Shown here: one piece after another, positions 1 through 64,000 of the stretch | Position numbering within the stretch: position 1 is the stretch's first letter | Layout of the letters: every line of letters begins with the position of its first letter | Assembly (NCBI GenBank): GCA_000004985.1 | Contig: GG738881.1 | Direction: 5' to 3' (one strand) | Length of the DNA: 64,000 nucleotides | From: Naegleria gruberi | Taxonomy: Eukaryota | Translations under genes and position numbers: made by a program | The notes under the pieces: model-generated | Databases searched by the model: none | Seen by the model: only the letters and a program-made list of their open reading frames with translations | Told to the model about the DNA's origin: nothing

Positions 1-5
1 TCAGA

Positions 6-1560
6 ATGTCTCTCCCCCTAACCAAAAAGCTGAAGAGTTTTGTTCGTGAATTTGTTGATTATGCATCAACGCTATCCACTGGATATGTGATTGGAGCAAA
101 TTTATTTGGATTAATATTTATTGCTTTTCTTTCTTTTATGATTTATACAGTAATGACAAATTATTGGGATACTTTACAAAAAGTAAGAATAATGCTCAAC
201 TATTTACCTTTGGATACTATTGATAGAAATGATGTATTGAGAAACAACGTGCTTTATCACTCATATCCATCAATAGTAGAAATTAATGTGTTGAATAACA
301 GCTCAAAAAGAAGTAGCAACAATACATACTTGGAAAACTTGTCAGAATTCATCAATAATCACATTGAAGGAACAGCTGTTCTCAATGAAAAAGGAGAAGT
401 GGAGGTAATCAATGTTTCAGCTCACAGAATGTTTGGAAGTAAACCTGCAGATATTTTGGGAGCTACATTCTTTAAACTGGTTGAGAATAGTTATTTGGAC
501 AAGATGAAAAAGACAATGAGTTCATTATGTGAGGCAGCTAAAAAAGCTTCTGAAGCTACCACATCTGAGCAATCAAAATTGACAGACACTATTGAGGTGG
601 ATTGTTTTAGAATGAATCAAACCAAATTCCCTGCCAAATTATCATTTTTTACCAGTAATATTACAGGAAAGGGAATTATGATTGTTTGCACCATTAAGGA
701 TATCACTTCAGAGAAGAAACAAAATGCCCTCCTTGCAGAAGAAAAGAAAAATTCTGAAAATCTCTTGAAGAATATATTACCTGAGGGTGTAGCAGCAAGA
801 TTAAAGAAGGGTGAAACATTCATTGCTGAGAAATTGAATGACATTACATGTTTCTTTTCAGATATGGTTGGATTCACCAAAATTTCAAGCAATATGCAAG
901 CAACAGATCTTGTCAAAATGTTGAATTATGTTGTGAATGGATTTGACAAATTGACTGAAAAGTATGATTTGGAAAAGATCAAAACCATTGGAGATGCTTA
1001 CTTTGTGGTTGGAGGACTCAAAGGTTCTTCAGACCATCCTGAAAGTATGCTCAAATTTGCAATTGAAACATTTGATGTAATTAAGGATTTCAACACGAAT
1101 GGAACGCTTCACAATGGAGAATTTTTAAATATCAGAGTTGGAATTAACACTGGTTCATGTGTTGCAGGTGTAATTGGTGTAAGTATCATTACAAAAATAT
1201 ATAATTAATATTATTAATTAACTGAATTAGATTAAAAAATTTGCCTATGATTTATGGGGTGATACCATCAATACAGCCTCTCGTATGGAATCAACAGGAG
1301 TTCCCGGAAGGATTCAAATTTCCAGAACAACCTATGAAAGAGTTTATGATTTGGGCTTTGAATTTGATGAAAGACAAGTTGAAGTGAAAGGAAAAGGACG
1401 TATGCAAGCATATCTTCTCAATTCCAAACATCATACCAATCCAGATCCATCTAAATCCACTCCAATTGGAGGTGATGATGCAGATGGTGAGGTGGTAGTT
1501 CAGAAATTAAACCAAGGTCAATCAATGTTCATTGAATCTACTACAATGGAAGAAAACTAA
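6..1560 (+). CDS. Class III adenylyl cyclase with an N-terminal TM segment and a PAS domain. Two exons: 6-1178 and 1231-1560, with a 52-bp intron 1179-1230 (gtaagt...ttag). The 5' end may lie outside the window.
   Basis: The cyclase motifs are present: FSDMVGFT, KIKTIGDAYF, GINTGSCVAGVIG|IKKFAYDLWGDTINTASRMES. The exon 1 and exon 2 ORFs are in different frames and are joined in-frame by the GT..AG intron. A PAS-like segment (NEKGEVEVINVSAHRMFGSKPADILG...IKDITSEKK) precedes a coiled-coil region. The specificity residues are Lys (KIKTIG) and Asp (YDLWG), which is the adenylyl-cyclase type. Confidence 0.85.
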
Positions 1561-1680
1561 AAATTATTGGGGGCCTATAGCATCTCCATACGGATTTTTA
1601 CCAATAAAAAAGATATTCCTCGCCAAGTTTCCTTTTATATTCATCTCCGCGCCTTTAGGAAGAAATTTAAATTTAAAAAA

Positions 1681-2418
1681 ATGCAAAAAATTCAAAATAA
1701 AAAAATGTTTGAACCAAAACTAATTTCCCGCCCAATGTCATCCCATTCCTCACGATCAAATAGTTTAAAAACCATTTCCAGAATTAGTGGATTGAGTTTA
1801 ATAATAATGTTCTTTGCAGCCATGCACGCAGAAATGATGGTCAGAGCAAAACTAATCATTCCGAATAATGTTCATCAAACGCTCGATAATATTCGTGATC
1901 ATAATTGGTTGTTTTATAGTGGCTTGCTTTCTTATTTAATTGTTTTAATGTGTGATTTGGTAGTTTCTGTCGGAATGCACATTTACCTGAAGAGATTTGA
2001 TGAGAAATTGTCGTGGATTGTTGCATCAATGAGAGTGATTTATACAATGATATTTTCCTATGCCATTATACAATTGTTTGTTGGGTTTCAATTGGCGCTT
2101 CATCCAAAATTTGAAAAGCAAGTGACTTGTATGAAGTATTTTGAAGAGTTTGAAATGATTTTCAATGGAGCTTTGATTTTATTTGGAGTTTATTTGATAT
2201 TTGCTGCTTGGTTGTGTAAGAAATCGAATTTAATTTACAAGTGGGTCTGTATTTTGTTGGCTATTGCTGGATTGGCTTATTGTGTGGATAATATTTTAAA
2301 GTTGAGTTATAGTAAGGAATATTATGTGGAACATTATCAATCTGTGACCCTGCCTCTTGTTGCTATTCCAGCAATATTTGGAGAAGTAGGATTGGCTATT
2401 TCACTACTCAGACAGTGA
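1681..2418 (+). CDS. Multi-pass membrane protein resembling the bacterial DUF4386 family. The ORF is open from 1567; the start was chosen at the first plausible Met.
   Basis: The product has 4-5 hydrophobic helices. Its motif layout (AEMMVRAKLIIP...NIRDHNWLFYSGLLSYLIVLMCDLVV...AIAGLAYCVDNILKLSYSKEYYVE...IPAIFGEVGLAISLL) parallels DUF4386 proteins (AE..VR..LI.P, FR.G..S.L...D, AGLGYLIDS...Y.E, IPAFI.E..L). Confidence 0.55.
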   Translation: MQKIQNKKMFEPKLISRPMSSHSSRSNSLKTISRISGLSLIIMFFAAMHAEMMVRAKLIIPNNVHQTLDNIRDHNWLFYSGLLSYLIVLMCDLVVSVGMHIYLKRFDEKLSWIVASMRVIYTMIFSYAIIQLFVGFQLALHPKFEKQVTCMKYFEEFEMIFNGALILFGVYLIFAAWLCKKSNLIYKWVCILLAIAGLAYCVDNILKLSYSKEYYVEHYQSVTLPLVAIPAIFGEVGLAISLLRQ

Positions 2419-2752
2419 ATTTGATATAAATAATTTCAATTATAATTGGAAAATAATTCACTCATTAATACTTATGGGATTGACAGAGATCGGAGAATGT
2501 TTTCTAAACCATTAGCAAGCTTTCTTATAATTGCAGAAAATAACCAAACCAAAAGAAATGTCAGAAGTCAGTCCCATTTATTGTTAAACTATTACCAATA
2601 ATCACCACAGCTACATTTTCCATCTTTGATATGATGATACCTATTGGCATCTCTTACAATAATTTCCATGCCTACAAAGTGATTTCTCTTTTTCTTCCTC
2701 TGATGTCAGTTGGGTATGAGTTGTTTTATTCAGAAACTAATATTTCAAACAA

Positions 2753-3262
2753 TTATTCCATATTTTTCATATTATAAATTGGAACATTAGCCACCAACTG
2801 AGTGGCAAATACCTTTGGATCTGTCTTGAATCTATTTCTCAGAATATCTTTCTTATCTTGCTCCAAATTACTGTAAACTCTCTCAACAATCATATCAATC
2901 ACCTCACTGTACAATTGTAAATGATTGGCTGCGAATGTAATTAAATCCAAATCAATTAGTGAACCTCGATCTTGTTCCTCCCAACTGGTCATTCCAAGCA
3001 TTGTATTAATGAGTGCACCTTTGGTTTCATACCAATCTCTGGCTTGTTGCTGTTCAGTTTGAGTCATTTTCGAATAGGATTCAAAGGCAGGTCCGAAGAA
3101 TGATTCCAACATGTGTGGATCTTCGGCCAGGAAGGAGGGAAATCCCCAACTGTTTGGATGAGCAGTACCTTCCATTAGAGAGGCTGCAATACTTTGCACC
3201 AATATTTTATGTTTAAATTCATCCAAATGAGATGCTTGTTGATCTTGAGACATTTTTTTCAC
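2753..3262 (-). CDS. Hypothetical 169-aa protein, intronless, no recognised domain.
   Basis: Clean ORF with start and stop and coding-type codon usage, located in a gene-dense region between two annotated genes. Confidence 0.4.
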   Translation of the reverse strand: MKKMSQDQQASHLDEFKHKILVQSIAASLMEGTAHPNSWGFPSFLAEDPHMLESFFGPAFESYSKMTQTEQQQARDWYETKGALINTMLGMTSWEEQDRGSLIDLDLITFAANHLQLYSEVIDMIVERVYSNLEQDKKDILRNRFKTDPKVFATQLVANVPIYNMKNME

Positions 3263-3364
3263 TTTATTGCACGATTTTAAAATTCAAACTCTAAATATAC
3301 CATTCACCAAATCATTAAAAAGAAATATGTTTAAATTAAGAGGAATTTTTTACTAGAATACAAT

Positions 3365-4926
3365 TTACTCAATGTTAGCAGAGATACTGAGATCAGCTTG
3401 AGTCAAACCCATGTTACCGTTACCAAACAAATTGTGTGGGTCAATCTTTTGCTTGAGACCCTTCAAGATGTCAACACCTTGATCTCTGACAACTTCATTC
3501 ATCCATTCTCTTCTGAGCTTACCAATACCGTGGTGGTGAGACAAACTTCCTCCTTGGAGCAAGATTTCATCTCTGGCTTCAGATTCAATTTCAGAGAAGA
3601 CCTTAATTGGATCACTCAATCCTCTAAAGATGAAACCATAATAGAAGTAGACACAAGCACCAGTTTCATAAGTTTGAGTAACACGAGCAGAAACCCAAGG
3701 AACTGATGGAACACCCTTCTTCTTGGCAGATTCCTTAACTCTTTCTTCAACCTTCTTAATCATTGGAACAATGTTAGACCATGGAACAGAGGTTTCAAAG
3801 CTTTCGGCCATAAAGTAATAATTGAAACCATAATCTCTCAAATAAGCAATAACATAGGTAAGCAAATATCCTCTAGAACCAGCTTCAGCACCAGCCTTAA
3901 GACCACCATACTTGGAAGTAATATCATAAATAATCTTTTGTTGTCTATCAACTTCTTCTTGAGTACCTTCAAAGAGCAATGTGACAACACACATCTTTTC
4001 TGGATCAAAACCACAGACCNNNNNNNNNNNNNNNNNNNNNNNNNNNNNNNNNNNNNNNNNNNNNNNNNNNNNNNNNNNNNNNNNNNNNNNNNNNNNNNNN
4101 NNNNNNNNNNNNNNNNNNNNNNNNNNNNNNNNNNNNNNNNNNNNNNNNNNNNNNNNNNNNNNNNNNNNTCGTGACCAAGAGTCAAATTAAACTTATCCTT
4201 AAGTTCCTTTTGTAATTCAATACCAATAGCACCAGCTTCAATAACAGCAGTATTGGATTCAAAATCAACACTCAAAATACGATCCATTTCTTGAGTATCA
4301 ATAGAAACAATCATTCTCTTTTCATTTTCTGGACAGAGCAAAGCTTGAGTGACGTTAGTACCACCACCATATGGAATAATTGTTAATTGTTCAGGATATT
4401 TAGTAGCAATAGAAACAATCTTTTCAACATGATCGTGTGAATCTGGATAGATGACAACGTCAACAAGTCTCTTGAATTTTCCGTATCTGAGTTGATAAAT
4501 TTCTTGACAACAGTGACCATGGGAGTGCATCAAACGGACTTCATCATCAAAAGACAAATACTTGAAGCAATTAGCTTGTTTAAGTTCATCAACGAATGAT
4601 TTACAAATTACTGGCTTGTGGATCTTTTGTTGCATCTCAGGCCAAGATTGAGCAGGAGAAGCATATCTAGTGTCCAAACCAGTAAAGTTTTCAAACCATG
4701 GACGGAAATCAGGAATACATTTACCAGATAAAACATAACGATCACCAGTAACATAAACGTCCTTCTTTTCATCCATAGTAAAATCGGTATCCTTGTATCC
4801 CCATCCGTTCCACTTGGCCAATTTTTGTCTCTTGTTTGGAATACCAGTACCCATCTTTTCCTTGGACATTGTCAATAGAGTAGGAGAAGTTGGAACGCCA
4901 CCAGCGCAAACATTAGAAGACACCAT
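3365..4926 (-). CDS. Alkyldihydroxyacetonephosphate synthase (FAD-linked oxidase family). Its middle is interrupted by the assembly gap 4020-4168.
   Basis: The N-terminal signature KLAKWNGWGYKD...GDRYVLSGKCIPDF and the FAD-binding region IIPYGGGTNV are present. The C-terminal half contains HHHGIGKLRREW. The two halves are read in different apparent frames only because of the N-gap. Confidence 0.85.
4020..4168. other. Assembly gap (149 N).
   Basis: Run of N in the sequence. Confidence 1.
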
Positions 4927-5508
4927 ATTATTATTGATGATGATGACGGTGTTGTTTGCAAATGAGAGCCGATCATTTGCATACGACGTTGTGCTCTCTC
5001 CATTTGTTGTTGGTTCATTTTTTTTTCAAAGGCTTTTTTTTTGAATATTTTTTCAAAGGCTAAAAATCAAAACTTCACACAGCAATCTTGGTGTTTCTGA
5101 ACGAGGATGTTAAGATCGTGCTGCGAATGTTAGTTGGAATGTTTGTGGATTGATATTTTGTGAAGAGGAGATGAAAAAGTGAAAGGCAGTTGAGAGGTTA
5201 AGTGAAAAATTACGTGTGAAAATTGTAATGTGATTAATAGAATATTCTGAAAGAAGATAAGTTGACAAAGGAGGGAAAACACAGTTTTTGGGGTTTGGAA
5301 AATTTAAGGAGTATTGTAAGAAGTGTTTCATCATATGTTTCTTGATGTTCTGATATCAGAAATGGTTTAAAAAGAGGGAGAATGTTCAATAATGTGTGTA
5401 CGATATTGGATATTGTGTGCGAGTAAATGTCCCACCGCTCTTCAAAAAATTGCCAAGATTGTAATTCATTCAGTGTCACAATTTCTATTTTGTAATAACA
5501 ATGAGAAG

Positions 5509-5579
5509 GCGTCGATGGTTTAGTGGTAGAATACGGCGTTGCCATCGCCGTGACCCGGGTTCAATTCCCGGTCGACGCA
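5509..5579 (+). tRNA. tRNA-Gly-GCC: tRNA-Gly (anticodon GCC).
   Basis: Cloverleaf GCGTCGA/TCGACGC acceptor stem, D-arm GGTTTAGTGGTAGAATAC, anticodon loop TTGCCAT, T-arm CCCGG GTTCAATT CCGGG, discriminator A. T-run downstream. Confidence 0.95.
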
Positions 5580-5919
5580 CTCCGAAATTAGTTTTATCTT
5601 TGGTAATTCTTGTTTTTATTTTTTATTAATTTAATCATCAAAAGAACACAAGCGTATCTACAATATTCTCAAATTTCAAGTCTTATATTGATCAAGATAA
5701 TCATCACAGTTTGAGCACTATTTTTTTGCAAAGATATTTTTTACTTTAAAAAAAATTGTTCCAACGAAAGGAAAAAGTATATTCTGCAACAATTAACATT
5801 TTTTGATCAAAATACTCATAGGAAATACACTTTTGACATAGTCTAATATGTACAAACAGACACGTGTTTCAAAAAAGCTAGGAAATCTGTCACAACTCAA
5901 CTAGAAAATGAACAATTGT

Positions 5920-6312
5920 TTAATAATTAAAATACACTAATGGTTCAGAATTAGACCAAATACAAGAAGCCTCATTATGCTTAATAGTTTCATGAATACT
6001 ATAAAAGTCATAAATTGGAGCATGTCTTTGACGATGCACTCTAATATGAATGCACAAATCTCCTCCAATATTAACCTTAATAAAATAATTAGTACCGTAC
6101 TCTACAATTTCTTCGGCATACTTTAAAACCTTCCAATTGGCAATGTGTTCGTGGAGGTGAGCATCATGGAAATGATGGACAGTACTCTCATGATGTTTCT
6201 GATGAAGAGAATGAATGGCTGCGTGCTTTATATGAGGCTGAGAGACAATTTCATCAATTTGAGGTGTACAATCATGAACAGGACCCATGTTATTATCACT
6301 GACTGAGGACAT
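5920..6312 (-). CDS. Stefin (type-1 cystatin) homolog with a His-rich insertion and a non-canonical inhibitory loop.
   Basis: It aligns to the stefin A/B N-terminal segment (TPQIDEIV versus TPEIQEIV) and to the core EYGTNYFIKVNIGGDLCIHIRVH versus VAGTNYFIKVHVGDEDFVHLRVF. The QVVAG motif is replaced by EIVEYG. A His-rich segment HIKHAAIHSLHQKHHESTVHHFHDAHLHEH is inserted. Confidence 0.7.
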   Translation of the reverse strand: MSSVSDNNMGPVHDCTPQIDEIVSQPHIKHAAIHSLHQKHHESTVHHFHDAHLHEHIANWKVLKYAEEIVEYGTNYFIKVNIGGDLCIHIRVHRQRHAPIYDFYSIHETIKHNEASCIWSNSEPLVYFNY

Positions 6313-6610
6313 TTTGCTGGTTTTATTTGTTTTTTTGTATGATTAAAATGAACTTTTTACTGTCTTACTATTTATTGAAAAAGTTTGAGTGCTAAATGAA
6401 GGAGAGATTCAAAAATGTTTGTTGACTCTGTGATAACGGTTATTGTAAATAGGATGATAGGTATTGATTGAGAACTGTTTTTGATCGCCAATTTGTGATG
6501 GCCATTGAAATAATTGATACAAAATGAATTTATCTCCCATTACAAAAATTCAATACAAAACTAAACTGTTTCCGTTCAAATATTTCACTTAAAAGAATTA
6601 TCCACATAAT

Positions 6611-8262
<1,652 letters not shown>

Positions 8263-8491
8263 TTTGATGATTAATGATAATTTTTTTGTGGTGGAAGAAA
8301 AATGGTGAAAAATTGATCTAGTATTTTGTTTCAGCAAGTGGAAGGTAAATGTCAATGCAAAAAGGATGAGTGCTGATGGATTTTGAGTATGTATTAATGT
8401 TTGTCCTTGTTTTGTGCTTGCCCGAGTGGTTCAAGTTAAAAATTGAATTGTGTAAAAGAATATGTGAGGGAAAATAAGAAAATGAATGTAT

Positions 8492-8565
8492 GCAGCGATA
8501 GATCAGTTGGTTAGATCGTAAGCCTAACACGCTTAAGGTCGCGGGTTCAAGCCCCGCTCGCTGTA
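8492..8565 (+). tRNA. tRNA-Val-AAC: tRNA-Val (anticodon AAC).
   Basis: The acceptor stem is GCAGCGA/TCGCTGT with a G1-U72 wobble pair. The anticodon arm AAGCC-TAACACG-CTTAA matches the eukaryotic Val-AAC family. T-arm GCGGG TTCAAGC CCCGC and a T4 run downstream. Confidence 0.9.
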
Positions 8566-8636
8566 GCCTTTTGCATGATAATTTATTAATTTAAGAACGG
8601 GCTAAAAAGTTACAATTTATTTGGATTGCTTTAATG

Positions 8637-10004
8637 TTACAATTTTGGTTCAGTTTTTACGTAATTCTCAATTTGTTGCTTAACATCCAAGTATTGTCTT
8701 TGAGATGGAACTTTTTCACCCAACAGGATCATTCTTGTAACCATTCCAGCAACTGAACTACCAAATTGCACCTCAGAAGCAAGTTGTGGCCAAGAAGTGA
8801 GTGTCTTACCAACTTGGAAGAATGATTCTACACCCCTCTTTGAAGCCAGAGGAATTGAAATGAATTGCACAACCAAGGCACGTTTCTGTTCTGGTGAAAA
8901 TTGGTCAACTTCCAACAATTCTTTCTGAATGAGTCCATGAAGAATTGGATAATCCTTATCCAAATCAAATCTTTCAATATCCAAAAGACCTCTGTCACTT
9001 GTTTCCATGACAACTGGAATTTGTACTTTTCTACAATGTTTTCTAACCAATACTTTGGTGTCAAAGCTGTCACATTCTTCAATGACAAGATCAATTAATT
9101 TTGTTTCAGGAGAACTTCCCAAAACTGTGGCAATATTATCCTTGTTTAAACCTTGTTCAAGGAATGTAACTTTGAGGTATGGATCCAATTCAGCAATAGC
9201 TCTCTTAATGAGAGTTCCCTTCATAATACCCAAATCCATGACGCTAGCTCTTAGACGATTCATATTCGAAAGGTCCAAATGATCGAAATCTGCCAAGACT
9301 AAATGACCACAACTTCTTTCCATGGCCAAAACCATAGCAGCAGCCTGTCCAACACTGAGACCAATCACAAGAACTGTCTTTTTCTCAAGTGCTTGTTGTT
9401 CCTCTGGTAGAATCTTGGAAACATTTCTAATAGTTCTCACACGAACGAAATCATCTTTATCCAAAACATGGACAAGTGAATTTCTCCATGGATAATAAAC
9501 CCAATTTCCATATTCTTGCATTGACTTTCCATTCAACTTTTCAGTAATCTTAGTATCGTACAATTCTTTTGACATTGGATGAAGAGAAGGATTTTCCAAC
9601 TTGATCAAATCCTTGATTTGCAAATCCATGGTGTCAAGTATTTGGATTGATGGATTAGATTTCAATAAAAGTGACAATTCATTGGCTTGCTCTGGGAGTT
9701 TAAAAATTACATGTTGATTCTCGGTTTGATGAAAGTTAATTTCCTTATTCGAATCAGAACTAATCTTGATCTGTTTAAAAATATTAGAAAGGGAACCAAT
9801 TTCTTTCTCACCACTCTTTTGATGAGAAACAGCAGAATTTGAACTAATATTTGCTGTTGAAGTTGAGTGCACACCTCTCACACTATTGGATGTCAACATG
9901 GTAGTCAATTGTGCAGATTTTTTGGTAAAATTATTGAATGCAACATTCTTGGATCTGTAACCAAGAGCTCTTAAACCATTAATCATCATTATTGGATTCT
10001 GCAA
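8637..10004 (-). CDS. ThiF/MoeB/E1-like adenylyltransferase-fold protein (455 aa) with a ~230-aa N-terminal region of unknown fold. Single exon.
   Basis: The C-terminal half carries the ThiF hallmarks VLVIGLSVGQAAAMVLA...LVLADFDHLDLSNMNRL. The N-terminus (YGNWVYYPWRNSLVHVLDKDDFVRVRTIRNV) is not recognisably Uba/Atg7/MOCS3-like. A Ser/Arg-rich N-tip may be a targeting peptide. Confidence 0.7.
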   Translation of the reverse strand: MQNPIMMINGLRALGYRSKNVAFNNFTKKSAQLTTMLTSNSVRGVHSTSTANISSNSAVSHQKSGEKEIGSLSNIFKQIKISSDSNKEINFHQTENQHVIFKLPEQANELSLLLKSNPSIQILDTMDLQIKDLIKLENPSLHPMSKELYDTKITEKLNGKSMQEYGNWVYYPWRNSLVHVLDKDDFVRVRTIRNVSKILPEEQQALEKKTVLVIGLSVGQAAAMVLAMERSCGHLVLADFDHLDLSNMNRLRASVMDLGIMKGTLIKRAIAELDPYLKVTFLEQGLNKDNIATVLGSSPETKLIDLVIEECDSFDTKVLVRKHCRKVQIPVVMETSDRGLLDIERFDLDKDYPILHGLIQKELLEVDQFSPEQKRALVVQFISIPLASKRGVESFFQVGKTLTSWPQLASEVQFGSSVAGMVTRMILLGEKVPSQRQYLDVKQQIENYVKTEPKL

Positions 10005-10139
10005 AGTAGTAACTCAATTATTCTATGATATTAAGTGTGATATTCCTGGTAAACCTTGTAGTAAGAGTTACTAGAGAGGATAAAGGAGTGATTTTTTTAA
10101 ACGTGTGTTAAATCACTCTAAGGATGCTGAGCAAATATA

Positions 10140-10366
10140 TTCGAAATGGAAGATCGGTTGCACTCGCAAATACCTCTACTTCTCTCTTAAATTGTTCCAG
10201 TGTGTGAAATCGTAGCATTCCTTGTCCCTTTCATTTCCACTTGATAAGAACAATTGATCTTACTGCACGATTTCACTCGCAAGATCACTGATTGAAAACA
10301 TGTTGCATGAGCTAGAAATGATCTCCAATCATATATTCGCAATAAGCGTTGCCTTTTTTACATTGA
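10140..10366 (+). ncRNA. Candidate structured RNA or regulatory island. It is GC-richer than neighbouring intergenic DNA, contains a hairpin and repeated 9-mers, and ends in a T6 tract.
   Basis: The inverted repeat GAAATCGT (10206-10213) and ACGATTTC (10267-10274) encloses a ~53-nt loop. The direct repeat CACTCGCAA occurs at 10161 and 10274. A T6 run at 10354-10359 sits 23 nt before the next ATG. No convincing ORF is present. Assignment to any RNA family is unproven. Confidence 0.2.
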
Positions 10367-10408
10367 TCTCCAAACAAGCATCATGATTTACAAATTAATT
10401 GGTAACAA

Positions 10409-11406
10409 NNNNNNNNNNNNNNNNNNNNNNNNNNNNNNNNNNNNNNNNNNNNNNNNNNNNNNNNNNNNNNNNNNNNNNNNNNNNNNNNNNNNNNNNNNNN
10501 NNNNNNNNNNNNNNNNNNNNNNNNNNNNNNNNNNNNNNNNNNNNNNNNNNNNNNNNNNNNNNNNNNNNNNNNNNNNNNNNNNNNNNNNNNNNNNNNNNNN
10601 NNNNNNNNNNNNNNNNNNNNNNNNNNNNNNNNNNNNNNNNNNNNNNNNNNNNNNNNNNNNNNNNNNNNNNNNNNNNNNNNNNNNNNNNNNNNNNNNNNNN
10701 NNNNNNNNNNNNNNNNNNNNNNNNNNNNNNNNNNNNNNNNNNNNNNNNNNNNNNNNNNNNNNNNNNNNNNNNNNNNNNNNNNNNNNNNNNNNNNNNNNNN
10801 NNNNNNNNNNNNNNNNNNNNNNNNNNNNNNNNNNNNNNNNNNNNNNNNNNNNNNNNNNNNNNNNNNNNNNNNNNNNNNNNNNNNNNNNNNNNNNNNNNNN
10901 NNNNNNNNNNNNNNNNNNNNNNNNNNNNNNNNNNNNNNNNNNNNNNNNNNNNNNNNNNNNNNNNNNNNNNNNNNNNNNNNNNNNNNNNNNNNNNNNNNNN
11001 NNNNNNNNNNNNNNNNNNNNNNNNNNNNNNNNNNNNNNNNNNNNNNNNNNNNNNNNNNNNNNNNNNNNNNNNNNNNNNNNNNNNNNNNNNNNNNNNNNNN
11101 NNNNNNNNNNNNNNNNNNNNNNNNNNNNNNNNNNNNNNNNNNNNNNNNNNNNNNNNNNNNNNNNNNNNNNNNNNNNNNNNNNNNNNNNNNNNNNNNNNNN
11201 NNNNNNNNNNNNNNNNNNNNNNNNNNNNNNNNNNNNNNNNNNNNNNNNNNNNNNNNNNNNNNNNNNNNNNNNNNNNNNNNNNNNNNNNNNNNNNNNNNNN
11301 NNNNNNNNNNNNNNNNNNNNNNNNNNNNNNNNNNNNNNNNNNNNNNNNNNNNNNNNNNNNNNNNNNNNNNNNNNNNNNNNNNNNNNNNNNNNNNNNNNNN
11401 NNNNNN
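10409..11406. other. Assembly gap (998 N).
   Basis: Run of N in the sequence. Confidence 1.
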
Positions 11407-11933
11407 ACTGTCCATCATTAAACCTAAACGCGATTGAACTTGTGATATTTATGGAGGAATGCAAAGTGCTGGTATTCTCTCATGAAAATAAGGCCTACTT
11501 TTACAATATTGAAACACATCAAATCATTCATGAATTGGAATATCCAGTACTTACTGAATTCAGAGTTCATTCCAAATATCGAGATTTAGTCCTTATACAT
11601 CCAAGATATGAAAAAGAAGCATTCATATTCAAAGTGGAAACAAATCCACATGAAAAGAGCCAAACAGTTAAAAGGCTAATTAGTATTCCAGTTGAAGATT
11701 TCATTGTTAGAGCAAAATTTTGTGGAGATGAATCAATTGTTGTCTTGATGGGAAATTGTGCTTTGGTAGAATACGATTTAAGGTCTGGCAAATTATTAGG
11801 AATGTTTAGTTTTGCTGCAACATATGGAAATGTCATTACGTTTGTCAAGCACGCACCTAGTAAGAGACGATTTCTGTTGTATGGAGATGAGATGGGTTCT
11901 GTCTATATTTTAGAACTCTACAAATTCGAGTAA
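11407..11933 (+). CDS. 3' fragment of a gene whose 5' part lies in the gap. Hypothetical protein, possibly a beta-propeller-like repeat.
   Basis: The ORF is open from the gap edge to the stop at 11931-11933 (…ELVIFMEECKVLVFSHENKAYFYNIETHQIIHELEY…YILELYKFE). The ATG at 10383 listed in the ORF track is connected to it only through N codons. Confidence 0.4.
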
Positions 11934-12017
11934 CCAATGTTTTGTTAATACTTTATTTATAAACCGTATTACAGGAAGTGGACTCTTGGCCTTAGTTGAG
12001 AAATTTTTTCTCAATAC

Positions 12018-13136
12018 TCAGACAAGAAAACATGGCTTTGGTATTTCATTAGTCTTTTGAAAATTCTCAATTAAAATAGTTAGTCTGAAAATGGAGCCCT
12101 TATCAGAGTCAGTTGGTGGTTTGGTGAGCAAATGAATTCGAATAAATTCCAAAATTTTAACAAATTTTGACTTGTAGGTTTGGTACATTTTGTAAGCAGC
12201 AATTCCAAGAAATGAATCCAAAATTTCAATAGTGAATAAGTGATGTTGCGAGTTTAGTATGGCAGCAATCCATTCCCAACCCTTATCGATACCATATTGA
12301 TGACCTGGTGGATTGTGCTGAATGATCATGGCATAGACAGTAATGATATCGTTCATTCTGTTCATGAATTGTATTCGATTCTCCAATTTCCCATCCACTT
12401 CCTTGTATCCAATTTTTTTGAAATCAGTAATTTGACTGTTAGATCCAATTTCTGAATTAATTGGCATAGTAAACCCAGAATTGAAATGTATATATCCTAT
12501 TGCACTATCCAATATTGCTGGGAAATTGTTAGTCAATTCACAGGTGACCTGAATATAAGGCAGCACCTTTTTAAGGTCACTTGTTTGACTTGCTGCCTGA
12601 TCCACTGCTGTTTTTGCATAAAAGTACAAGTAGTTAGATAGTGTATTCGAATCTGTGTTTTTCATGATATGATCAAGTTCTGCTACAATTTCACTTTGGT
12701 TAGTTGCTGATATTCTGTTAATTGCCTTATTAATATGTTTCTTTGTAATATCCATTTTAGTTTCTCGATATAATAGTGACCATAGGTTCTTGCTAAACAT
12801 GGCTCTTAATGTTGTATTGAAATGTTTCAAATGGTCTCGGAGTCCAACACTTGGATTAATGTCATCCTCAATATCCAGAATGGTTTCAGTAGCAGTAGGA
12901 ATAGTTTGATAGTCTTTTTCCTCTTTAACGGATTTTCTCTCTTCCTTCACTTCCTCTTTTCCAATATTCTTGATAGTTTCTTCAACAGTATGTGATTTTT
13001 GATTTGAGTTTCGTTTCTTGGCTTGATGATCAACAATGTTCTCCTCAGATTTAATTTCATCCTCTGAGTCATATTCTTCTAAAAGTCCATATCGTCCAGA
13101 ACATTCCATTCCCTTCCGCAAAGAATGATCAATACT
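12018..13136 (-). CDS. Hypothetical protein. The 5' end runs into the 9.3-kb gap; at least 367 aa are visible.
   Basis: The long ORF remains open upstream of the first Met into the gap edge (…SIDHSLRKGMEC…). No recognised domain. Confidence 0.45.
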   Translation of the reverse strand, partial: SIDHSLRKGMECSGRYGLLEEYDSEDEIKSEENIVDHQAKKRNSNQKSHTVEETIKNIGKEEVKEERKSVKEEKDYQTIPTATETILDIEDDINPSVGLRDHLKHFNTTLRAMFSKNLWSLLYRETKMDITKKHINKAINRISATNQSEIVAELDHIMKNTDSNTLSNYLYFYAKTAVDQAASQTSDLKKVLPYIQVTCELTNNFPAILDSAIGYIHFNSGFTMPINSEIGSNSQITDFKKIGYKEVDGKLENRIQFMNRMNDIITVYAMIIQHNPPGHQYGIDKGWEWIAAILNSQHHLFTIEILDSFLGIAAYKMYQTYKSKFVKILEFIRIHLLTKPPTDSDKGSIFRLTILIENFQKTNEIPKPCFLV

Positions 13137-16100
13137 NNNNNNNNNNNNNNNNNNNNNNNNNNNNNNNNNNNNNNNNNNNNNNNNNNNNNNNNNNNNNNNN
13201 NNNNNNNNNNNNNNNNNNNNNNNNNNNNNNNNNNNNNNNNNNNNNNNNNNNNNNNNNNNNNNNNNNNNNNNNNNNNNNNNNNNNNNNNNNNNNNNNNNNN
13301 NNNNNNNNNNNNNNNNNNNNNNNNNNNNNNNNNNNNNNNNNNNNNNNNNNNNNNNNNNNNNNNNNNNNNNNNNNNNNNNNNNNNNNNNNNNNNNNNNNNN
13401 NNNNNNNNNNNNNNNNNNNNNNNNNNNNNNNNNNNNNNNNNNNNNNNNNNNNNNNNNNNNNNNNNNNNNNNNNNNNNNNNNNNNNNNNNNNNNNNNNNNN
13501 NNNNNNNNNNNNNNNNNNNNNNNNNNNNNNNNNNNNNNNNNNNNNNNNNNNNNNNNNNNNNNNNNNNNNNNNNNNNNNNNNNNNNNNNNNNNNNNNNNNN
13601 NNNNNNNNNNNNNNNNNNNNNNNNNNNNNNNNNNNNNNNNNNNNNNNNNNNNNNNNNNNNNNNNNNNNNNNNNNNNNNNNNNNNNNNNNNNNNNNNNNNN
13701 NNNNNNNNNNNNNNNNNNNNNNNNNNNNNNNNNNNNNNNNNNNNNNNNNNNNNNNNNNNNNNNNNNNNNNNNNNNNNNNNNNNNNNNNNNNNNNNNNNNN
13801 NNNNNNNNNNNNNNNNNNNNNNNNNNNNNNNNNNNNNNNNNNNNNNNNNNNNNNNNNNNNNNNNNNNNNNNNNNNNNNNNNNNNNNNNNNNNNNNNNNNN
13901 NNNNNNNNNNNNNNNNNNNNNNNNNNNNNNNNNNNNNNNNNNNNNNNNNNNNNNNNNNNNNNNNNNNNNNNNNNNNNNNNNNNNNNNNNNNNNNNNNNNN
14001 NNNNNNNNNNNNNNNNNNNNNNNNNNNNNNNNNNNNNNNNNNNNNNNNNNNNNNNNNNNNNNNNNNNNNNNNNNNNNNNNNNNNNNNNNNNNNNNNNNNN
14101 NNNNNNNNNNNNNNNNNNNNNNNNNNNNNNNNNNNNNNNNNNNNNNNNNNNNNNNNNNNNNNNNNNNNNNNNNNNNNNNNNNNNNNNNNNNNNNNNNNNN
14201 NNNNNNNNNNNNNNNNNNNNNNNNNNNNNNNNNNNNNNNNNNNNNNNNNNNNNNNNNNNNNNNNNNNNNNNNNNNNNNNNNNNNNNNNNNNNNNNNNNNN
14301 NNNNNNNNNNNNNNNNNNNNNNNNNNNNNNNNNNNNNNNNNNNNNNNNNNNNNNNNNNNNNNNNNNNNNNNNNNNNNNNNNNNNNNNNNNNNNNNNNNNN
14401 NNNNNNNNNNNNNNNNNNNNNNNNNNNNNNNNNNNNNNNNNNNNNNNNNNNNNNNNNNNNNNNNNNNNNNNNNNNNNNNNNNNNNNNNNNNNNNNNNNNN
14501 NNNNNNNNNNNNNNNNNNNNNNNNNNNNNNNNNNNNNNNNNNNNNNNNNNNNNNNNNNNNNNNNNNNNNNNNNNNNNNNNNNNNNNNNNNNNNNNNNNNN
14601 NNNNNNNNNNNNNNNNNNNNNNNNNNNNNNNNNNNNNNNNNNNNNNNNNNNNNNNNNNNNNNNNNNNNNNNNNNNNNNNNNNNNNNNNNNNNNNNNNNNN
14701 NNNNNNNNNNNNNNNNNNNNNNNNNNNNNNNNNNNNNNNNNNNNNNNNNNNNNNNNNNNNNNNNNNNNNNNNNNNNNNNNNNNNNNNNNNNNNNNNNNNN
14801 NNNNNNNNNNNNNNNNNNNNNNNNNNNNNNNNNNNNNNNNNNNNNNNNNNNNNNNNNNNNNNNNNNNNNNNNNNNNNNNNNNNNNNNNNNNNNNNNNNNN
14901 NNNNNNNNNNNNNNNNNNNNNNNNNNNNNNNNNNNNNNNNNNNNNNNNNNNNNNNNNNNNNNNNNNNNNNNNNNNNNNNNNNNNNNNNNNNNNNNNNNNN
15001 NNNNNNNNNNNNNNNNNNNNNNNNNNNNNNNNNNNNNNNNNNNNNNNNNNNNNNNNNNNNNNNNNNNNNNNNNNNNNNNNNNNNNNNNNNNNNNNNNNNN
15101 NNNNNNNNNNNNNNNNNNNNNNNNNNNNNNNNNNNNNNNNNNNNNNNNNNNNNNNNNNNNNNNNNNNNNNNNNNNNNNNNNNNNNNNNNNNNNNNNNNNN
15201 NNNNNNNNNNNNNNNNNNNNNNNNNNNNNNNNNNNNNNNNNNNNNNNNNNNNNNNNNNNNNNNNNNNNNNNNNNNNNNNNNNNNNNNNNNNNNNNNNNNN
15301 NNNNNNNNNNNNNNNNNNNNNNNNNNNNNNNNNNNNNNNNNNNNNNNNNNNNNNNNNNNNNNNNNNNNNNNNNNNNNNNNNNNNNNNNNNNNNNNNNNNN
15401 NNNNNNNNNNNNNNNNNNNNNNNNNNNNNNNNNNNNNNNNNNNNNNNNNNNNNNNNNNNNNNNNNNNNNNNNNNNNNNNNNNNNNNNNNNNNNNNNNNNN
15501 NNNNNNNNNNNNNNNNNNNNNNNNNNNNNNNNNNNNNNNNNNNNNNNNNNNNNNNNNNNNNNNNNNNNNNNNNNNNNNNNNNNNNNNNNNNNNNNNNNNN
15601 NNNNNNNNNNNNNNNNNNNNNNNNNNNNNNNNNNNNNNNNNNNNNNNNNNNNNNNNNNNNNNNNNNNNNNNNNNNNNNNNNNNNNNNNNNNNNNNNNNNN
15701 NNNNNNNNNNNNNNNNNNNNNNNNNNNNNNNNNNNNNNNNNNNNNNNNNNNNNNNNNNNNNNNNNNNNNNNNNNNNNNNNNNNNNNNNNNNNNNNNNNNN
15801 NNNNNNNNNNNNNNNNNNNNNNNNNNNNNNNNNNNNNNNNNNNNNNNNNNNNNNNNNNNNNNNNNNNNNNNNNNNNNNNNNNNNNNNNNNNNNNNNNNNN
15901 NNNNNNNNNNNNNNNNNNNNNNNNNNNNNNNNNNNNNNNNNNNNNNNNNNNNNNNNNNNNNNNNNNNNNNNNNNNNNNNNNNNNNNNNNNNNNNNNNNNN
16001 NNNNNNNNNNNNNNNNNNNNNNNNNNNNNNNNNNNNNNNNNNNNNNNNNNNNNNNNNNNNNNNNNNNNNNNNNNNNNNNNNNNNNNNNNNNNNNNNNNNN

Positions 16101-19100
16101 NNNNNNNNNNNNNNNNNNNNNNNNNNNNNNNNNNNNNNNNNNNNNNNNNNNNNNNNNNNNNNNNNNNNNNNNNNNNNNNNNNNNNNNNNNNNNNNNNNNN
16201 NNNNNNNNNNNNNNNNNNNNNNNNNNNNNNNNNNNNNNNNNNNNNNNNNNNNNNNNNNNNNNNNNNNNNNNNNNNNNNNNNNNNNNNNNNNNNNNNNNNN
16301 NNNNNNNNNNNNNNNNNNNNNNNNNNNNNNNNNNNNNNNNNNNNNNNNNNNNNNNNNNNNNNNNNNNNNNNNNNNNNNNNNNNNNNNNNNNNNNNNNNNN
16401 NNNNNNNNNNNNNNNNNNNNNNNNNNNNNNNNNNNNNNNNNNNNNNNNNNNNNNNNNNNNNNNNNNNNNNNNNNNNNNNNNNNNNNNNNNNNNNNNNNNN
16501 NNNNNNNNNNNNNNNNNNNNNNNNNNNNNNNNNNNNNNNNNNNNNNNNNNNNNNNNNNNNNNNNNNNNNNNNNNNNNNNNNNNNNNNNNNNNNNNNNNNN
16601 NNNNNNNNNNNNNNNNNNNNNNNNNNNNNNNNNNNNNNNNNNNNNNNNNNNNNNNNNNNNNNNNNNNNNNNNNNNNNNNNNNNNNNNNNNNNNNNNNNNN
16701 NNNNNNNNNNNNNNNNNNNNNNNNNNNNNNNNNNNNNNNNNNNNNNNNNNNNNNNNNNNNNNNNNNNNNNNNNNNNNNNNNNNNNNNNNNNNNNNNNNNN
16801 NNNNNNNNNNNNNNNNNNNNNNNNNNNNNNNNNNNNNNNNNNNNNNNNNNNNNNNNNNNNNNNNNNNNNNNNNNNNNNNNNNNNNNNNNNNNNNNNNNNN
16901 NNNNNNNNNNNNNNNNNNNNNNNNNNNNNNNNNNNNNNNNNNNNNNNNNNNNNNNNNNNNNNNNNNNNNNNNNNNNNNNNNNNNNNNNNNNNNNNNNNNN
17001 NNNNNNNNNNNNNNNNNNNNNNNNNNNNNNNNNNNNNNNNNNNNNNNNNNNNNNNNNNNNNNNNNNNNNNNNNNNNNNNNNNNNNNNNNNNNNNNNNNNN
17101 NNNNNNNNNNNNNNNNNNNNNNNNNNNNNNNNNNNNNNNNNNNNNNNNNNNNNNNNNNNNNNNNNNNNNNNNNNNNNNNNNNNNNNNNNNNNNNNNNNNN
17201 NNNNNNNNNNNNNNNNNNNNNNNNNNNNNNNNNNNNNNNNNNNNNNNNNNNNNNNNNNNNNNNNNNNNNNNNNNNNNNNNNNNNNNNNNNNNNNNNNNNN
17301 NNNNNNNNNNNNNNNNNNNNNNNNNNNNNNNNNNNNNNNNNNNNNNNNNNNNNNNNNNNNNNNNNNNNNNNNNNNNNNNNNNNNNNNNNNNNNNNNNNNN
17401 NNNNNNNNNNNNNNNNNNNNNNNNNNNNNNNNNNNNNNNNNNNNNNNNNNNNNNNNNNNNNNNNNNNNNNNNNNNNNNNNNNNNNNNNNNNNNNNNNNNN
17501 NNNNNNNNNNNNNNNNNNNNNNNNNNNNNNNNNNNNNNNNNNNNNNNNNNNNNNNNNNNNNNNNNNNNNNNNNNNNNNNNNNNNNNNNNNNNNNNNNNNN
17601 NNNNNNNNNNNNNNNNNNNNNNNNNNNNNNNNNNNNNNNNNNNNNNNNNNNNNNNNNNNNNNNNNNNNNNNNNNNNNNNNNNNNNNNNNNNNNNNNNNNN
17701 NNNNNNNNNNNNNNNNNNNNNNNNNNNNNNNNNNNNNNNNNNNNNNNNNNNNNNNNNNNNNNNNNNNNNNNNNNNNNNNNNNNNNNNNNNNNNNNNNNNN
17801 NNNNNNNNNNNNNNNNNNNNNNNNNNNNNNNNNNNNNNNNNNNNNNNNNNNNNNNNNNNNNNNNNNNNNNNNNNNNNNNNNNNNNNNNNNNNNNNNNNNN
17901 NNNNNNNNNNNNNNNNNNNNNNNNNNNNNNNNNNNNNNNNNNNNNNNNNNNNNNNNNNNNNNNNNNNNNNNNNNNNNNNNNNNNNNNNNNNNNNNNNNNN
18001 NNNNNNNNNNNNNNNNNNNNNNNNNNNNNNNNNNNNNNNNNNNNNNNNNNNNNNNNNNNNNNNNNNNNNNNNNNNNNNNNNNNNNNNNNNNNNNNNNNNN
18101 NNNNNNNNNNNNNNNNNNNNNNNNNNNNNNNNNNNNNNNNNNNNNNNNNNNNNNNNNNNNNNNNNNNNNNNNNNNNNNNNNNNNNNNNNNNNNNNNNNNN
18201 NNNNNNNNNNNNNNNNNNNNNNNNNNNNNNNNNNNNNNNNNNNNNNNNNNNNNNNNNNNNNNNNNNNNNNNNNNNNNNNNNNNNNNNNNNNNNNNNNNNN
18301 NNNNNNNNNNNNNNNNNNNNNNNNNNNNNNNNNNNNNNNNNNNNNNNNNNNNNNNNNNNNNNNNNNNNNNNNNNNNNNNNNNNNNNNNNNNNNNNNNNNN
18401 NNNNNNNNNNNNNNNNNNNNNNNNNNNNNNNNNNNNNNNNNNNNNNNNNNNNNNNNNNNNNNNNNNNNNNNNNNNNNNNNNNNNNNNNNNNNNNNNNNNN
18501 NNNNNNNNNNNNNNNNNNNNNNNNNNNNNNNNNNNNNNNNNNNNNNNNNNNNNNNNNNNNNNNNNNNNNNNNNNNNNNNNNNNNNNNNNNNNNNNNNNNN
18601 NNNNNNNNNNNNNNNNNNNNNNNNNNNNNNNNNNNNNNNNNNNNNNNNNNNNNNNNNNNNNNNNNNNNNNNNNNNNNNNNNNNNNNNNNNNNNNNNNNNN
18701 NNNNNNNNNNNNNNNNNNNNNNNNNNNNNNNNNNNNNNNNNNNNNNNNNNNNNNNNNNNNNNNNNNNNNNNNNNNNNNNNNNNNNNNNNNNNNNNNNNNN
18801 NNNNNNNNNNNNNNNNNNNNNNNNNNNNNNNNNNNNNNNNNNNNNNNNNNNNNNNNNNNNNNNNNNNNNNNNNNNNNNNNNNNNNNNNNNNNNNNNNNNN
18901 NNNNNNNNNNNNNNNNNNNNNNNNNNNNNNNNNNNNNNNNNNNNNNNNNNNNNNNNNNNNNNNNNNNNNNNNNNNNNNNNNNNNNNNNNNNNNNNNNNNN
19001 NNNNNNNNNNNNNNNNNNNNNNNNNNNNNNNNNNNNNNNNNNNNNNNNNNNNNNNNNNNNNNNNNNNNNNNNNNNNNNNNNNNNNNNNNNNNNNNNNNNN

Positions 19101-22100
19101 NNNNNNNNNNNNNNNNNNNNNNNNNNNNNNNNNNNNNNNNNNNNNNNNNNNNNNNNNNNNNNNNNNNNNNNNNNNNNNNNNNNNNNNNNNNNNNNNNNNN
19201 NNNNNNNNNNNNNNNNNNNNNNNNNNNNNNNNNNNNNNNNNNNNNNNNNNNNNNNNNNNNNNNNNNNNNNNNNNNNNNNNNNNNNNNNNNNNNNNNNNNN
19301 NNNNNNNNNNNNNNNNNNNNNNNNNNNNNNNNNNNNNNNNNNNNNNNNNNNNNNNNNNNNNNNNNNNNNNNNNNNNNNNNNNNNNNNNNNNNNNNNNNNN
19401 NNNNNNNNNNNNNNNNNNNNNNNNNNNNNNNNNNNNNNNNNNNNNNNNNNNNNNNNNNNNNNNNNNNNNNNNNNNNNNNNNNNNNNNNNNNNNNNNNNNN
19501 NNNNNNNNNNNNNNNNNNNNNNNNNNNNNNNNNNNNNNNNNNNNNNNNNNNNNNNNNNNNNNNNNNNNNNNNNNNNNNNNNNNNNNNNNNNNNNNNNNNN
19601 NNNNNNNNNNNNNNNNNNNNNNNNNNNNNNNNNNNNNNNNNNNNNNNNNNNNNNNNNNNNNNNNNNNNNNNNNNNNNNNNNNNNNNNNNNNNNNNNNNNN
19701 NNNNNNNNNNNNNNNNNNNNNNNNNNNNNNNNNNNNNNNNNNNNNNNNNNNNNNNNNNNNNNNNNNNNNNNNNNNNNNNNNNNNNNNNNNNNNNNNNNNN
19801 NNNNNNNNNNNNNNNNNNNNNNNNNNNNNNNNNNNNNNNNNNNNNNNNNNNNNNNNNNNNNNNNNNNNNNNNNNNNNNNNNNNNNNNNNNNNNNNNNNNN
19901 NNNNNNNNNNNNNNNNNNNNNNNNNNNNNNNNNNNNNNNNNNNNNNNNNNNNNNNNNNNNNNNNNNNNNNNNNNNNNNNNNNNNNNNNNNNNNNNNNNNN
20001 NNNNNNNNNNNNNNNNNNNNNNNNNNNNNNNNNNNNNNNNNNNNNNNNNNNNNNNNNNNNNNNNNNNNNNNNNNNNNNNNNNNNNNNNNNNNNNNNNNNN
20101 NNNNNNNNNNNNNNNNNNNNNNNNNNNNNNNNNNNNNNNNNNNNNNNNNNNNNNNNNNNNNNNNNNNNNNNNNNNNNNNNNNNNNNNNNNNNNNNNNNNN
20201 NNNNNNNNNNNNNNNNNNNNNNNNNNNNNNNNNNNNNNNNNNNNNNNNNNNNNNNNNNNNNNNNNNNNNNNNNNNNNNNNNNNNNNNNNNNNNNNNNNNN
20301 NNNNNNNNNNNNNNNNNNNNNNNNNNNNNNNNNNNNNNNNNNNNNNNNNNNNNNNNNNNNNNNNNNNNNNNNNNNNNNNNNNNNNNNNNNNNNNNNNNNN
20401 NNNNNNNNNNNNNNNNNNNNNNNNNNNNNNNNNNNNNNNNNNNNNNNNNNNNNNNNNNNNNNNNNNNNNNNNNNNNNNNNNNNNNNNNNNNNNNNNNNNN
20501 NNNNNNNNNNNNNNNNNNNNNNNNNNNNNNNNNNNNNNNNNNNNNNNNNNNNNNNNNNNNNNNNNNNNNNNNNNNNNNNNNNNNNNNNNNNNNNNNNNNN
20601 NNNNNNNNNNNNNNNNNNNNNNNNNNNNNNNNNNNNNNNNNNNNNNNNNNNNNNNNNNNNNNNNNNNNNNNNNNNNNNNNNNNNNNNNNNNNNNNNNNNN
20701 NNNNNNNNNNNNNNNNNNNNNNNNNNNNNNNNNNNNNNNNNNNNNNNNNNNNNNNNNNNNNNNNNNNNNNNNNNNNNNNNNNNNNNNNNNNNNNNNNNNN
20801 NNNNNNNNNNNNNNNNNNNNNNNNNNNNNNNNNNNNNNNNNNNNNNNNNNNNNNNNNNNNNNNNNNNNNNNNNNNNNNNNNNNNNNNNNNNNNNNNNNNN
20901 NNNNNNNNNNNNNNNNNNNNNNNNNNNNNNNNNNNNNNNNNNNNNNNNNNNNNNNNNNNNNNNNNNNNNNNNNNNNNNNNNNNNNNNNNNNNNNNNNNNN
21001 NNNNNNNNNNNNNNNNNNNNNNNNNNNNNNNNNNNNNNNNNNNNNNNNNNNNNNNNNNNNNNNNNNNNNNNNNNNNNNNNNNNNNNNNNNNNNNNNNNNN
21101 NNNNNNNNNNNNNNNNNNNNNNNNNNNNNNNNNNNNNNNNNNNNNNNNNNNNNNNNNNNNNNNNNNNNNNNNNNNNNNNNNNNNNNNNNNNNNNNNNNNN
21201 NNNNNNNNNNNNNNNNNNNNNNNNNNNNNNNNNNNNNNNNNNNNNNNNNNNNNNNNNNNNNNNNNNNNNNNNNNNNNNNNNNNNNNNNNNNNNNNNNNNN
21301 NNNNNNNNNNNNNNNNNNNNNNNNNNNNNNNNNNNNNNNNNNNNNNNNNNNNNNNNNNNNNNNNNNNNNNNNNNNNNNNNNNNNNNNNNNNNNNNNNNNN
21401 NNNNNNNNNNNNNNNNNNNNNNNNNNNNNNNNNNNNNNNNNNNNNNNNNNNNNNNNNNNNNNNNNNNNNNNNNNNNNNNNNNNNNNNNNNNNNNNNNNNN
21501 NNNNNNNNNNNNNNNNNNNNNNNNNNNNNNNNNNNNNNNNNNNNNNNNNNNNNNNNNNNNNNNNNNNNNNNNNNNNNNNNNNNNNNNNNNNNNNNNNNNN
21601 NNNNNNNNNNNNNNNNNNNNNNNNNNNNNNNNNNNNNNNNNNNNNNNNNNNNNNNNNNNNNNNNNNNNNNNNNNNNNNNNNNNNNNNNNNNNNNNNNNNN
21701 NNNNNNNNNNNNNNNNNNNNNNNNNNNNNNNNNNNNNNNNNNNNNNNNNNNNNNNNNNNNNNNNNNNNNNNNNNNNNNNNNNNNNNNNNNNNNNNNNNNN
21801 NNNNNNNNNNNNNNNNNNNNNNNNNNNNNNNNNNNNNNNNNNNNNNNNNNNNNNNNNNNNNNNNNNNNNNNNNNNNNNNNNNNNNNNNNNNNNNNNNNNN
21901 NNNNNNNNNNNNNNNNNNNNNNNNNNNNNNNNNNNNNNNNNNNNNNNNNNNNNNNNNNNNNNNNNNNNNNNNNNNNNNNNNNNNNNNNNNNNNNNNNNNN
22001 NNNNNNNNNNNNNNNNNNNNNNNNNNNNNNNNNNNNNNNNNNNNNNNNNNNNNNNNNNNNNNNNNNNNNNNNNNNNNNNNNNNNNNNNNNNNNNNNNNNN

Positions 22101-22455
22101 NNNNNNNNNNNNNNNNNNNNNNNNNNNNNNNNNNNNNNNNNNNNNNNNNNNNNNNNNNNNNNNNNNNNNNNNNNNNNNNNNNNNNNNNNNNNNNNNNNNN
22201 NNNNNNNNNNNNNNNNNNNNNNNNNNNNNNNNNNNNNNNNNNNNNNNNNNNNNNNNNNNNNNNNNNNNNNNNNNNNNNNNNNNNNNNNNNNNNNNNNNNN
22301 NNNNNNNNNNNNNNNNNNNNNNNNNNNNNNNNNNNNNNNNNNNNNNNNNNNNNNNNNNNNNNNNNNNNNNNNNNNNNNNNNNNNNNNNNNNNNNNNNNNN
22401 NNNNNNNNNNNNNNNNNNNNNNNNNNNNNNNNNNNNNNNNNNNNNNNNNNNNNNN
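13137..22455. other. Assembly gap (9319 N).
   Basis: Run of N. It is flanked on the right by a tandem-repeat coding region, which is the likely cause of the assembly break. Confidence 1.
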
Positions 22456-23520
22456 GTTTGTCAAGGTAATTTCAAAGGAGTTGACTGTTCTCAATGTAAA
22501 TCAGGATGGAAAGGAGCTAATTGTGATGAACCAATTTGTGATTCAAAATGTAGAAAATGCTATTCACCAAACCAGTGCGCGCTATGTGACGGAAACTATT
22601 CTGGTGATAGGTGTGATAGTTGTACATCTGGATGGACTGGATCTGATTGTAATACTCCTGTTTGTGATTCAAAATGCACAACATGTGATTCACCAAATCA
22701 ATGTTCAGTTTGTAAAGGAAACTTTGAAGGATCTGACTGCTCCACATGCAAATCTGGATGGTCTGAATCTGATTGTAACACACCAGTTTGTGATTTGAAA
22801 TGCAAACAATGTGATTCTCCAAATCAATGCTCATCCTGTAATGGAAACTTTGCTGGATCAGACTGTTCAAGCTGTAAGTCTGGATGGACTGGATCTCTCT
22901 GTGATATTCCAATTTGTGATTCCAAATGTACTAATTGTTCTGCCCCATCCAAATGCTCAAAATGTCAAGGAAACTTCCAAGGTTTCGAATGTGATTCTTG
23001 TACAGATGGATGGAAAGGAACTGACTGTGACCAACCAATTTGTGATTCCAAATGTTCAGTTTGTGATTCTCCAAATCAGTGTAGAGTATGTAATGGTAAT
23101 TTTGAGGGATCTGACTGTTCCATTTGTACTACTGGCTGGAAAGGAGCTAATTGTGTAGTACCTATTTGTGACAGTAAGTGCACAACTTGTGATTCTCCAA
23201 ATCAATGTTCTGTTTGTCAAGGTAACTACAAAGGTGCTCAATGTGACAATTGTCAAGATGGTTGGACTGGCACTGATTGCAATAAGCCAATTTGTGACAG
23301 TAAGTGTACTACTTGTGATTCACCTGCTAAATGCTCAAAATGTCAAGGAAACTTCCAGGGATCTGATTGCTCCTCATGCAAATCAGGATGGAAGGGAGCT
23401 AATTGTGATGAACCAATTTGTGATTCAAAATGTTCTGAGTGCTCTGCTCCAAATCAATGTTCGACCTGTAGTGATAATTATGATGGTAACGACTGCTCTG
23501 GTTGTAAATCAGGATATAGT
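22456..23520 (+). repeat. Coding tandem repeat: about 8.5 copies of a 126-bp (42-codon) unit.
   Basis: Successive units begin at 22519, 22639/22645, 22765/22771, 22891, 23017, 23143, 23269 and 23395. Each unit encodes PICDSKC-x2-C-x-SPNQC-x2-C-x-GNF-x-GSDCS-x-CKSGW-x-G-x2-C. Confidence 0.85.
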
Positions 23521-25713
23521 GGAACCAATTGCTCATTGAGTATTTGTTATGGGCTGACCAACCAAGATGCCAATGTTTGTTCTGGACACGGTTCTTGTGT
23601 ATTGCCAAGTGTTTGTAAATGTAATTCCAAATGGTTTGGAGATAATTGTGAATTAACTTCATGCTATGGTATTATGAAGAATGACACTGGTGTTTGTAGC
23701 AAACAAGGTTCTTGTATTGGCCCTGACGTTTGTTCATGTAAGACTGGTTACAAATCCAGTGCTGATTGTTCGGTTGTCTCATGTGAAAATTTGAATAGTT
23801 GTAGTTCTCATGGTTCTTGTGTTGGACCTAACTCTTGTACATGTAGTGCTGGTTGGAAATCATCTGGTGATTGTAGCTCTCCTTCATGTGAATTGGTTTC
23901 AAACTGTAATGCACGAGGATCATGTTCTGGACCTAATGTTTGTACATGTTCAGGTGGATTCTTTGGTAAAAAGTGTGAATTGGCAACATGCTTTGGAGTT
24001 GCTGGCGATTTGAATACAGGTTGTAGTGGAAATGGAGAGTGTTTTACAACCGATACTTGTTCTTGCAATGCTGGTTATTATGGAGCTAGGTGCGATTTTA
24101 AGGTTAACCTGGAAGCAACCAAGAAGGTTACAAACTTTAAGCAATTTTTCATTGAACCAACTGTTTACAATCCATCTGGGTTATCTATTGGCTATAAATG
24201 GTCTCAAGTTGGAGGACCATCAATTAATTTAGAATCAATTAGTGAGAATACAATTTCCAACCCCAAACTTGTGATTAGATCTGAAAATGGATTGACCAAG
24301 GGACAATCCTATACCTTGCTGTTAACTACCACTAGGTCTGATAATGTTATTATTACAAATAGTATAGTTTTGAATGTTAACATCGATCCAGTAATCGATT
24401 GGTTCAGCACTGTCAACCCATCAACTGGACAATCTGTAGGTATTGCTGGTGTTACTTCATTCAATGCAAGCATTGCTTCTGCAACTGATCCAGATGGTGA
24501 TTCCGATTCTTTGCAATATTCATTTGGTTATATAGTGGATGGAAAGAGATTTGTTTCAAAGGAATTTTCTTATTCAACCTCAACAATCTTCCGACTTCCT
24601 CTTCCAAGCAATAACTTGGCTGAAGTTTTCTACATTGCTAAAGATGATATGGGAGCAACAACCGAAGTTCAATCTGTAGTTGTTGTGAATAATCCATCTT
24701 CAAGTATGAATTCTTCTCAAATAGCCAAATTGGTTGACTCAATGTTGGAAAAACCATCAATTGACCAACTTTATTTCGCCACCTCATTGATCAAATCATC
24801 AAGTGATTCAGAATCTAGTATTGTCAAAAATAAGATTATTGATGCCCTCTACAATCAAACTGAGTCCAATCCTGAACTTGCTGTCGCAATTTTAAGTGAA
24901 TTGTCAAATAAGACTCTGGACAACTCGCACGGAAGCAAGGCTCTTAGAATGCTTGAAATTTTGTCAAATATTTCAGACAGTTATGAAACTATTTTACAAA
25001 CATCTTCCAAATTGATTAGTTACACCCAGTCAACTTCCGAAAATAGACAAGTTATGAATGCAATTTTGGAAAATATTTCATCATCTTTGGCTAAGAATAT
25101 GGCAACAGGTAGTATTATTAAGACTATTTCTAATAATTTGTTAAACATTATTATTAAGAACAATGTAGATCTCTTGAATATCACCTTGCCAAGTTCAATT
25201 GGTGTTAATGGATTGACTATTCCAACATCAAATCTCAAGAATGTGGTTTCAAATCACACAATTGCATTCAGTATTACTATTTTGCCATCCTCATCTTTAA
25301 GTTTCCTCTCTATTCCTGTTTCATCCTCAGTATATAAGATCAAGCTCTTCTGGGATAGTGGAGTAATGATAAATATTACTAAATTGAACACTCCATTTGA
25401 ATTTGAAATGACTGTTGTTGGTACCTCTAGTGGTGTCGAACCAGAATGTAGATATTTTGATGAAAGAACTAATACTTTGACAAAGGATGGTGTTGAAACC
25501 ATTGTTATTTCTCCGACTCGTGTTAAGTGCAGAGTTTATCAATTAGGAGATTTCACTACAACCTTAATTTCAAAGGCTACAAGCTCGCCTGCTCCAGAAA
25601 AATCAAAGGTACAACCAAAGATTTCTCAAAGAGCAAATACTGCATCCACTACTAGTCAATTTTCATTTATGATGATGTTGCTTTTTGTGATTGTTGTTGT
25701 TTTCATGTTGTAA
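22456..25713 (+). CDS. Cysteine-rich repeat surface glycoprotein with a C-terminal hydrophobic tail (GPI signal or TM). The 5' end is missing in the gap.
   Basis: The region is open in frame from the gap edge. It encodes at least nine 42-aa 8-Cys modules, then five EGF-like modules (CSGHGSCVLPSVCKCNSKWFGDNCEL…), then a Ser/Thr/Asn-rich stalk, and ends …TSQFSFMMMLLFVIVVVFML. Confidence 0.8.
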   Translation, partial: VCQGNFKGVDCSQCKSGWKGANCDEPICDSKCRKCYSPNQCALCDGNYSGDRCDSCTSGWTGSDCNTPVCDSKCTTCDSPNQCSVCKGNFEGSDCSTCKSGWSESDCNTPVCDLKCKQCDSPNQCSSCNGNFAGSDCSSCKSGWTGSLCDIPICDSKCTNCSAPSKCSKCQGNFQGFECDSCTDGWKGTDCDQPICDSKCSVCDSPNQCRVCNGNFEGSDCSICTTGWKGANCVVPICDSKCTTCDSPNQCSVCQGNYKGAQCDNCQDGWTGTDCNKPICDSKCTTCDSPAKCSKCQGNFQGSDCSSCKSGWKGANCDEPICDSKCSECSAPNQCSTCSDNYDGNDCSGCKSGYSGTNCSLSICYGLTNQDANVCSGHGSCVLPSVCKCNSKWFGDNCELTSCYGIMKNDTGVCSKQGSCIGPDVCSCKTGYKSSADCSVVSCENLNSCSSHGSCVGPNSCTCSAGWKSSGDCSSPSCELVSNCNARGSCSGPNVCTCSGGFFGKKCELATCFGVAGDLNTGCSGNGECFTTDTCSCNAGYYGARCDFKVNLEATKKVTNFKQFFIEPTVYNPSGLSIGYKWSQVGGPSINLESISENTISNPKLVIRSENGLTKGQSYTLLLTTTRSDNVIITNSIVLNVNIDPVIDWFSTVNPSTGQSVGIAGVTSFNASIASATDPDGDSDSLQYSFGYIVDGKRFVSKEFSYSTSTIFRLPLPSNNLAEVFYIAKDDMGATTEVQSVVVVNNPSSSMNSSQIAKLVDSMLEKPSIDQLYFATSLIKSSSDSESSIVKNKIIDALYNQTESNPELAVAILSELSNKTLDNSHGSKALRMLEILSNISDSYETILQTSSKLISYTQSTSENRQVMNAILENISSSLAKNMATGSIIKTISNNLLNIIIKNNVDLLNITLPSSIGVNGLTIPTSNLKNVVSNHTIAFSITILPSSSLSFLSIPVSSSVYKIKLFWDSGVMINITKLNTPFEFEMTVVGTSSGVEPECRYFDERTNTLTKDGVETIVISPTRVKCRVYQLGDFTTTLISKATSSPAPEKSKVQPKISQRANTASTTSQFSFMMMLLFVIVVVFML

Positions 25714-26614
25714 ATAAATTATTCTTTTAATTTAGCTATTAAAGTGAAGAAATTTCTTTAATCCGAGATGGCGACGGTTTGCTTGTGTTTTTTTAAAGGC
25801 TGATTCTTTCTAAAATGCCATTCTTTTGGCGCCAAATGTAACGGCAAATAAAGCCTATTACAATATCTTTCCTTTTGAATACCATTTCATCACTACCAAG
25901 AGTTGTTTTACAAGGATCTTCGTGTTTACATGTACGTAATAAGTGCTGAATTTGATTGAAAACTTTGATAAAGTTACTCCTATTCACAAAATTCAAGATA
26001 AAAAATATGAACAAATTGTAAAAGGTACCTGGAAGGATGTTCTTCCTCTAATTCCTTTTTGAAAAGCAATATCTGCCATAAATGTCAGATTGACCACATA
26101 AACAATAACAAAAAGAAAAGGTCAAGCCATTATGACTCTCATCTCAAAACCTCGTTCTCCAGATGTCAACAAACAACGCTACAAGCCCACCATCTTCAAC
26201 ATGTATGGCGAGTAATAATGAAGAGTCAAGTCCAGGAAATACATCCTAACCAAAGATGAAACAATGTGGAAGAATTACTGGTTGGATAATTTATTGGCTG
26301 TTGGTGCTCTTTGGATGGCTAGTAATAACTGTTCGTGGATTATGAGAGCTTCACCTGTTAATCCAAATAATCCAGAAGATTATAGAAAGGATCTCTTTCT
26401 TGGAAGTAATCACACTGTGCATAAGGGATATCCTGCTATCATTATGGACTACATGGTTCGCTGTTGCTGCTAATTTGATTCTCTGTGAAATTTACATTAA
26501 TATGGTGGTAAGAAAGAAGGATGAAAAGAAAGTCCCAACAATTCATACTTTTCATGTAACTTCAGCTTCTCTTTGACAATAGGTTAACAAAACGAATAAT
26601 AAAAGGGTTAAAAA

Positions 26615-26731
26615 GACTACAGCACCACAGGTTCCCAAGTTGTCTCCAACCTCAGTACTGATGTGGCTCGACGATGCTTAACTTCTCAAATCGGACGGGA
26701 TGAGGTGCATTCATCGTGATATGGCCGTAGC
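26615..26731 (-). rRNA. 5S: 5S ribosomal RNA gene, a solitary copy.
   Basis: The minus-strand sequence GCTACGGCCATATCACGATGAATGCACCTCATCCCGTCCGATTTGAGAAGTTAAGCATCGTCGAGCCACATCAGTACTGAGGTTGGAGACAACTTGGGAACCTGTGGTGCTGTAGTC matches the eukaryotic 5S consensus. Helix I pairs GCTACGGC with GCTGTAGT, the box A element AGTTAAGC and a GGGAAC loop E-like region are present, and a TTTT terminator follows. Confidence 0.9.
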
Positions 26732-26879
26732 CATTCAATTCCTTAATCTTTCCATTTTCAATCATATCAGAAATCAGTTGATTGAAAAATCTTGAGATTG
26801 GTTTCTTAGATTATTGAGCTCAATGATTTTGGCAAAAGATGGAATATATTATTTATTGTTAAAACAGTTTGTAGATTAT

Positions 26880-27704
26880 TTACAATTCATCCTTTGAACA
26901 TGTTGAAATACCAGTCAAATCAATATTTCCAATAAATTCTACATCAAGATGGCATTTGACAAGTCTTTCCTCTACCTTACTCCAATCAATAACTTTCCAA
27001 TAATCATTGACATAATTCAAACGTCTATTTTGGTGCTTCAAATAATAAGCATGCTCCCAAACATCAAGTGATAAGATTGGCTCCTCAATAGTCAGTTGCT
27101 TTGAATCAGCAGAATTTTCATTCAAATAAGCATTATCTTGATTGGCAAAACTCTTGATAACCAAATCAAATTGAGTTGGATTAGCAGTATTAACTCTCTT
27201 CAATAAAAAGACCCAACCAGATCCAAAAACTTTCATAGAAGCATCATTGAATTGAGCAATAAACTTTTCAACAGATCCAAAATGTTTAACCAAAGCTTGT
27301 TCAACTCTTGGAGTTGGCTTATTCTCACCAGAGGAAGGCTTCTTCAAAGAAGCAAAGAATAAATTATGATTCACAACACCACCTCCATTATTTCTAACTT
27401 GTTTTCTGGTAGCTTCATCACTTGTGGTGAGTAAATGTAAATTGGCAAGGAGAGTTTCAACTCTGCTACTCTTTTCAACGATCGGATCAGCCTTTAAAAC
27501 TCCAAGAGCAGCATTAATATTATTTACATAGGCTTGATGATGTCCGGAATGATGTACTTTCATGGTGGCTTCATCAATAACAGGTTCTAATTCATTGTAT
27601 GGATAGGACAAGGTTTGGAGGCTTACTTTGGTCAATTCAGAGTTGACACTGTAAATCAAGCCAATTACAATGCACAATACAACGAGCAGTGATTGTTTAA
27701 TCAT
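26880..27704 (-). CDS. Mn/Fe superoxide dismutase with an N-terminal signal peptide and a C-terminal KDEL tetrapeptide. Intronless, 274 aa.
   Basis: Metal ligands and motifs are present: HHSGHHQAYVNN, VNHNLFF and DVWEHAYYL. A hydrophobic N-terminus MIKQSLLVVLCIVIGLIYSVNS precedes the SOD fold. The protein ends …GISTCSKDEL. Confidence 0.9.
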   Translation of the reverse strand: MIKQSLLVVLCIVIGLIYSVNSELTKVSLQTLSYPYNELEPVIDEATMKVHHSGHHQAYVNNINAALGVLKADPIVEKSSRVETLLANLHLLTTSDEATRKQVRNNGGGVVNHNLFFASLKKPSSGENKPTPRVEQALVKHFGSVEKFIAQFNDASMKVFGSGWVFLLKRVNTANPTQFDLVIKSFANQDNAYLNENSADSKQLTIEEPILSLDVWEHAYYLKHQNRRLNYVNDYWKVIDWSKVEERLVKCHLDVEFIGNIDLTGISTCSKDEL

Positions 27705-27861
27705 TTTTTTTAAATTGATTTTTTAAATATTAAATATATTTAAAATGATCATTACAATTTTATTAAAAAAGAATATTGCTCTTTGAATTTTAATATTAAT
27801 CTCAATAAAATTAATACTCAAATTGTGCAAATATTTTAAATAATAATAATATTTAAAAAAA
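27705..27861. promoter_or_regulatory. A 157-bp, extremely AT-rich divergent intergenic region shared by the SOD gene (minus) and the cyclophilin gene (plus).
   Basis: The start codons of the two genes lie head-to-head at 27704 and 27862. Confidence 0.5.
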
Positions 27862-28507
27862 ATGTCTCGACCAATTGTGTTTATGGAATTCAATGTCGCC
27901 AACAAGAAAGTTGGACGTGTAGAAATTGAATTGTTCTCCGATATTGTGCCAAAAACTGCTGAAAATTTCCGAGCATTGTGTACAGGTAGGTTGTGAGGAT
28001 GATTGCTCAGAACTTTACTCATGCTTGTATAACAATTTTGATACACTTTCCGATATTGCATTACATTGTGTGGATTCTCTTCTAATATTATTTGATAATT
28101 TTAAAGGCGAAAAGGGACAAAAAGGAGGAAAGGCATTGCATTATAAAAATTGTAAAGTGCACAGAATTGAACCAGGATTTTGCATTCAATCAGGAGATAT
28201 TTTGAAAGGAAATGGAACTGGAGGAAAATCAATCTATGATTCTGGTAAATTGGAAGATGAAAACTTCACTGTAAAACATAGTGGACCAGGAATTGTTTCA
28301 ATGGCTAATAGTGGACCAAATACAGCTTCAAGTCAATTCTTTTTCACAATGTCAGATGAAGCTTTACCTCAATTGGATGGAAAGCATGTTGCTTTTGGTA
28401 AAGTTATTTCAGGATATGATGTTTTGAAGAGTTTGGAACAATACGGAAACAGATTAGGAAATGTGGACAAGAAAGTTGTCATTTGTGATTGTGGTCAAGT
28501 TCAATAA
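27862..28507 (+). CDS. Cyclophilin-type peptidyl-prolyl isomerase, cytosolic type. Two exons, 27862-27985 and 28107-28507, with a 121-bp intron.
   Basis: Exon 1 encodes [42 protein letters not shown]. Exon 2 encodes EKGQ…[14 protein letters not shown]…GTGGKSIY…[17 protein letters not shown]…[11 protein letters not shown]. The intron is gtaggt…ttaaag. The ORF-track entry 27926-28507 reads through the intron. Confidence 0.85.
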
Positions 28508-28551
28508 AATCTCCATTTCAGAAATTCCATTCAATTAATTGTAGTAATTTC

Positions 28552-29608
28552 TTAATCCTTTGGTGGAGAACCACTGGAACTTGATGAATCAGCAATATAT
28601 TGCAGCAAATTCTCTGAAGATGATACAGAAAGTGAATCCTCTTCCTCTCCCGAACTACTACTACTTGTCATTAAATTTATCATATCCAAGTCTTCATCCG
28701 AATCATCAAAATTTGGTTTGGCTGCTTTTGGTGGACTTTTTTTTGTTGGACCCTTTCTTCTTGTTCTCTTCTTTGGTTTTTCATCACTTTCATATTCAGG
28801 CTCCTCTGGTTCTTGTTCGGATGACTCGTCGGAAAAGTCCTCTTCCTCTTCTTGCTCATCTTCATAATCCTCATCATCTTCACTATCATGAAATCCTCTC
28901 TTTTTCCTCTTTTTTGGAGCACTTGAAGAATTGGAACCATTCTTCTTAGAGGTTTGTTTTTTAGGTTTTTGATCCAACGAAGTGGTTTCATAGGAATTGT
29001 CTTCCTCTTCATCTGAGAATTTATATTCCTCCTCTTCTTCCTCTCCAAATAGTGCATCTTCCGAATAGTCAACTATAGCTCTACTTCTTCCACCACTTGA
29101 TGCTGCAGCTGCAGCTCTTCTACTTCCTCTCATATTTAAACATCGTTCCAGATGAGGAGCATAGCCTGAATGGCCAATTTCTCTCTTACAATTTGCACAA
29201 ACAACGTGAGTCCGAGTAATAGGTAGATGGTTTGTATCAATTTCTGGAAAGACGGAAACTTGTTCCTGCAGTGAAAATTGTTTTTTAGCTACAGAAGGTT
29301 TTTCTGTTGTTCTGTTGTTGGAGAAGTACTCGTTTCCTTCTCTCCTCTCCAACCATTTTAATACATTGTTCCACCAGTATTTCTTTCACCAGTAAATCCA
29401 AAATATGTTCTTGTATTCTTGTTGTATGATTAAATGTTTTCTTGATGTTGTTTTTTGTTACTTGTTCCGAAGAGGAATTTTCCATAACATTCTGTTCATC
29501 AACATCTTCATGATCAATTACTATTACATCATCATCGTCTACTACATTTACTACATTTGAATAATTTTGTTGTTCTTCTTTCGCGAAACTTCTGAGTTTT
29601 TGTTGCAT
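28552..29608 (-). CDS. Sgf11/ATXN7L3-like protein (SAGA deubiquitinase-module zinc finger) with an acidic/Ser-rich tail. Probably two exons, 29608-29354 and 29265-28552.
   Basis: The zinc finger VVCANCKREIGHSGYAPHLERCLNM matches the Sgf11/ATXN7L3 finger ([24 protein letters not shown]). The two ORFs are in different frames and can be joined by an 88-bp intron (GTTGGA…CAG). The donor is weak, so the junction is tentative. Confidence 0.55.
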
Positions 29609-30572
29609 TTTTTGATGTAAAATTTTACAACAACCATATTGAATTTAATTTCCTCAAAGACCAAGAAGTGCAATCATAAAACAGGTAACACTTTTAATTC
29701 TTCTTGCCTTAATTACTAGGTAAAAGACTGTGCATCACTCTATCCTCATTCCTCAACGAAATACTGTAACGCTCTTAATCACATACATCCTCATTTCGTT
29801 TAGAAATTAAGCAACATTTGAGTGAAAAAGACTGGTTTGAAAAGTCGTGCCAATGATTCAAATTTGGAATTGCAATATACAGTTAGATATCCAAATCCAA
29901 AGTGGCTATTGTTATGTTTGAATTAGCAGGTGTCTGCCTCAACATTTTGAAGTGCACACTTCAAAGATTCTAATACTGTACACAAAAAGTTTCCCTTAGT
30001 AGATCTTGTTACCTTTCTTTTTTTGCAAAAACCTTTCTTCTTTAGTTGTCTTCCTTTTTGTAAAATGGTAAAAAATTAGATCCAACCAATCAAACGAATG
30101 GTTTAGAAATTACAATCAAATGAGCTCGCATAAAAAACTTGATTCTGACTTGGTGATGGAACAATGTACGATTTACAAGTTAAGGCTGCATGTTACCATC
30201 TTGATGATGAGGTGCTGACATTCTTACCAGATCCATTTTGTGAGGGTATTCGTTAGGGGGAATGACCCAATCATACTTCATCTTGTTCTGAATTGTTCAT
30301 GATCTTCCCTGCTTTTTTCCGTATGGTCCACAACCAAGTTGAATATCTTTTAATTGACAGCTGTCTACTATTACGAAAGCATTCCATCTTGTTGAATGGA
30401 TGCAAATATTAATCTTTCCAATTTATATTAAAAAATCAGAAGAGTTTGTCAAAGGGCCAACCTGCTCAACTTGCAACCATTCAGTAACTCATTGTATTAA
30501 ATTTGAACAATTTCTAGTATTGTAGGGCTCATTTCTTTCAATACAGTTGAAAAATCCCCTACTGCTTTAGAT

Positions 30573-31508
30573 TTGCTATTAAACGACATGTTCATGATGC
30601 AACCTATGCCTGCTCATGCCACTGCGAGTGTGAGTACAATGAATGCTACACCAACCATTCTGGTCTCTTCACCTTTGGCTATTAAGAATATGAAGAGAGA
30701 CAGGTCCACTTCACATATGCAAACTTGCTGTATGAAACAACCACATGCTACTCTTCTCCAACCATCTACCTCTACCCCTGTGAAAACCTTCACTCACATC
30801 ACTCACCAAACTTGCAATCATTCTGATGGCAATATGATTGCACCAGAAATCTCAATCTCTTCATGCTCTAGTATCAATGATCATACATCCACAAGTACAT
30901 TGAGTATTTCTTCAGCTTCCTTATCTGGCAGTGAGTCAAGATCTGTAAATAACAAATCACCAACCTCTCCATCCCTTCTCCAAAGAACAACATCCAAGGG
31001 AAAGAGCAGATCACCAACTAGTCAGAATGATAATGAATCAAGCTCATCAGAAGATTATCCTTCAAATGATGATCGAATTATACGTTCATTCAATTCTTGC
31101 AAAATGAAATCTAGCGACCTTAAAAACAAGTTTACCACCTCAAAGAAGGACCAAGTTATCAGATGTAACAGAACATCTGGAAATCAGAGGAGTTTCATTG
31201 GCTATCAGGATATTAAAGGGTATTTCTTCCTTCCAGAAAATGAAGCAGCCAAACGTCTTGGATGCTCCAAGAGTAAACTGAAACGTATTAAGACTCGATT
31301 AAATATTGAACGTTGGCCATACAGAAGAATTCAATCGTTACTGAACCAAAAACAGAATGCGCTCTCAAAGAATGAAAATGTTGAAGATATCGAAATGGCC
31401 ATTCAATTTGTGATTGATTATCCAAATCTCATTACTAAATATTCTAACGAGGATATTGCATTAACTGCCTCCCGTTTCGATCGCATCAGGATCAGTAACC
31501 TCCTGTAA
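30573..31508 (+). CDS. RWP-RK domain protein (putative transcription factor), 311 aa with a Ser/Thr-rich N-terminal region.
   Basis: The C-terminal domain IKGYFFLPENEAAKRLGCSKSKLKRIKTRLNIERWPYRRIQSLL matches the RWP-RK consensus (yF…AAK.LG.S.T.LKR.CR..GI.RWP.RKI.SL). Confidence 0.75.
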   Translation: MLLNDMFMMQPMPAHATASVSTMNATPTILVSSPLAIKNMKRDRSTSHMQTCCMKQPHATLLQPSTSTPVKTFTHITHQTCNHSDGNMIAPEISISSCSSINDHTSTSTLSISSASLSGSESRSVNNKSPTSPSLLQRTTSKGKSRSPTSQNDNESSSSEDYPSNDDRIIRSFNSCKMKSSDLKNKFTTSKKDQVIRCNRTSGNQRSFIGYQDIKGYFFLPENEAAKRLGCSKSKLKRIKTRLNIERWPYRRIQSLLNQKQNALSKNENVEDIEMAIQFVIDYPNLITKYSNEDIALTASRFDRIRISNLL

Positions 31509-31710
31509 CATTACAATATCATAGTTAAACAATTTTGAAAATAATTCCACCAATCAAACTCATGATAGCAACAACTGAGTCACTATCAACAATCTCCAAC
31601 AATAAATTTTAACAAAAAGCTAAATTGCTAAAATTCTTCAAATTGTTATAATACATTTACTCGTAATTTCATATAAATATTGCAAAAAACATTCCTAGAA
31701 TTAAAAAGTA

Positions 31711-32631
31711 TTATTGCTTTTGAGCTAGTTGCTGTTTTCTAAGCTCTCTCATCTCTTTGGCTCTTTTTGCTTGTTGATATTCATCGGCTGCAGCATTGTC
31801 AGATGTTGATACACTCACAAAACTGAATATAGAAGAAATGCTCTTTCTTCTATCGATGGCGTTATCATCCAAAGAACCCATTGATGATCGAACTAAAATT
31901 CTTCGTTTCTCTTCGCGAGTCCTATCAATTCTCTTTATAAGCTCTATAAATGCTGTATCAATTCCTTTCTTTTTAAAGGTTGCTGATGTTTCAATAAATG
32001 GACAACCAAGTTTGTCGCCCAATTGTAAACCTTCTTTGGTTTCAACTTCTCTTTCTTCATCAGGAATATCACACTTATTTCCAATAATAACAACAGGTAG
32101 AATTGTTTGAGAAGTTGAAGATGAAACGCTACTTGTTGTGCTAGATGTTGTTGTTGGAGATGATGCTATAGATGATGAAATTGAACCGGTTTCTCTTCCT
32201 GGTGAGCTAGGGCTCACAATAGTTGTTGGATTATTTGAGGTATCTGTAACATTCAATGTTGGAGTGGAAACATTACTACTATTTGTGCTGGTTGTAGTTA
32301 CAGTATTGGTAGAAGAAGAAGATGAAGAAGCATTATTTTCAGTAGCCTTTCTCTTCTTCTTGTAGGCATTTTGCCAAGAGTTCTTATTCATTTCAGCCAA
32401 GATTGGAGAAGTAGGATCGTGAAGTTGCAAAATTAATTTCATATGAGTTTTCACCTTTTCAAGAGAGAATTTGTTCTTTACATCAAACATTAACAGGTAA
32501 CCATCAATGTGTGATTTCAACTCTTCCTTCTCTTCAGTTGTAAATCCTGTATCAAAGAGAGTAATCATGGACAACTCGTATTTACAGTTTTGGAACTCTA
32601 CAGAGAAAATATCTAATGTGTTTAAACACAT
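31711..32631 (-). CDS. Atypical Ras-family GTPase, main exon. It has a ~100-aa Ser/Thr-rich insertion and lacks the catalytic Gln. An upstream exon carrying a P-loop-like GGASVGKQ probably lies at about 33013-33070.
   Basis: The G3 motif reads LFDTGFTTEE (DTGF instead of DTAGQ). G4 is IIGNKCD and G5 is FIETSAT. A stop codon immediately precedes the listed Met, so a 5' exon is required. The upstream minus-strand segment encodes …HHHRGGASVGKQEFAKAATELYDG with a gtaaaa donor. The exon junction is unresolved. Confidence 0.55.
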   Translation of the reverse strand: MCLNTLDIFSVEFQNCKYELSMITLFDTGFTTEEKEELKSHIDGYLLMFDVKNKFSLEKVKTHMKLILQLHDPTSPILAEMNKNSWQNAYKKKRKATENNASSSSSSTNTVTTTSTNSSNVSTPTLNVTDTSNNPTTIVSPSSPGRETGSISSSIASSPTTTSSTTSSVSSSTSQTILPVVIIGNKCDIPDEEREVETKEGLQLGDKLGCPFIETSATFKKKGIDTAFIELIKRIDRTREEKRRILVRSSMGSLDDNAIDRRKSISSIFSFVSVSTSDNAAADEYQQAKRAKEMRELRKQQLAQKQ

Positions 32632-33876
32632 TCAAATAACAAGTAAATATGTGATGCAAATTAAATAATATTATAGATATTCAAAATAAAACAATTCATC
32701 ATCAAAGAGTAAGGGAATGACCATTCAATAAGCAATGCCATCACATCAGCACCAAGTTCATCACATCAAACACATGAACCAGTCGCAAACAAGGTAGTGA
32801 AAGGAGACATGATCCAATGAAGCGTTTTCAATGAAATTTTTTTGATAAAAGGGCGCCAAAATTATTCATTAGGTTTGATTATCAGTAGGAATTGAATCAT
32901 AGCAGAAATTGAATATGAATGATTGATTGTTTAGATAATGATATATACTATTATGAAATTAATAAATTTAACGTACACTTATTGGCTCCAGGTCTAACCT
33001 GAACAATTTTACCATCATATAATTCAGTGGCTGCTTTTGCAAATTCTTGTTTCCCGACAGAAGCTCCTCCCCTATGATGATGATTAAAGAGTTTTTTGTG
33101 ATTATGAATGTTTTTTAATTATATTGTCATCATATTCGATATAATAATGGAAAATGGAATTTGAAGAAATCATTAAAGATAATAGCAGTGATGATTTGGT
33201 TTAATTATGAAAGAATTCATACATACATTACACAAATACTATATTTAACCGTTTTCATGATGATGATATCGTGATTTTGATGTTATTGCTGATGAAAGAA
33301 CACGATACGAAAGGTTTCTCAGAGAAGAAAATGAAGCGATTCGTATTGAATTTTTTTTTCGAATGTGTCAACCTTCAAGAGCAATTTTGGATCAGTTTAG
33401 ATTTATTTTGGCTTTATGAATCGTTGCATAGTATGAACAATTATCTCTCCTAAAGAACTATCGAATAAAAATTTACTTTCAGATGCTATTATTTCATATC
33501 CATTGAACAATACAGTATTAATATTGAAATTTTGAAATTCCTTGCTCACAGTTTAATTGTTGTAACGACATTTAAATTGCATGTTGTATGCAACATTCGA
33601 ATATGAAGGAAAGAAAAAATACTTTTTATGGTTCATTACCCTTCTTTCTGAAATATGACATTAGGACTTTGTAACAACAAATAACATACATTTGATGTTT
33701 CGATAAAGTAGGATGCCTATTGACTTATGTGTAATATGGTGGATAAATTTCATTATTTACATTCTTATTTCCATAACTATTCGAATCAGCATGTTCTTCA
33801 ACCTAATTACAACAATATTGCTAGTATTGTATCTCATTGTAAAAGATGGTTAATAATGAAGTAAAACTTAAAAAAA

Positions 33877-35496
33877 ATGGAACCAGTAAATATCTTGCTA
33901 ATTGATTTCAATGAAGTACCCAAAAACTTCTCATCCTCTTCATCGTCATCATTAATCGGAATGTTGTTTGCAAAATTTCAAAATCAAAGCAAAGGTTTTC
34001 GTAAGTGGCTTCTGAAACGAGAGGATTTTCTGATGGAAATTGCACTCCATGAGAAATGTTATCTAGATTCCCATCGGGTTGGATTTACCTACATAGATCC
34101 TGTCTATTTGAATTTATCACTTGAATTTATTCACGATTGGGAAATAATAGAACAATTAATTGATTATGTTCCGAGTCAATATTTACCTGCTTCTTGTGCT
34201 ACGAGACAGTTTTGGAAGAAATTATTGGGGAAAAGAGGATGTTGGTTTTCTAGCCTTCCACAGGAGTTGAAACAAGATAGGGAATTGATTATGAGTGCTG
34301 TTGGAGCTGGAGATTGTGAAATATTTTCATCGCTTCCTATTGAATTGGTGAATGATTTGGAATTTATGAGGGAATGCATTAAAATTGAGGGATCTAGTTT
34401 ATTATTTTGTAGAGATGAGGAGGTTAAGAGGGAATTGAATTTTGAGGCTGTTTGTATGGGTTTAGGAATAGAATTTCTCAAACGAGATGAAAATGGAAAG
34501 GTAATTGATTTTGGAGATCAGTTTAATGATGATAGGGAAGTAGTGTTGGAAAATTTGAAAAGGAATGGATCTCTTTTCCAAAAAGTTTCGAACAGGCTCA
34601 AGGATGACAAGATATTAATTATTGAGGCAATGAAAACAAGTAGGTCAATTCTCACTTGTCTATCAAATGAAATGAAACAAGATGAGGAAATAATCAATGC
34701 TGCAATTCAATATAATCAATTCCAAACTCTAAAATGCTACTTTGAAAGTAAGAATTATGTGAAAGATTATGAGAAGGATGTGGAGATGATATGTAAAGTA
34801 TTGGCAGAAAATGGCTCTGATTACGGTTACCTTCCTTCAGATTATAAGCAAGACAAGGATTTACATTTGAGAATTTTCAAAATCCACACAAGTTTTATTG
34901 AAAGATTCCCAAAAGAAATGTTGCAAGACAAGGAAATTATATTAGAGGCAGTCAAAAATCCTCCTACAGGATTTTTACCCTTCAGTTCAGCCTCGTATTC
35001 ATTGAAACAAGATGAAGAGTTTGTGAAGCAAGTTATCGAACTTTCTCCTAGCTCTATAGTAGTCGTCCATAACAATTTGAAGAAAAATAGAAGTTTAGTA
35101 ATGCAAGCTGTAAAACAACAAGGTGGTTTACTCCAATTTTGCAGCCATTTTCGAAAAGATAGAGAAATGCTCTCCATTGCTCTCACACAAGTAACTCAAA
35201 ACAAGTTAACCCAAGATGAGTTTGATTTTCTTTTTGAGGAATCGATAATATCAAAAGAAATGATACCAACTCATTCCAAGCAATTGCTTGAAATAGTTGC
35301 CAAATTTGATCCTCACTTGCTCATGTATAATTCTAATGCAGATGCTGACATTTGGGCAATTGCTGCGAAATATACTGGAACTATCCCACCAAGCATGACT
35401 ATTGAGGAAATGCCAATGCTATTTGAACAACGATTGGAATATGAATATTGTGGATTTTACCTTCCTCCACGTTACAAATCTCATCAATTTGATTGA
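33877..35496 (+). CDS. DUF4116-repeat protein, 539 aa, intronless.
   Basis: At least seven repeats are present: LKQDRELIMSAVGAG…, LKDDKILIIEAMK, MKQDEEIINAAIQ, LQDKEIILEAVK, LKQDEEFVKQVI, LKKNRSLVMQAVKQQGGLLQFCS and FRKDREMLSIAL. Confidence 0.6.
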   Translation: MEPVNILLIDFNEVPKNFSSSSSSSLIGMLFAKFQNQSKGFRKWLLKREDFLMEIALHEKCYLDSHRVGFTYIDPVYLNLSLEFIHDWEIIEQLIDYVPSQYLPASCATRQFWKKLLGKRGCWFSSLPQELKQDRELIMSAVGAGDCEIFSSLPIELVNDLEFMRECIKIEGSSLLFCRDEEVKRELNFEAVCMGLGIEFLKRDENGKVIDFGDQFNDDREVVLENLKRNGSLFQKVSNRLKDDKILIIEAMKTSRSILTCLSNEMKQDEEIINAAIQYNQFQTLKCYFESKNYVKDYEKDVEMICKVLAENGSDYGYLPSDYKQDKDLHLRIFKIHTSFIERFPKEMLQDKEIILEAVKNPPTGFLPFSSASYSLKQDEEFVKQVIELSPSSIVVVHNNLKKNRSLVMQAVKQQGGLLQFCSHFRKDREMLSIALTQVTQNKLTQDEFDFLFEESIISKEMIPTHSKQLLEIVAKFDPHLLMYNSNADADIWAIAAKYTGTIPPSMTIEEMPMLFEQRLEYEYCGFYLPPRYKSHQFD

Positions 35497-35678
35497 GATT
35501 TCAATTAAATTAACCTTAGCCTTGCATTTCTTGCATCATCAAGTTGGTTACACACTTACGGAAGGATTGATTGCAAAGGAATTGTGCCAAATTTGGTATT
35601 CCTTTCTCACAGCTCCTTAATTAACCGTGTGACCTCTGATAACTTTCGCAAATAATTCAAAACCAACTTGCGAAAAAA

Positions 35679-36989
35679 ATGGCTCACTACCAACCTGTCA
35701 TTGATCCAGCCACCACCACCTTTACTATCAATCATTTACCTCCAGATTGCTTGATCGAAATATTCCAATATTTGCCATTTCTTCCCTCCGTATTGAATTT
35801 ACAATTAGTCTCTTCGGCATGGAGAAATACTGTTCAACACTTTATTGCTAGAGGAGGATTTGATTTGAATTTAGGATTTCTTCCGAGCCATGTAACACTC
35901 TCCAAGTTTATAATGATCATTGGTCGTTTCTATAATGCTAAACAAATTACATTGTGTAATTTACAGTTGACTGTTGATTTGATGAAGGTGTTGAGCTTTA
36001 CAGCTATTGAAACATTGGTCTTGTGTAATTGCTCAACAGAGGCTGCCGTTTCATTCTCTCCAGATTTGGTTAGTTCAGGATTCAAGCAATTCAAAGATTT
36101 TCAGAGAGAAATGAATGAGAAATTGGAAGATTCTGGAAGATTGCCTTTTTATAATTTGAAAAGAGTGATTGTAATTGACTCTTCTACCTGTTTGAATTTC
36201 GTTTGGAAGGAAGATTTTATTGAGGATAATAGGGATGAATCTTGTCAAGCATCATTGAAATCATTTTACAATTTGGAAAGTGGATTTGATAATTGTTGGA
36301 ATTTCAAATCAATTTCTATGAACTCTAACAAGAGAGTTTCATTTCTTGCTTTAGAACTTTACAATGGTGGAGATGCCAAGAGTAGAGATTCAAAAAAGTT
36401 TGTAACCCTAAAGAGTGGAAAAACCCTTGTCAACATTCCAATTCAACCAATCGAATATGTTGAAGATAAGAAGGCGCTAATGTTTAAATATGGTCTTAAA
36501 AGTAATTACAGAAAAGTCAAATTTAATAGCAAAACCCTTCAGCAAGCAATAGATAATTTCCTTATTGGAATTTATTCTTACACAGCTCTGGAAGATTTCT
36601 TGACACTTGTGGTAAATTCGCCAACACGACCAATGAATTTTGTGACTGACAAAGGATTCTATTCAGAATTGATTTATTTCCTCCACAAATATCAGATTTT
36701 GAGAGAAAATTCAAACATTCCACTTAGAATAGTTCAGCTAGCTGAAACATTGGATTACCACTGGGCAAGTTTCTCACAAACTGAACCAGTTTCAACCAAG
36801 ACAGAAAATATCAGTGAGGAAATTCCAGTTCCATTCTCTTGGGTGCACCTTTTGAAGAAGGGTCAATACATTCACCTTCCACCTGCTCAACCAGAACCAG
36901 AGAAGAAGGAAAGTACTGAAACTAAACCAGTTCGTAAAAGTTATCGTGGCCTATTGACAAGAGGATCCTCTTCAAACAATCAAGATTGA
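35679..36989 (+). CDS. F-box domain protein, 436 aa.
   Basis: N-terminal F-box LPPDCLIEIFQYLPFLPSVLNLQLVSSAWRN. The rest is unrecognised. Confidence 0.6.
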   Translation: MAHYQPVIDPATTTFTINHLPPDCLIEIFQYLPFLPSVLNLQLVSSAWRNTVQHFIARGGFDLNLGFLPSHVTLSKFIMIIGRFYNAKQITLCNLQLTVDLMKVLSFTAIETLVLCNCSTEAAVSFSPDLVSSGFKQFKDFQREMNEKLEDSGRLPFYNLKRVIVIDSSTCLNFVWKEDFIEDNRDESCQASLKSFYNLESGFDNCWNFKSISMNSNKRVSFLALELYNGGDAKSRDSKKFVTLKSGKTLVNIPIQPIEYVEDKKALMFKYGLKSNYRKVKFNSKTLQQAIDNFLIGIYSYTALEDFLTLVVNSPTRPMNFVTDKGFYSELIYFLHKYQILRENSNIPLRIVQLAETLDYHWASFSQTEPVSTKTENISEEIPVPFSWVHLLKKGQYIHLPPAQPEPEKKESTETKPVRKSYRGLLTRGSSSNNQD

Positions 36990-37194
36990 GATGGTAGTGC
37001 CACTTATTCCATTAATCATCACTTATTGCACATTCTTCCATTGTTGAATTCGTTGGTGAAATTTCGTCGTTCGTGAATAAAGGAACCAACAAGATGCAAC
37101 ATGTTCTGTAACCCTGTAAATTAAGCATGATGTGCAATTTTTGAATTGATTTTTCTGTCGTAAACAATGATTTTCATGTTCCTTTCATAAAAAA

Positions 37195-38318
37195 ATGTTA
37201 AACACTTCCACTTCATCAACAGCAGTGATTGATCAAGCAGCAAAGGCAATTGCATCTGCCACTCACTTGTATTTTACAGCCGGAGCTGGTATGGGAGTTG
37301 ATTCTGGGCTTCCTGATTTTAGGTGAGTTTAAATTTTTTTGTAAAGTTATAATAATTATTAATAATATATTTAAATATAATTAAATATAATTAAACAATA
37401 CTTGAAAAAATTAATGATTTTAGAGGAAAGAATGGATTTTGGAAAGCCTATCCACCAATGCAAAAATTGGGCCTCGAATTTCACCAAATGAGTAATCCAA
37501 AATGGTTTGAGAGGGTAACTATACTATTTAACTATTATTTAAATATTATTGTAAACTAACATTAGGATCCAACATTTGCACATGGATTTTTCGCTCATCG
37601 TTACAATCTGTACACTAGTAAATTACCCCACCATGGCTATCACATCCTAAAAGAATTGTCCGAAATGCCCAACATACAGGACTATTTCATTTTCACATCG
37701 AATGTAGATGGACACTTTGCACAAGTTTTCCCACAGGAAAAGATTGCCGAATGTCATGGCTGTATTTTATATTTGCAATGCACAAATTCTTCCACCTGTG
37801 AGGATATTTATAGTGTGAAGAAACATAATGAGTTTTATGCGGAAACACATCCAGAGACTTGCTATCCATTGCCTGTTGATATGGAATCGTTTAGAGTACC
37901 AGAGAAATCACTTCCTAAATGTATTCATTGTGGATCTCTTGCCAGACCTAATATTATGATGTTTGGAGATTATGGATTTGTTGGTGATAGATCTAATGAA
38001 CAGGAGGATAGATTGAGAGAATCATTTATCAAGTGGAGAGAGGGAATTGATAAAACTAAAAATGTGGAAAATCAAATACATTTGGTCACTATTGAAATTG
38101 GTGCTGGTGTTGATGTGAATACTGTAAGATGTGAAAGTGAGGAAAAGACAAGAAAATATGCAAATATTGACCATGTTAAAACAACCTTAATTAGAATTAA
38201 TCCAACTGATCATCAAATTCAGCAATTCTCTATTGGAAAGGGAGTCGGTATTGAAATTCCTCTTGGTGGATTAGATGCTCTCACTCAAATCAAGCAAAGA
38301 ATTGCAGAATTGAAATAA
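37195..38318 (+). CDS. Sir2-family NAD-dependent deacylase (sirtuin). Three exons: 37195-37322, 37424-37514, 37566-38318.
   Basis: Motifs AGAGMGVDSGLPDFR|GKNGFWKAY…, TSNVDGHFAQ, the AECHGC…C zinc ribbon and CIHCGS. The introns are 101 bp (gtgagt…tttag) and 51 bp (gtaact…attag). Exon lengths sum to 972 nt in frame. Confidence 0.8.
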
Positions 38319-38369
38319 CAATTGGAAACCAAAGAACAAATTAAGATTTTATTGAATGATTAAAATGGA

Positions 38370-39855
38370 TTACCTTTTAATAGCACGTCTGTTCAACGTT
38401 TTTAATAGAGGGAAGGCATCCTTAAACTTGGATTCAGGGACACTGTCTGGTGAGAAGTCAATATCAGTCAGATTTCTGATATTTCCATTCGCAAAGTTTA
38501 GCATTGAACTTTCAGAAAGTGAATTTCTACACAATTTGAGCACTTTCAATTTGACAAGATTACTATCGCTCAAGAGTTTCAAACCAGCAGAGCCAATGTC
38601 ATTTCCACAAAGATTAAGCAATGTCAAATTTTGTAAATATGGAGAGTTGACTATATCTTTAACACTCACACTAGTCAACAGAGATTTGTGAGGAATACAA
38701 GTTATAGATCTCAAAGTGGAAGAATATTCAGAAAGGCATATACGAAATATTCCCAAATCTGAAATATCATTCTCTGAAATATCCAAAATGGCAATCTTTG
38801 TAAGCAAGCCGTTGAATAATTTTTCCAAATGGTCATTATTAATGCCACACTTGGTCAGATTGAGTGATGTTAAATTGTGCATTGGTTTTAAGGCATCAAC
38901 AGAGACAGAATTTTTTGACATGTCCAATACTGTTAAATTGGGGAAAATAGTTTCAGCAAACTGTTTCCAAGGTTTTTCATGTTGAACTCTTCCACATTCC
39001 ATTTTCAAAGTTTGCAATTTCGTCAATTTACAAATATCTGGAACAGCTTCTGAAATGTGAAATCCAGAAATGTTCAAAAAAGTTAGATTAGGCATATTCC
39101 ACTTCGTAAAGGGTTTCAATTCTTCCCAACTCTCATACCTTCCAACATTCAACGATTCCAATGATGAAATCGATCCAACAAGATTCAAACCATACCAAGT
39201 GAGCTGGCAATTCGATAAATCAACAATTTTCAAATCAGGTTTACGAGTTGCTAGAAAGTTAAACCACCAATCTGTACTTGGTCCTTGAAACCCACATCCT
39301 ATCAATTTTAAAACTCTCAACTTGTCGAATTGAGATATACGCCTATAACTGGTCCAATCATTACCAGCCCTATTCAAAGAAAATGTTTCAAAATCTTTGA
39401 ATTTGTAAAGAGAATCAAAGTCAGAACAATTCAAATCACAACACAAAGCTAACCATTCCTGAGCATGATTCTCAAATAATTTCTTCAATTTGAACTCACA
39501 ATTCTTCATAATGACCTTCTCAACCTTTCGGAAAGCTCCCAACCTAGCACATTCATATATAACATCCTCGCTATTATCTTTAAAATCAAGTGTTGCTACC
39601 TTTACATTAGCCAGTACCCACTGATGAAAATTCCTGCAAGCCATTCCGATCGTTCGCCTTAATACCTTACTCCATAAATCTAAAGATGTGATGATGAAAA
39701 ATCTCTGCCGGCAATATGGCCACTAATTCAGCACCTTCATCTTGTTGGTTGCTTTCTACTAACGGTGAAGATACAGTAGTGATATGTTCGGACATTTTTT
39801 TGGATTTGATTTTTGAAGATTCATTGTAATAGTCAATTTTAATTGATTTCAACAT
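38370..39855 (-). CDS. F-box/LRR-repeat protein. The F-box exon (39855-39671) is spliced to an RNI-like LRR exon (39633-38370) through a 37-bp intron.
   Basis: Exon 1 ends …LVAILPAEIFHHHIFRFME. The intron is gtaaggtattaaggcgaacgatcggaatggcttgcag. Exon 2 encodes an LRR body (LxxLxLxxCxxI repeats, about 12 of them). Phase matching restores a single frame. Confidence 0.6.
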
Positions 39856-39861
39856 GTTGTT

Positions 39862-42751
39862 TTATTGATGAAAAACAAAGATGAGCAATACAATAAGAAA
39901 CCACCATGCAGAAGAGGAAGGTCTTAAATTATTAGAGCTATTAACTCGTCCACCACTGCTTGATGGTTTTCTGCTTGAACTTGTTGGAGTAATCAATGTT
40001 GATTGACCAGTTGGTGCTGAGCTAGTGCTTGGTTTAGTAGTGCTTTGCAATGGTTTAGTGCTTGACAATGGTTTAGTAGTGCTTGGCAATGGAGTGACAG
40101 CATTACAATTACTCTCAAAAGCTCCAATATCTGGAGCAATGTCATTATTAGCAAGTGCTACACCCTTACCAATCAATGTAATGTTTTGATTGCAACGAAG
40201 TTTAAAATCCAAGTTAGTTGCATTATTAAAGTAGTATGTCAAATTAGATGCAACTATTTCATTAATAATATGAGAACCAAGATTAGCATAGGACCAATCA
40301 ATAAATTGCCAATTATACATTTTGGCTTTTTCTTGCATAATGTAATTGTAATCAATATCCCAATAACGAGCCAGTAAGTATAATGGAGAATTGGTTTGGA
40401 AGGTTGGTTTCTGGAGTGGAGTATTGATGAAGGCATTGTTTTTCATCTCGACAGTTCTTGGATAATAAGTATTTGTGGATATGGAAATAATGGATGACAA
40501 TGCTAATTCCTCAAGAATAGCTCTATTCAAGCCAATGACTTCATTGAGAGCTCGTTTGTCAGAGAATGAGGCAGGATTAATGACAGATCCGTCACTGTTC
40601 AAAACTCCCTTAGTTGAAAGAGCTACCCAATATGGATAAGCTGCTCCTCCTGTAACATTCAAAGAACCAACTACATCATTCTTGTGTGTGTACATGAAAG
40701 AGGTGTCATTGACAATAGTGTTGAGGAAAGTTACAATCTCTGTTTGTAAAGATGAGCCAATTTGTCCATAATTATCCAGAGCTTGAATCTTTGAAACCAA
40801 AGTTGGATTCTTATTCCAAATCAAAGTTTGTGCCATTGCATTGTTCATGGTTTTGACTTGTGTGAACAAATTGCTAAAGCCAGTCGTACCAATTGAGAGA
40901 ATAAGAGGAGTGTCATCCTTCAACAAGGAATCTCAACCAAACATTGTAGAATACATTGTTGTACATTCTAATTTCAGAACTCCAGTTAATTCCCATTGGA
41001 CCACCTATAATGACATTGCCAGTAAAGGTAATCTTACCACAATTTTCATTCCACATATTTTGAGGATTGTGAGTTAGGGCGCCATCATAGGTTCCGTCGT
41101 TGATTAAGTAATTATCCTTAATGAGAATGTTGTGAACCTTTGAAAATTGAATATTGTCTGCATGTTGAAGTTCACTTGAATGAGGACCAATTCTATTCGA
41201 AATGATTTGAATATTAAAAGTATCGAATAGAGCATTGGTGTTTCCTGCCCAAATACCATTATTCAAATTGTGATGAATGTAGGTATTTTTAACAGTACAA
41301 TCACGACTTCCCCTTGCAAAAAAGTCAATTCCATTGTTCCAGTTATAGGCATATTCACCTCCGTCAATGATAATATTATCACCCATTTGGATACCAAGTC
41401 CATCAAAGAAATTTTCATTTGAAGTAATATTCAAGTATGAGGTCTTACTGCAATAATTACAAAAAACACCAGTTCCTTCAAATCTTCTGACAAACAAACT
41501 GTCAAAAACGAGATATTCTGTAAATTGCATCCAAAGTCCATATTTGATGACAGAAACTTCAATAGATTTAGGAAGAGTATCAGCAGAAACATAAACTTGA
41601 TTATTATCGAGAGCATACTGTCCAGGTTTTGAAATCAAACCAACGTGATTTCCCAGGGCATACTTATCATTCTTAATGAAGGAAAATCCTGAATATGCTG
41701 TACCATCAAGAGGAGAAATAGCTACATTAGTGAAACCAGCAGTATTGGTTTTACTGTCATATGATAAAACAGTTCTGTAAAAGGTAACTTTGGCCAAGGT
41801 ACCGGCTGGATTGTTTCCATCCCCAATGAAATGATACAGTTTAGCACCAACCCAGTAACCATCTGGAACACTTGTACCATCGGCTTTCTTTCTGAATCTA
41901 TCGTCAAGTTGCAAATAAACTATATTAGAAACTGTGGTAACATTAGTAGCAGCAGTAATGGTGATATAATTAGTTGACAAGAATGGATCAAGATCTGAAT
42001 ATGGCAAAGGTATCATGGCAGGTACCAATTTCTTGGTCTCAGAATAAAGAAAAAGAGGAGTTCTTTGAATAGTAGTTGTGTAAATATTAACTGGAGCGGA
42101 TGCAAACAATTTAACCTTACTCATGTCAACTGGAATAGATCCATCAATAATCACATTCTTTGAATCAGTTCCCTTGAAAGTAATTGGATGTCCAGGGAGT
42201 GCTGAATATTGAATCTTTAAGGTTTCTCTATAAATTCCAGGTCCAATTATTAAGGTATCGTCTGGCTGTAACATGTATTGAGCTCTTGAAATGGTTTTCC
42301 AAGGAGATGATTTAGTTTTACCATTATTAGAATCTGATCCAGTACTTTGATCAACGTAGAATGTTTGAGGAGATGCAGAGTGGAGCAATTTACCTTTCCA
42401 GACCTTGACTCCCAAGATCTTGTATCTGCTAGTAGTTGGACTGTCAGTTGTCTTATCATAGAATCCAATCTTTCCATTAACTGAATAGAATACCTTCATT
42501 GCATCAGCATCAGAATCAGAAATATTGATTAGATAGTCGCCACTGGCAATACCAACTTGTCCAATGGAAATAGAAATGGAATTACTCGATTTCTTAATAT
42601 AGAACTTGTGATCGGTATAAACTGAATTTCCAGCACCACCAACCAAAAGGGAAGAACTATGAATTAAGGTTCTAACCCCATTCAATACTCTTGTAATAGT
42701 TTGAAATTGGTCTGGTTTGTACAAAGCTGGAATTGACGAAAAGGTGATCAA
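39862..42751 (-). CDS. Right-handed beta-helix (pectin-lyase-fold) surface protein with a Ser/Thr-rich stalk and a C-terminal TM/GPI tail. It is encoded by two ORFs (42751-40913 and 40926-39862) that differ by +1 in frame.
   Basis: An N-terminal beta-helix signature SPWKTISRAQYMLQPDDTLIIGPGIYRE is followed by parallel beta-helix repeats (NIIIDGGEY, NTYIHHNLNNGIW…). The product ends …SSAWWFLIVLLIFVFHQ. The two frames can be joined by a 91-bp intron 40874-40964 (gtacaa…ctttag; exon total 2799 nt) or by a +1 shift at GGA-UGA-C. Confidence 0.6.
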
Positions 42752-42834
42752 TATGTTTACAATTTATGTAATTTACATGTTTTTAGTTCTAGAACTGGTT
42801 GTATACACAATGAAATAATGAAAAATCAAAAAAT

Positions 42835-45800
42835 CTATTTATTTTCGCAAGGTTCAATTGCTGGCTTTTGCTTCTTTTTTAACTTTTGCTCATGTTTGTA
42901 TTCGATGAGTAATTTTTGATAATCGTGAGGGAAGAATCCAAATCTAATAAATTTGATAAGCAGATCAGGAAGTAAGGCAACCACACTTAGCAACATTGTC
43001 ACGAGAATGGCCTTTACACTCATGAAGGTATGATAATACACAAAGTGGAAAGTTCCCTTTCCGAAAAATACTGGAATTGGAGTATAAATTACCACAAATA
43101 CAAAATAGCTCAAGTAACTACCCCAAATCGATAAAATGATTGGAAGGCTCCACGATTTGACTGACAGAGCAAATTTGAAAGTAATAATAGTTACTGTTGT
43201 TGTGAGAACAACTGTTCCAAAGTGGAAAACATCTGATGGTCCATTCTCCAAAATATCTTCATATCCATAACAAATTAAAACTCCAAAGAAAACAATCAAA
43301 GAATGATAGGTGGCATCCAATGTCCAGAAAAGTAAGCTTCTGATATTGAATAAATTACCATGAGTTCCACTCTTTTTCAAAGTAGAGTAAATTTCTGGAT
43401 GTTGTAAAATAACTTCCTCTGGTAAATCCTTCTCAAATACTCCTGAAACAATTGGTTGGAAGAAACAGTAGATAGTATTGAACATTGTAAGAAGCCATGA
43501 TTCAAAAAATATTGTGCATGTAAATCCTGTATAAATACAGTAAAGTATCTGAGGAACCACAATCATGACATTCTTGTAAAAGTTGAAGAGTAAAAAGTCA
43601 GCATTTCTAACACAGCAATATCTTCCATGAAGAGCAATCAATCTGACTAAATTCTTAAATCTAGGGAGAGCATAGTCAGCAGAACGAGAGGCCTGAGAAC
43701 CTTCTTTTCCTTTGATACCTACACCTACAGTTGCTGCTTGAATCATTGCCACGTCATTTACACCGTCTCCAACAGCAAGAGCTTTCTTTTTCAATTTGGA
43801 TTCAATGAGCTTGACTATTCTTGCCTTTTGGAGTGGCTTTAATCTGGAACAAACTGCACAACTAATATGTTGAACAATCTTTAGGAATTGTTTTTCATAC
43901 TTTTCCAGAGCAAAATCCAATGATTTAGAATCAATCACTAATCCATACTCAAAGTGTTTGTTCTTGTGACGCTCAAGAAATTCTAAAGCAACTTTCATCT
44001 TCTTTTTGACATGTTTAGTATTGCAAGAGTCTCGTATTCTTATTTCTATTGTTTCATCTTTGTGTAAGATATTTGTAGAGTAGGCAACATTGATGGCAGT
44101 CTCTGTCTTGTCTCCTGTTAAGACCCAAATTTGAAAGCCGGCTTTGGATAAATAGGTAATAGTCTCTACTGCATTTTCTTGAAGCTTGTCCTCAATGGCT
44201 GTACATCCAATTAATTGTAAATCAATTTCCATATCAGCAGCACTGTGAATTAAAAGCTTTTCTCTATTCTTTGTTGAGAGGGTTGCCTTTGTATATGCTT
44301 CAATCCATACTTGAAATTCTTCTTCTGAAATTTCCTTTCTAGCACATACAAGAGTTCTCAAACCCTTAATTGAAAATGTTTCAAGAGCAAGTTTCAAGTC
44401 GGTGACATAATGCTTTCTAGCTCTACATCTTTTGATCATGACGCTATCAGCCCCTTTTACATAACAAATATATCTTCCTTCTGGGCTTTTAACAATTACA
44501 CACATTCTCTTTCTGTCTGATGTAAATTCAATGGTTGCAACAATGTCATAAAACTTCTTTTCTCCCATCTCATCAATTAGAACACCTGCGTTTGTTCTTT
44601 GTAACAACACAAATCCATTATTTCTGGCTGCTTCTAATAGAGCTATTTCATCTGAAGAAGGTCCATCATAAACAATACGCTCTGGGTTCTTTGGATCACG
44701 TTCAGGAATGACATTGTTATTCAATGCTAGACATAAGAGGAACTCTCTCAAAAGGTAGGCATGGTAACCAGCTGTATCAGATACAGGTGGCTCTTCCAAG
44801 CTTGGTTTGTGTTCAGTCATGTAATTCTTCATTAAACCTGGATTACGTATTTCCGAGTAGTACAACCCACCAACCCATGAATCAGAGTATTTCATTTCAT
44901 TTTGAGTGAGAGTACCTGTCTTGTCTGAAAATATCACATCCAAATTAGAAAGAGCTTGATTCATATTAGATGATTTGACTTCTGCTTTAAAGTCTCCATG
45001 CCACATTTCCTTGTCACTCTCTATCATTTTGGATTGGAAAGTTTTAATAATTTCCAAACCAACAACCAATGACATTGGAATCATAAGATTTAACAAAATG
45101 AAACAAGTAACCCATGTGGACATGACAGATGTAAAGGAAGCAGGTGCGGAACTAACTGGTCTTAAATAGAATGCTTTGATTTGATAATTATCTTGGAATA
45201 ATCCATAAAATGCAGCCACAATAGCGCAAATAATTTGCTGTAAGATTAAAAGGAATACTAAAATTTTGTTCAATGTAATGTCCAAGTCGTTTCTCTTTTG
45301 TTTGTTCTCTTTCAAGTTCTTTAAAATCTTGGTGTGATTACCCACATAAATAGCAATACCATAAATATGTTTTGTGTTCTTCAGCACACATCCTCTGAGA
45401 AGTAGATTATCCATAGTCATAGCTTCCTTTTGAGTTAATTTTTGATCCCCTACTTTTGCTTTCAGTTTGATGTTGCCTTCAAAAGTATCCAAGTTGCTGT
45501 TAGGAAGTTCAACCTTCAGTTGACCATCCAAATCACTCAAACTTTTGTGAATGGTATGTTCTGGAATATCGTGCAAGAATTTTCCAGCTTTAAGAGATCG
45601 TCTCGTTTTCAGATTTGTTTCGCCGTCCAGATTCGCCGTCTCTACATAGCACATATCATCCTCTCTTGAGGAGTGTATACACAACAAATCGGAAGGGAAT
45701 GTTTCTTCCTTGCTTACAAGTACAATTTCTCCTATTTCTACATCCTTGACTCTAATTTCAACCACCTGACCACCTCTAATTACTCTACACTTTTCATTGT

Positions 45801-47853
45801 TAGCTTTTCTGTCTTGTCTATAACGTTGAAGATCTTCAATGGCGTCCTTAAACATTTGAATCATTACAATTACAATAAGTGGAATAATGGAGGTAGCTGG
45901 TGATACTGGAGAAATATCAGGAAGTAATACTGCAATAACTGATATTAAAAAATAAATATTGGTAACCTTTTTGAATTGTTCAAAAAGGTTTTTTGGAATA
46001 AAGGTTAACAAAGTATACTTTGTTGTTCTGACATAGTTTGTAGGCCATGACTTTCTATTATTTTTGTTTTCTTCTCGGTTGTTTACATAAATTCTCTCAA
46101 ATTGCTTTTTAGAATCTTCAGTTTTGGTGGTAGTTTCAGTTATTGTTGGAGGTGCTGTGACAACAGATTCGTCCTCGTCATCACTAAATCCCTCTTCTTC
46201 TGCTTTTCGCAATTGTTTAACAATATTCTTATTAACAATATCTTTTACAGGTTTCATGCTCAAATAATCATTGACATTGTACGAGTCGACTTGTCTTGGC
46301 CTTTCTTTGGAATTTTCAATCATGGCCATATCAGTTTTCTTAACCACAAAATCATCCTCAGCTTCTTGAGCATCTTCAACATAGAGTGATTCCTCTCTGA
46401 TGTGATTAACATATCTTGGTTTTCGTTTTGGAGGCTCCATTACAGATGGTAAATCGATACTTGAACCTGGTAAGCTCATTGGTGAGGAATAAACAACTGG
46501 TTGTGGAACAATTCCAGTTTCAAAAACTGAATCTGTAGTATTGATTTTCAAAGGACTTCGTTTTTCAACAAGTGGAGACTCGTGGAGTTCCAAAGTCTTC
46601 TTGGAATTGCCTTTTCTAAATGTCTTTTTCTTTGCAGCTTTTAATTCTCTATCTTCCTCATCACTACTGCTAAATCCAAGTTCCTTGGATGTCATGTGAA
46701 GAGGTGTCTTTGACTCCTTTCCATTGCTATCCAAATTAGAAACTCCTTCAATTTCTGTGACATGAATATTCTTATTGTCAGAAGAAACGATAATTTTGCT
46801 TTGTTTGAGACGACCAATTTGAGAAGTAACTTCCACATCTTCATCTTTAGAAAAGTAACGAGAAGGAATCCTCTTCCATCTTTCGGAAAGTAGTGAAGGA
46901 TCATTTCCATAAATTAATGCCATATCATCCTGAGTCTTGCTGTTGTAAATAGATCCAACTCTACTGTTTCTTCTATTATAGGATTTTCTCCAAGCTTCAA
47001 GCAATTGATCATCATCAAACTTGAAATTTGATTGACCACTTCTCGATGTTGTAGTGGTTGTTGTTGTGGTAAAGGTAGAAGTTTCGTCGGTATTTGTATC
47101 TACTCTGAATACAGGAGGATAAATAGGAATGTGATTGTTGGTGGTATTGTTATTTGTACTGTTTGTGTTAATAATAGTAGAAGGCTGTTTAGTTGATGTT
47201 TTCTCAACAGAAGATACCAAATTTAAGTTTGGTGAAGCAATCTTTTCTTCATCTGTAATAATTCTACTAATTCTGTGCAGTTGACTATTGTCTAAACTCA
47301 CTCTGTTTAATTGTTTCGATGGAGTCAATGAAGCAGAGGGTGGATTCGCACTTGATTGCTTTCTTGGAGGAGTTGTTGATAAATTGTCTTGTCGTGGTGG
47401 AAACTGGTACGTTTCCTCTTTATATGCAAATGATGAAGAAGGAATTGAGACAACAGTGTCGTTAAATGTTATTCTGGGTGATGGATTGATAATGTGATTG
47501 GGTATTGTTGTGGAAGTAGGATTCTCAGTAGCAACTGTTATTGATGCTGCAGAGTTGTTGGTAGTAGGTACTGATGAAAGTAAATTATTATCATGATGAA
47601 TATTAGAAAAGGATGTAGTTGTTGTGGAAGGTTTGGACTGTTGATGTAATATTACATCTTGGTCCTCATCTTCATCTACTAAATTTACATTGGTTCCAAC
47701 AATAATTGATGAAGTATTATGATTATATTGTTGATTATTTACATGTTCTCCATCCATTGATTCAACTTCGATATGAATTACATCCACATCCTCAGCCACA
47801 ATATTAGAATCCTCTTGATGATGATTATTAGTATCACCACTCGTATTTAGCAT
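42835..47853 (-). CDS. P4-type ATPase (phospholipid flippase), 1672 aa, intronless, with a ~600-aa low-complexity N-terminal extension.
   Basis: P-type motifs DKTGTLTQNEM, TGDKTETAINVA and GDGVNDVAMIQAA are present. There are ten predicted TM helices. The N-terminal 600 residues are Ser/Thr/Asn-rich with no TM helices. Confidence 0.9.
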   Translation of the reverse strand: MLNTSGDTNNHHQEDSNIVAEDVDVIHIEVESMDGEHVNNQQYNHNTSSIIVGTNVNLVDEDEDQDVILHQQSKPSTTTTSFSNIHHDNNLLSSVPTTNNSAASITVATENPTSTTIPNHIINPSPRITFNDTVVSIPSSSFAYKEETYQFPPRQDNLSTTPPRKQSSANPPSASLTPSKQLNRVSLDNSQLHRISRIITDEEKIASPNLNLVSSVEKTSTKQPSTIINTNSTNNNTTNNHIPIYPPVFRVDTNTDETSTFTTTTTTTTSRSGQSNFKFDDDQLLEAWRKSYNRRNSRVGSIYNSKTQDDMALIYGNDPSLLSERWKRIPSRYFSKDEDVEVTSQIGRLKQSKIIVSSDNKNIHVTEIEGVSNLDSNGKESKTPLHMTSKELGFSSSDEEDRELKAAKKKTFRKGNSKKTLELHESPLVEKRSPLKINTTDSVFETGIVPQPVVYSSPMSLPGSSIDLPSVMEPPKRKPRYVNHIREESLYVEDAQEAEDDFVVKKTDMAMIENSKERPRQVDSYNVNDYLSMKPVKDIVNKNIVKQLRKAEEEGFSDDEDESVVTAPPTITETTTKTEDSKKQFERIYVNNREENKNNRKSWPTNYVRTTKYTLLTFIPKNLFEQFKKVTNIYFLISVIAVLLPDISPVSPATSIIPLIVIVMIQMFKDAIEDLQRYRQDRKANNEKCRVIRGGQVVEIRVKDVEIGEIVLVSKEETFPSDLLCIHSSREDDMCYVETANLDGETNLKTRRSLKAGKFLHDIPEHTIHKSLSDLDGQLKVELPNSNLDTFEGNIKLKAKVGDQKLTQKEAMTMDNLLLRGCVLKNTKHIYGIAIYVGNHTKILKNLKENKQKRNDLDITLNKILVFLLILQQIICAIVAAFYGLFQDNYQIKAFYLRPVSSAPASFTSVMSTWVTCFILLNLMIPMSLVVGLEIIKTFQSKMIESDKEMWHGDFKAEVKSSNMNQALSNLDVIFSDKTGTLTQNEMKYSDSWVGGLYYSEIRNPGLMKNYMTEHKPSLEEPPVSDTAGYHAYLLREFLLCLALNNNVIPERDPKNPERIVYDGPSSDEIALLEAARNNGFVLLQRTNAGVLIDEMGEKKFYDIVATIEFTSDRKRMCVIVKSPEGRYICYVKGADSVMIKRCRARKHYVTDLKLALETFSIKGLRTLVCARKEISEEEFQVWIEAYTKATLSTKNREKLLIHSAADMEIDLQLIGCTAIEDKLQENAVETITYLSKAGFQIWVLTGDKTETAINVAYSTNILHKDETIEIRIRDSCNTKHVKKKMKVALEFLERHKNKHFEYGLVIDSKSLDFALEKYEKQFLKIVQHISCAVCSRLKPLQKARIVKLIESKLKKKALAVGDGVNDVAMIQAATVGVGIKGKEGSQASRSADYALPRFKNLVRLIALHGRYCCVRNADFLLFNFYKNVMIVVPQILYCIYTGFTCTIFFESWLLTMFNTIYCFFQPIVSGVFEKDLPEEVILQHPEIYSTLKKSGTHGNLFNIRSLLFWTLDATYHSLIVFFGVLICYGYEDILENGPSDVFHFGTVVLTTTVTIITFKFALSVKSWSLPIILSIWGSYLSYFVFVVIYTPIPVFFGKGTFHFVYYHTFMSVKAILVTMLLSVVALLPDLLIKFIRFGFFPHDYQKLLIEYKHEQKLKKKQKPAIEPCENK

Positions 47854-48496
47854 ATTGATGATGATAATGAATATTAAAGAATAAATAAATTATTAAATAG
47901 TAATATATATATAAATATAATAGTTCAAAATTGATGCATCCCGTGTAAACACTTTCACAATATTCTTCTTGTTGAAATATATATTATACAAAAGAGTTTT
48001 CCAAACCCCGAAAGTAGTAGCAACAACAAATAATCGCAGCGAAATTTTTCGAGTATGTGTTCTTGAGAGTTGTTGGTTACCCTTGTTCTTCGTTCTACTT
48101 TTCTATTAATAAAAATAATATCAGAAATTTGTGTTGCTGTTGGTTTTTGGATCTTTTGCAAAACACCAAATGGAAGGACACTACAAGTCTGGTCAATACA
48201 ATTTCTTGAGTTTGTTTTGATGGCAATATAGCCGAAGAAAGTATGAAGGCTTCAATGACTGTTTGTCTTTTTATTTCGGAAAGATTTGTGTTTTTTACTG
48301 TAATATGAAGAATTCATCATCCACTACAAGAGGAAACAGTAAGTGCATGCAACACTTGAACGACAAGGACGCTAAGCAATTAATTGCTGGTGGTGGACAT
48401 TGGAGGACTACAACAAATTTACGCGATTAAACAATCGAACGAATAGGCTCTGTTGTGTTTTGTGTTACTCATTCCATTCTAGGTAATCTTGATAAT

Positions 48497-49564
48497 TCAA
48501 AGGAATTCTTTTACTTTTTCGTATGTGGCAAATACAGCTGCATTTACAATGACGGCTCTGAGAATGGCTGATTTATATCCTTGATAGAAACCTGACAATC
48601 CCATTTCATTGTAGATTCGCTTAGTCATTCCCCAACTGGAAATGAAATTTGTTTCAATTGGTTGTTTTTGAGTAGGAGCTTTGAGAATGGATTCAATCTG
48701 TATTCTGGTTTTTATCAAATCAATAGGAAACATGATTGTCCAGAATGCAAAACCACCAACTCCACCTCCAATCAAGGAATGAATGGTTTGAGGATGATTC
48801 ATTGAGGATTTCTCGAGGAAACGTAAAGTAGCTTCGTAGGCAGCAAAATAGATTGCCAATCCAGATTCTCTGAAGGTAGTAATGGCAAAACCTCTATTGA
48901 TGGATTTATAGAAACTAAGAGAGGACTGAATTTGACCGAAGAGTGAATTACTGTATTTGTAATTCGTTTGGTGTTGCCTAAAAAGGTGTTGTGTTAAATC
49001 TTTAAGACCCCTGAACCTGTGTGAAGCATCTGCTTGTAAATTACATTTGAGGAACTCTGTTGGTGTTGTCACAAATGAACCGACAATACCAGACAATGCT
49101 CCAGCAGCTGCAATTTTCCATAGGGGAAGCACTTCAACACTATTTCCTTTGAGATATTGTTTAGTTTCATTGTATACTCCAAATTCTACAGAGTTTAAAA
49201 TACATGCTCCAATTAATGGACTTGTCTATTTATCAAATTTGATCAATCCTTAATCAATTAAGAACAATGTCACTCTACTCACCCATCCTTTGTATAATCC
49301 ACCAATTCCTTTTGTTTTAACAATATTCCTAAATACTTGTGAAATTGAAAAGTGTGAATTTCCTGCTGTTGCAGTGGTTGACATGGTTTGCAATTTAACT
49401 TTGATGGTATCTAATGGATGACCAGATAACACCTGGGTAACACCACCAAAACAACCTGCAACCCATTCCTTTGTGTGGAATCTAGTACTACTTCCGGTAA
49501 CACCACCAACAGATGATGAATTGATAGTTGTTGATTCAGACATTTTATTTGAGTAATTTTCCAT
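48497..49564 (-). CDS. Mitochondrial carrier family protein (SLC25; carnitine/ornithine-carrier-like). Two exons, 49564-49283 and 49225-48497, with a 57-bp intron.
   Basis: It has three carrier repeats (PLDTIKVKLQ, PTEFLKCNLQ, PIDLIKTRIQ). The junction reads GLYKGW|TSPLIGACILNSVEFGVYN. The intron is gtgagt…aaatag. The total is 1011 nt in frame. Confidence 0.85.
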
Positions 49565-49785
49565 ATTGCAAACTCACAATTCAATCAAATTTACAAAAAT
49601 AACTTCAATCATTTTGGAAGCAATCTACTGAAATCATTTCATCCAAATTCCTTTTTCATATTGATCAATATGACAGAACATACTTTGTATTGTTGAGGAC
49701 GAAATTATTTGTTTTGATTTGTGGTTAGTTGCTTGGTGAAGAACAACATACCAACATCAAACATTTCTAAAAAAAAACAGCCAGA

Positions 49786-50421
49786 ATGAATACTGATAAT
49801 CAAGGAGAGTATTATAGGAGGAGAGTTTCTATTAAACAAAGGGATCAACTTGTAAAAAGAATACGTTCCGAATCTAGTTGTTGTCATTTCCATAGTAGAG
49901 CAACAACTAGAAAAAGAGCTTTTTACAATTTTCAAAACAATATTGAATATTATGTTAACTGCATGGACATACGTTATAATGAAGATATACACTCCCTGCT
50001 TGATGCTATCAAGCTGTTTCGAGAGTATGTTCTTACTGGGTTTCCAGTAGAGTTGTTCGAGCTGTCTGGCAAGTGGTTAAACACCACAAAGGTGGCAAGA
50101 TATTTCAACATCACTGGTCTTGATGGACAGAACTATGTAGAAGGGTTTCCAGAATTAAAATTGACTGATTTGAGAAATTTGCAGACCAATGTTTGTAATC
50201 TAATGTTGCAAGCTTTAAAAGATGGTGTGAAATTTTCATTTGGAACAATTTCTGCAAGTCTAGTCGATTTATTCCATGAGATCAAGGAGAGTTTTGAACT
50301 CTTCATGAATATTAATAATTCCTGCATGCAGGTCGATCAACTAGCCCCAAAGATATCAACTATTATGGCTCATGCAAAAAAAAGAAATTCAGAATCTTTC
50401 CATTTAAAAAGTAAGTTGTGA
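49786..50421 (+). CDS. Hypothetical protein, 211 aa. Downstream ORFs up to 51042 may be further exons.
   Basis: ORF with coding-like composition and no recognised domain. The downstream ORF 50668-51042 lies on the same strand. Confidence 0.35.
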   Translation: MNTDNQGEYYRRRVSIKQRDQLVKRIRSESSCCHFHSRATTRKRAFYNFQNNIEYYVNCMDIRYNEDIHSLLDAIKLFREYVLTGFPVELFELSGKWLNTTKVARYFNITGLDGQNYVEGFPELKLTDLRNLQTNVCNLMLQALKDGVKFSFGTISASLVDLFHEIKESFELFMNINNSCMQVDQLAPKISTIMAHAKKRNSESFHLKSKL

Positions 50422-51219
50422 TGGATTCCTTTTGATTTACCTGGGCTAATGTCATTTTTCAAGTATTGGACTTATTTTGTAATAACATTGATATTTTCAA
50501 TGGTTTACCAACTGAATATCTCAAGAATTTGATACCATACACCTTTGATGTTAATTATTTTTTTTTCGTAAAATTATGGTGGTATTGCATTAATTCATCT
50601 GAAGTCCAACAAGAAAGAATAGAATTTTTATTCAATATGAAAGCTCTTCATTGATGTATTATCACATTTGATAGAAAAAAAGAATGGTATCCAACTGGTT
50701 ATTGAAACTGAATGTTTTCCCAATTATTTTCAATCCCTTTTTGAAGGACAAATTACTTCAAGTTACGAAAGCAAATTTAATCTGATTTTAGGTAAAATAA
50801 TTGGAAAAGGAAAAAGGCAACACCTTATTAAAATACTCAATTATAGAAACAAAATGGGAGAGAGCTATATCCTTCACTACATTAGAAAGAAATCCACGAA
50901 TGAGTCTTTTCCAACGTTTAACCAGGTATTCACTAAAGCTTTTCAAGATATTCACAAATTGGATTTGGCTGATTTTGATGCACCAAAAGAAAAGCAAATT
51001 GTTGCTAGCTCGAATGAGGTTAATTGTGGTCGTTATCAATAAACAAAAATATATAAAGCTACTTGATGTATCTTCCTTTTAAATTGGACCATTTCCACAC
51101 TCCTATTCCATTGTAAAATCAAGTAATTTTCCATTCTTGAACAAGAAAGTTTGTGTTTGACGCGATTGACAAAAAATTTGGCGGTTTAAAGTTCGAAAAA
51201 ATTCAAACACACAAAAAAA

Positions 51220-52809
51220 ATGAGCAACAACAAACGCTGGATACAATATACTCCCGATAATACTTCTAGTAGATCCCTTTCATTGCCTACTAATCCCTTG
51301 CAGATTTCTGTTAATAACAGCAGGAAGGTTAAAAAAGAGCAGAAACAAACAATTTTAAATTGTTCTTCATCATCAAACAATTTTATAATGCAGCCAAGCC
51401 TCGATAAGGTTTTAATTTCCATGTTAACGTACAAGGATGGTTCGTGGAAGCCGACAACACACAAATGGGAGTATCATCCTTCCGAATGTAAAGAAGTGAT
51501 TCATTGCTGTATTGATGAGCTGGGGACAAATAATAATCAAATTGTGAAAATTGGATTTGATTTGTGGAATTTTTATGATGTGGATGTAATTGCCTTCTTT
51601 AATATTGATGGACAAGAAATGAAAAAATCATTGTGTCCAATAGTACGTGCTAATGGACAGACTTTCAGGGCAACAGCTTTTTTTGAAGAAACAGATTGGC
51701 ATTCAATTTGTATAAAACAAAGCGATTTGGCTGAAGATCCTGACGATATTGATTTTGAAAAGTTAAATTCAGCAGGAAAAATTATAGTTAAGGTCTTTAA
51801 ATTTGCATTTGAAACAGTACTATCGGATTCGAATATAGAGTATGACCAAACCAATACGAAATTGAATGGAGTGAAATGTAAATTAAATAGTGATAAGGGT
51901 GAAATATCTGTTACTAAAGGAGAGAAAATTGAAAATGCCAATGTAACAGTACGAGGATATCCTGACTGTTCACAATTATTGAAAGTTTTTGAGATTAATT
52001 ATCATACTCCAGGAAAATATCAAATGTTAACATCAAATAAGAAGTTAAATGAAAACAGGAGCATGCCAACACCTGGTGGAAATAACATGTTTAGTTTGGC
52101 AACCACAAGAACTGCTCAGCAATCCAACCCAGGTACTCCAGGCTCAGGATCTCAGGCTGGCAGTTCCACTTCACATACTCCACAACCAGTTGTTTCAGAA
52201 CAACCAACCATCACACCTCTCATCGCCACTAATACAGTCACACAAGCAACTACCTCAACCATTCCTTCTACTCCTCTCACAGTAGCTACTGCTGCAATTA
52301 CATCACCAACACTTCAAACCTCCAATAGTCCAACACCAAGCAAGGATACTCCCTCAATGAAACAGGCTACACTTGACAAACTACAACCAAAGAGAAAAGA
52401 GATTGAGGTAATTGTACTTGACTCAGATGATGAAGATGATTTGGACAATTCAGAACAATCTGGTTGTGATTCGAAAGTTATTGAACCAGAACCAAAGAAG
52501 TTAAAACCCTCAACTAGCCAAACTCAAACTGTTCCAAGTCTCTTTAAACCACTGAAAAAGGATGTATCTATGGAAGAAGTTTGTGCCAAATACAGTTTGG
52601 TGGAAGTACAAACTATGACATGTGAACAACTAGAAGAATTTATTTCCAAGGCTTTAGGATCTAAAAAATACCAATTTGATCTTAGTATTTTTGAGATGAA
52701 TGGAATTGATGGAAATGTGTACATTACAAATTTTTCAGAACTTTCAGAGATGGGACTAGAAAAAGAATTGATACAAGAAATGGAGAAAATATTAAATATT
52801 CTGAAATAA
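51220..52809 (+). CDS. SAM-domain protein, 529 aa: an N-terminal domain of unknown function, a Ser/Thr/Pro-rich linker and a C-terminal SAM domain.
   Basis: The C-terminal segment CAKYSLVEVQTMTCEQLEEFISKALGSKKYQFDLSIFEMNGIDGNVYITNFSELSEMGLEKE has the SAM-domain pattern. Confidence 0.6.
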   Translation: MSNNKRWIQYTPDNTSSRSLSLPTNPLQISVNNSRKVKKEQKQTILNCSSSSNNFIMQPSLDKVLISMLTYKDGSWKPTTHKWEYHPSECKEVIHCCIDELGTNNNQIVKIGFDLWNFYDVDVIAFFNIDGQEMKKSLCPIVRANGQTFRATAFFEETDWHSICIKQSDLAEDPDDIDFEKLNSAGKIIVKVFKFAFETVLSDSNIEYDQTNTKLNGVKCKLNSDKGEISVTKGEKIENANVTVRGYPDCSQLLKVFEINYHTPGKYQMLTSNKKLNENRSMPTPGGNNMFSLATTRTAQQSNPGTPGSGSQAGSSTSHTPQPVVSEQPTITPLIATNTVTQATTSTIPSTPLTVATAAITSPTLQTSNSPTPSKDTPSMKQATLDKLQPKRKEIEVIVLDSDDEDDLDNSEQSGCDSKVIEPEPKKLKPSTSQTQTVPSLFKPLKKDVSMEEVCAKYSLVEVQTMTCEQLEEFISKALGSKKYQFDLSIFEMNGIDGNVYITNFSELSEMGLEKELIQEMEKILNILK

Positions 52810-52890
52810 TTTCATGTTGTGGTCTAATTGGTCTAACATTATATCAAAATGATAAAAGAAAATGATCTATTCTTAAAAATTCTGAATAAT

Positions 52891-53802
52891 TTATCGTTCA
52901 TAAGTCATCATTTCATATCCATATTGTGGGAATTTAGCATCCTTTCCTACTGATCTATGAGAAATATTTCCCTGTCTTGTTTGTGGGGCAGAATATGTCT
53001 TTGTTTTAGGTTGATTAAAATCGGATGGCTTTTTGACAGTTCCTGTAGTTTGTTTTTCCCAAGCTTGATCTTGAAGCAATTCTTCTTGTGCCTTCCTTGA
53101 ATTCCAATCATTCATTTCCAAATAAACTTTAGCTTCATCGATTGTAATATTATGATTTTTGGAGAAGGTTGTAACCATCAACTGACGTTGTCTTTCAGTT
53201 TGAATTCTTGTTTCTTCCAAATCATAATTCTTTTTAATTAAACTTGGATCACATTTTGGAATGAGAAGAGTTGTTCCTTCATATAAATCCAAATCATCAC
53301 ACAATAAAGTATTCAGCATTTTGATATCCTCTTCGTGACAGTGATAACGTAATGCTAACTTCATCAATGTATCAGTGTGTCTATTCAATTGATGGACAAA
53401 ATATGGCTTTTCTTCTTCAACTGTTGTTTGTGCATTTTGTTGTTGTGGTTGTTGAGGAATTTGTTGTTGAGCAGTTGTTTGATTCTGATAATAGTACATT
53501 TGTTGTTGTTGAGGAGTAACATACATTACATTTCCATGAGCTGATACAGGATACATGACATTCGTATGTTGTGGCATGATATAAATTGGTGTAATATTGG
53601 ATTGTTGGCGTGGGCCATTCGTTAAATTAATAATAGGCTGTTGAATATATTGTGGTTGAATTGATGATGATGATGAGATTAAATACTCTGGAATGGTCGG
53701 ATACATTGAATCCGTTTGATAGTTATTATGCTCGGCAAGTGGTGGTGCGCTAGCTGGTTTGCTTCCGTGTTGATCAACATTGGTGGTTTGTACCTTGACC
53801 AT
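52891..53802 (-). CDS. LysM-domain protein with a Gln-rich N-terminus and a C-terminal helical (UBA/CUE-like?) segment, 303 aa.
   Basis: LysM segment FVHQLNRHTDTLMKLALRYHCHEEDIKMLNTLLCDDLDLYEGTTLLIP. The N-terminus is Q/N/Y-rich low complexity. Confidence 0.55.
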   Translation of the reverse strand: MVKVQTTNVDQHGSKPASAPPLAEHNNYQTDSMYPTIPEYLISSSSSIQPQYIQQPIINLTNGPRQQSNITPIYIMPQHTNVMYPVSAHGNVMYVTPQQQQMYYYQNQTTAQQQIPQQPQQQNAQTTVEEEKPYFVHQLNRHTDTLMKLALRYHCHEEDIKMLNTLLCDDLDLYEGTTLLIPKCDPSLIKKNYDLEETRIQTERQRQLMVTTFSKNHNITIDEAKVYLEMNDWNSRKAQEELLQDQAWEKQTTGTVKKPSDFNQPKTKTYSAPQTRQGNISHRSVGKDAKFPQYGYEMMTYER

Positions 53803-54158
53803 TTTTCAAAGGTTTGTTTTGTTTGTTATTTACAAGAGAGGTTTGGAGAGTTTTTTTTTATTTTTAAAATTTAAAAGTTGATGGAGAATTTAAGCTAAGT
53901 CTCAATTTGTAATGACTTCTAAATACCTTCGATTTGAAAACTCCAAATTGGAGTTGAAACAGAATGATTCCGAATGAATTTTGTTAATGTTGCTGGATTG
54001 GTGAATTTAAATTTTGAAAGATTAAAAAAAATGAAATGCATTACATGTACTTGGTGTATAAAGAGTTGTTGTTTGAAAGTAATGGTTTCGAATACAATTT
54101 AAAATTAAACGAAAGTTGCGATTGACGAAACTCAAAAAATGGAAATGGAAAGAAAAAA

Positions 54159-55778
54159 ATGTCTCAACTCAATAAGAAGAGAAAACAAGAAGATTTATCA
54201 TCCACTGATGGAAATGATGAAAATATTCAAGAAATTTTATTTAATGAAATGACATCTGTCACTGATCAATTAATTTCTCTTTGTAAAAAAGTGAAATTGG
54301 CTGATCATCGCTGTTTTTTCAATAATGGTGTAATGGTTAATGAATTTTTTGGAAAAGTTTATTCATTGCTTGAGGAGATGAATATTCATAGAAGAAAGGT
54401 TTCTTCAGATCAATTCAATTCGGATACTTTATTTCACATTTACCAATTCTTAGATTTTACAGATCTATTGCAAAACTGTCAACCTGTTTCAAAACTGTGG
54501 AAAGAATCATTAAATAGAGTCAAATTTCATGTTAGTTTGGGTTCAACAAATAGAAATGGAAAATTCAATAATGAAAATCTCATCCACTTACTAAATGGAC
54601 CATTTATCCAAAATGTTACTTCATTAAGATTGGGTAAAGCTCAACTTGATGCTTTTAAAACTCTTTCAACTTGTAAGAATTTGGATAATTTGATCAAATT
54701 GGATTTGAGATTTAATAACATGGCAAGTCAACGTGTGACATATTTAACGAAATGCTCAATGAAGAATTTGACAGAATTGAGCTTGCATGATGTGCAAAAT
54801 TTTACAGAAAATGAAGCAAAAGAGTTGTTCAATAGTACCTTCATGTCTAATGTTAAAAAATTCAACATTGTTCAAGAAAGTTATTCAGATGAATTGTTTG
54901 AAGCCATGTCAAATTCAAAGCATTTTAGTCAACTCACTCATTTAGAATTGCGGCAAATAGCTCAAGGTACTAAATCTGAACTGAAACTATTGTTGAAAGA
55001 TATGAGTAATTTGGAATATTTGGGACTTAGAAATCATAGATTGACCAATTTTTCAAATTTATTCACTAGTGGGAATTTATATAATATTACACATCTGGAT
55101 CTCAGCTATTGCAGAATGTTGAATAGTGAATTTGCGAATTTGATTGTTTCTCCAAAATTACCAAAGCTCATTAAGCTAAAAGCTCAGGACTTTAATTGGG
55201 GAAATTTGGAGTTTTTTGACAAGAAGAATGAAAACTCCCAAGTTGCTCATTGTCCTCCAAATTCACAGAGTTCCCTCACTGACTTGGATTTTCAATCTTG
55301 TTTTATTACACCATTTCCAACACTCACCCATCATTGTCCAAATTTAAACAGACTTTCACTGCGTAATTCAAGAAAATGCCCAAATAAGGAGCTATTAAGG
55401 AGTTCTTATATTACATTTTTGAGTGCTCCTTCCTTGTGTAATTTGGAATTTTTGGATATTTCTGGATTGGAATGTTTGGAATCTTTGTTTGAAATTATTT
55501 TCACATTACCATTCTATCCGAATTTGAGGGAATTGAAATGCTCACCTAGTAGAGAAGGTGGAGAAACATTGCAAGCTAATCTCATTTCAAATTGCAGTCA
55601 CCTGAAGAATTTGAGGATATTGGATGCTTATGGAGTTTTTGCATCAAACGAATGTCTGAAATCTTTGCAAACTAATCCAACTTTTTCCAATTTGAGTATT
55701 GTTGTTTTACATGGAAATTTAGACCTATTACGTTATTGGGAAAATAACAAATATGCTGAAGAGTTAGAGGAGGATTGA
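54159..55778 (+). CDS. F-box/LRR-like protein, 539 aa.
   Basis: F-box-like segment LFHIYQFLDFTDLLQNCQPVSKLWKESLN, followed by degenerate LRRs (LxxLxLxxN/C) up to the C-terminus. Confidence 0.5.
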   Translation: MSQLNKKRKQEDLSSTDGNDENIQEILFNEMTSVTDQLISLCKKVKLADHRCFFNNGVMVNEFFGKVYSLLEEMNIHRRKVSSDQFNSDTLFHIYQFLDFTDLLQNCQPVSKLWKESLNRVKFHVSLGSTNRNGKFNNENLIHLLNGPFIQNVTSLRLGKAQLDAFKTLSTCKNLDNLIKLDLRFNNMASQRVTYLTKCSMKNLTELSLHDVQNFTENEAKELFNSTFMSNVKKFNIVQESYSDELFEAMSNSKHFSQLTHLELRQIAQGTKSELKLLLKDMSNLEYLGLRNHRLTNFSNLFTSGNLYNITHLDLSYCRMLNSEFANLIVSPKLPKLIKLKAQDFNWGNLEFFDKKNENSQVAHCPPNSQSSLTDLDFQSCFITPFPTLTHHCPNLNRLSLRNSRKCPNKELLRSSYITFLSAPSLCNLEFLDISGLECLESLFEIIFTLPFYPNLRELKCSPSREGGETLQANLISNCSHLKNLRILDAYGVFASNECLKSLQTNPTFSNLSIVVLHGNLDLLRYWENNKYAEELEED

Positions 55779-55966
55779 TTTGGATGAGTAATGAAGATGA
55801 TGATGCTGAATAAAACATTCATAGGTTTGTCCATTAAGGTTTCTTTCCAACTTTTAAAACCCAAGATTACAATTTAATTTTCACTCCGTCCATCCATCAT
55901 GAAAATTAATTCTTCTGCTTTTATTAAACATCAAATCTCTCTTCCGATCCCATCATGACAGATTGT

Positions 55967-56019
55967 GTTCAACACCATCCATCATTTCATTAATTGGTTC
56001 AACACCATCCATCATTTCA
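55967..56019 (+). repeat. Tandem 23-bp direct repeat (2 copies, 30-bp spacing) in the 5' flank of the RCC1 gene.
   Basis: GTTCAACACCATCCATCATTTCA occurs at 55967-55989 and again at 55997-56019, about 50-100 bp upstream of the ATG at 56072. Confidence 0.6.
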
Positions 56020-56071
56020 ATGACAACACATCATCACATGGTTCAAATTACTTTCAAAACACATCAAAAAA

Positions 56072-57653
56072 ATGGGAAATAACAAGACAAGGGAAAATGC
56101 ACAAATATCGAAAATAACTTCCAATTCTACTTCTTCTTCTGGTGGAGTTGGACGTTTCGGTAGTCAATCGGCAGCAGCATCATCATCTGCATCGAATGGA
56201 TTTTTGCGAAATGAAAGTGCTTCATCTTCGTTTATAGTTTCGAATAGAGAATTGAATAGTGTAATAGTCGGTTCGAAAATGGATTCAGAAATTTATTTGT
56301 ACGGTTATACGAGTACTTTATATTATGATGGTATCAATCCTGGGTGTGGTGTGACAAAGATCATTGATAATATCAATTCGGATGATGTTATTCGTTCTAG
56401 GGATTTGTGTGTTCAATCAGAAAATAATGGATTGAGTGCTGTTAAATTAATTCTAAAGCATACTTTGGTTTATAAGGTCATTTCTGGAAGATTACATTCA
56501 CATATTATTACAGCTGATGGCAGAATACTGAGTTTTGGGTCGAATAATCATGGTCAATTAGGTAGGTTAACAATAGCTTTGAAATTCATTTAAATTTCGT
56601 TGAAACTGATTGGCAATGCAGGTTGTGGAGTTGTTGGAAGTTTGAAAGCATCATATGGTATAGTGAGGGCAACTGGAGAAATTACCAATCATTTCATTAT
56701 TGATGGAGCAGCAGGTGGTTATCATTCTCTATTTATCACATCTGAAAATAAGGTGTTTTCTGTTGGAGGAAACTCTAGTAGACAATTGGGTGTAATAACA
56801 ACTGATTCGACAGCAACTGCCACTGCTATTGAAATTCCAGAGCAATCATTTGATGGAAGAAAGGTTGTGGCATGTTCAGCTGGTGATTCTCACAGTTGTT
56901 TCTTAACTAGTTGTGGAAATATCTATTTTGCTGGATCTAATTCTAATGGTGCATGTGCAGGGAATTCTGGAAATAATAGACCAATATTATTGGTGAATGA
57001 AATTCTTGCAAATGAATTTCCAATTCAAATATCATGTGGCTATGACAATACAATGATTTTGTGTCAGAGTGGAAATATATATGGTGTTGGATGTAATAGT
57101 TGTGGACAATTGGCAAGTAAGTAATTGTAATGATTCAATAATTATTGAATGAGTTATTCCAGCTGATGATGGTGATCATACCAACTTTGGAGATATTCGA
57201 AAGATTTATAACGGAGTTAAAGGAATTGTGTGGATTGGATCTGGATACTTTTGCTCTGCTGTTTGTGCAGAGGATGAATGTTATTTTGCTCCCTCACAAA
57301 CTACCTATTCTAAACTGAGTAAGATTAATCCAAATGCTATTGCAGTCGGTGTTGGTGATTCTATCATTTTTGCAACTAATGAGATTAATCAAAATGGAAA
57401 ATTTGGTAAATTGTACGTCATGAGTTCAGGTAAGGCCACAGATATTACAGGAGATTTCTCAATTGATTCAGTCTCATCAAAAATTGAGTTTAGTGGTCAA
57501 AGAGATGTCTATATTGCATATGTCTCAAAATTTGATCCTGCCTTTATGATTTCTCATCATTTCCTTCATTTGGAGAAGATTTTGGATTTTGTCAAGGGAA
57601 ATTCCTCACAATATTCTGGCTCAACTGTATTTTCTGATATTCAAATTCAATAG
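56072..57653 (+). CDS. RCC1-repeat (beta-propeller) protein. Three exons: 56072-56561, 56622-57116, 57163-57653.
   Basis: RCC1 motifs GSNNHGQLG|GCGVVGS, GGNSSRQLG, AGSNSNGACAG and GCNSCGQLA are present. The introns are 60 bp (gtaggt…tgcag) and 46 bp (gtaagt…ttccag). The total is 1476 nt in frame. Confidence 0.75.
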
Positions 57654-57706
57654 ATTCATTTAAGAATGTTGAAATACAAATATTATCTATTAATTCGCTT
57701 TGATGG

Positions 57707-59080
57707 CTATTTCTTAATTTTCTTGGATTTAATTTTTGAAATAGTTTCTGTAAAATATCCGCCAATAGCAATTTGATATGGTTCTGCAAGCTTTGAGGTT
57801 GTAAAACTGGAAAATGATTCGAAGGATATCAAATTCTGTTCAAATAAATTACTAATGACCAGTTCAAAGAAAGATGGTCCAAACTTAATAGTTCTTTCAT
57901 AAATTTGTTCGAGGGATGAATTGGACAAGTTTGCAATGAGGGAACATACTCTATTGATGACTGTTTTGTCTTTTGTTAAATCTAAAATTCTCTTACTGTG
58001 TGAAACAACTTCTTGTTTGTCTGTGTCTGTTATATTTGTTTGTCTTCCAATCATGTTGCATACGTCAATCAACATGCCAATAAATATAGATATATCCTCA
58101 TCTTGAATTAAAAACACTGTGGAATCCTTTTCAATAATACCAATTCTCAATCGTTTGAGTGTTAACTCTTGTGATGAATTTGGCCTGAGGGTGAGAGAAA
58201 ACTTGACTAGCTCCAAGAGATTAATAGAGGTAAATTGTGGATAACTCTCAGGTTGTTTCATAATTTCAATAACTTGATCAACTTGTTTTCCAATCAAATC
58301 TTGACACTTGGCGTTAATGTACTTTACACTCATAAAATTTAAGTGTTGGAAAGGTAAATTTGTAATAGGACTCTTCTTTCCATTCTTTTCTATCCAATCA
58401 TCAATCGCCTTCTTGTCATAAATATTACCGTCAGGAGCAAGCACTGCATGTTTAAATACTTGCTTTGAGAGAGGGCATACGCAATGATTTTCATGAAATA
58501 TTTGAATGGATGTGAGAGATTCCATATCTAACACTGGATCAACAGTTGAGGATTTCCTTTTTTTCAAACAATTAGAGAAATCAGTCTTTCCTAATAATCC
58601 CATCATGTTGGCCTCTTTTAAAAGAGCATCTTCATCCATCTCCTCAATTGCTCTCTTTTTTGCCAATTTTTCCTCTCTATCCATGTTAATCACCACATCA
58701 AACTCTTTACTATCAAATTCCTTTGGCTGAATACCAATCCACTCTTCCTTCTGATCATCTCTGCTGATTGTAAAACGGTCCACTACTATATTTCTAATTT
58801 CCGTATTCTTCCTCTCCAAACATTCTTCCACAATGAATTTGATTAAAAGTTTGCAATTAATTAATTTAAAATCATTCAAGAGCTGATGATAATTTTCCAT
58901 CTTTTTAATCAATTCATTCCTACAATTAAATTCGGATAATATAGCAGCCTCCCTTCCGATCAAACTAGCATCATCATGAACATTTAATTGAGTGTCCAAA
59001 TAATAACAATAACACTTTAAAAGATTAGGAAACATTTCCTCCACCATCAAGTCTACAAAATAATATTCACTATTTTCCAT
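57707..59080 (-). CDS. U-box domain protein (putative E3 ubiquitin ligase), 457 aa.
   Basis: Central U-box VCPLSKQVFKHAVLAPDGNIYDKKAIDDWIEKNGKKSPITNLPFQHLNF. Confidence 0.65.
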   Translation of the reverse strand: MENSEYYFVDLMVEEMFPNLLKCYCYYLDTQLNVHDDASLIGREAAILSEFNCRNELIKKMENYHQLLNDFKLINCKLLIKFIVEECLERKNTEIRNIVVDRFTISRDDQKEEWIGIQPKEFDSKEFDVVINMDREEKLAKKRAIEEMDEDALLKEANMMGLLGKTDFSNCLKKRKSSTVDPVLDMESLTSIQIFHENHCVCPLSKQVFKHAVLAPDGNIYDKKAIDDWIEKNGKKSPITNLPFQHLNFMSVKYINAKCQDLIGKQVDQVIEIMKQPESYPQFTSINLLELVKFSLTLRPNSSQELTLKRLRIGIIEKDSTVFLIQDEDISIFIGMLIDVCNMIGRQTNITDTDKQEVVSHSKRILDLTKDKTVINRVCSLIANLSNSSLEQIYERTIKFGPSFFELVISNLFEQNLISFESFSSFTTSKLAEPYQIAIGGYFTETISKIKSKKIKK

Positions 59081-59592
59081 CCATCATTAATATCATAATT
59101 CTCCATTTGCAAAACATACCCATCGAGTAGCAAAACAACAGGAAGTGAAGTAATTCCTTTCATTTTTTTAAAGAATAAAACAATAAAGATGTGTCCCCAA
59201 TTTTCAGAAGGTCAAGTAAAAAGTACAGTAGAGTACGGTTTTGGGACCTCAATATTCTGCTTGTTGAGAAGTGTAATTTTGAAATTCCAAACTTTTTTCA
59301 TCTCTCTCATACAAGAAACTTCCACCATTATTTGATAGTGACCATCAAGGACAAGATGATGACAATTACTAATGAAACTGAACCTCGTGCGCAACAAAAA
59401 TAAATCTCATTCCTTCCTCATGAATGGAACTTTTAATAAGTGACAGAGAGAAACTTCAAGGTTTAGGACTGATTCTCGTCATCGGATGAGTACAGTAAAT
59501 ACGCGCGCTCCAGCAATTGTTTTTATCTAGATTTCCTATAAAAGGAAGTTCCCTGTGAAACAAACTTCCACAATCAAAAAACACAAAAAAAA

Positions 59593-60705
59593 ATGGCCAT
59601 CCTTTCAAACAGAAGAATTTTATTTGTTGCTCGTCCTGAAAACACACCAAAATCTGCTCATTTCACATTGAGTGAACCAGTTGAGGAAATCAATTCTGAA
59701 ACTTGCTTAAACGAAGGTGAAATTCTTGTGAAAACCTTATTCCTCTCAGTTGATCCGTATTTGATTATACCAATGGGAAGAAAGGGAGTGCACCCTGATG
59801 TGGTTCCTAATCAAACTCCATATCCATTGAAACAATTCAAGAATGCAGCAACTATTGCAAATGTTGGAGATGTTTTTGGAGGAAGAGGTGTTGGACACGT
59901 GGTTGCATCCAAACATGATGATTACAAGGTTGGAGATTTGGTTGCTGCTGATTATAAATGGCAAGAATATGCAATCATTAATGTGAAATCAGAGTTGACT
60001 TTTGAAAAATTGGAAAATGAAATATTTAGTCAAGTTTCTCCATCAACTGCTTTGGGTGTTTTGGGTGTGAGTGGTTCTAATGCATTGTGGGGTTTCAATT
60101 TCGTCCTTCCAAAAGATGAGAAACCAATCGAAGGAAAGACAATTGTTGTAAGTGCTGCAGCTGGTTGCATTGGACTTACTGTTGCTCAATTGGCCAAAAA
60201 CAAGGGTTTCCGTGTGGTTGGTATTGCAGGAGGTGAGGAAAAGGGTGAGAAATTGCTTTCTGAATTTAAATTGGATGCCGTAGTTGATTACAAAAAGGCA
60301 AATGGTGACTTGACCTTATTTAGTCAACTGTTGAAGGAAGCAGCTCCAAATGGAGTAGATGCATTTTTTGATAATGTAGGAGGATTGGTTGCTGATGCAG
60401 TGTATGAAAATCTCAATTTGAATGCAAGAGTTTATTTTTGTGGAGCTATTTCACAATATGGAGATGGAAAATCAATTTCAACTCCTGAGAAATACACAAA
60501 CAATCCAAATGTTACAAGTATTACATGTTTTCAAGCTGATTACATTGATACTATTCCACAAGCAAGAAGAGAACTCTTTGAATTGATTCAAAAAGGTCAA
60601 TTGAAACCAGTTGAGTGGATTACAAATGGCATTGAACAAACTCCAAGAGTTTTTGAGGAGATGTATGCTGGAAGAAACTTTGGTAAAACACTTATTCAAA
60701 TTTAA
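59593..60705 (+). CDS. NADP-dependent oxidoreductase of the MDR superfamily (prostaglandin reductase / alkenal reductase-like), 370 aa.
   Basis: Motifs LFLSVDPYLI and VSAAAGCIGLTVAQLAKNKGFRVVGIAGGEEK (Rossmann). A TATA-like CCTATAAAAGG lies about 50 bp upstream of the ATG. Confidence 0.85.
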   Translation: MAILSNRRILFVARPENTPKSAHFTLSEPVEEINSETCLNEGEILVKTLFLSVDPYLIIPMGRKGVHPDVVPNQTPYPLKQFKNAATIANVGDVFGGRGVGHVVASKHDDYKVGDLVAADYKWQEYAIINVKSELTFEKLENEIFSQVSPSTALGVLGVSGSNALWGFNFVLPKDEKPIEGKTIVVSAAAGCIGLTVAQLAKNKGFRVVGIAGGEEKGEKLLSEFKLDAVVDYKKANGDLTLFSQLLKEAAPNGVDAFFDNVGGLVADAVYENLNLNARVYFCGAISQYGDGKSISTPEKYTNNPNVTSITCFQADYIDTIPQARRELFELIQKGQLKPVEWITNGIEQTPRVFEEMYAGRNFGKTLIQI

Positions 60706-61068
60706 ACTCTGAATTTCTACATCAATTATATAAATAATAAATCGAATCTATCAACTATAATACCTTCGAACAAGTAAAATTATTTGGAAGAATCTCTTTA
60801 ATAAAGCAGACGAAAAGAATAAACCAATATTTCGTAAGCTTCATTACTACTTTTGTTCAAGGAAACTTTCAAGTTGTTTGGAATATCTTCTTCAAACAAA
60901 ACATCCCCAACATCATTGTCCAATAGTCTATAGTTAGTAATATTCCTGTTGTTCTTTGAGGTTTTGTGGATACATTACAGACTTTCGAACTGAATCCCTA
61001 TGCTTCATTTTTCTTTTTCAACAAATTATTTATTATTTACATATTTACAATGAAGTATTTAAGGATGA

Positions 61069-62472
61069 TTATTGGTGAATGAGATCAGAGATGGCTCTTT
61101 GAATATCTCCTTCATACTTATTCAATAAGGTAATATTGAGAATGTGATTGGTGAAACCCATTTGATTCAATAATTTCAATTCTTTTTGATATTTGTGTGG
61201 AATGGTTGTTTTCACAACTGGTTCTTCTTCTTCTTCAGGAATTGATTCAATAATTGGATCTTGATTTTCAAGAAGTTGATTGGAAACTTGTTGAGCTTGT
61301 TGATTGACTGATTCTGTTTCTTCTTGAGCAGCAACTGTTTCTTGTTGAACTTGTTCAGAAACTGATTCAGTTGGTTGATCTTCAATTAAATTGGAGAGAA
61401 GCAATGAAGTTGTAATATTTGGAGTATTTTCGGCAACAATTTCTTGTTCCTTCAATTGTTCTTGAATTGATTCTTCTTCTTTTGGTTGAGAAACAACAGC
61501 TGCAATTGGAGAGGTTTCAATTGGTTTCTCCTCTTGTTTCTTTTCCTGAGTTTATGATGGTTGACTCTTTTGTTCTTCTTCTCTCATTTCCTTCATTCTT
61601 TGAAGTAATAATTCTCTGAATGATTGAGGTGTAGAAGTAGTTTCTTTCTTTTCTTTCTTTGGTTCCTCTTTCTTTGGTTGTTGTTGAGCTTCATTACTTG
61701 TTGGAATTCCCAAAAGATCAGCAAGATTAATTTCAATTCTTCTCACTTTTGGTTTTGTTTGAGGAGTGGAAGCAGAAACTTGTGGGAAGAATGATTGTTT
61801 TGGTTGAGTTGACTTGTCATTTGAAAATGCAGATCTAAAAGCATTTTCAATCATATTTTCCCAAGATTGTTCTGATTGTTGTTGAGGAACTTGTTTCTTT
61901 TGAGATTCAACTCTTGGTTGTTGTAATTGAGCAAATAAACATGATGGTTGTGAAATTCTATTGAAAGTAGTATGTTGAGCTGGTTTGATTGATTTCTTTT
62001 CGCAAATAATCTTAGTCAATTTGCCCTTCATTAATTTCAACAAGAAATGGAAATCTCTTAAATTGGTCAATGAAACCAAATCATCTTCATCATCAACATA
62101 ATGTAATTCATATTGTCTCATATCGATGGAATGTTCTCTCAATACTCTATCAAATAATTCGAAACTTCCCTCATGATTAGAATCAATTTCAAATCTCAAT
62201 ACATTTGAAGCACTATTCAAATTGTGATTGAACTTTCCTTCAAAAATATAAACCTTGAATGGAACATTTCTTTCAACTTGTCTTGTTTGTGGAGAAATCA
62301 TATATGAAAGTGGAATTTTTTGTACATTATTTGCGAAATGTTGAGTTGGGATATATTGATAATCATTGAATGATGAAGTTTCTCTCAAATTTGGATAAGA
62401 AACTTGTCTTGGAATAGTTTGTTGAGGTTGGAAAGCAGCTGCAGTAGAAACTGGAATGTGAAAGAAACTCAT
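61069..62472 (-). CDS. PB1 + UBA (p62/SQSTM1- or NBR1-like) protein. A single reading frame is interrupted by one in-frame TAA at 61554-61552.
   Basis: N-terminal PB1 with OPCA motif (…FKVYIFEGKF…YELHYVDDEDDLVSLTNLRDFHF…). C-terminal UBA (LKLLNQMGFTNHILNITLLNKYEGDIQRAISDLI). The two ORFs, 62472-61552 and 61455-61069, are in the same frame, and the frame stays open across the junction except for the TAA. Confidence 0.6.
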
Positions 62473-63253
62473 TTTGATGTTTAGTTATGTTAGTATAGTT
62501 ACACTTCTTAATAAGATTTTGTACAAAATTTGACAAGTAGCTTAAAAGACAAGTTGTTGTTAATTTTTTTTTTCTTGTTGTTTTTCTTTCCCTCCTCTTT
62601 TAGATCTATTTATAGTTTTCATAAGGAAATTAATTTTGCACGTGCTCAATACATTGTCCTCACAAGCACAAATTGTTAATGTGATTGAACTCTCGGAATT
62701 TTGCACGGAATGATATTTTTATCCTCGGAAGCAGAAAATTCCTTCCTATTAAACTCAAGAAATTAAGTTCTAATGTTCAAGTATGAAAGAATGGCAGTTG
62801 AAGATATCCCATTATTATTGACATTCAGCAAGTTGTTGGTGTCTTTAAGAAGCTGCTTTAATGGTGGACCAGCAACTAATTCATTTCACTTTAAGAATTT
62901 GGCTCTTTCATCTCCAATTTCACTTATTTGACTTCTTCACCAATTTCATTTTCACAAATATTAAGTGAGTTCTGTATGATGAAATCCTGATGATAATCAA
63001 GCCCAGATATTGATAGTATTTTCGACAAATTTATATCGTAACACATCTTAACGAATACATTGTTACAAAAACCATTATCAATCTCCAAAACTCCCAACAC
63101 TGTAAAGTTGGTCACTTTCTATTTTTAAAATTCACAAAAAAAAATATTTTCAAAGCAAAAAACCTGAAAGTTTGATTTTGATCAAAATTCATCGGCTTTA
63201 AATTCACACTTGTACATATATCATATAATATTAGATTCAGCCATCAATTTGGG

Positions 63254-64000
63254 ATGAGCAGTTCTTCCTCAACGACGACGACGACAACTTTGTTCTTTTC
63301 GGGATGTAATTTGGGTCATCAATTCTTTGGGAAAAATCAAGAATCAGAGAAGAGAAATGGTTTGTATGAGAAGGGTTGTTATTCGGCTCCTGCTCCTTCG
63401 ATTTCTTCTTCTTATACACCTACATTTGCGTTCGGAGCTGCAGCAACTATGAATTTCTTGAATAATAATAATATGGGCCTGGCAGCTTCTTCTCGTGATG
63501 GCGTTTCTAAAAGTAATGAAAATGATGCTGCGAGAAGAGCCTTGCCTGATATGACACCTGTTAGATTGGAGGATTTAGGAGTGGATATTTCATTTTCTAG
63601 AAGAAGAAGAAATGAATTGGACGAAAGTGTCTATGTAAAGAAAGTGAGCTGTGGAAAGGATTTTATTTATATATTATTGTCTGATAATAGAGTTATTTCT
63701 AGAGGAGGAAATCGTTATGGTCAACTGGGATTAGGTCACAGACAAGAAATTTGTGATAGTGTTAATGATTTTCTTCCAGTAACTGTGAGTCATAACGAAA
63801 CAATTGAGGATATTCAATGTGGAGCTGATTTTGCCTATTTTCTTACAAAGAGCTCTAATATCTACAGCGTAGGAAATGGTTCTTATGGTAAATTGGCAAC
63901 AGGAAATTTTAATAATGTTCTCATTCCAACGAGAGTGAAAAGCTCATTATTTAATTTTAGAATTATAGAACATGTTGCTTGCGGGCATAATCATGTAGTT
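63254..64000 (+). CDS. RCC1-repeat protein, 5' part; it continues beyond the window end.
   Basis: Open from the ATG at 63254 to the window edge. RCC1 motifs GGNRYGQLGLGH, CGADFAYFLT, VGNGSYGKLATG and VACGHNHVV. Confidence 0.6.
   Translation, partial: MSSSSSTTTTTTLFFSGCNLGHQFFGKNQESEKRNGLYEKGCYSAPAPSISSSYTPTFAFGAAATMNFLNNNNMGLAASSRDGVSKSNENDAARRALPDMTPVRLEDLGVDISFSRRRRNELDESVYVKKVSCGKDFIYILLSDNRVISRGGNRYGQLGLGHRQEICDSVNDFLPVTVSHNETIEDIQCGADFAYFLTKSSNIYSVGNGSYGKLATGNFNNVLIPTRVKSSLFNFRIIEHVACGHNHVV

What the first reader, a model, noticed from the sequence alone, without database searches (positions are those of the whole stretch)
6..1560. PAS-domain adenylyl cyclase with AC-type specificity residues, adjacent to a DUF4386-like membrane protein gene
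The class III cyclase domain has the metal-binding Asp residues and the Lys/Asp pair (KIKTIG and YDLWGD) that specify ATP rather than GTP. It is fused to a TM segment and a PAS sensor, an architecture typical of bacterial PAS-ACs. Immediately downstream (1681-2418) lies a 4-5 TM protein resembling DUF4386, a predominantly bacterial family. A small unassigned ORF follows on the minus strand at 2753-3262. The cyclase has a 52-bp spliceosomal intron, so it is a resident nuclear gene. The trio may be an old bacterial acquisition.
Basis: partly seen in the sequence, partly recalled or inferred. Interest (0 to 1): 0.5.

Follow-up and report, generated by a model that had tools for sequence, protein, structure and literature searches.

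The report
Naegleria PAS adenylyl cyclase, cut short
This is the tail end of one of the many sensor-linked cAMP-making enzymes already known in the amoeba Naegleria gruberi, and the two genes beside it are unrelated neighbours, not a block imported together from bacteria.

Summary
The sequence features are real. Bases 6-1560 encode TM + PAS + class III cyclase domain (Pfam 4.5e-56 and 3.4e-10), interrupted by a genuine 52-bp GT-AG intron (1179-1230). All six catalytic residues are present, including the ATP-specifying Lys326/Asp398. ORF 1681-2418 is a clear DUF4386 protein (1.8e-33). ORF 2753-3253(-) is a coding-looking orphan.

The window is Naegleria gruberi nuclear DNA, and three corrections apply.

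1. The cyclase ORF is open at base 1. Its ATG aligns with residue 442 of the closest homologue. In that homologue and in N. fowleri, the PAS-cyclase part is preceded by two further TM segments and a roughly 800-950 aa TPR_TmcB region. The window therefore probably holds only the C-terminal ~500 aa of a ~1,700-aa receptor cyclase.

2. The cyclase belongs to a paralogue family shared by Naegleria and Acrasis. Naegleria is reported to have at least 81 cyclases. Any bacterial origin is ancient and concerns the family, not this locus.

3. The trio is not a unit. The Willaertia DUF4386 orthologue has different neighbours, and the orphan ORF has no bacterial relatives.

DUF4386 on its own does look like a bacterial-type gene, nearest to Bacteroidota at 30-36% identity, acquired before the Naegleria/Willaertia split.

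Verdict: an ordinary family member of low interest.

The parts
1..1178 (+). Penultimate exon of the cyclase gene, as far as the window shows it. The frame is open to base 1, and the ATG at 6 is probably internal. Encodes TM, PAS, linker and the first 60% of the catalytic domain.
   Evidence: Query residue 1 aligns to P0001 residue 442, preceded by the same Arg (RMSLPLTKKL vs RMSIPLTKKL).
87..143 (+). Last transmembrane segment (aa 28-46, VIGANLFGLIFIAFLSFMI) before the cytoplasmic PAS domain.
   Evidence: Kyte-Doolittle 2.38 over 19 aa. Homologues have a TM at the equivalent position plus 1-2 more upstream.
336..725 (+). PAS domain (aa 111-240), ending in a conserved DIT motif (Asp232, nt 699-701).
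   Evidence: Pfam PAS_9 3.4e-10 and PAS 1e-5; TIGR00229 1.7e-5. AF2 model pLDDT 91.5 with canonical PAS topology. Foldseek E 2e-9 to FixL, DosP and LOV PAS domains.
726..824 (+). Helical linker and cyclase-transducer-like element (…EEKKNSENLLKNILPEGVAARLKKGE…).
   Evidence: Aligns with the segment preceding AC9 C2 (query 248-272). Partial Pfam hit to the C-terminal end of HNOBA. Nearly invariant across homologues.
825..1422 (+). Class III (IIIa-like) cyclase catalytic domain, aa 274-455, interrupted by the intron. Key residues: Asp286 (861-863), Lys326 (981-983), Asp330 (993-995), Asp398 (1249-1251), Asn405 (1270-1272), Arg409 (1282-1284).
   Evidence: Pfam Guanylate_cyc 4.5e-56. PDB phmmer: AC9 5.7e-67, mycobacterial Cya 3e-45, ANP receptor 3.5e-43. 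Residue coordinates.
1179..1230 (+). 52-bp spliceosomal intron, phase 0 (GTAAGT…TTAG).
   Evidence: The same position holds a ~55-bp intron in the closest homologue L002. It is absent in N. fowleri and Acrasis.
1231..1560 (+). Last exon: the rest of the catalytic domain, a non-conserved 45-aa tail and a TAA stop.
1681..2418 (+). DUF4386 membrane protein gene, single exon, six predicted helices. The start is probably ATG 1681 or ATG 1705. This is a neighbour, not part of the cyclase system.
   Evidence: Pfam 1.8e-33. 100% identical to the N. gruberi predicted protein P0121, whose model starts at Met43. Willaertia orthologue 69% id, starting at the equivalent of Met9. AF2 pLDDT 91.
2753..3253 (-). 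Orphan ORF of 166 aa, convergent with DUF4386. Likely a real lineage-specific gene of unknown function.
   Evidence: No Pfam, NCBIfam or PDB match. The only database hit is its own copy on a 99%-identical contig. In-frame codon log-odds 0.34, like host genes, against about -0.3 to -0.4 out of frame.

Best explanation
Bases 1-1560 are the 3' end of a Naegleria gruberi nuclear gene for a large membrane receptor-type adenylyl cyclase.

Shown:
- The visible part encodes a transmembrane helix, a cytoplasmic PAS domain, a helical linker with a cyclase-transducer-like motif, and a class IIIa-type catalytic domain.
- That domain carries both metal-binding Asp, the Lys/Asp pair that selects ATP, and the Asn/Arg that stabilise the transition state.

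Inferred from established class III cyclase mechanism:
- All six residues sit in one chain, so the enzyme should work as a homodimer with two symmetric active sites at the interface, making cAMP.

Inferred from the two closest homologues:
- The missing upstream part contains two more TM helices, a ~200-aa extracytoplasmic loop and a ~800-950 aa N-terminal TPR_TmcB region.
- A signal perceived outside or in the membrane would pass through the last TM helix into the PAS dimer. From there it would travel via the DIT motif and coiled-coil linker to reorient the two catalytic domains.
- The PAS may additionally bind a small cytoplasmic ligand. It lacks the LOV cysteine and the FixL-type haem histidine.

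The neighbours:
- The DUF4386 gene and the orphan ORF are independent genes in a compact genome.
- DUF4386 is a bacterial-type membrane protein, probably acquired separately by horizontal transfer before Naegleria and Willaertia diverged.
For: Organism: the DUF4386 ORF is 100% identical to an N. gruberi protein, and contig L003 is 99% identical to window 1702-5353.

Domains.

Catalytic residues: alignment to AC9 C1/C2, positions.

Class IIIa affinity: the best PDB relatives are mammalian tmACs, Rv1625c-type Cya and receptor GCs. Class IIIb CyaC (1wc0) scores only 2e-7.

PAS fold: AF2 pLDDT 91.5, Foldseek hits.

5' truncation:
-.
- L002: a TPR_TmcB ORF is joined in frame to the PAS-cyclase ORF by a 44-bp intron.
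- N. fowleri L016: a TPR_TmcB ORF lies 85 bp upstream on the same strand, and the TM1-coding frame is open upstream of the annotated start.

Family membership:
- In the NJ tree the window sequence groups with N. gruberi and N. fowleri paralogues.
- Acrasis is sister, and cyanobacterial sequences fall outside.
- Literature reports at least 81 cyclases in Naegleria (PMC9928731) and 50-80 PAS proteins in N. gruberi (bioRxiv 10.1101/2023.04.23.537977).

No gene linkage:
- Willaertia locus; L002 and L016 neighbours.
- Intergenic gaps of 50-180 bp are normal in this window.

DUF4386 origin:
- 1476 representatives found.
- Named relatives are Bacteroidota, Cyanobium and Anaerolinea MAGs at 29-36% id.
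- The N. gruberi + Willaertia pair nests among them in an NJ tree.
- Host-like codon usage.
Against: - The upstream sequence is not in the window and could not be retrieved. The N-terminal extension rests on homologues at 47-63% identity and on one matching upstream codon.
- No exact copy of this cyclase is in the protein database, so there is no independent gene model or transcript evidence.
- No enzymatic or expression data exist for this gene.
- The trees are quick neighbour-joining trees without support values, built from the best-scoring hits only. The sister relation to cyanobacteria and the placement of DUF4386 are therefore indicative only.
- N. fowleri shows no annotated DUF4386. A single acquisition would then need a later loss or an annotation gap.
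Confidence: 0.82

Rival explanations
1. One reading: the cyclase, DUF4386 and the small ORF were acquired together from a bacterium as one block and have stayed together.
For: The three genes lie within 3.3 kb. PAS-cyclase and DUF4386 both have bacterial relatives. The cyclase catalytic domain is 50-54% identical to cyanobacterial cyclases, more than to animal ones.
Against: - Synteny is absent in Willaertia and at paralogous or homologous cyclase loci.
- ORF3 has no bacterial homologue.
- The cyclase sits in a heterolobosean paralogue clade and is fused to a eukaryote-type TPR_TmcB region in its relatives.
- ORF3 is on the opposite strand.
- All three genes have host-like codon usage and GC.
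Confidence: 0.03
2. The gene is complete as read: a 500-aa TM-PAS-cyclase starting at ATG 6, a short paralogue that lost the N-terminal region.
For: There is an ATG at base 6. Some database models of relatives are short: P0004 is 390 aa and P0009 is 527 aa.
Against: - The frame is open to the window edge. The codon before the ATG (AGA, Arg) matches the homologue's Arg441.
- Residues 1-27 align with an internal conserved segment of P0001, P0002 and P0003.
- A single TM with a 27-aa N-terminus would leave no sensor outside the cell.
- The short database models are fragments on short contigs or partial entries.
Confidence: 0.1
3. DUF4386 is functionally tied to cyclic-nucleotide signalling, and its position 120 bp downstream of an adenylyl cyclase reflects that.
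For: In 6 of 11 bacterial DUF4386 loci examined, a conserved ~192-aa cNMP_binding (Crp/Fnr-like) gene lies convergent and immediately downstream. With roughly 81+ cyclase genes (PMC9928731) in a genome I recall as having about 16,000 genes (own knowledge), chance adjacency to a cyclase is my estimate of only ~1% per gene.
Against: - Willaertia's orthologue has no cyclase nearby.
- Crp/Fnr-type regulators are very numerous in Bacteroidota and need not bind cAMP (own knowledge).
- The six bacterial loci may reflect one conserved syntenic pair.
- Many genes were implicitly screened for a notable neighbour.
Confidence: 0.05
4. The PAS domain is a haem- or flavin-based gas, redox or light sensor that is the primary input of the enzyme.
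For: The best structural matches of the PAS model are haem PAS domains (FG214, FixL, EcDOS/DosP) and LOV domains.
Against: - Identity to those is only 12-19%, which indicates a generic PAS fold.
- The long F-alpha helix (NSYLDKMKKTMSSLCEAAKKASE) has no His.
- No Cys lies in the E-alpha position of LOV.
- No His or Cys is conserved across the 21 homologues. The invariant positions are Gly, Pro and Asp of the DIT motif.
Confidence: 0.1

Closest known systems
Heterolobosean PAS-cyclase paralogue family (N. gruberi XP-type 'predicted proteins' P0003/P0004/P0005, N. fowleri FDP41_003059 = P0002, Acrasis kona 'adenylate cyclase' P0018)
   Same: Same TM-PAS-linker-class III cyclase arrangement, 37-68% identity over PAS plus catalytic domain, and the same catalytic residues. 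TPR_TmcB upstream region in L002 and N. fowleri.
   Different: No exact copy of the window protein is in the database, so this paralogue seems unannotated. The intron at GVIG|IKKF is shared only with the closest homologue L002, not with N. fowleri or Acrasis.
Class IIIa nucleotidyl cyclases: mammalian membrane adenylyl cyclases (AC9, AC8, AC5) and Mycobacterium Rv1625c-type Cya
   Same: Catalytic fold and all six catalytic and specificity residues. A transducer-like helix precedes the catalytic domain. The membrane anchor lies N-terminal.
   Different: One catalytic domain per chain, so a homodimer like Rv1625c/Cya rather than the pseudo-heterodimer of the mammalian enzymes. A PAS domain is inserted between membrane and catalytic domain. 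There is no 6-TM bundle in the visible part.
Cyanobacterial PAS/GAF/CHASE-linked adenylyl cyclases
   Same: Closest non-heterolobosean catalytic domains (50-54% identity). Many also carry PAS domains directly upstream.
   Different: The PAS domain here shows no BLASTP similarity to theirs at E<=1e-3. The gene has a spliceosomal intron, and in relatives a TPR_TmcB N-terminal region.
Soluble guanylyl cyclase (H-NOX-PAS-coiled coil-cyclase)
   Same: The order of modules: PAS, then helical linker, then class III catalytic domain. Partial Pfam hit to the end of HNOBA.
   Different: Lys/Asp (ATP) instead of Glu/Cys (GTP). Membrane-anchored, no H-NOX, and a homodimer.
Pfam DUF4386 (PF14329) of Bacteroidota and other bacteria
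   Same: Full-length match (profile 1-207 of 210), with the same length and six-helix layout.
   Different: Encoded in a eukaryotic nuclear genome with host codon usage. Only 29-36% identical to named bacterial members. No adjacent Crp/Fnr-type regulator, unlike 6 of 11 bacterial loci.

Membership tests
Class III nucleotidyl cyclase (Pfam PF00211) | Catalytic domain profile match above the curated threshold | tested here: met
   189.8 bits against a cut-off of 21.9, profile 3-182 of 183.
Class III nucleotidyl cyclase (Pfam PF00211) | Two metal-binding aspartates | tested here: met
   Asp286 (FFSDMVGF) and Asp330 (TIGDAY) align with the AC9 C1 aspartates.
Class III nucleotidyl cyclase (Pfam PF00211) | Transition-state Asn and Arg | tested here: met
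   Asn405 and Arg409 in DTINTASRM align with DTVNIASRM of AC9 C2.
Adenylyl (not guanylyl) cyclase | Lys and Asp at the two base-recognition positions (Glu and Cys/Ser in guanylyl cyclases) | tested here: met
   Lys326 in EKIKTIGD and Asp398 in YDLWGD align with the Lys/Asp of AC9 C2.
Adenylyl (not guanylyl) cyclase | cAMP formation from ATP in vitro | not testable with these tools
   Needs an enzyme assay.
Class IIIa subclass | Asp (not Thr) at the second specificity position, and closest similarity to tmAC, receptor-GC and Rv1625c catalytic domains. The definition is recalled from Linder & Schultz (own knowledge). | tested here: met
   Asp398. PDB ranking: AC9/AC8/AC5, mycobacterial Cya and ANP receptor at 1e-43 to 1e-67, against class IIIb CyaC 1wc0 at 2e-7.
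PAS domain | Profile match above threshold and the five-stranded antiparallel sheet with flanking helices | tested here: met
   PAS_9 40.5 bits (cut-off 27), PAS 25.9 bits (cut-off 22.6). The AF2 model has strands 23-27, 32-36, 94-102, 108-120 and 124-133, with pLDDT 91.5. Foldseek probability 1.0 to many PAS structures.
LOV (flavin) PAS | Conserved Cys in the GXNCRFLQ motif of the E-alpha helix | tested here: not met
   The corresponding segment is GATFFKLV, with no Cys.
FixL/DosP-type haem PAS | Proximal His on the F-alpha helix | tested here: not met
   F-alpha (domain residues 62-84) has no His, and no His is conserved in homologues.
DUF4386 (PF14329) | Full-length profile match above threshold | tested here: met
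   116.6 bits against a cut-off of 27.6, profile 1-207 of 210.
Horizontally acquired gene block (trio) | Conserved adjacency of the genes in related genomes or in a donor | tested here: not met
   The Willaertia DUF4386 locus lacks both a cyclase and ORF3. Bacterial DUF4386 loci lack cyclases.
Horizontally acquired gene block (trio) | Each gene nests within bacterial sequences | tested here: inconclusive
   DUF4386: yes, in an NJ tree. Cyclase: it forms a heterolobosean clade with cyanobacteria outside. ORF3: no homologues. The trees have no support values.
Heterolobosean TPR_TmcB-PAS-cyclase receptors | N-terminal TPR_TmcB region and additional TM helices upstream of the PAS-cyclase | not testable with these tools
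   The upstream DNA lies outside the window. The feature is present in L002 and N. fowleri L016.

The most novel reading that the evidence does not exclude
DUF4386 proteins may be membrane components of cyclic-nucleotide-responsive pathways. In Bacteroidota they are paired with a dedicated cNMP-binding-domain regulator. In Naegleria gruberi a horizontally acquired copy would then have come to lie 120 bp behind an adenylyl cyclase because the two work together. That would give this uncharacterised family its first functional context.
Probability: 0.04. Interest if true: 0.5.

Novelty: new member of a known kind. Interest (0 to 1): 0.2.

Why it matters
The practical value is modest, and it has three parts.

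1. It adds a seemingly unannotated paralogue to the already very large Naegleria cyclase repertoire. It also shows that at least this branch of the family consists of ~1,700-aa receptors (TPR_TmcB, multi-TM, PAS, cyclase). Current gene models split or truncate them, as with the N. fowleri gene pair and the metagenomic ORFs.

2. It identifies DUF4386 as a probable bacterial-to-heterolobosean transfer shared by N. gruberi and Willaertia. The N. gruberi database model of this gene appears to lack its first helix.

3. It shows that gene adjacency in this compact genome should not be read as an operon-like unit.

None of this changes how cAMP signalling or class III cyclases are understood.

Tried and rejected
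Attempts to obtain the DNA upstream of base 1 all failed:
- Exact-protein look-ups of N. gruberi P0121 and P0003 and of the exon-2 ORF were not on record.
- The 99%-identical metagenomic contig L003 stops at window base 1702.

Literature:
- The Fritz-Laylin 2010 genome paper is not held.
- No paper mentions DUF4386.
- A search for TmcB returned nothing relevant.

Searches that gave little or nothing:
The 6-sequence alignment gave 7 loci.
- The metagenome scan gave only 3 loci.
- The afdb50 fold library was unavailable.
- ORF3 has no Pfam, NCBIfam, PDB or homologue signal. A near-identical strain carries a 1-bp deletion in it, which may be an assembly error.
- BLASTP of the PAS domain alone finds only heterolobosean-type proteins, so its origin cannot be traced.

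Readings considered and rejected:
- Bacterial contamination for DUF4386. It lies on the same scaffold as intron-containing eukaryotic genes, has host codon usage, and has a Willaertia orthologue in a eukaryotic context.
- Guanylyl cyclase specificity, because of the Lys/Asp pair.
- An operon-like trio.
Full report
**What is in the sequence**

The window is AT-rich (about 33-35% GC) with three runs of N. From base 6 an ORF runs to 1208, and a second ORF in another frame covers 1285-1560. Removing bases 1179-1230 (52 bp, GTAAGT…TTAG) joins them in phase 0 into a 500-aa product. The junction reads AGVIG|IKKFAYDLWGD. It is collinear with homologues that read GVIGTKKFAYDLWGD or GVIGKKKFAYDLWGD, so the intron is real.

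- Pfam gives Guanylate_cyc 4.5e-56 (aa 274-455) and PAS_9 3.4e-10 (aa 122-234), both above the curated thresholds. NCBIfam gives the PAS S-box.
- One strong hydrophobic segment lies at aa 28-46.
- ORF 1681-2418 matches DUF4386 over the whole profile (1.8e-33).
- The minus-strand ORF 2753-3253 matches nothing. However, its in-frame codon usage resembles the window's confirmed genes: +0.34 bits per codon against about -0.3 to -0.4 out of frame. My own estimate, not a tool result, is that an ORF this long is unlikely by chance in AT-rich DNA.

**Which organism**

The DUF4386 ORF is 100% identical to a Naegleria gruberi predicted protein on a 380-kb scaffold. A metagenomic contig (L003) is 99% identical to window 1702-5353.

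The rest of the window carries ordinary eukaryotic genes: ThiF, GLE1, EGF repeats, Fe/Mn SOD, Sgf11, RWP-RK, Ras, F-box, Sir2, LRR, a P4-ATPase, U-box and ADH. It also holds two tRNAs and a 5S rRNA. Genes are packed with gaps of 50-180 bp, so a 120-bp spacing between cyclase and DUF4386 is not special.

**The cyclase is cut by the window edge**

The reading frame is open to base 1. Against every long homologue the first residue of the window product aligns internally: residue 442 of P0001 (63% identity over 399 aa), 229 of N. fowleri P0002, 112 of N. gruberi P0003, and about 360 of P0005. Even the codon before the ATG (AGA, Arg) matches P0001 (…FRMSIPLTKKL…).

- **Extra TM helices.** These homologues have one or two further TM helices and a 180-215 aa loop before the TM that the window shows.
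- **Contig L002 (encodes P0001).** The 821-aa ORF just upstream has a TPR_TmcB match (1.1e-12). It is joined in frame to P0001 by a 44-bp GTAAGT…TATAG intron. That gives one gene of at least about 1,760 aa.
- **N. fowleri.** A 951-aa TPR_TmcB gene lies 85 bp upstream of P0002 on the same strand. The frame encoding the first TM helix is open upstream of the annotated P0002 start and is offset by one base from the upstream ORF. This looks like a single gene split by a frameshift or by annotation.

I therefore infer that the window holds only the C-terminal 30% of a roughly 1,700-aa receptor. No exact copy of the window protein is in the 5.8-billion-sequence database. The gene thus seems unannotated, perhaps because the scaffold or a gap ends there. 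I could not retrieve the upstream DNA.

**Catalytic chemistry**

A PDB sequence search ranks mammalian AC9, AC8 and AC5, mycobacterial Cya (Rv1625c type) and the ANP receptor cyclase at 1e-43 to 1e-67. The class IIIb CyaC of Spirulina scores only 2e-7.

In the printed alignments:
- Asp286 and Asp330 align with the metal-binding aspartates of AC9 C1.
- Lys326 and Asp398 align with the adenine-selecting Lys/Asp of AC9 C2.
- Asn405 and Arg409 align with the transition-state pair.

From established class III cyclase mechanism (own knowledge), a chain carrying all six residues forms a head-to-tail homodimer with two active sites, and Lys/Asp means ATP. The segment EEKKNSENLLKNILPEGVAARLKKGE before the domain aligns with the helix preceding AC9 C2. 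It is nearly invariant in the family. This corresponds to what the literature calls the cyclase transducer element (own knowledge).

**The PAS domain**

An AlphaFold2 model built with 21 homologues has pLDDT 91.5. It shows an N-cap helix, five strands, an unusually long F-alpha helix and a C-terminal helix that leaves the sheet after a conserved DIT motif.

The best structural matches are haem PAS domains (FG214, FixL, DosP) and LOV domains, at only 12-19% identity. The F-alpha helix has no histidine, the LOV cysteine is absent, and no His or Cys is conserved in the family. I read it as a transmitter or ligand-binding PAS without a predictable cofactor.

The likely signal path, which is inferred, runs:
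1. extracytoplasmic loop or N-terminal region;
2. last TM helix;
3. PAS dimer;
4. DIT motif and coiled coil;
5. transducer element;
6. catalytic dimer.

**Evolutionary position of the cyclase**

The best hits are N. gruberi, N. fowleri and Acrasis kona proteins and unnamed eukaryote-like metagenomic sequences. After them come hundreds of cyanobacterial cyclases with 50-54% identity over the catalytic domain only.

In a neighbour-joining tree of 115 catalytic domains, the window sequence groups with N. gruberi P0003/4/5/6 and N. fowleri P0002/8. Acrasis and relatives form the sister group, and the remaining sequences (those that carry names are cyanobacterial) fall outside. The PAS domain alone finds only heterolobosean-type sequences.

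The intron at GVIG|IKKF is shared with L002. It is absent in N. fowleri and in the intronless Acrasis gene.

Published work reports at least 81 cyclases in Naegleria (PMC9928731). It also reports 50-80 PAS proteins in N. gruberi, with a general bacterial ancestry of eukaryotic PAS domains (bioRxiv 10.1101/2023.04.23.537977). A role of cAMP in Naegleria encystation is suggested but not shown (PMC5055082). This gene is thus one more paralogue of a known expansion. If the family came from bacteria, that happened before Naegleria and Acrasis diverged.

**DUF4386**

An exhaustive HMMER search found 1476 cluster representatives at E<=1e-3.
- Willaertia magna has a 69%-identical orthologue.
- The next closest sequences are two unnamed ones at 42%. 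One of them lies on a 25%-GC 1.6-kb contig of unknown origin.
- Everything else is 27-36% identical.
- The named members are Bacteroidota (Bacteroidia MAGs, Fluviicola, Emticicia), a Cyanobium-labelled MAG and an Anaerolinea MAG.
- In an NJ tree the two heterolobosean proteins nest among these.

The gene has host-like codon usage and lies among eukaryotic genes in both amoebae, so it is not contamination. A separate bacterial acquisition before the Naegleria/Willaertia split is the simplest reading. N. fowleri shows no annotated copy.

The AF2 model (pLDDT 91) has six long helices. It has no specific relative among solved structures, so its function remains unknown. The N. gruberi database model starts at Met43 and omits most of helix 1. 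Willaertia's start corresponds to Met9, at nt 1705.

**Is the trio a unit?**

No.
- In Willaertia the DUF4386 gene lies between a pseudouridine synthase and an LRR gene. There is no cyclase, no alkyl-DHAP-synthase-like gene and no ORF3 within 10 kb.
- The homologous cyclase loci L002 and L016 have other downstream genes.
- ORF3 is an orphan on the opposite strand.

**A side observation**

In 6 of 11 bacterial DUF4386 loci a conserved ~192-aa cNMP_binding (Crp/Fnr-like) gene lies convergent and directly downstream. Given the Willaertia result, I treat the echo with the Naegleria cyclase neighbour as probable coincidence. I record it as the most novel reading not excluded.

**Verdict**

The gene is incomplete in the window, and the horizontal-transfer story holds at most for DUF4386 alone. 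This is a new, apparently unannotated member of a known and very large family. Interest is low.

Noticed in passing
L005 5635-6219(-), L006 4701-5168(-), L007 5009-5587(-), L008 4151-4729(-), L009 1182-1760(-), L013 3937-4551(-): In 6 of 11 bacterial DUF4386 loci, a highly conserved ~192-aa cNMP_binding (Crp/Fnr-like) regulator gene lies convergent and immediately downstream of DUF4386. Two other loci (L010, L011) have a zinc-type alcohol dehydrogenase/quinone oxidoreductase next door.
   Followed up: partly
L002 1434-6827; L016 60-5355: The closest homologues of the window cyclase are about 1,700-aa genes. In L002 a TPR_TmcB ORF is joined to the PAS-cyclase ORF by a 44-bp intron (3867-3910). 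In N. fowleri the two parts are annotated as separate genes (951 aa and 721 aa), but they look like one gene split by a +1 frame offset near L016 2900.
   Followed up: partly
window 1681-1806: The N. gruberi database model of the DUF4386 protein (203 aa) starts at Met43. The ORF, the Pfam match (from aa 35), the AF2 helix 1 (aa 23-58) and the Willaertia orthologue all indicate an earlier start, at ATG 1681 or 1705.
   Followed up: yes
window 3365-5353 (-), N run 4020-4168: The gene here is annotated as a FAD_binding_4 / FAD-oxidase_C gene (which I read as alkyl-DHAP-synthase-like) on the near-identical contig L003. In the window it is interrupted by a 149-bp assembly gap, and L003 (99% identical) spans this gap.
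   Followed up: partly
window 2753-3253 (-); L003 ~2700: The orphan ORF3 carries a 1-bp deletion (T run) in the 99%-identical metagenomic strain, truncating it to 103 aa. This is either an assembly error or a sign of weak constraint.
   Followed up: partly
window 5509-5580 (+), 8491-8568 (+), 26614-26732 (-): tRNA-Gly(GCC), tRNA-Val(AAC) and a full-length 5S rRNA gene are scattered among the protein-coding genes.
   Followed up: no
window 10409-11406 and 13137-22455: Two large runs of N (998 bp and 9,319 bp) make about 16% of the window unreadable. The mechanical ORF lists over them are artefacts.
   Followed up: no
L004 (Logan SRR7132427 contig, 1,633 bp, 25% GC): The closest non-Naegleria/Willaertia DUF4386 (P0125, 42.5% id) sits on a very AT-rich short contig of unknown origin. 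It could be another amoeba or an AT-rich bacterium. It groups as sister to the heterolobosean pair in the NJ tree.
   Followed up: partly
window 39862-42751 (-), 51220-53802, 61552-62472 (-): Several long ORFs (354, 612, 529, 303 and 306 aa) have no Pfam match at E<=1e-5. They are presumably lineage-specific Naegleria genes.
   Followed up: no

What the first reader, a model, noticed from the sequence alone, without database searches (positions are those of the whole stretch)
5920..6312. His-rich stefin with a mutated QxVxG protease-binding loop
The ORF is clearly stefin-like at both ends (N-terminal TPQIDEIV; core GTNYFIKVNIGGDLCIHIRVH). The conserved N-terminal Gly and the QVVAG hairpin that contact papain-like proteases are replaced (MGP…; EIVEYG). 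A 30-residue segment with 13 His (HIKHAAIHSLHQKHHESTVHHFHDAHLHEH) is inserted before the first hairpin. This suggests a stefin-fold protein repurposed for metal binding or an altered target spectrum.
Basis: partly seen in the sequence, partly recalled or inferred. Interest (0 to 1): 0.5.

Follow-up and report, generated by a model that had tools for sequence, protein, structure and literature searches.

The report
Histidine-rich divergent stefin, conserved family
This Naegleria gruberi gene encodes a real stefin-fold protein from a small, undescribed eukaryotic family with a remodelled protease-binding edge and a histidine-bearing insertion, so it is probably not a classical cathepsin inhibitor and may bind metal.

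Summary

Three points need correction:
- The insertion relative to stefins is 17+2 residues, not 30.
- An N-terminal Gly is present, in a strongly conserved MSSVSxNxMGPV tail.
- None of this is species-specific.

About 80 relatives share the insertion with an invariant His46, the ExVxYG hairpin and a C-terminal insertion. One group is 58-69% identical to the Naegleria protein. It occurs in chytrids, Plasmodiophora, Chlamydomonas eustigma and bdelloid rotifers. A second group is widespread in Mucoromycota, Glomeromycota, Tulasnella and Tremellales. Pfam does not detect the family, and I found no paper on it.

Fungi lack the ancestral C1A cathepsins, and His-rich patches recur at non-homologous positions in different lineages. 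I therefore favour a repurposed stefin that uses a remodelled binding edge plus a metal- or pH-responsive His cluster. That function is inferred, not shown. Verdict: new variant of a known kind, moderate interest.

The parts
5920..6312 (-). Complete intronless CDS (130 aa plus TAA stop at 5920-5922) of N. gruberi NAEGRDRAFT_80480, a divergent stefin-fold protein
   Evidence: AF2 pLDDT 86.5
6277..6312 (-). N-terminal tail, residues 1-12, MSSVSDNNMGPV. It is the counterpart of the stefin N-terminal trunk and contains Met9-Gly10-Pro11. It matches Umbelopsis (Mucoromycota) at 10 of 12 positions, although the whole proteins are only about 42% identical.
   Evidence: predicted disordered for residues 1-5
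6217..6267 (-). Residues 16-32 (TPQIDEIVSQPHIKHAA), equivalent to the N-terminal two thirds of the stefin central helix, with a 2-residue Q25-P26 insertion that breaks it into H17-23 and H26-39
6166..6216 (-). Family-defining 17-residue insertion, residues 33-49 (IHSLHQKHHESTVHHFH). It is absent from canonical stefins. It contains His46 (invariant in 23/23 aligned members) and His37 (11/11 in group 1). It is modelled as a helix extension plus a loop.
6145..6234 (-).
6082..6117 (-). First hairpin (L1), residues 66-77, AEEIVEYGTNYF. It is the counterpart of stefin (K)SQVVAGTNYF. Gln becomes Glu68 (19/23 members; His in 3 chytrid two-domain proteins), with an extra Tyr72 before the conserved Gly73.
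6016..6051 (-). Strand beta4 and second hairpin (L2), residues 88-99, IHIRVHRQRHAP. His89 and Arg91 are shared with stefins. His93 (20/23) and His97 are family features. There is no LP or PW motif.
5947..5985 (-). C-terminal family-specific insertion, residues 110-122 (IKHNEASCIWSNS), modelled as a small extra hairpin. Trp/Phe119 is conserved.
5923..5943 (-). C-terminal PLVYFNY, residues 124-130. The conserved (P)LxYF motif is shared with stefins.

Best explanation
Shown: the ORF is an expressed-type, intronless N. gruberi gene for a cytosolic protein with no signal peptide. The protein descends from stefins (type-1 cystatins) and keeps their fold. It belongs to a conserved, unnamed eukaryotic subfamily defined by four features:
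- a 17-residue insertion in the last third of the central helix, carrying an invariant His46;
- a first hairpin changed from QxVxG to ExV(A/E)YG;
- a short His-containing second hairpin;
- a C-terminal insertion.

Inferred: the strongly conserved N-terminal tail (hydrophobic-Gly-Pro), L1, L2 and the C-terminal YF still form a stefin-type binding edge. That edge has been retuned away from classical papain-like cathepsins. The helix insertion lies at the opposite pole of the molecule. Together with nearby His residues it forms a divalent-metal (Cu/Zn/Ni) binding or pH-titratable cluster that modulates or constitutes the protein's activity. In N. gruberi this cluster is simply the most His-loaded version (18 His). 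The protein therefore most likely works as a metal- or pH-responsive binding or regulatory module rather than as a housekeeping cathepsin inhibitor. Canonical QVVAG stefin and cystatin proteins fill that role in N. fowleri, and a cystatin-type inhibitor is recorded for N. gruberi.
For: Identity and gene model.

Stefin homology:
- family profile vs PDB hits only stefins/type-1 cystatins (stefin B E = 2e-5);
- hhalign vs a stefin alignment gives probability 98.2%, E = 4.5e-14;
- AF2 pLDDT 86.5, pTM 0.82;
- Foldseek top hit is stefin B 1stf_I, TM 0.74.

Family:
- 77 representatives at E <= 1e-3 among 1.84 billion proteins, and 44 named or unnamed clusters;
- column statistics: His46 23/23, Glu68 19/23, Gly73 23/23, His93 20/23;
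- the His-rich part is exonic in the Chytriomyces gene (3 introns) and the Adineta gene (4 introns).

Against a classical cathepsin-inhibitor role:
- N. fowleri has canonical QVVAG fowlerstefin and NfCPI, and the same paper aligns an N. gruberi CPI (PMC6988287, PMC8063937).

For a His/metal role:
- the family is His-enriched (mostly 5-15%, vs 1-5% in stefins);
- His-rich patches recur at non-homologous places: the helix insert in group 1, an N-terminal extension of the HSHAEEHLH type in Tremellales, and an L2 insert THKHLHGHH in P0051;
- His alternates with Asp/Glu/Gln at positions 30, 40, 52 and 56;
- human stefin B already binds Cu(II) with picomolar affinity through helix, L2 and C-terminal His residues (PMC3469841);
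- computed net charge swings from about -2 at pH 7 to +8 at pH 6.
Against: - No assay, metal-site geometry or expression data exist. I could not obtain model coordinates, so the clustering of His residues in 3D, and the position of the insert opposite the wedge, are inferred from the alignment and published stefin B topology only.
- Outside His46, and His89 (which all stefins share), no single His is invariant across both groups. Some members are His-poor (Tulasnella, 3%).
- A 98% identical ENA variant has Tyr at position 93.
- The strong conservation of the N-terminal trunk, the L1 hairpin (Val70 and Gly73 retained) and the C-terminal YF is exactly what a still-functional protease inhibitor would show.
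- His46 could be purely structural.
Confidence: 0.5

Rival explanations
1. It is still a working tight-binding inhibitor of papain-like (C1) cysteine peptidases, with variant loops. The His residues only tune charge or pH dependence, for example favouring binding in acidic compartments or after lysosomal leakage.
For: - Stefin fold and homology.
- The three contact elements are the best-conserved parts of the family: the M-G-P-V trunk, the hairpin with Val70 and Gly73, and the C-terminal YF.
- Naegleria, Plasmodiophora, rotifers and green algae do possess C1A peptidases (PMC10380794).
- A vWFA-C1 peptidase exists in Fungi and sporadically in Discoba and could be a matching target.
Against: - The Gln of QxVxG is replaced by Glu in 19/23 members, and a bulky Tyr or Phe lengthens the hairpin.
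- L2 lacks the LP or PW motif.
- Most holders are fungi without ancestral cathepsins.
- Canonical QVVAG inhibitors coexist in Naegleria and Plasmodiophora.
- From my own knowledge, not tested here: single changes in the stefin A trunk, L1 or L2 (G4W, V48D) abolish cathepsin binding in engineered scaffolds.
Confidence: 0.27
2. The stefin fold has been converted into something not anticipated here, for example a small-ligand or heme binder, an enzyme using His46 with neighbouring His/Glu, or an inhibitor of a non-cysteine peptidase. Latexin, fetuin-B and SQAPI did the last of these on the same fold.
For: - His46 and the conserved aromatics Trp60, Tyr72, Tyr101, Phe103, Tyr104 and Trp119 have no stefin counterpart.
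- Chytrid members are fused to an unknown N-terminal domain of about 135 aa.
Against: - The concave sheet face appears filled by hydrophobic core residues, as in stefins. This is inferred from residue alternation, not from coordinates.
- No similarity to any enzyme family.
- The fusion partner gave no clue.
Confidence: 0.18
3. The feature is an artefact. The candidate artefacts are a mis-called ORF, a retained intron that creates the His-rich stretch, a pseudogene, or contaminant DNA in the assembly.
For: - Pfam does not reach its threshold.
- The gene has a very patchy taxonomic distribution.
Against: - There is a continuous ORF with an in-frame stop just upstream of the ATG.
- Orthologues of 130 aa, 58-69% identical, keep the His-rich stretch in frame in five other lineages. 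In two of them the intron positions differ.
- The G+C of the ORF (34.9%) matches neighbouring Naegleria genes.
- The gene lies within a 380-kb scaffold between ordinary eukaryotic genes.
- The AF2 model is confident.
Confidence: 0.02

Closest known systems
Stefins A and B (type-1 cystatins, MEROPS I25A), including Clonorchis CsStefin-1 and Naegleria fowleri fowlerstefin
   Same: - Same fold, with the best structural and profile matches.
- Single domain, no signal peptide, no conserved disulfide.
- Shared GxNYFxKV strand, (I/V)HxR strand and C-terminal LxYF.
- An N-terminal hydrophobic-Gly segment.
   Different: - 130 aa instead of about 98.
- A 17+2-residue insertion in the helix with invariant His46.
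- QxVxG becomes ExVxYG.
- A shorter L2 without the LP motif.
- A C-terminal insertion of about 8-13 residues and an 8-residue conserved N-terminal extension.
- 5-15% His.
- Present in Fungi, where stefins were reported absent (PMC2784779).
- Below the Pfam Cystatin threshold.
Copper binding by human stefin B
   Same: A stefin that binds Cu(II) with picomolar affinity through His residues. The ligands lie on the exposed face of the helix plus L2 (His18, His75), and at the C-terminus plus the beta3-beta4 loop (His92) (PMC3469841). The present family concentrates His residues in the helix, in L2 and near the C-terminal region.
   Different: In stefin B the sites use a few scattered His residues on an otherwise canonical inhibitor. 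Here there is a dedicated inserted segment and a remodelled inhibitory hairpin. No binding data exist.
Histidine-rich glycoprotein and fetuins (type-3/4 cystatin superfamily members)
   Different: HRG and fetuins are secreted, disulfide-bonded, multi-domain vertebrate plasma proteins. Their His-rich region is a separate low-complexity GHHPH repeat, not an insertion inside the cystatin helix. There is no specific sequence relationship.
Non-inhibitory or retargeted cystatin-fold proteins (CRES/cystatin-8, latexin, SQAPI, monellin)
   Different: They are structurally and sequence-wise more distant than stefins, and none carries the helix insertion or the His cluster.

Membership tests
Stefins (type-1 cystatins, I25A) | Cystatin fold: a five-stranded antiparallel sheet wrapped around one helix | tested here: met
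Stefins (type-1 cystatins, I25A) | Statistically significant sequence relationship to stefins, or a Pfam Cystatin (PF00031) match | tested here: inconclusive
   Pfam scores 14.4 bits, below the 22.2 cut-off, and only 2 of 21 family members reach even E < 1. However, the family profile vs PDB gives E = 2e-5 to stefin B with only stefin/type-1 cystatin hits, and hhalign gives 98.2%, E = 4.5e-14. The result is homologous, but outside the curated family boundary.
Stefins (type-1 cystatins, I25A) | About 100 aa, no signal peptide, no disulfide bonds | tested here: met
   The protein is 130 aa with a hydrophilic N-terminus (MSSVSDNNMGPVHD). Its three Cys are not conserved in the family. No dedicated signal-peptide predictor was run; this rests on sequence inspection.
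Stefins (type-1 cystatins, I25A) | Conserved Gly in the N-terminal trunk | tested here: inconclusive
   Gly10 in M-G-P-V is present in every group-1 sequence that has an N-terminus and in many group-2 sequences. hhalign places it 3 positions downstream of stefin Gly4, so positional equivalence is likely but not proven.
Stefins (type-1 cystatins, I25A) | QxVxG motif in the first hairpin | tested here: not met
   The hairpin reads E68-I-V70-E-Y72-G73. Gln is replaced by Glu in 19/23 members (His in 3), and there is one extra aromatic residue. Val and Gly are retained. No QxVxG exon occurs elsewhere at the locus.
Stefins (type-1 cystatins, I25A) | Second hairpin with LP (stefins) or PW (cystatins) | tested here: not met
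   L2 is R-Q-R-H-A-P in N. gruberi and RQxHHD in the family consensus.
Stefins (type-1 cystatins, I25A) | Tight reversible inhibition of papain-like C1 peptidases | not testable with these tools
   This needs enzyme assays. Indirect evidence against it as the family's general role: many members are in Fungi, which lack ancestral C1A peptidases.
Helix-insert, His-bearing stefin-like family (unnamed; defined here) | A 17-residue insertion in the central helix with an invariant His (VH motif) | tested here: met
   Residues 33-49. His46 is present in 23/23 aligned members and the insertion is absent from 5/5 canonical stefins.
Helix-insert, His-bearing stefin-like family (unnamed; defined here) | ExV(A/E)(Y/F)G hairpin, (F/Y)(Y/H)S in strand beta5, a C-terminal insertion with W/F, and the N-terminal MSSVSxNxMGPV tail | tested here: met
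   All are present in the window protein.
Histidine-rich glycoprotein / fetuin-type cystatins | Secreted, tandem disulfide-bonded cystatin domains plus a separate GHHPH-type repeat region | tested here: not met
   The protein is a single domain with no signal peptide, no conserved Cys pairs and no tandem repeat. The His residues are embedded in helices and a loop.

The most novel reading that the evidence does not exclude
A stefin was converted, early in eukaryote evolution, into an intracellular metal-binding or metal/pH-sensing protein. It may still clamp a partner through its old inhibitory edge. Its function is independent of cathepsins. It persists in many fungal lineages, which were thought to lack the cystatin superfamily altogether. 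It has moved between eukaryotic supergroups (Naegleria, chytrids, Plasmodiophora, an acidophilic Chlamydomonas, bdelloid rotifers) by horizontal transfer.
Probability: 0.25. Interest if true: 0.65.

Novelty: new variant of a known kind. Interest (0 to 1): 0.45.

Why it matters
Cystatins and stefins are textbook cysteine-protease inhibitors, and phylogenomic surveys state that Fungi lack them. This locus points to a conserved stefin-derived family in many fungal lineages and scattered protists and animals. Its canonical inhibitory hairpin is systematically altered, and a His-bearing insertion has been added. If the family binds metal or targets a non-cathepsin partner, it would be a clean natural example of an inhibitor scaffold being repurposed. 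That is relevant to engineered stefin scaffolds such as Affimers and SQT. It would also revise the known distribution of the superfamily. If instead the family still inhibits C1 peptidases, it defines a new functional variant (ExVxYG) of the binding loop. Either outcome can be tested with one recombinant protein.

Tried and rejected
- Intron or artefact origin of the His-rich stretch: rejected.
- Alternative QxVxG exon or paralogue in the window: tblastn and a motif scan found none.
- Functional clue from the chytrid two-domain proteins (P0050, P0073, P0086). The N-terminal domain has no Pfam match and only 3 homologues. The AF2 model of P0073 failed (pLDDT 35). Dead end.
- Prokaryotic homologues with operon context: none found in 185,579 genomes. 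This rests on a single degenerate pattern, so it is a weak negative.
- Expression or proteomic evidence. No paper mentions NAEGRDRAFT_80480, XP_002674956, D2VLW3 or EFC42212. The protein was not found in the stored, truncated supplement of the N. gruberi copper proteome paper.
- AFDB Foldseek search: library unavailable.
- Gene neighbourhood: unrelated housekeeping genes, no cluster.
- N-myristoylation from an internal Met9-Gly10 start: rejected. Pro follows the Gly, which the PROSITE rule excludes (own knowledge), and the upstream MSSVS residues are conserved as protein.
- Legumain-type SND/SNS site: the S120-N-S122 triplet is not conserved in the family.
- The Plasmodiophora secreted cystatin effector SSPbP53 is a different, QxVxG-bearing protein.

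Full report
**Observation.** The window is Naegleria gruberi DNA. The minus-strand ORF at 5920-6312 encodes 130 residues. The ATG is at 6310-6312, the TAA at 5920-5922, and an in-frame stop lies ten codons upstream. The product is identical to NAEGRDRAFT_80480 (XP_002674956.1, UniProt D2VLW3, auto-named 'Cystatin domain-containing protein') on a 380-kb scaffold. The protein has 18 His (13.8%), and segment 27-56 has 12 His, not 13. ORF G+C (34.9%) equals that of its neighbours. No alternative QxVxG-encoding exon or paralogue exists in the window.

**Is it a stefin?** A single-sequence search is marginal. Pfam Cystatin scores 14.4 bits against a 22.2 cut-off, and PDB phmmer gives E = 0.0014 to stefin B. 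Deeper evidence is clear:
- A profile of the protein and its homologues hits only stefins/type-1 cystatins in the PDB (stefin B E = 2e-5).
- Profile-profile comparison with a stefin alignment gives probability 98.2%, E = 4.5e-14.
- The AlphaFold2 model is confident (pLDDT 86.5, pTM 0.82). It has helices 17-23, 26-39 and 50-58, followed by strands 61-70, 73-81, 87-95 and 101-106 plus a small hairpin at 109-116.
- Foldseek ranks stefin B from the papain complex first, with TM 0.74.

**Anatomy relative to stefins.**
1. There is an 8-residue N-terminal extension followed by Met9-Gly10-Pro11-Val12. The tail MSSVSxNxMGPV is the most striking conserved element. It matches Umbelopsis at 10 of 12 positions, while the whole proteins are about 42% identical.
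2. The stefin helix is interrupted by a 2-residue (Q25-P26) insertion and a 17-residue (33-49) insertion. The '30-residue insert' is therefore really 19 residues. The rest of the His-rich stretch substitutes for ordinary helix residues.
3. The first hairpin reads E68-I-V70-E-Y72-G73. Gln becomes Glu and one aromatic residue is added, while Val and Gly are retained.
4. L2 is short (RQRHAP) and lacks LP or PW.
5. There is a C-terminal insertion (110-122) before the conserved PLxYF.

**It is a family, not a Naegleria oddity.** An HMM search of 1.84 billion representatives finds 77 proteins at E <= 1e-3. Canonical QVVAG stefins appear only at the weak end. A word-indexed search with a broader alignment names the holders.
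- Group 1 is 130 aa and 58-69% identical to the Naegleria protein. It occurs in the chytrids Chytriomyces, Physocladia and Rhizoclosmatium, in Plasmodiophora brassicae, in the acidophilic green alga Chlamydomonas eustigma, and in the bdelloid rotifers Adineta and Rotaria.
- Group 2 is about 25-42% identical. It occurs in Mucoromycota (Umbelopsis, Hesseltinella, Cunninghamella), Geosiphon, Lunasporangiospora, Tulasnella and many Tremellales (Kwoniella, Tremella, Saitozyma, Cryptococcus depauperatus and C. floricola). It also occurs as the C-terminal domain of two-domain proteins in Batrachochytrium salamandrivorans and Synchytrium.
- The Chytriomyces gene has three introns and the Adineta gene four, at different positions. 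The His-rich part is exonic in both.
- Across 23 aligned members, His46 inside the insertion is invariant. His89 and Arg91 are shared with stefins. His93 occurs in 20/23 and Glu68 in 19/23, with His at that position in three chytrid proteins.
- Pfam detects essentially none of the family.
- No homologue was found in prokaryotic genomes (a weak negative).
- No paper in the searchable library mentions the protein or the family.

**Function: what is shown and what is inferred.** Nothing experimental exists. Two lines argue against a housekeeping cathepsin-inhibitor role.
- N. fowleri has canonical QVVAG inhibitors, fowlerstefin and NfCPI. The NfCPI paper also aligns an N. gruberi CPI (XP_002680758.1).
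- Most holders are fungi. According to Kordis and Turk, fungi lost all ancestral C1A peptidases and were thought to lack stefins altogether.

Several lines support a role for the histidines.
- The family is His-enriched throughout (mostly 5-15%, vs 1-5% in stefins).
- His-rich patches have arisen at non-homologous positions: the helix insert in group 1, an N-terminal extension of the HSHAEEHLH, THTHGDEHAH or NEHEHDHDH type in Tremellales, and an L2 insert THKHLHGHH in a metagenomic member.
- Where His is not conserved it is often replaced by Asp, Glu or Gln (positions 30, 40, 52, 56).
- Human stefin B binds Cu(II) with picomolar affinity through His residues of the helix, L2 and C-terminus.
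- The computed net charge moves from about -2 at pH 7 to +8 at pH 6.

From the alignment and the published stefin B topology, the insertion falls in the last third of the helix. That places it toward the pole opposite the protease-binding edge. I could not verify this in 3D because coordinates are not returned.

The best-conserved segments are exactly the stefin contact elements (N-terminal trunk, L1, C-terminal YF). I therefore think the old binding edge is still used, but for a changed partner, while the His cluster adds metal or pH responsiveness. I put about 0.9 on the evolutionary and structural statement. I put about 0.35-0.4 on the metal/pH-responsive non-cathepsin function, about 0.27 on retained C1-peptidase inhibition (a vWFA-C1 peptidase shared by Fungi and sporadic Discoba is an untested candidate target), and the rest on something unforeseen.

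**Dead ends.** The unknown N-terminal domain of the chytrid fusion proteins gave no Pfam hit, almost no homologues and a failed model. The neighbourhood of the Naegleria gene contains a PAS-cyclase, DUF4386, an FAD-binding enzyme, a Zn-ADH, a ThiF-like enzyme, GLE1 and two tRNAs. It is uninformative. The AFDB library was unavailable.

**Verdict.** The interpretation 'repurposed stefin' is plausible and somewhat strengthened, but unproven. It is a new variant of a known kind: a conserved, unannotated, stefin-derived family with an invariant-His helix insertion and an ExVxYG loop. It is notable for its presence in fungi and for its patchy distribution across supergroups at unusually high identity. 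Interest is moderate (0.45).

Noticed in passing
Family level (P0001, P0002, P0106, P0107, P0108, P0109, P0004): Group-1 orthologues are 58-69% identical across Discoba (Naegleria), Fungi (three chytrid genera), Rhizaria (Plasmodiophora), Chloroplastida (only the acidophile Chlamydomonas eustigma) and bdelloid rotifers. Fungal group-2 members are only 28-46% identical to one another. No N. fowleri hit was returned. The pattern suggests eukaryote-to-eukaryote horizontal transfer or extreme patchy retention.
   Followed up: partly
L002:386-975 and 6001-6590; L003:1323-1914 (Adineta steineri): In the rotifer, the stefin-like gene is tandemly duplicated together with an adjacent 522-aa NHL-repeat gene, forming a two-gene unit that repeats. 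Nine near-identical protein variants exist in the species.
   Followed up: no
P0086 (B. salamandrivorans), P0050 (Synchytrium), P0073/P0088/P0093 (metagenomes): Chytrid members are fused to a conserved N-terminal domain of about 135 residues. It has no Pfam match, and structure prediction failed (pLDDT 35). In these proteins the hairpin Glu68 is replaced by His.
   Followed up: partly
P0112-P0130 (Tremellales): Tremellales members carry an N-terminal extension of 45-65 residues that begins MQS(V/I)(I/V)D and contains a His/acid motif (for example GHSHAEEHLH, NEHEHDHDH). This is an independent His-rich addition to the same fold.
   Followed up: partly
window 5509-5580 (+) and 8491-8568 (+): tRNA-Gly(GCC) lies about 340 bp beyond the stop codon of the stefin-like gene. 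tRNA-Val(AAC) lies upstream of the neighbouring Zn-ADH gene.
   Followed up: no
window 4020-4168, 10409-11406, 13137-22455: There are assembly gaps (runs of N). The 9.3-kb gap produces spurious ORFs of about 3,100 aa on both strands in mechanical ORF lists. The 4020-4168 gap interrupts the FAD-binding (alkyl-DHAP-synthase-like) gene.
   Followed up: yes
window 1567-2418 (+): This ORF has a strong DUF4386 match (E = 3e-33). I recall DUF4386 as mostly bacterial, so it is a possible horizontally acquired gene in Naegleria. It was not examined.
   Followed up: no
window 6-1208 (+), 6611-8355 (-), 8637-10004 (-), 12018-13121 (-): The neighbouring genes are a PAS-domain adenylate/guanylate cyclase, an intron-containing Zn-dependent alcohol dehydrogenase, a ThiF/E1-like enzyme and a GLE1-like protein. 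They have no functional link to the stefin-like gene.
   Followed up: partly
P0095 (ENA contig, 3,240 bp): This is a 98% identical variant of the Naegleria protein with H13Q, S35A and H93Y. His93 is therefore not strictly required in a very close relative.
   Followed up: partly

Follow-up and report, generated by a model that had tools for sequence, protein, structure and literature searches.

Can a superoxide dismutase (SOD) of the Fe/Mn family reside in the lumen of the endoplasmic reticulum (ER)? The textbook sites of SOD action are the cytosol, mitochondria, plastids, peroxisomes, and the extracellular space, and to our knowledge the accepted list of ER residents contains no SOD. The question is raised by a gene on Naegleria gruberi contig GG738881.1 (assembly GCA_000004985.1), of which we analyzed a stretch of 64,000 nucleotides (the window), and which codes for an Mn-type SOD with a predicted signal peptide at one end and KDEL at the other. 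Full-text searches, which reached a minority of subscription papers, returned no paper on an ER-retained Fe/Mn-SOD and none naming NAEGRDRAFT_69926 or the N. fowleri orthologue FDP41_007610, and literature searches found no localization data for any member of the subfamily. A 2025 review of ER redox biology describes the ER as having few or no detectable classical antioxidant enzymes, SOD included (PMC12781119).

Gene structure and genomic setting

The SOD coding sequence occupies coordinates 26880–27704 on the minus strand as a single exon of 274 codons followed by a TAA stop codon (26880–26882), as given by the ORF listing and by direct reading of the sequence. The 274-residue product, from ATG to TAA, matches N. 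gruberi XP_002674960.1 (NAEGRDRAFT_69926) from end to end at 100% identity, and the single-exon model therefore corresponds to the public annotation. The GC content (0.348) and GC3 (0.273) equal those of the neighboring genes, which include an intron-containing cyclophilin gene, a 5S rRNA gene, and genes for Sgf11 and an EGF-repeat protein. This is a real and native gene of N. gruberi. Bacterial contamination and recent horizontal transfer were considered and rejected on base composition and the eukaryotic neighbors.

The cyclophilin gene (Pfam Pro_isomerase, E 1e-41 for the spliced product) is transcribed divergently from an ATG at 27862, and the AT-rich spacer between the two genes (27705–27861, either strand), which presumably contains both promoters, is exactly the 157 bp reported in the sequence-only reading of this locus. 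The two genes are not neighbors in N. fowleri or Willaertia, so that the shared promoter probably has no functional meaning and the arrangement is probably incidental. Co-regulation of SOD and cyclophilin was rejected on the same comparison and on the cyclophilin itself, which lacks a leader and looks cytosolic.

Fold, active site, and metal

Both domains of the Fe/Mn-SOD family are present above their curated cut-offs. The Sod_Fe_N alpha-hairpin domain (PF00081; residues 28–120, coordinates 27345–27623, minus strand) scores 77.7 bits (E 9.6e-22) against a cut-off of 27, and the Sod_Fe_C alpha/beta domain (PF02777; residues 131–247, coordinates 26964–27314, minus strand) scores 104.1 bits (E 4.5e-30) against 20.9. 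The motifs HHSGHH, NHN, and DVWEHAYY lie at residues 51–56, 112–114, and 214–221, respectively, and the metal ligands, claimed earlier to be intact, are all present in invariant columns of the family alignment: H51 and H113 in the N-terminal domain and D214 and H218 in the C-terminal domain. The second-sphere residues H55 and Y59 (the gateway pair, His30 and Tyr34 in E. coli numbering) and Q189 are likewise in invariant columns, and the dimer-interface residues E217 and Y221 are in invariant or near-invariant ones. Mn-type markers are found in ANQD (Q189/D190), NNGGGVVNH (G107–G109, the glycines ahead of the second ligand His), and DVWEHAYY, and these positions agree with E. coli SodA and human SOD2.

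The AF2 model has the MnSOD fold, with a mean pLDDT of 89.4, values mostly above 90 for residues 31–190, and a block of 91–98 in the Sod_Fe_N region. Foldseek aligns it with MnSODs of B. subtilis, E. coli, Anabaena, and others at TM(target) values of about 0.9, and PDB sequence matches reach E 2.5e-44. Two insertions in the Sod_Fe_C domain, at around residues 168–180 and 191–207, are specific to the heterolobosean sequences in the alignment. From the residues and the model the protein is predicted to be a catalytically competent, bacterial-type dimeric SOD of the Mn class, and the sequence markers suggest that the bound metal is Mn.

N-terminal leader

The first 22 residues (MIKQSLLVVLCIVIGLIYSVNS; coordinates 27639–27704, minus strand) form a predicted cleavable signal peptide, divided by our own heuristic n/h/c analysis as MIKQS / LLVVLCIVIGLIYSV / NS. 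The n-region is short and basic with a charge of +1, the h-core consists of 15 uninterrupted hydrophobic residues with a mean Kyte-Doolittle value of 3.0, and there is a single (-3,-1) cleavage site, after residue 22 (between VNS and EL). This anatomy fits the hydrophobic cleavable leader that had been proposed for the protein. The AF2 model has a helix at residues 2–17 that is separate from the SOD fold, and about six residues lie between the predicted cleavage site and the fold. Cleavage after Ser22, which the heuristic analysis suggests, would generate the semi-tryptic N-terminal peptide ELTKVSLQTLSYPYNELEPVIDEATMK. A mitochondrial presequence is not supported, as there is no Arg in the first 30 residues, no amphipathic character, and a 15-residue hydrophobic core.

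The orthologues carry equivalent leaders by alignment and the same heuristic analysis, with hydrophobic cores that range from 15 residues (N. gruberi) through 16 (N. lovaniensis) and 18 (P0005) to 20 (N. fowleri). The 20-residue core of the N. fowleri leader could serve as a signal anchor.

C-terminal tail

Beyond the SOD fold, tail comparison and alignment delimit an extension at residues 249–270 (VKCHLDVEFIGNIDLTGISTCS; coordinates 26895–26960, minus strand), and this is followed by the codons AAG GAT GAA TTG (26883–26894, minus strand), read directly from the sequence, which specify KDEL, a predicted ER-retrieval signal. The SKDEL ending described in the sequence-only reading is thus present at the extreme C-terminus, as residues 270–274 with the stop codon next to it. 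A splice isoform that removes the tail is not supported, as the gene is a single ORF without interruption and shows homology from one end to the other. Among the 45 ORFs of at least 80 codons' worth of residues (>=80 aa) in the window, the SOD is the only one that ends in [KHR]DEL, which, together with the retention of KDEL in the orthologues (below), speaks against a chance ending. Reading of the mature protein by eye reveals no N-glycosylation sequons, and lumenal exposure gains no added support from this feature.

The tail has no secondary structure in the AF2 model and pLDDT drops along it from about 67 to 52. A core of D-V-[ED]-F-[IV] is kept among heteroloboseans, and two cysteines are kept only within Naegleria. 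The DVEF segment is thus conserved yet unstructured in the model, and a Cys250–Cys269 disulfide is possible.

Terminal KDEL is present in all five heterolobosean orthologues compared (N. gruberi, N. lovaniensis, N. fowleri, Willaertia magna, and one environmental heterolobosean), and a search for homologues lacking leader and KDEL found that the other four have both. The tails otherwise range from 24 to 79 residues and differ in sequence, and one orthologue has about 55 extra low-complexity residues ahead of KDEL; strict retention of the tetrapeptide in spite of this divergence argues for selection for receptor binding. Four independent genome assemblies of heteroloboseans contain orthologues, and an intron interrupts the N. 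fowleri gene. The N. gruberi KDEL receptor (D2V4W2) is described as canonical, as are the K/HDEL cargo motifs of Naegleria (PMC10903960).

Proteomics of N. fowleri reported two further Fe-SODs and a Cu,Zn-SOD (PMC7326272), by which other compartments would be covered. The same study names a 'manganese SOD NF0015750', which we sought to match to the KDEL orthologue FDP41_007610, but the identifier and sequences are absent from its supplementary text (PMC7326272).

Related sequences and phylogeny

The arrangement of leader, SOD, and [HKR][DE]EL is also found in cnidarians, echinoderms, molluscs, annelids, amphioxus, sponges, a lungfish, and a chytrid, and marine protist relatives have a leader together with K-x-E-L variants. 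The animal relatives keep H/K/R-D/E-E-L tails, mostly HDEL. The arrangement, which the sequence-only reading had called unusual, is not peculiar to Naegleria, as it recurs in animals, a chytrid, and protists.

In an NJ tree of 380 sequences (196 core columns, 100 bootstraps) the heterolobosean clade has 95% bootstrap support, whereas support is 0% at the nodes that unite heteroloboseans with the animal HDEL forms, so that a common origin for all SODs of the ER-type design is a hypothesis. Tails matching [KRHQSA][DENQ]EL$ occur in 38 of the 56 members of the clade containing Naegleria versus 5 of 322 sequences outside it (Fisher p 6e-33), a clustering that may be inflated by a sample drawn with ER-type queries. 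Two residues of the Naegleria SOD are also characteristic of the tailed forms: G54 occurs in 79% of these and in 7% of the other sequences, and H224 in 83% and 16%, respectively. The nearest tree neighbors, P0298 and P0299, have a leader and lack an xDEL tail, and a protist relative from Hondaea (P0467) carries the database label 'mitochondrial'.

One tailed relative has been studied biochemically. The Ps-Mn-SOD of the sea cucumber Paelopatides (P0178), which has a signal peptide according to SignalP 4.1, ends in HEEL, and is 36% identical to the Naegleria SOD in our alignment, is an active dimeric SOD as a recombinant mature protein; the paper makes no mention of an ER signal or ER retention (PMC6410416). 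The enzyme made in E. coli retained 7.7% of its activity in 10 mM H2O2, i.e. 92% was lost (PMC6410416), a sensitivity that resembles that of Fe-SODs and suggests Fe loading or cambialism.

We tentatively propose, as a reading somewhat less likely than not, that the Naegleria gene may represent an ancient and unrecognized ER-SOD family. Its members would be bacterial-type MnSODs acting in the ER lumen of Discoba, of chytrid fungi, of marine protists resembling stramenopiles, and of Metazoa from sponges to amphioxus and lungfish, and the family would have been lost from yeast, fly, worm, mouse and human, and Arabidopsis.

A predicted SOD of the early secretory pathway

The N. gruberi gene has SOD domains, catalytic residues, a leader, and a KDEL tail that are conserved among its relatives, and we consider it likely that the product is a competent, bacterial-type dimeric enzyme of the Mn class acting in the lumen of the ER or early secretory pathway. 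It is likely also a member of a wider eukaryotic subfamily built on the plan of leader, SOD, and xDEL. Residence in the ER is suggested by the two targeting signals. The 22-residue signal peptide would direct co-translational import via Sec61, and its removal after Ser22 would leave about six residues ahead of the SOD fold. The protein would then fold, be loaded with metal in the lumen, and probably dimerize, with the flexible tail offering KDEL to the Golgi KDEL receptor (ERD2) such that escaped SOD is returned to the ER. Lumenal superoxide, a membrane-impermeant anion, would be converted to O2 and H2O2, and the H2O2 could either supply peroxidase and disulfide chemistry in the ER or place a load on it. 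We infer a physiological source of lumenal superoxide, for which lumen-facing NADPH oxidases or flavoprotein side reactions are candidates; the role against superoxide from oxidative folding that was suggested for this SOD is speculation.

An alternative is that the SOD is a secretory-pathway enzyme working beyond the ER (secreted, phagosomal or lysosomal, in the contractile vacuole, or in the cyst wall), with KDEL merely slowing or regulating its export. Phagocytic amoebae produce superoxide in extracytosolic compartments, the plant MnSOD AtMSD2 is reported to be apoplastic, and in other organisms the presence of KDEL does not keep every protein from sites beyond the ER. The close bacterial relatives include exported or extracellular leader-bearing MnSODs, both the Bacteroidota-type P0006, P0007, and P0010 and the membrane-bound enzymes of Sphingobacterium and Anabaena, and the tree neighbors P0298 and P0299 have the leader but not the tail. 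However, KDEL is kept exactly in five heteroloboseans and as H/K/R-D/E-E-L in animals, and the KDEL system of Naegleria is described as canonical (PMC10903960), and we consider a site of action beyond the ER unlikely.

It is less probable still that the leader remains uncleaved and, as a type II signal anchor, holds the SOD domain at the ER membrane on its lumenal side, as in the cyanobacterial membrane-bound MnSOD. The PDB sequence that matches best is 1gv3, the catalytic portion of the Anabaena membrane-bound MnSOD, and the hydrophobic cores of P0005 and N. fowleri (18 and 20 residues) are longer than those of N. gruberi and N. lovaniensis; but the 15- and 16-residue cores of the latter two are short for a membrane span, small residues occupy -1 and -3 after the N. 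gruberi core, and the six or so residues between cleavage site and fold are all that separates the two. In addition, a conserved soluble-cargo KDEL would be redundant on an anchored protein, and cleavage was predicted by SignalP for the sea-cucumber homologue (PMC6410416).

That this is the ordinary mitochondrial MnSOD of Naegleria, with the leader as presequence and a fortuitous KDEL, would fit the usual mitochondrial or plastidial location of eukaryotic Fe/Mn-SODs and the label of the Hondaea relative, but is very improbable in view of a strongly hydrophobic, non-amphipathic leader lacking Arg and of KDEL in every heterolobosean orthologue. Furthermore, the protein matches bacterial MnSODs at E 1e-44 to 1e-38 versus 1e-30 to 1e-28 for human, yeast, and plant mitochondrial enzymes, and N. 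fowleri also has two Fe-SODs and a Cu,Zn-SOD (PMC7326272). An artefact, be it contaminating bacterial DNA, an assembly error, or an inactive pseudo-enzyme, is suggested by the high similarity to bacterial MnSODs and is scarcely credible for a gene with eukaryotic neighbors and their composition, orthologues in four independent assemblies (one with an intron), and all of its catalytic residues.

An SOD acting in the ER lumen thus remains our preferred reading, and the recurrence of a leader and KDEL-type tail on MnSODs of heteroloboseans, animals, a chytrid, and protists points to an overlooked ER antioxidant enzyme. If the proposed family is real, the early secretory pathway of many eukaryotes would manage lumenal superoxide physiologically, and may have done so from the last eukaryotic common ancestor onward, and loss of the family from the classical models would account for the view that the ER lacks SOD. 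Conservation across supergroups would imply that the ER lumen makes superoxide worth detoxifying or turning into H2O2, would provide a handle on its source (e.g. lumen-facing NADPH oxidases or flavoprotein oxidases), and would render the redox picture drawn from yeast and mammals incomplete for much of eukaryotic diversity. The orthologue in N. fowleri is also of relevance, as antioxidant defense is discussed as a virulence trait.

Comparison with known systems

The bacterial dimeric MnSODs (E. coli SodA, B. subtilis SodA, and that of Geobacillus) have the same two-domain fold as the Naegleria SOD, with TM of about 0.9 and 37–44% identity in structural alignments, and share its four ligands, the Mn-type Gln of the C-terminal domain, and the dimer-interface Glu and Tyr. 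They are cytosolic and have neither leader nor C-terminal extension, whereas the Naegleria SOD adds a predicted signal peptide, two internal insertions, and a 26-residue tail ending in KDEL, and has G54 and H224 where K and Y/F are usual. Exported or membrane-bound bacterial MnSODs (Anabaena PCC 7120 SodA, 1gv3; Sphingobacterium T2, 5a9g) resemble it in having an export leader on the same catalytic domain, and the Bacteroidota MnSODs P0006, P0007, and P0010 have Sec/Tat-like leaders in this position. P0006 is its nearest bacterial neighbor in the distance matrix and shares the motif YYLKHQN. These enzymes come from prokaryotes, which have no ER, and they carry no KDEL; the eukaryotic ER form may have descended from an exported bacterial MnSOD.

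Mitochondrial MnSOD (SOD2) shares family and chemistry with the Naegleria SOD and is likewise an organelle-targeted paralogue, but differs by its Arg-rich presequence, its tetramer-type sequence, and the lack of KDEL; in the NJ tree it lies outside the relevant clades. Animal Cu,Zn EC-SOD (SOD3) is a secretory-pathway SOD that is extracellular and belongs to a fold family unrelated to Fe/Mn-SOD. SOD3, Arabidopsis MSD2, and Toxoplasma SOD2 have an N-terminal signal into the ER, as is predicted for the Naegleria SOD, but move onward (to the extracellular space, apoplast, and apicoplast, respectively) and are not known to carry an ER-retrieval signal. Toxoplasma SOD2 is reported to be dually targeted to mitochondrion and apicoplast (PMC1959373).

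In its predicted targeting logic the Naegleria SOD corresponds to BiP, PDI, and calreticulin, soluble ER residents that the KDEL receptor retrieves, which combine a cleavable signal peptide with a C-terminal K/HDEL on a flexible tail but are chaperones or oxidoreductases rather than SODs. Counterparts in overall design are the animal proteins annotated as 'superoxide dismutase [Mn]-like' with HDEL, HEEL, KDEL, or RDEL, which share the order of leader, SOD, and xDEL, the residues G54 and H224, and an NJ clade with it; they are 33–39% identical to the Naegleria SOD and differ in lacking the heterolobosean insertions and the DVEF tail segment.

Gene model and genomic setting

The KDEL-tailed SOD is encoded on the minus strand (26880..27704), where 274 codons follow one another without a break between an ATG and a TAA stop. 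Its product is identical over its full length (100%) to the N. gruberi protein XP_002674960.1 (NAEGRDRAFT_69926, UniProt D2VLW8); this identifies the window as nuclear DNA of N. gruberi, and the single-exon model thus matches the public annotation. The features listed in the sequence-only reading are all encoded in the DNA: the leader MIKQSLLVVLCIVIGLIYSVNS, HHSGHH (residues 51-56), NHN (112-114), DVWEHAYY (214-221), and a terminal SKDEL. The GC and GC3 of the gene equal those of the surrounding genes, showing that it is resident and ruling out contamination as its source. NAEGRDRAFT_69926 is a real gene.

A cyclophilin gene (27862-28507, plus strand; Pfam Pro_isomerase, E 1e-41 with the spliced product) is transcribed divergently from the SOD gene and has two exons (27862-27985 and 28107-28507) separated by one 121-nt GT..AG intron (27986..28106). 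The 157-bp spacer between the SOD gene and the cyclophilin ATG at 27862, described earlier as a shared promoter, is as reported when read from the sequence. This adjacency is absent from the orthologue loci of N. fowleri (L001), where the SOD gene is flanked by a FAD-oxidase gene and a Ras gene, or Willaertia (L002), and the shared promoter region therefore looks incidental. The cyclophilin lacks a leader and is apparently cytosolic.

Downstream of the SOD gene and likewise on the minus strand, 147 bp past the stop codon, is a full-length 5S rRNA gene (26614-26732; Rfam RF00001, 105 bits, E 4e-22), a dispersed copy amid protein-coding genes. Further downstream is a 972-aa plus-strand ORF (22795-25713) with Cys-rich EGF and teneurin-type EGF repeats (Pfam EGF_TEN, EGF_2); a hydrophobic segment at its C-terminal end suggests that the protein is likely at the surface or GPI/TM-anchored, and its true start may be missing because the ORF abuts an assembly gap. 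On the other side, an Sgf11 zinc-finger ORF (28552-29352, minus strand; SAGA deubiquitinase-module subunit; PF08209, E 1e-12) has its domain followed by a long acidic, Ser-rich low-complexity tail. The window also contains genes for tRNA-Gly(GCC) (5509-5580) and tRNA-Val(AAC) (8491-8568), both on the plus strand and called by ARAGORN and Rfam, and N runs at 4020-4168, 10409-11406, and 13137-22455 (149, 998, and 9319 bases). The last of these gaps gives rise to very long artefactual 'ORFs' over 13125-22494 in both orientations.

A complete SOD of bacterial type

Both Fe/Mn-SOD Pfam domains score far over threshold. The ligands H51, H113, D214, and H218, the gateway His55, and Tyr59 occupy invariant or near-invariant alignment columns, as do the dimer-interface residues Glu217 and Tyr221 and Gln189 of the C-terminal domain, where a Gln is a mark of Mn-type SODs. 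An AlphaFold2 model built from a 70-sequence alignment has a mean pLDDT of 89.4, with the core (residues 31-190) mostly above 90, and solved bacterial dimeric MnSODs superpose on it with a target-normalised TM of ~0.9. Bacterial MnSODs (Anabaena, Geobacillus, Xanthomonas, E. coli; E 1e-44 to 1e-40) are much nearer in sequence than the human, yeast, and plant mitochondrial enzymes (about E 1e-28 to 1e-30). The Naegleria enzyme is complete and of the bacterial Mn type, and it is probably active.

Leader and KDEL tail

We dissected the leader with our own heuristic (n-region, hydrophobic core, and (-3,-1) rule). It has an n-region of MIKQS (charge +1), an unbroken 15-residue hydrophobic core (mean Kyte-Doolittle 3.0), and, following residue 22, a single (-3,-1) site, VNS|EL. 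The leader is modelled as a helix apart from the SOD fold, which begins at residue 29. There are no Arg residues in the first 30, which argues against a mitochondrial presequence, and the earlier prediction of a signal peptide is favored by these properties. At the other end, no structure is predicted for residues 249-274 and model confidence declines, as would be expected of a receptor-presented tail.

An equivalent leader and a terminal KDEL are found in every heterolobosean orthologue compared (N. lovaniensis, N. fowleri, Willaertia magna, and one environmental sequence). Their tails vary from 24 to 79 residues and, besides KDEL, have just a short core, D-V-[ED]-F-[IV], in common. The SOD is the only one of 45 window ORFs (>=80 aa) ending in [KHR]DEL. 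A comparative study describes the Naegleria KDEL receptor, D2V4W2, as canonical, with canonical K/HDEL cargo motifs (PMC10903960). By these comparisons leader and tail appear to be real targeting signals under selection.

The N. fowleri orthologue (L001 4001-5106) spans 1106 bp for 291 codons and so must include an intron; the genes of N. gruberi and Willaertia have none. The 213-aa protein P0021 has additional N-terminal residues before the start of P0003 and departs from it past FGSGWV, as if a different gene call had read into the intron at that point.

A wider family of leader-bearing SODs

The matches to the Naegleria SOD included a leader-bearing brittle-star protein ending in HDEL. Used as a query, it retrieved a large animal set whose annotation goes no further than 'superoxide dismutase [Mn]-like' or '[Mn/Fe]-like'. 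HDEL tails occur in Cnidaria (Actinostola, Nematostella), echinoderms (Amphiura, Lytechinus, Apostichopus), molluscs (Haliotis, Liolophura), the annelid Owenia, the cephalochordate Branchiostoma, the myriapod Strigamia, and the lungfish Protopterus; HEEL in the echinoderm Paelopatides and the hemichordate Glandiceps; RDEL in the annelid Capitella and the sponge Sycon; and KDEL in the sponges Corticium and Oscarella. The scallops Ylistrum and Mizuhopecten have HDEF. Searching 1.84 billion representatives with a profile, together with a third, word-indexed search, extended the set to a chytrid fungus (Spizellomyces, RDEL), a labyrinthulomycete (Hondaea, KEDL), and many sequences of marine protists (MMETSP, Tara) in which the leader is short and the tail reads K-[ASPTE]-E-[LVM]. 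Oddities of the animal set include the lungfish P. annectens as the one vertebrate among the matches (P0207), the scallop proteins (P0177/P0180), and two Mytilus models (P0186/P0209) in which four residues follow HDEL (…GHDELYLWF), so that either the signal is masked or the gene model may be wrong.

Neighbour joining of 380 sequences nests the heterolobosean clade (95% bootstrap) with animal forms in a 56-member group, in which 38 members have the strict motif [KRHQSA][DENQ]EL$, versus 5/322 elsewhere (Fisher p 6e-33). Naegleria Gly54 and His224 are typical of tailed forms (79% versus 7% and 83% versus 16%). Because deep nodes lack bootstrap support and the sample was gathered with ER-type queries, common ancestry of the Naegleria and animal forms is suggested rather than shown.

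Predicted localization

With an intact SOD, a leader, and a conserved KDEL, the sequence supports the ER-lumenal interpretation as far as it can do so by itself, and we consider it the probable one. The signal peptide would direct co-translational import, with cleavage after Ser22; the protein would fold, load metal, and probably dimerise in the lumen; its flexible tail would engage the KDEL receptor for return from the Golgi; and lumenal superoxide would be dismutated to O2 and H2O2. We infer that the signal is cleaved and the protein resides in the ER, as well as which metal it uses and where the reactive oxygen species would come from and go to physiologically. A post-ER or secreted SOD, in which KDEL merely modulates export, is unlikely; an uncleaved signal anchor holding the SOD on the lumenal face is less likely still. 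A mitochondrial SOD is very improbable with an Arg-free leader, and an artefact or dead enzyme is hardly credible.

Comparison with known systems

The hadal sea-cucumber Ps-Mn-SOD (P0178, tail KHEEL), cloned after removal of the signal peptide that SignalP predicts for it, is an active dimeric SOD; its authors do not comment on a C-terminal signal or the ER (PMC6410416). It kept 7.7% of its activity after 10 mM H2O2 (PMC6410416), behaviour expected of an Fe-loaded enzyme, and with this 92% loss Mn is a candidate metal of the subfamily. Several members are labelled '[Mn/Fe]-like' by NCBI, and the subfamily may be cambialistic. N. fowleri whole-cell proteomics reported one 'manganese SOD', which may be the KDEL orthologue, together with two Fe-SODs and one Cu,Zn-SOD (PMC7326272). 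According to a 2025 review of ER redox biology (PMC12781119), classical antioxidant enzymes, SOD1 among them, are scarce in the ER or escape detection there. The Naegleria protein is an Fe/Mn-SOD family member, and no description of an ER-retained Fe/Mn-SOD was found in the literature searched.

None of the matches carrying the leader-SOD-xDEL design comes from a standard model organism; to our knowledge, the SOD repertoires of those organisms agree with this absence. The interest lies in that absence and in the apparent breadth of the design more than in Naegleria alone, and its wide spread alters the picture.

What the first reader, a model, noticed from the sequence alone, without database searches (positions are those of the whole stretch)
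61069..62472. p62/NBR1-like PB1-UBA gene interrupted by a single in-frame TAA
The PB1 ORF (62472-61552) and the UBA ORF (61455-61069) are in the same frame. The 96 nt between them are open and encode typical acidic/Gln-rich linker (TQEKKQEEKPIETSPIAAVVSQPKEEESIQEQL). The only interruption is TAA at 61554-61552. The candidate GT..AG around it is only 20 nt, far below the 37-nt minimum seen elsewhere in this window. The possibilities are a sequencing error, a recent nonsense allele or pseudogene, separate PB1-only and UBA-only products, or programmed readthrough.
Basis: seen in the sequence. Interest (0 to 1): 0.55.

Follow-up and report, generated by a model that had tools for sequence, protein, structure and literature searches.

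The report
One-base premature stop in amoeba gene
One of three near-identical Naegleria gruberi genes for a PB1–UBA (p62/NBR1-like) protein has a single CAA-to-TAA premature stop in its flexible linker, which is an ordinary young nonsense allele or base-call error that the public annotation hides inside an invented 33-base intron.

Summary
On the minus strand one reading frame runs from ATG 62472 to TAA 61071-61069, and the only interruption is TAA at 61554-61552.

The window is Naegleria gruberi NEG-M. The locus is annotated as NAEGRDRAFT_69945 (XP_002674969). That model removes the stop by calling a 33-nt GT..AG "intron" at 61565-61533.

Several results argue against that intron:
- Two paralogues (XP_002675341, XP_002675426) translate straight through the same segment and have Gln where the window has TAA.
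- A homologue (orthology unproven) in another Naegleria-like organism is also uninterrupted.
- The gene uses CAA 52 times and CAG once for Gln, so the stop is one C>T change from the paralogues' codon.
- The "intron" starts GTCAAC, has no branch motif, and is shorter than any plausible intron in the window.
- A bridging in-frame GT..AG can be found by chance at 59% of codons.

Downstream of the stop there is no decay: no further stops or frameshifts, no lineage-specific change at 63 conserved columns, and an intact UBA domain. No ATG exists that could start a UBA-only product. The stop context is TAA-A, with no notable RNA structure.

Verdict: a very young nonsense allele (about 0.5) or a consensus base error (about 0.3). 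A real intron and programmed readthrough are both unlikely. Interest is low, though the annotation should be corrected.

The parts
61555..62472 (-). N-terminal ORF of 306 codons (ATG 62472 up to the codon before the TAA). As assembled, this is the product: a PB1-only protein ending ...REEEQKSQPS.
   Evidence: It is 100% identical to residues 1-302 of XP_002674969.
61996..62268 (-). PB1 domain (NVPFKVYIFEG...KIICEK). It has the beta-1 Lys (K73) and an OPCA-like acidic motif (YVDDEDDLVSL).
   Evidence: Pfam PB1 gives E=1.3e-3 for the window copy, and 23.9 bits (cutoff 23.6) for paralogue P0002. The AF2 model of P0002 has residues 65-155 at pLDDT about 90. The best Foldseek PDB hits are p62 PB1 6jm4 and NBR1 PB1 2bkf. 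Coordinates checked.
61552..61554 (-). The in-frame TAA (codon 307). It aligns to Gln in both N. gruberi paralogues. It lies just after a predicted helix, in a disordered Glu/Lys/Gln-rich linker.
61533..61565 (-). The 33-nt GT..AG segment (GTCAACCATCATAAACTCAGGAAAAGAAACAAG) that the public model XP_002674969 treats as an intron to skip the TAA. Judged here to be coding sequence, not an intron.
   Evidence: P0001 lacks exactly SQPS*TQEKKQE and has the junction codon K. The span was located. Paralogues translate the segment colinearly. The L001 homologue has no GT in the corresponding stretch. 59% of codons in the window's long ORFs can be bridged this way by chance.
61072..61551 (-). 160 codons downstream of the TAA in the same frame: acidic/Gln-rich linker, the conserved ENQDPIIESI motif, and the UBA domain. 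There is no ATG before the UBA domain.
61072..61197 (-). C-terminal UBA domain (HKYQKELKLLNQMGFTNHILNITLLNKYEGDIQRAISDLIHQ).
   Evidence: Pfam UBA_NBR1_C gives E=7.1e-5, below the gathering cutoff. PDB sequence hits are to Dsk2 and ubiquilin UBA domains. AF2 gives a three-helix bundle with pLDDT about 94. Coordinates checked.
61069..61071 (-). The ancestral (normal) stop codon, TAA, of the full-length gene.
   Evidence: All homologues end at the same ...DLIHQ position.

Best explanation
The locus is one intronless gene of Naegleria gruberi NEG-M. It is one of three recently duplicated paralogues encoding a protein with a PB1 domain, a long disordered linker and a C-terminal UBA domain. In this copy a single C>T transition has turned a linker Gln codon (CAA) into TAA at codon 307.

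As assembled, translation stops there. The product is a 306-residue protein that keeps the PB1 oligomerisation domain but lacks the conserved acidic motif and the ubiquitin-binding UBA domain. The change is evolutionarily very young, because nothing downstream has started to decay. It is most likely a nonsense allele, possibly heterozygous, or an incipient pseudogene. Such a loss would be tolerated because N. gruberi has at least four other PB1...UBA genes.

The 33-nt 'intron' in the public model is an annotation device, not biology.

Shown here: the stop, its colinearity with Gln in the paralogues, the lack of decay, and the lack of intron signals. Inferred: that the T is truly present in the organism's DNA, and what the truncated protein does. 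A PB1-only species could co-polymerise with its paralogues without binding ubiquitin.
For: - Identity of the locus: 100% match outside an 11-residue gap to XP_002674969/NAEGRDRAFT_69945.
- Paralogues XP_002675341 and XP_002675426 read EEEQKSQQSQTQEKKQEEKPI where the window reads EEEQKSQPS*TQEKKQEEKPI, so Gln sits at the stop column.
- Gln codons in this gene are CAA 52 and CAG 1, so TAA is one transition from the expected codon.
- A homologue in another Naegleria-like organism (Logan contig L001; orthology unproven) is a single uninterrupted ORF of 419 codons.
- More distant relatives in N. gruberi and N. fowleri also have PB1 and UBA in one chain.
- No decay downstream. There are 0 extra stops or frameshifts in 160 codons although 52 of them are CAA, GAA or AAA, each one step from TAA. 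At the 63 downstream columns where P0002, P0003 and P0004 agree, there are 0 window-specific substitutions. Identity to P0002 is 91% downstream against 89% upstream.
- The stop is about 39 kb from the nearest assembly gap.
- Redundancy: at least 5 PB1...UBA genes in N. gruberi.
- Naegleria is described as a heterozygous diploid, and heterozygosity is reported for N. gruberi (PMC9928731).
Against: - No reads, ESTs or RNA-seq could be examined, so a consensus base-call error cannot be separated from a true allele.
- The complete absence of downstream decay is equally what an error predicts.
- Paralogue DNA could not be retrieved. CAA in the paralogues is therefore inferred from codon usage, and no dN/dS could be computed.
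- A gene model exists that splices the stop out. N. fowleri workers used a 30-bp minimum intron length based on predicted genes (PMC8296547), so 33 nt is not formally impossible.
Confidence: 0.5

Rival explanations
1. The T at 61554 is a consensus base-call or assembly error in the draft Sanger assembly. On this reading the organism has CAA, and the gene is an intact 467-codon PB1-UBA gene.
For: Everything except this single base looks like a functional gene. The downstream frame is open, codon usage is identical on both sides, the UBA domain is fully conserved, and there are no lineage-specific changes at conserved downstream columns. The window is a draft scaffold with N gaps. No independent assembly or read set containing this locus was found.
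Against: Substitution errors that happen to create a stop are rare in multi-fold Sanger consensus (general knowledge, not measured here). The site is not near a gap (about 39 kb away). It is not in a homopolymer or low-complexity run that would provoke miscalls. C>T is also the commonest real mutation, and a redundant paralogue is where a real nonsense allele would be tolerated.
Confidence: 0.3
2. The 33 nt at 61565-61533 are a genuine ultra-short spliceosomal intron, as in the public model. The mature mRNA then encodes the 456-aa protein XP_002674969, and retention of the intron would give the PB1-only form.
For: GT..AG borders are present and the length is a multiple of 3, so the frame is kept. 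The deposited gene model uses it. A minimum intron length of 30 bp was judged appropriate for Naegleria gene predictions (PMC8296547).
Against: - The 5' site is GTCAAC, lacking the +3 A and +5 G found in every plausible short intron of the window (GTAAGT, GTATGT, GTACGT, GTAGGT).
- There is no CTAAY/TACTAAC-type branch motif, and the 3' part is purine-rich instead of T-rich.
- 33 nt is shorter than any plausible intron here, where 37 to 60 nt is seen for the short class.
- Both paralogues translate the segment colinearly, with 10 of 12 codons conserved at protein level.
- The L001 homologue has coding sequence with no GT there.
- An in-frame GT..AG of 24-60 nt bridging a given codon exists by chance for 59% of codons in the window's long ORFs.
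Confidence: 0.07
3. Programmed translational readthrough of the TAA makes both a PB1-only protein and a full-length PB1-UBA protein from one mRNA.
For: The downstream 160 codons are perfectly preserved. From general knowledge, near-cognate decoding of UAA commonly inserts Gln, which would restore the ancestral residue.
Against: - The stop is not conserved: both paralogues have a sense codon at this position and the L001 homologue is uninterrupted across the region.
- The context is TAA followed by A, with no known leaky motif.
- The downstream RNA folds no better than shuffles, z = -0.72.
- TAA is the commonest ordinary stop in the window's long ORFs, 13 of 22.
- No other gene in the window shows the pattern.
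- No suppressor tRNA was found in the window.
- No literature on readthrough in Naegleria was found.
Confidence: 0.04
4. There are two separate genes or products, a PB1 protein and an independently translated UBA protein.
For: A mechanical ORF list shows a 128-codon 'ORF' starting at TTG 61455.
Against: TTG is not a eukaryotic start codon. The first ATG after the stop is inside the UBA domain. There is no intergenic spacer or promoter-like AT-rich gap, since the 96 nt between are coding-like and homologous to the paralogues' linker. Every homologue is one polypeptide.
Confidence: 0.01

Closest known systems
Young nonsense allele or incipient pseudogene in a recently duplicated gene family, masked by an artificial short intron in an automated gene model
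   Same: There is a single disabling substitution one step from the paralogues' codon. Intact redundant copies exist. The gene predictor inserted a minimal in-frame GT..AG to keep the ORF open.
   Different: Only one lesion is present and there is no measurable relaxation of constraint. It has therefore not been shown to be a pseudogene rather than a heterozygous allele or a base error.
p62/SQSTM1 (selective-autophagy receptor)
   Same: It has an N-terminal PB1 domain with both the beta-1 lysine and an OPCA-like acidic motif (type-AB-like), and the best structural match is the p62 PB1 domain. It also has a long disordered middle and a C-terminal UBA domain.
   Different: There is no ZZ zinc finger: only two Cys in the whole protein and no Pfam ZZ hit. 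No demonstrated LIR or KIR. p62 proper is regarded as metazoan (own knowledge). Function was not tested.
NBR1 family (PB1-ZZ-FW-UBA; plants, fungi, protists, animals)
   Same: The PB1 fold matches NBR1 PB1 2bkf and AtNBR1 6tgn. The C-terminal UBA scores best against Pfam UBA_NBR1_C. Weak sequence hits of the family include true PB1-ZZ-FW-UBA proteins (P0023, P0024).
   Different: The defining FW/NBR1 domain (N_BRCA1_IG) and the ZZ finger are absent. The UBA_NBR1_C score is below the gathering cutoff.
Naegleria PB1-ZZ-UBA proteins (N. gruberi NAEGRDRAFT_81162; N. fowleri FDP41_006830 and FDP41_001731)
   Same: Same genus, same PB1...UBA order, and a highly similar UBA end, LLNKYxGDIQRxIxDLI.
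   Different: Those proteins retain a ZZ finger. The window gene belongs to a ZZ-less subfamily (with XP_002675341, XP_002675426, XP_002672105 and Logan P0004) that was not detected in N. fowleri at E<=1e-3.

Membership tests
p62/SQSTM1-like receptor | N-terminal PB1 domain able to polymerise head-to-tail (basic Lys plus acidic OPCA) | tested here: met
   Pfam PB1 hit (paralogue above cutoff). AF2 beta-grasp with pLDDT about 90. Foldseek top hits are p62 PB1. The Lys (K73 in the window protein, nearly invariant) and the Y-x-DDE motif (invariant) are conserved in alignment A2. Polymerisation itself was not tested.
p62/SQSTM1-like receptor | ZZ-type zinc finger after the PB1 domain | tested here: not met
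   No ZZ hit for the window protein, P0002, P0004 or P0005, although ZZ is found in P0009-P0012 by the same scan.
p62/SQSTM1-like receptor | LIR motif ([W/F/Y]xx[L/I/V] in an acidic context) that binds ATG8 | not tested
   Only noted by eye. The conserved ENQDPIIESI before the UBA lacks the aromatic residue, and FREL (SFRELL) is conserved in a predicted helix. There is no binding or profile evidence.
p62/SQSTM1-like receptor | C-terminal UBA domain | tested here: met
   UBA_NBR1_C E=7.1e-5. Dsk2 and ubiquilin UBA hits in the PDB. Three-helix bundle with pLDDT about 94. In this copy the UBA lies downstream of the TAA.
NBR1 family | FW / NBR1 domain (Pfam N_BRCA1_IG) | tested here: not met
   No hit in the window protein or its close relatives. 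The domain is detected in P0023 and P0024 by the same scan.
NBR1 family | NBR1-type C-terminal UBA at the Pfam gathering score | tested here: inconclusive
   23.1 bits against a cutoff of 27. P0004 scores 24.5 and P0002 scores 19.8.
Spliceosomal intron (for 61565-61533) | GT..AG borders | tested here: met
   This is expected by chance at 59% of codons.
Spliceosomal intron (for 61565-61533) | 5' splice-site consensus (GTAWGT-like, G at +5) and a CTAAY branch motif near the 3' end, as in the window's plausible introns | tested here: not met
   The site is GTCAAC, with no CTAAY and a purine-rich 3' half, in contrast to the candidates. The comparison set is inferred from ORF continuity, not from RNA.
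Spliceosomal intron (for 61565-61533) | The segment is not part of the coding sequence in homologues | tested here: not met
   Paralogues translate it colinearly. The L001 homologue is coding there and has no GT.
Spliceosomal intron (for 61565-61533) | Removal from mRNA | not testable with these tools
   No transcript data were reachable.
Programmed stop-codon readthrough | The stop codon is conserved in homologues, with a conserved extension | tested here: not met
   The extension is conserved, but the paralogues have Gln at the position and the L001 homologue is uninterrupted there.
Programmed stop-codon readthrough | Leaky context or a stimulatory downstream structure | tested here: not met
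   The context is TAA-A-CUCAG. The fold z-score is -0.72.
Established pseudogene | Multiple disabling lesions or relaxed constraint | tested here: not met
   There is one lesion only, and 0 window-specific changes at 63 conserved downstream columns.

The most novel reading that the evidence does not exclude
The TAA is genuine and is partly bypassed, either by readthrough that re-inserts Gln or by regulated removal of an unusually short, non-consensus 33-nt intron. One locus would then produce both a PB1-only 'capping' subunit and a full PB1-UBA receptor, tuning polymer length or ubiquitin binding in a p62-like scaffold of a heterolobosean amoeba.
Probability: 0.06. Interest if true: 0.6.

Novelty: new member of a known kind. 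Interest (0 to 1): 0.15.

Why it matters
The value is mostly practical. The RefSeq/UniProt entry XP_002674969 / D2VLY6 probably describes a protein that does not exist as written, because 11 residues were removed by an invented intron. Models patched in this way can hide real nonsense alleles or assembly errors, and paralogue XP_002675426 may be a second case.

Biologically, the finding documents a ZZ-less PB1-UBA subfamily in the N. gruberi lineage with several redundant copies, one of which may be in the first step of being lost. If the stop is real, the PB1-only product could interfere with polymerisation of its paralogues. That idea is speculative, and nothing here challenges current understanding.

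Tried and rejected
- Paralogue DNA. I tried to fetch DNA for the paralogues and independent contigs for this locus by exact-protein look-up (306-aa ORF, P0001, P0002, P0003). None is on record, so I could make no codon-level comparison and no dN/dS.
- Metagenome scan. A scan with the family alignment gave 246 pattern matches, none confirmed.
- Paralogue inside the window. I looked because a second 306-aa ORF exists at 31711-32631. It is an unrelated Ras-like GTPase, and there are no long repeats.
- Synteny between Logan contig L001 and the window. Only the gene itself matches, so orthology against paralogy of P0004 stays open.
- De novo intron catalogue from sequence alone. The result is noisy. 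I used only a handful of candidates with long open exons on both sides, and they are not RNA-validated.
- Literature. There are no papers naming these loci, none on Naegleria together with NBR1/PB1, and nothing specific on readthrough in Naegleria. The 2010 genome paper and the 2011 review are not held, so heterozygosity and EST details are not cited from them.
- Alternative genetic code (TAA = Gln, ciliate- or diplomonad-like). Rejected, because TAA is the commonest terminator of long ORFs here and homologues end at the same TAA-terminated ...DLIHQ.

Full report
**1. What is in the sequence**

On the minus strand an ATG at 62472 opens a frame that runs 306 codons to TAA at 61554-61552. The frame then continues without any further stop for 160 codons to TAA at 61071-61069. 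The downstream stretch is clearly coding:
- It has one terminal stop in 161 codons, against 6 and 10 stops in the other two frames.
- GC3 is 0.19 on both sides of the stop.
- Gln is encoded by CAA 52 times and by CAG once across the gene.

Among all single stops in the window flanked by at least 80 open codons on both sides, the others lie in intergenic DNA or in obvious stop-rich introns. This is the only one with homology-supported coding sequence on both sides.

**2. Where the window comes from and how the locus is annotated**

A protein search with the conceptual read-through translation found four proteins. The best is XP_002674969.1 / NAEGRDRAFT_69945 of Naegleria gruberi (456 aa). It is identical to the window translation except that 11 residues around the stop are missing and one junction residue differs (EEEQK|K|EKPIE).

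That difference corresponds exactly to removing the 33 nt GTCAACCATCATAAACTCAGGAAAAGAAACAAG (window 61565-61533). The public model therefore avoids the stop with a 33-nt GT..AG "intron".

The window has 33-35% GC and N-filled scaffold gaps at 4020-4168, 10409-11406 and 13137-22455. This is consistent with the draft NEG-M assembly. The stop lies about 39 kb from the nearest gap.

**3. Homologues show a single gene with Gln at the stop position**

Two N. gruberi paralogues sit on another scaffold: XP_002675341 (479 aa) and XP_002675426 (455 aa). They are about 90% identical to the window protein over aligned columns (269/301 and 146/160 against P0002).
- They read ...EEEQKSQQSQTQEKKQEEKPIQ... 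where the window reads ...EEEQKSQPS*TQEKKQEEKPIE....
- The stop column is Gln in both, and the segment called an intron is translated colinearly.
- Given 52 CAA to 1 CAG, the ancestral codon was almost certainly CAA. The TAA is then a single C>T transition. The codon identity in the paralogues is inferred, because their DNA could not be retrieved.

A homologue with 57% aligned identity comes from another Naegleria-like organism (Logan run SRR25266747, contig L001). It is one uninterrupted 419-codon ORF, and the corresponding stretch contains no GT at all.

More distant relatives are also single polypeptides with PB1 at the front and UBA at the end. These are N. gruberi XP_002672105 and XP_002672654, and N. 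fowleri FDP41_006830 and FDP41_001731.

There is no Met between the TAA and the UBA domain, so an independent ATG-initiated UBA product is excluded.

**4. The intron hypothesis**

- An in-frame GT..AG of 24-60 nt that bridges a given codon exists for 59% of 7,183 codons in the window's long ORFs. Its presence here carries no weight.
- The plausible short introns of the window were inferred from long open exons on both sides, not from RNA. Examples are 57117-57153 (37 nt), 6923-6970 (48 nt, minus strand), 59070-59119 (50 nt, minus strand), 1179-1230 (52 nt), 50411-50463 (53 nt) and 56562-56621 (60 nt).
- These begin GTAAGT, GTATGT, GTACGT or GTAGGT and contain stops. Those checked for composition are 64-87% A+T, and most have a CTAAY/TTAAY-like motif shortly before the AG.
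- The 33-nt segment begins GTCAAC, has no such motif, is only 12% T and is purine-rich like the surrounding Glu/Lys codons. It is also shorter than all of the plausible introns.
- The average N. gruberi intron is 203 bp. A 30-bp minimum was used for N. fowleri mapping "based on an assessment of predicted genes" (PMC8296547). So 33 nt is not formally excluded, but the predicted genes themselves include patches like this one.

I rate a real intron at about 7%.

**5. How old the stop is**

Alignment A1 was polarised with P0004 as outgroup.
- Downstream of the stop, the window copy has 0 lineage-specific substitutions at the 63 columns where both paralogues and the outgroup agree. The P0002/P0003 branch has 2 and P0003 has 2.
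- Upstream, the window copy has 8 changes, against 147 fully conserved columns.
- Identity to P0002 is 91% downstream and 89% upstream.
- The UBA domain is identical to the paralogues except for one K/R difference, where the window keeps the outgroup state.

Under neutrality roughly three quarters of nucleotide changes would alter the protein. Zero changes in 63 conserved codons then bounds neutral divergence since loss of constraint at about 2% per site. This is my own rough estimate.

The downstream part also has 52 codons (CAA, GAA or AAA) that are one step from TAA, and none has mutated to a stop.

The stop is therefore very recent, or absent from the organism, or bypassed.

**6. Readthrough**

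Nothing supports programmed readthrough:
- The stop is not conserved in the paralogues, and the L001 homologue is uninterrupted across the region.
- The context is UAA-A with no known leaky motif.
- The 121 nt from the stop onward fold no better than shuffles (z = -0.72).
- TAA is the most frequent ordinary terminator in the window (13 of 22 long ORFs).
- The only tRNAs in the window are Gly-GCC and Val-AAC.
- A literature search found nothing for Naegleria.

Basal near-cognate decoding of UAA would insert Gln and so recreate the ancestral protein at trace level. This is general knowledge and was not tested here.

**7. What the protein is**

- Pfam gives a sub-threshold PB1 hit for the window copy (E=1.3e-3). 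It gives an above-threshold hit for paralogue P0002 (23.9 bits against a 23.6 cutoff).
- The C-terminus gives a sub-threshold UBA_NBR1_C hit (E=7.1e-5).
- PDB sequence hits for the C-terminus are the Dsk2 and ubiquilin UBA domains.
- An AlphaFold2 model of P0002 was built from a 10-sequence alignment. It gives a confident beta-grasp at 65-155 (pLDDT about 90), a helix at 295-324, a confident three-helix bundle at 441-478 (pLDDT about 94), and disorder elsewhere.
- Foldseek against the PDB returns p62/SQSTM1 PB1 (6jm4, 4mjs, 6tgy) and NBR1 PB1 (2bkf) first.
- The beta-1 Lys is nearly invariant and the Y-x-DDE acidic core is invariant in alignment A2. This pattern is the type-AB one that lets p62 form filaments (established knowledge of PB1 domains).
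- No ZZ finger and no NBR1 FW domain is present, although the same scans detect both in more distant hits.

The protein works like a minimal p62/NBR1-type scaffold, combining oligomerisation with ubiquitin binding. It is not a member of either family by their defining domain sets. ATG8 binding is untested. The stop falls just after the predicted helix, in the disordered linker.

**8. Conclusion and weights**

The evidence converges on a one-base CAA>TAA difference in one of at least five PB1...UBA genes of N. gruberi.
- I put about 0.5 on a genuine, very young nonsense allele, either heterozygous or an incipient pseudogene. Three points favour it: the gene family is redundant, Naegleria is described as a heterozygous diploid and heterozygosity is reported in N. 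gruberi (PMC9928731), and the site is an unremarkable, non-gap position.
- I put about 0.3 on a consensus base error.
- The remainder is about 0.07 for a real 33-nt intron, about 0.04 for programmed readthrough, and about 0.01 for separate genes.

Only reads or cDNA can decide between the first two. Either way the finding is ordinary. Its main use is to flag the public gene model as patched.

Noticed in passing
Not in the window: paralogue XP_002675426 (P0003), alignment A1 columns about 365-390: This gene model lacks 24 residues (…KEQEIVAENTPNITTSLLLSNLIED…) that are conserved in the window copy, in P0002 and in the outgroup. It reads QELRNYQP instead, and it also lacks the penultimate His. 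It may be a second family member in which a lesion was bridged by an artificial intron.
   Followed up: no
window 61213-61242 (minus strand), protein motif ENQDPIIESI: An acidic motif just upstream of the UBA domain is invariant between N. gruberi and the 57%-identical L001 homologue. It sits where NBR1 and p62 carry their LIR, but it has Pro instead of the aromatic residue. It lies downstream of the TAA, so the truncated product would lose it.
   Followed up: no
window 60928-61010 (minus strand): Just downstream of the gene there is a strong yeast-like branch/acceptor signal, TTACTAACTATAG, followed by an acidic open frame (LLDNDVGDVLFEEDIPNNL…, 60798-60923). A short ATG exon at about 61007 could join it through a roughly 53-56-nt intron. 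This is probably the start of the next minus-strand gene.
   Followed up: partly
window 22500-23531 (+), inside the ORF at 22795-25713: Six to seven tandem copies of a 126-nt (42-codon) Cys-rich EGF-like repeat, about 70% identical to each other, begin directly at the edge of the large N gap. Contig L001 carries a similar repeat protein (tblastx hits).
   Followed up: partly
window 4020-4168, 10409-11406 and 13137-22455: Runs of N (assembly gaps) total 10,466 bases. The ORFs that the ORF listing reports across them (for example 13125-22469) are artefacts.
   Followed up: yes
window 5509-5580 (+) and 8491-8568 (+): tRNA-Gly(GCC) and tRNA-Val(AAC) genes.
   Followed up: no
window 31711-32631 (minus strand): A 306-aa ORF, by coincidence the same length as the PB1 ORF. 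It looks like a Ras-family small GTPase carrying a long Ser/Thr-rich low-complexity insertion.
   Followed up: partly
window 59593-60705 (+): An intact, intronless 370-aa medium-chain oxidoreductase (ADH_N_2 plus ADH_zinc_N), convergent with the PB1-UBA gene.
   Followed up: partly
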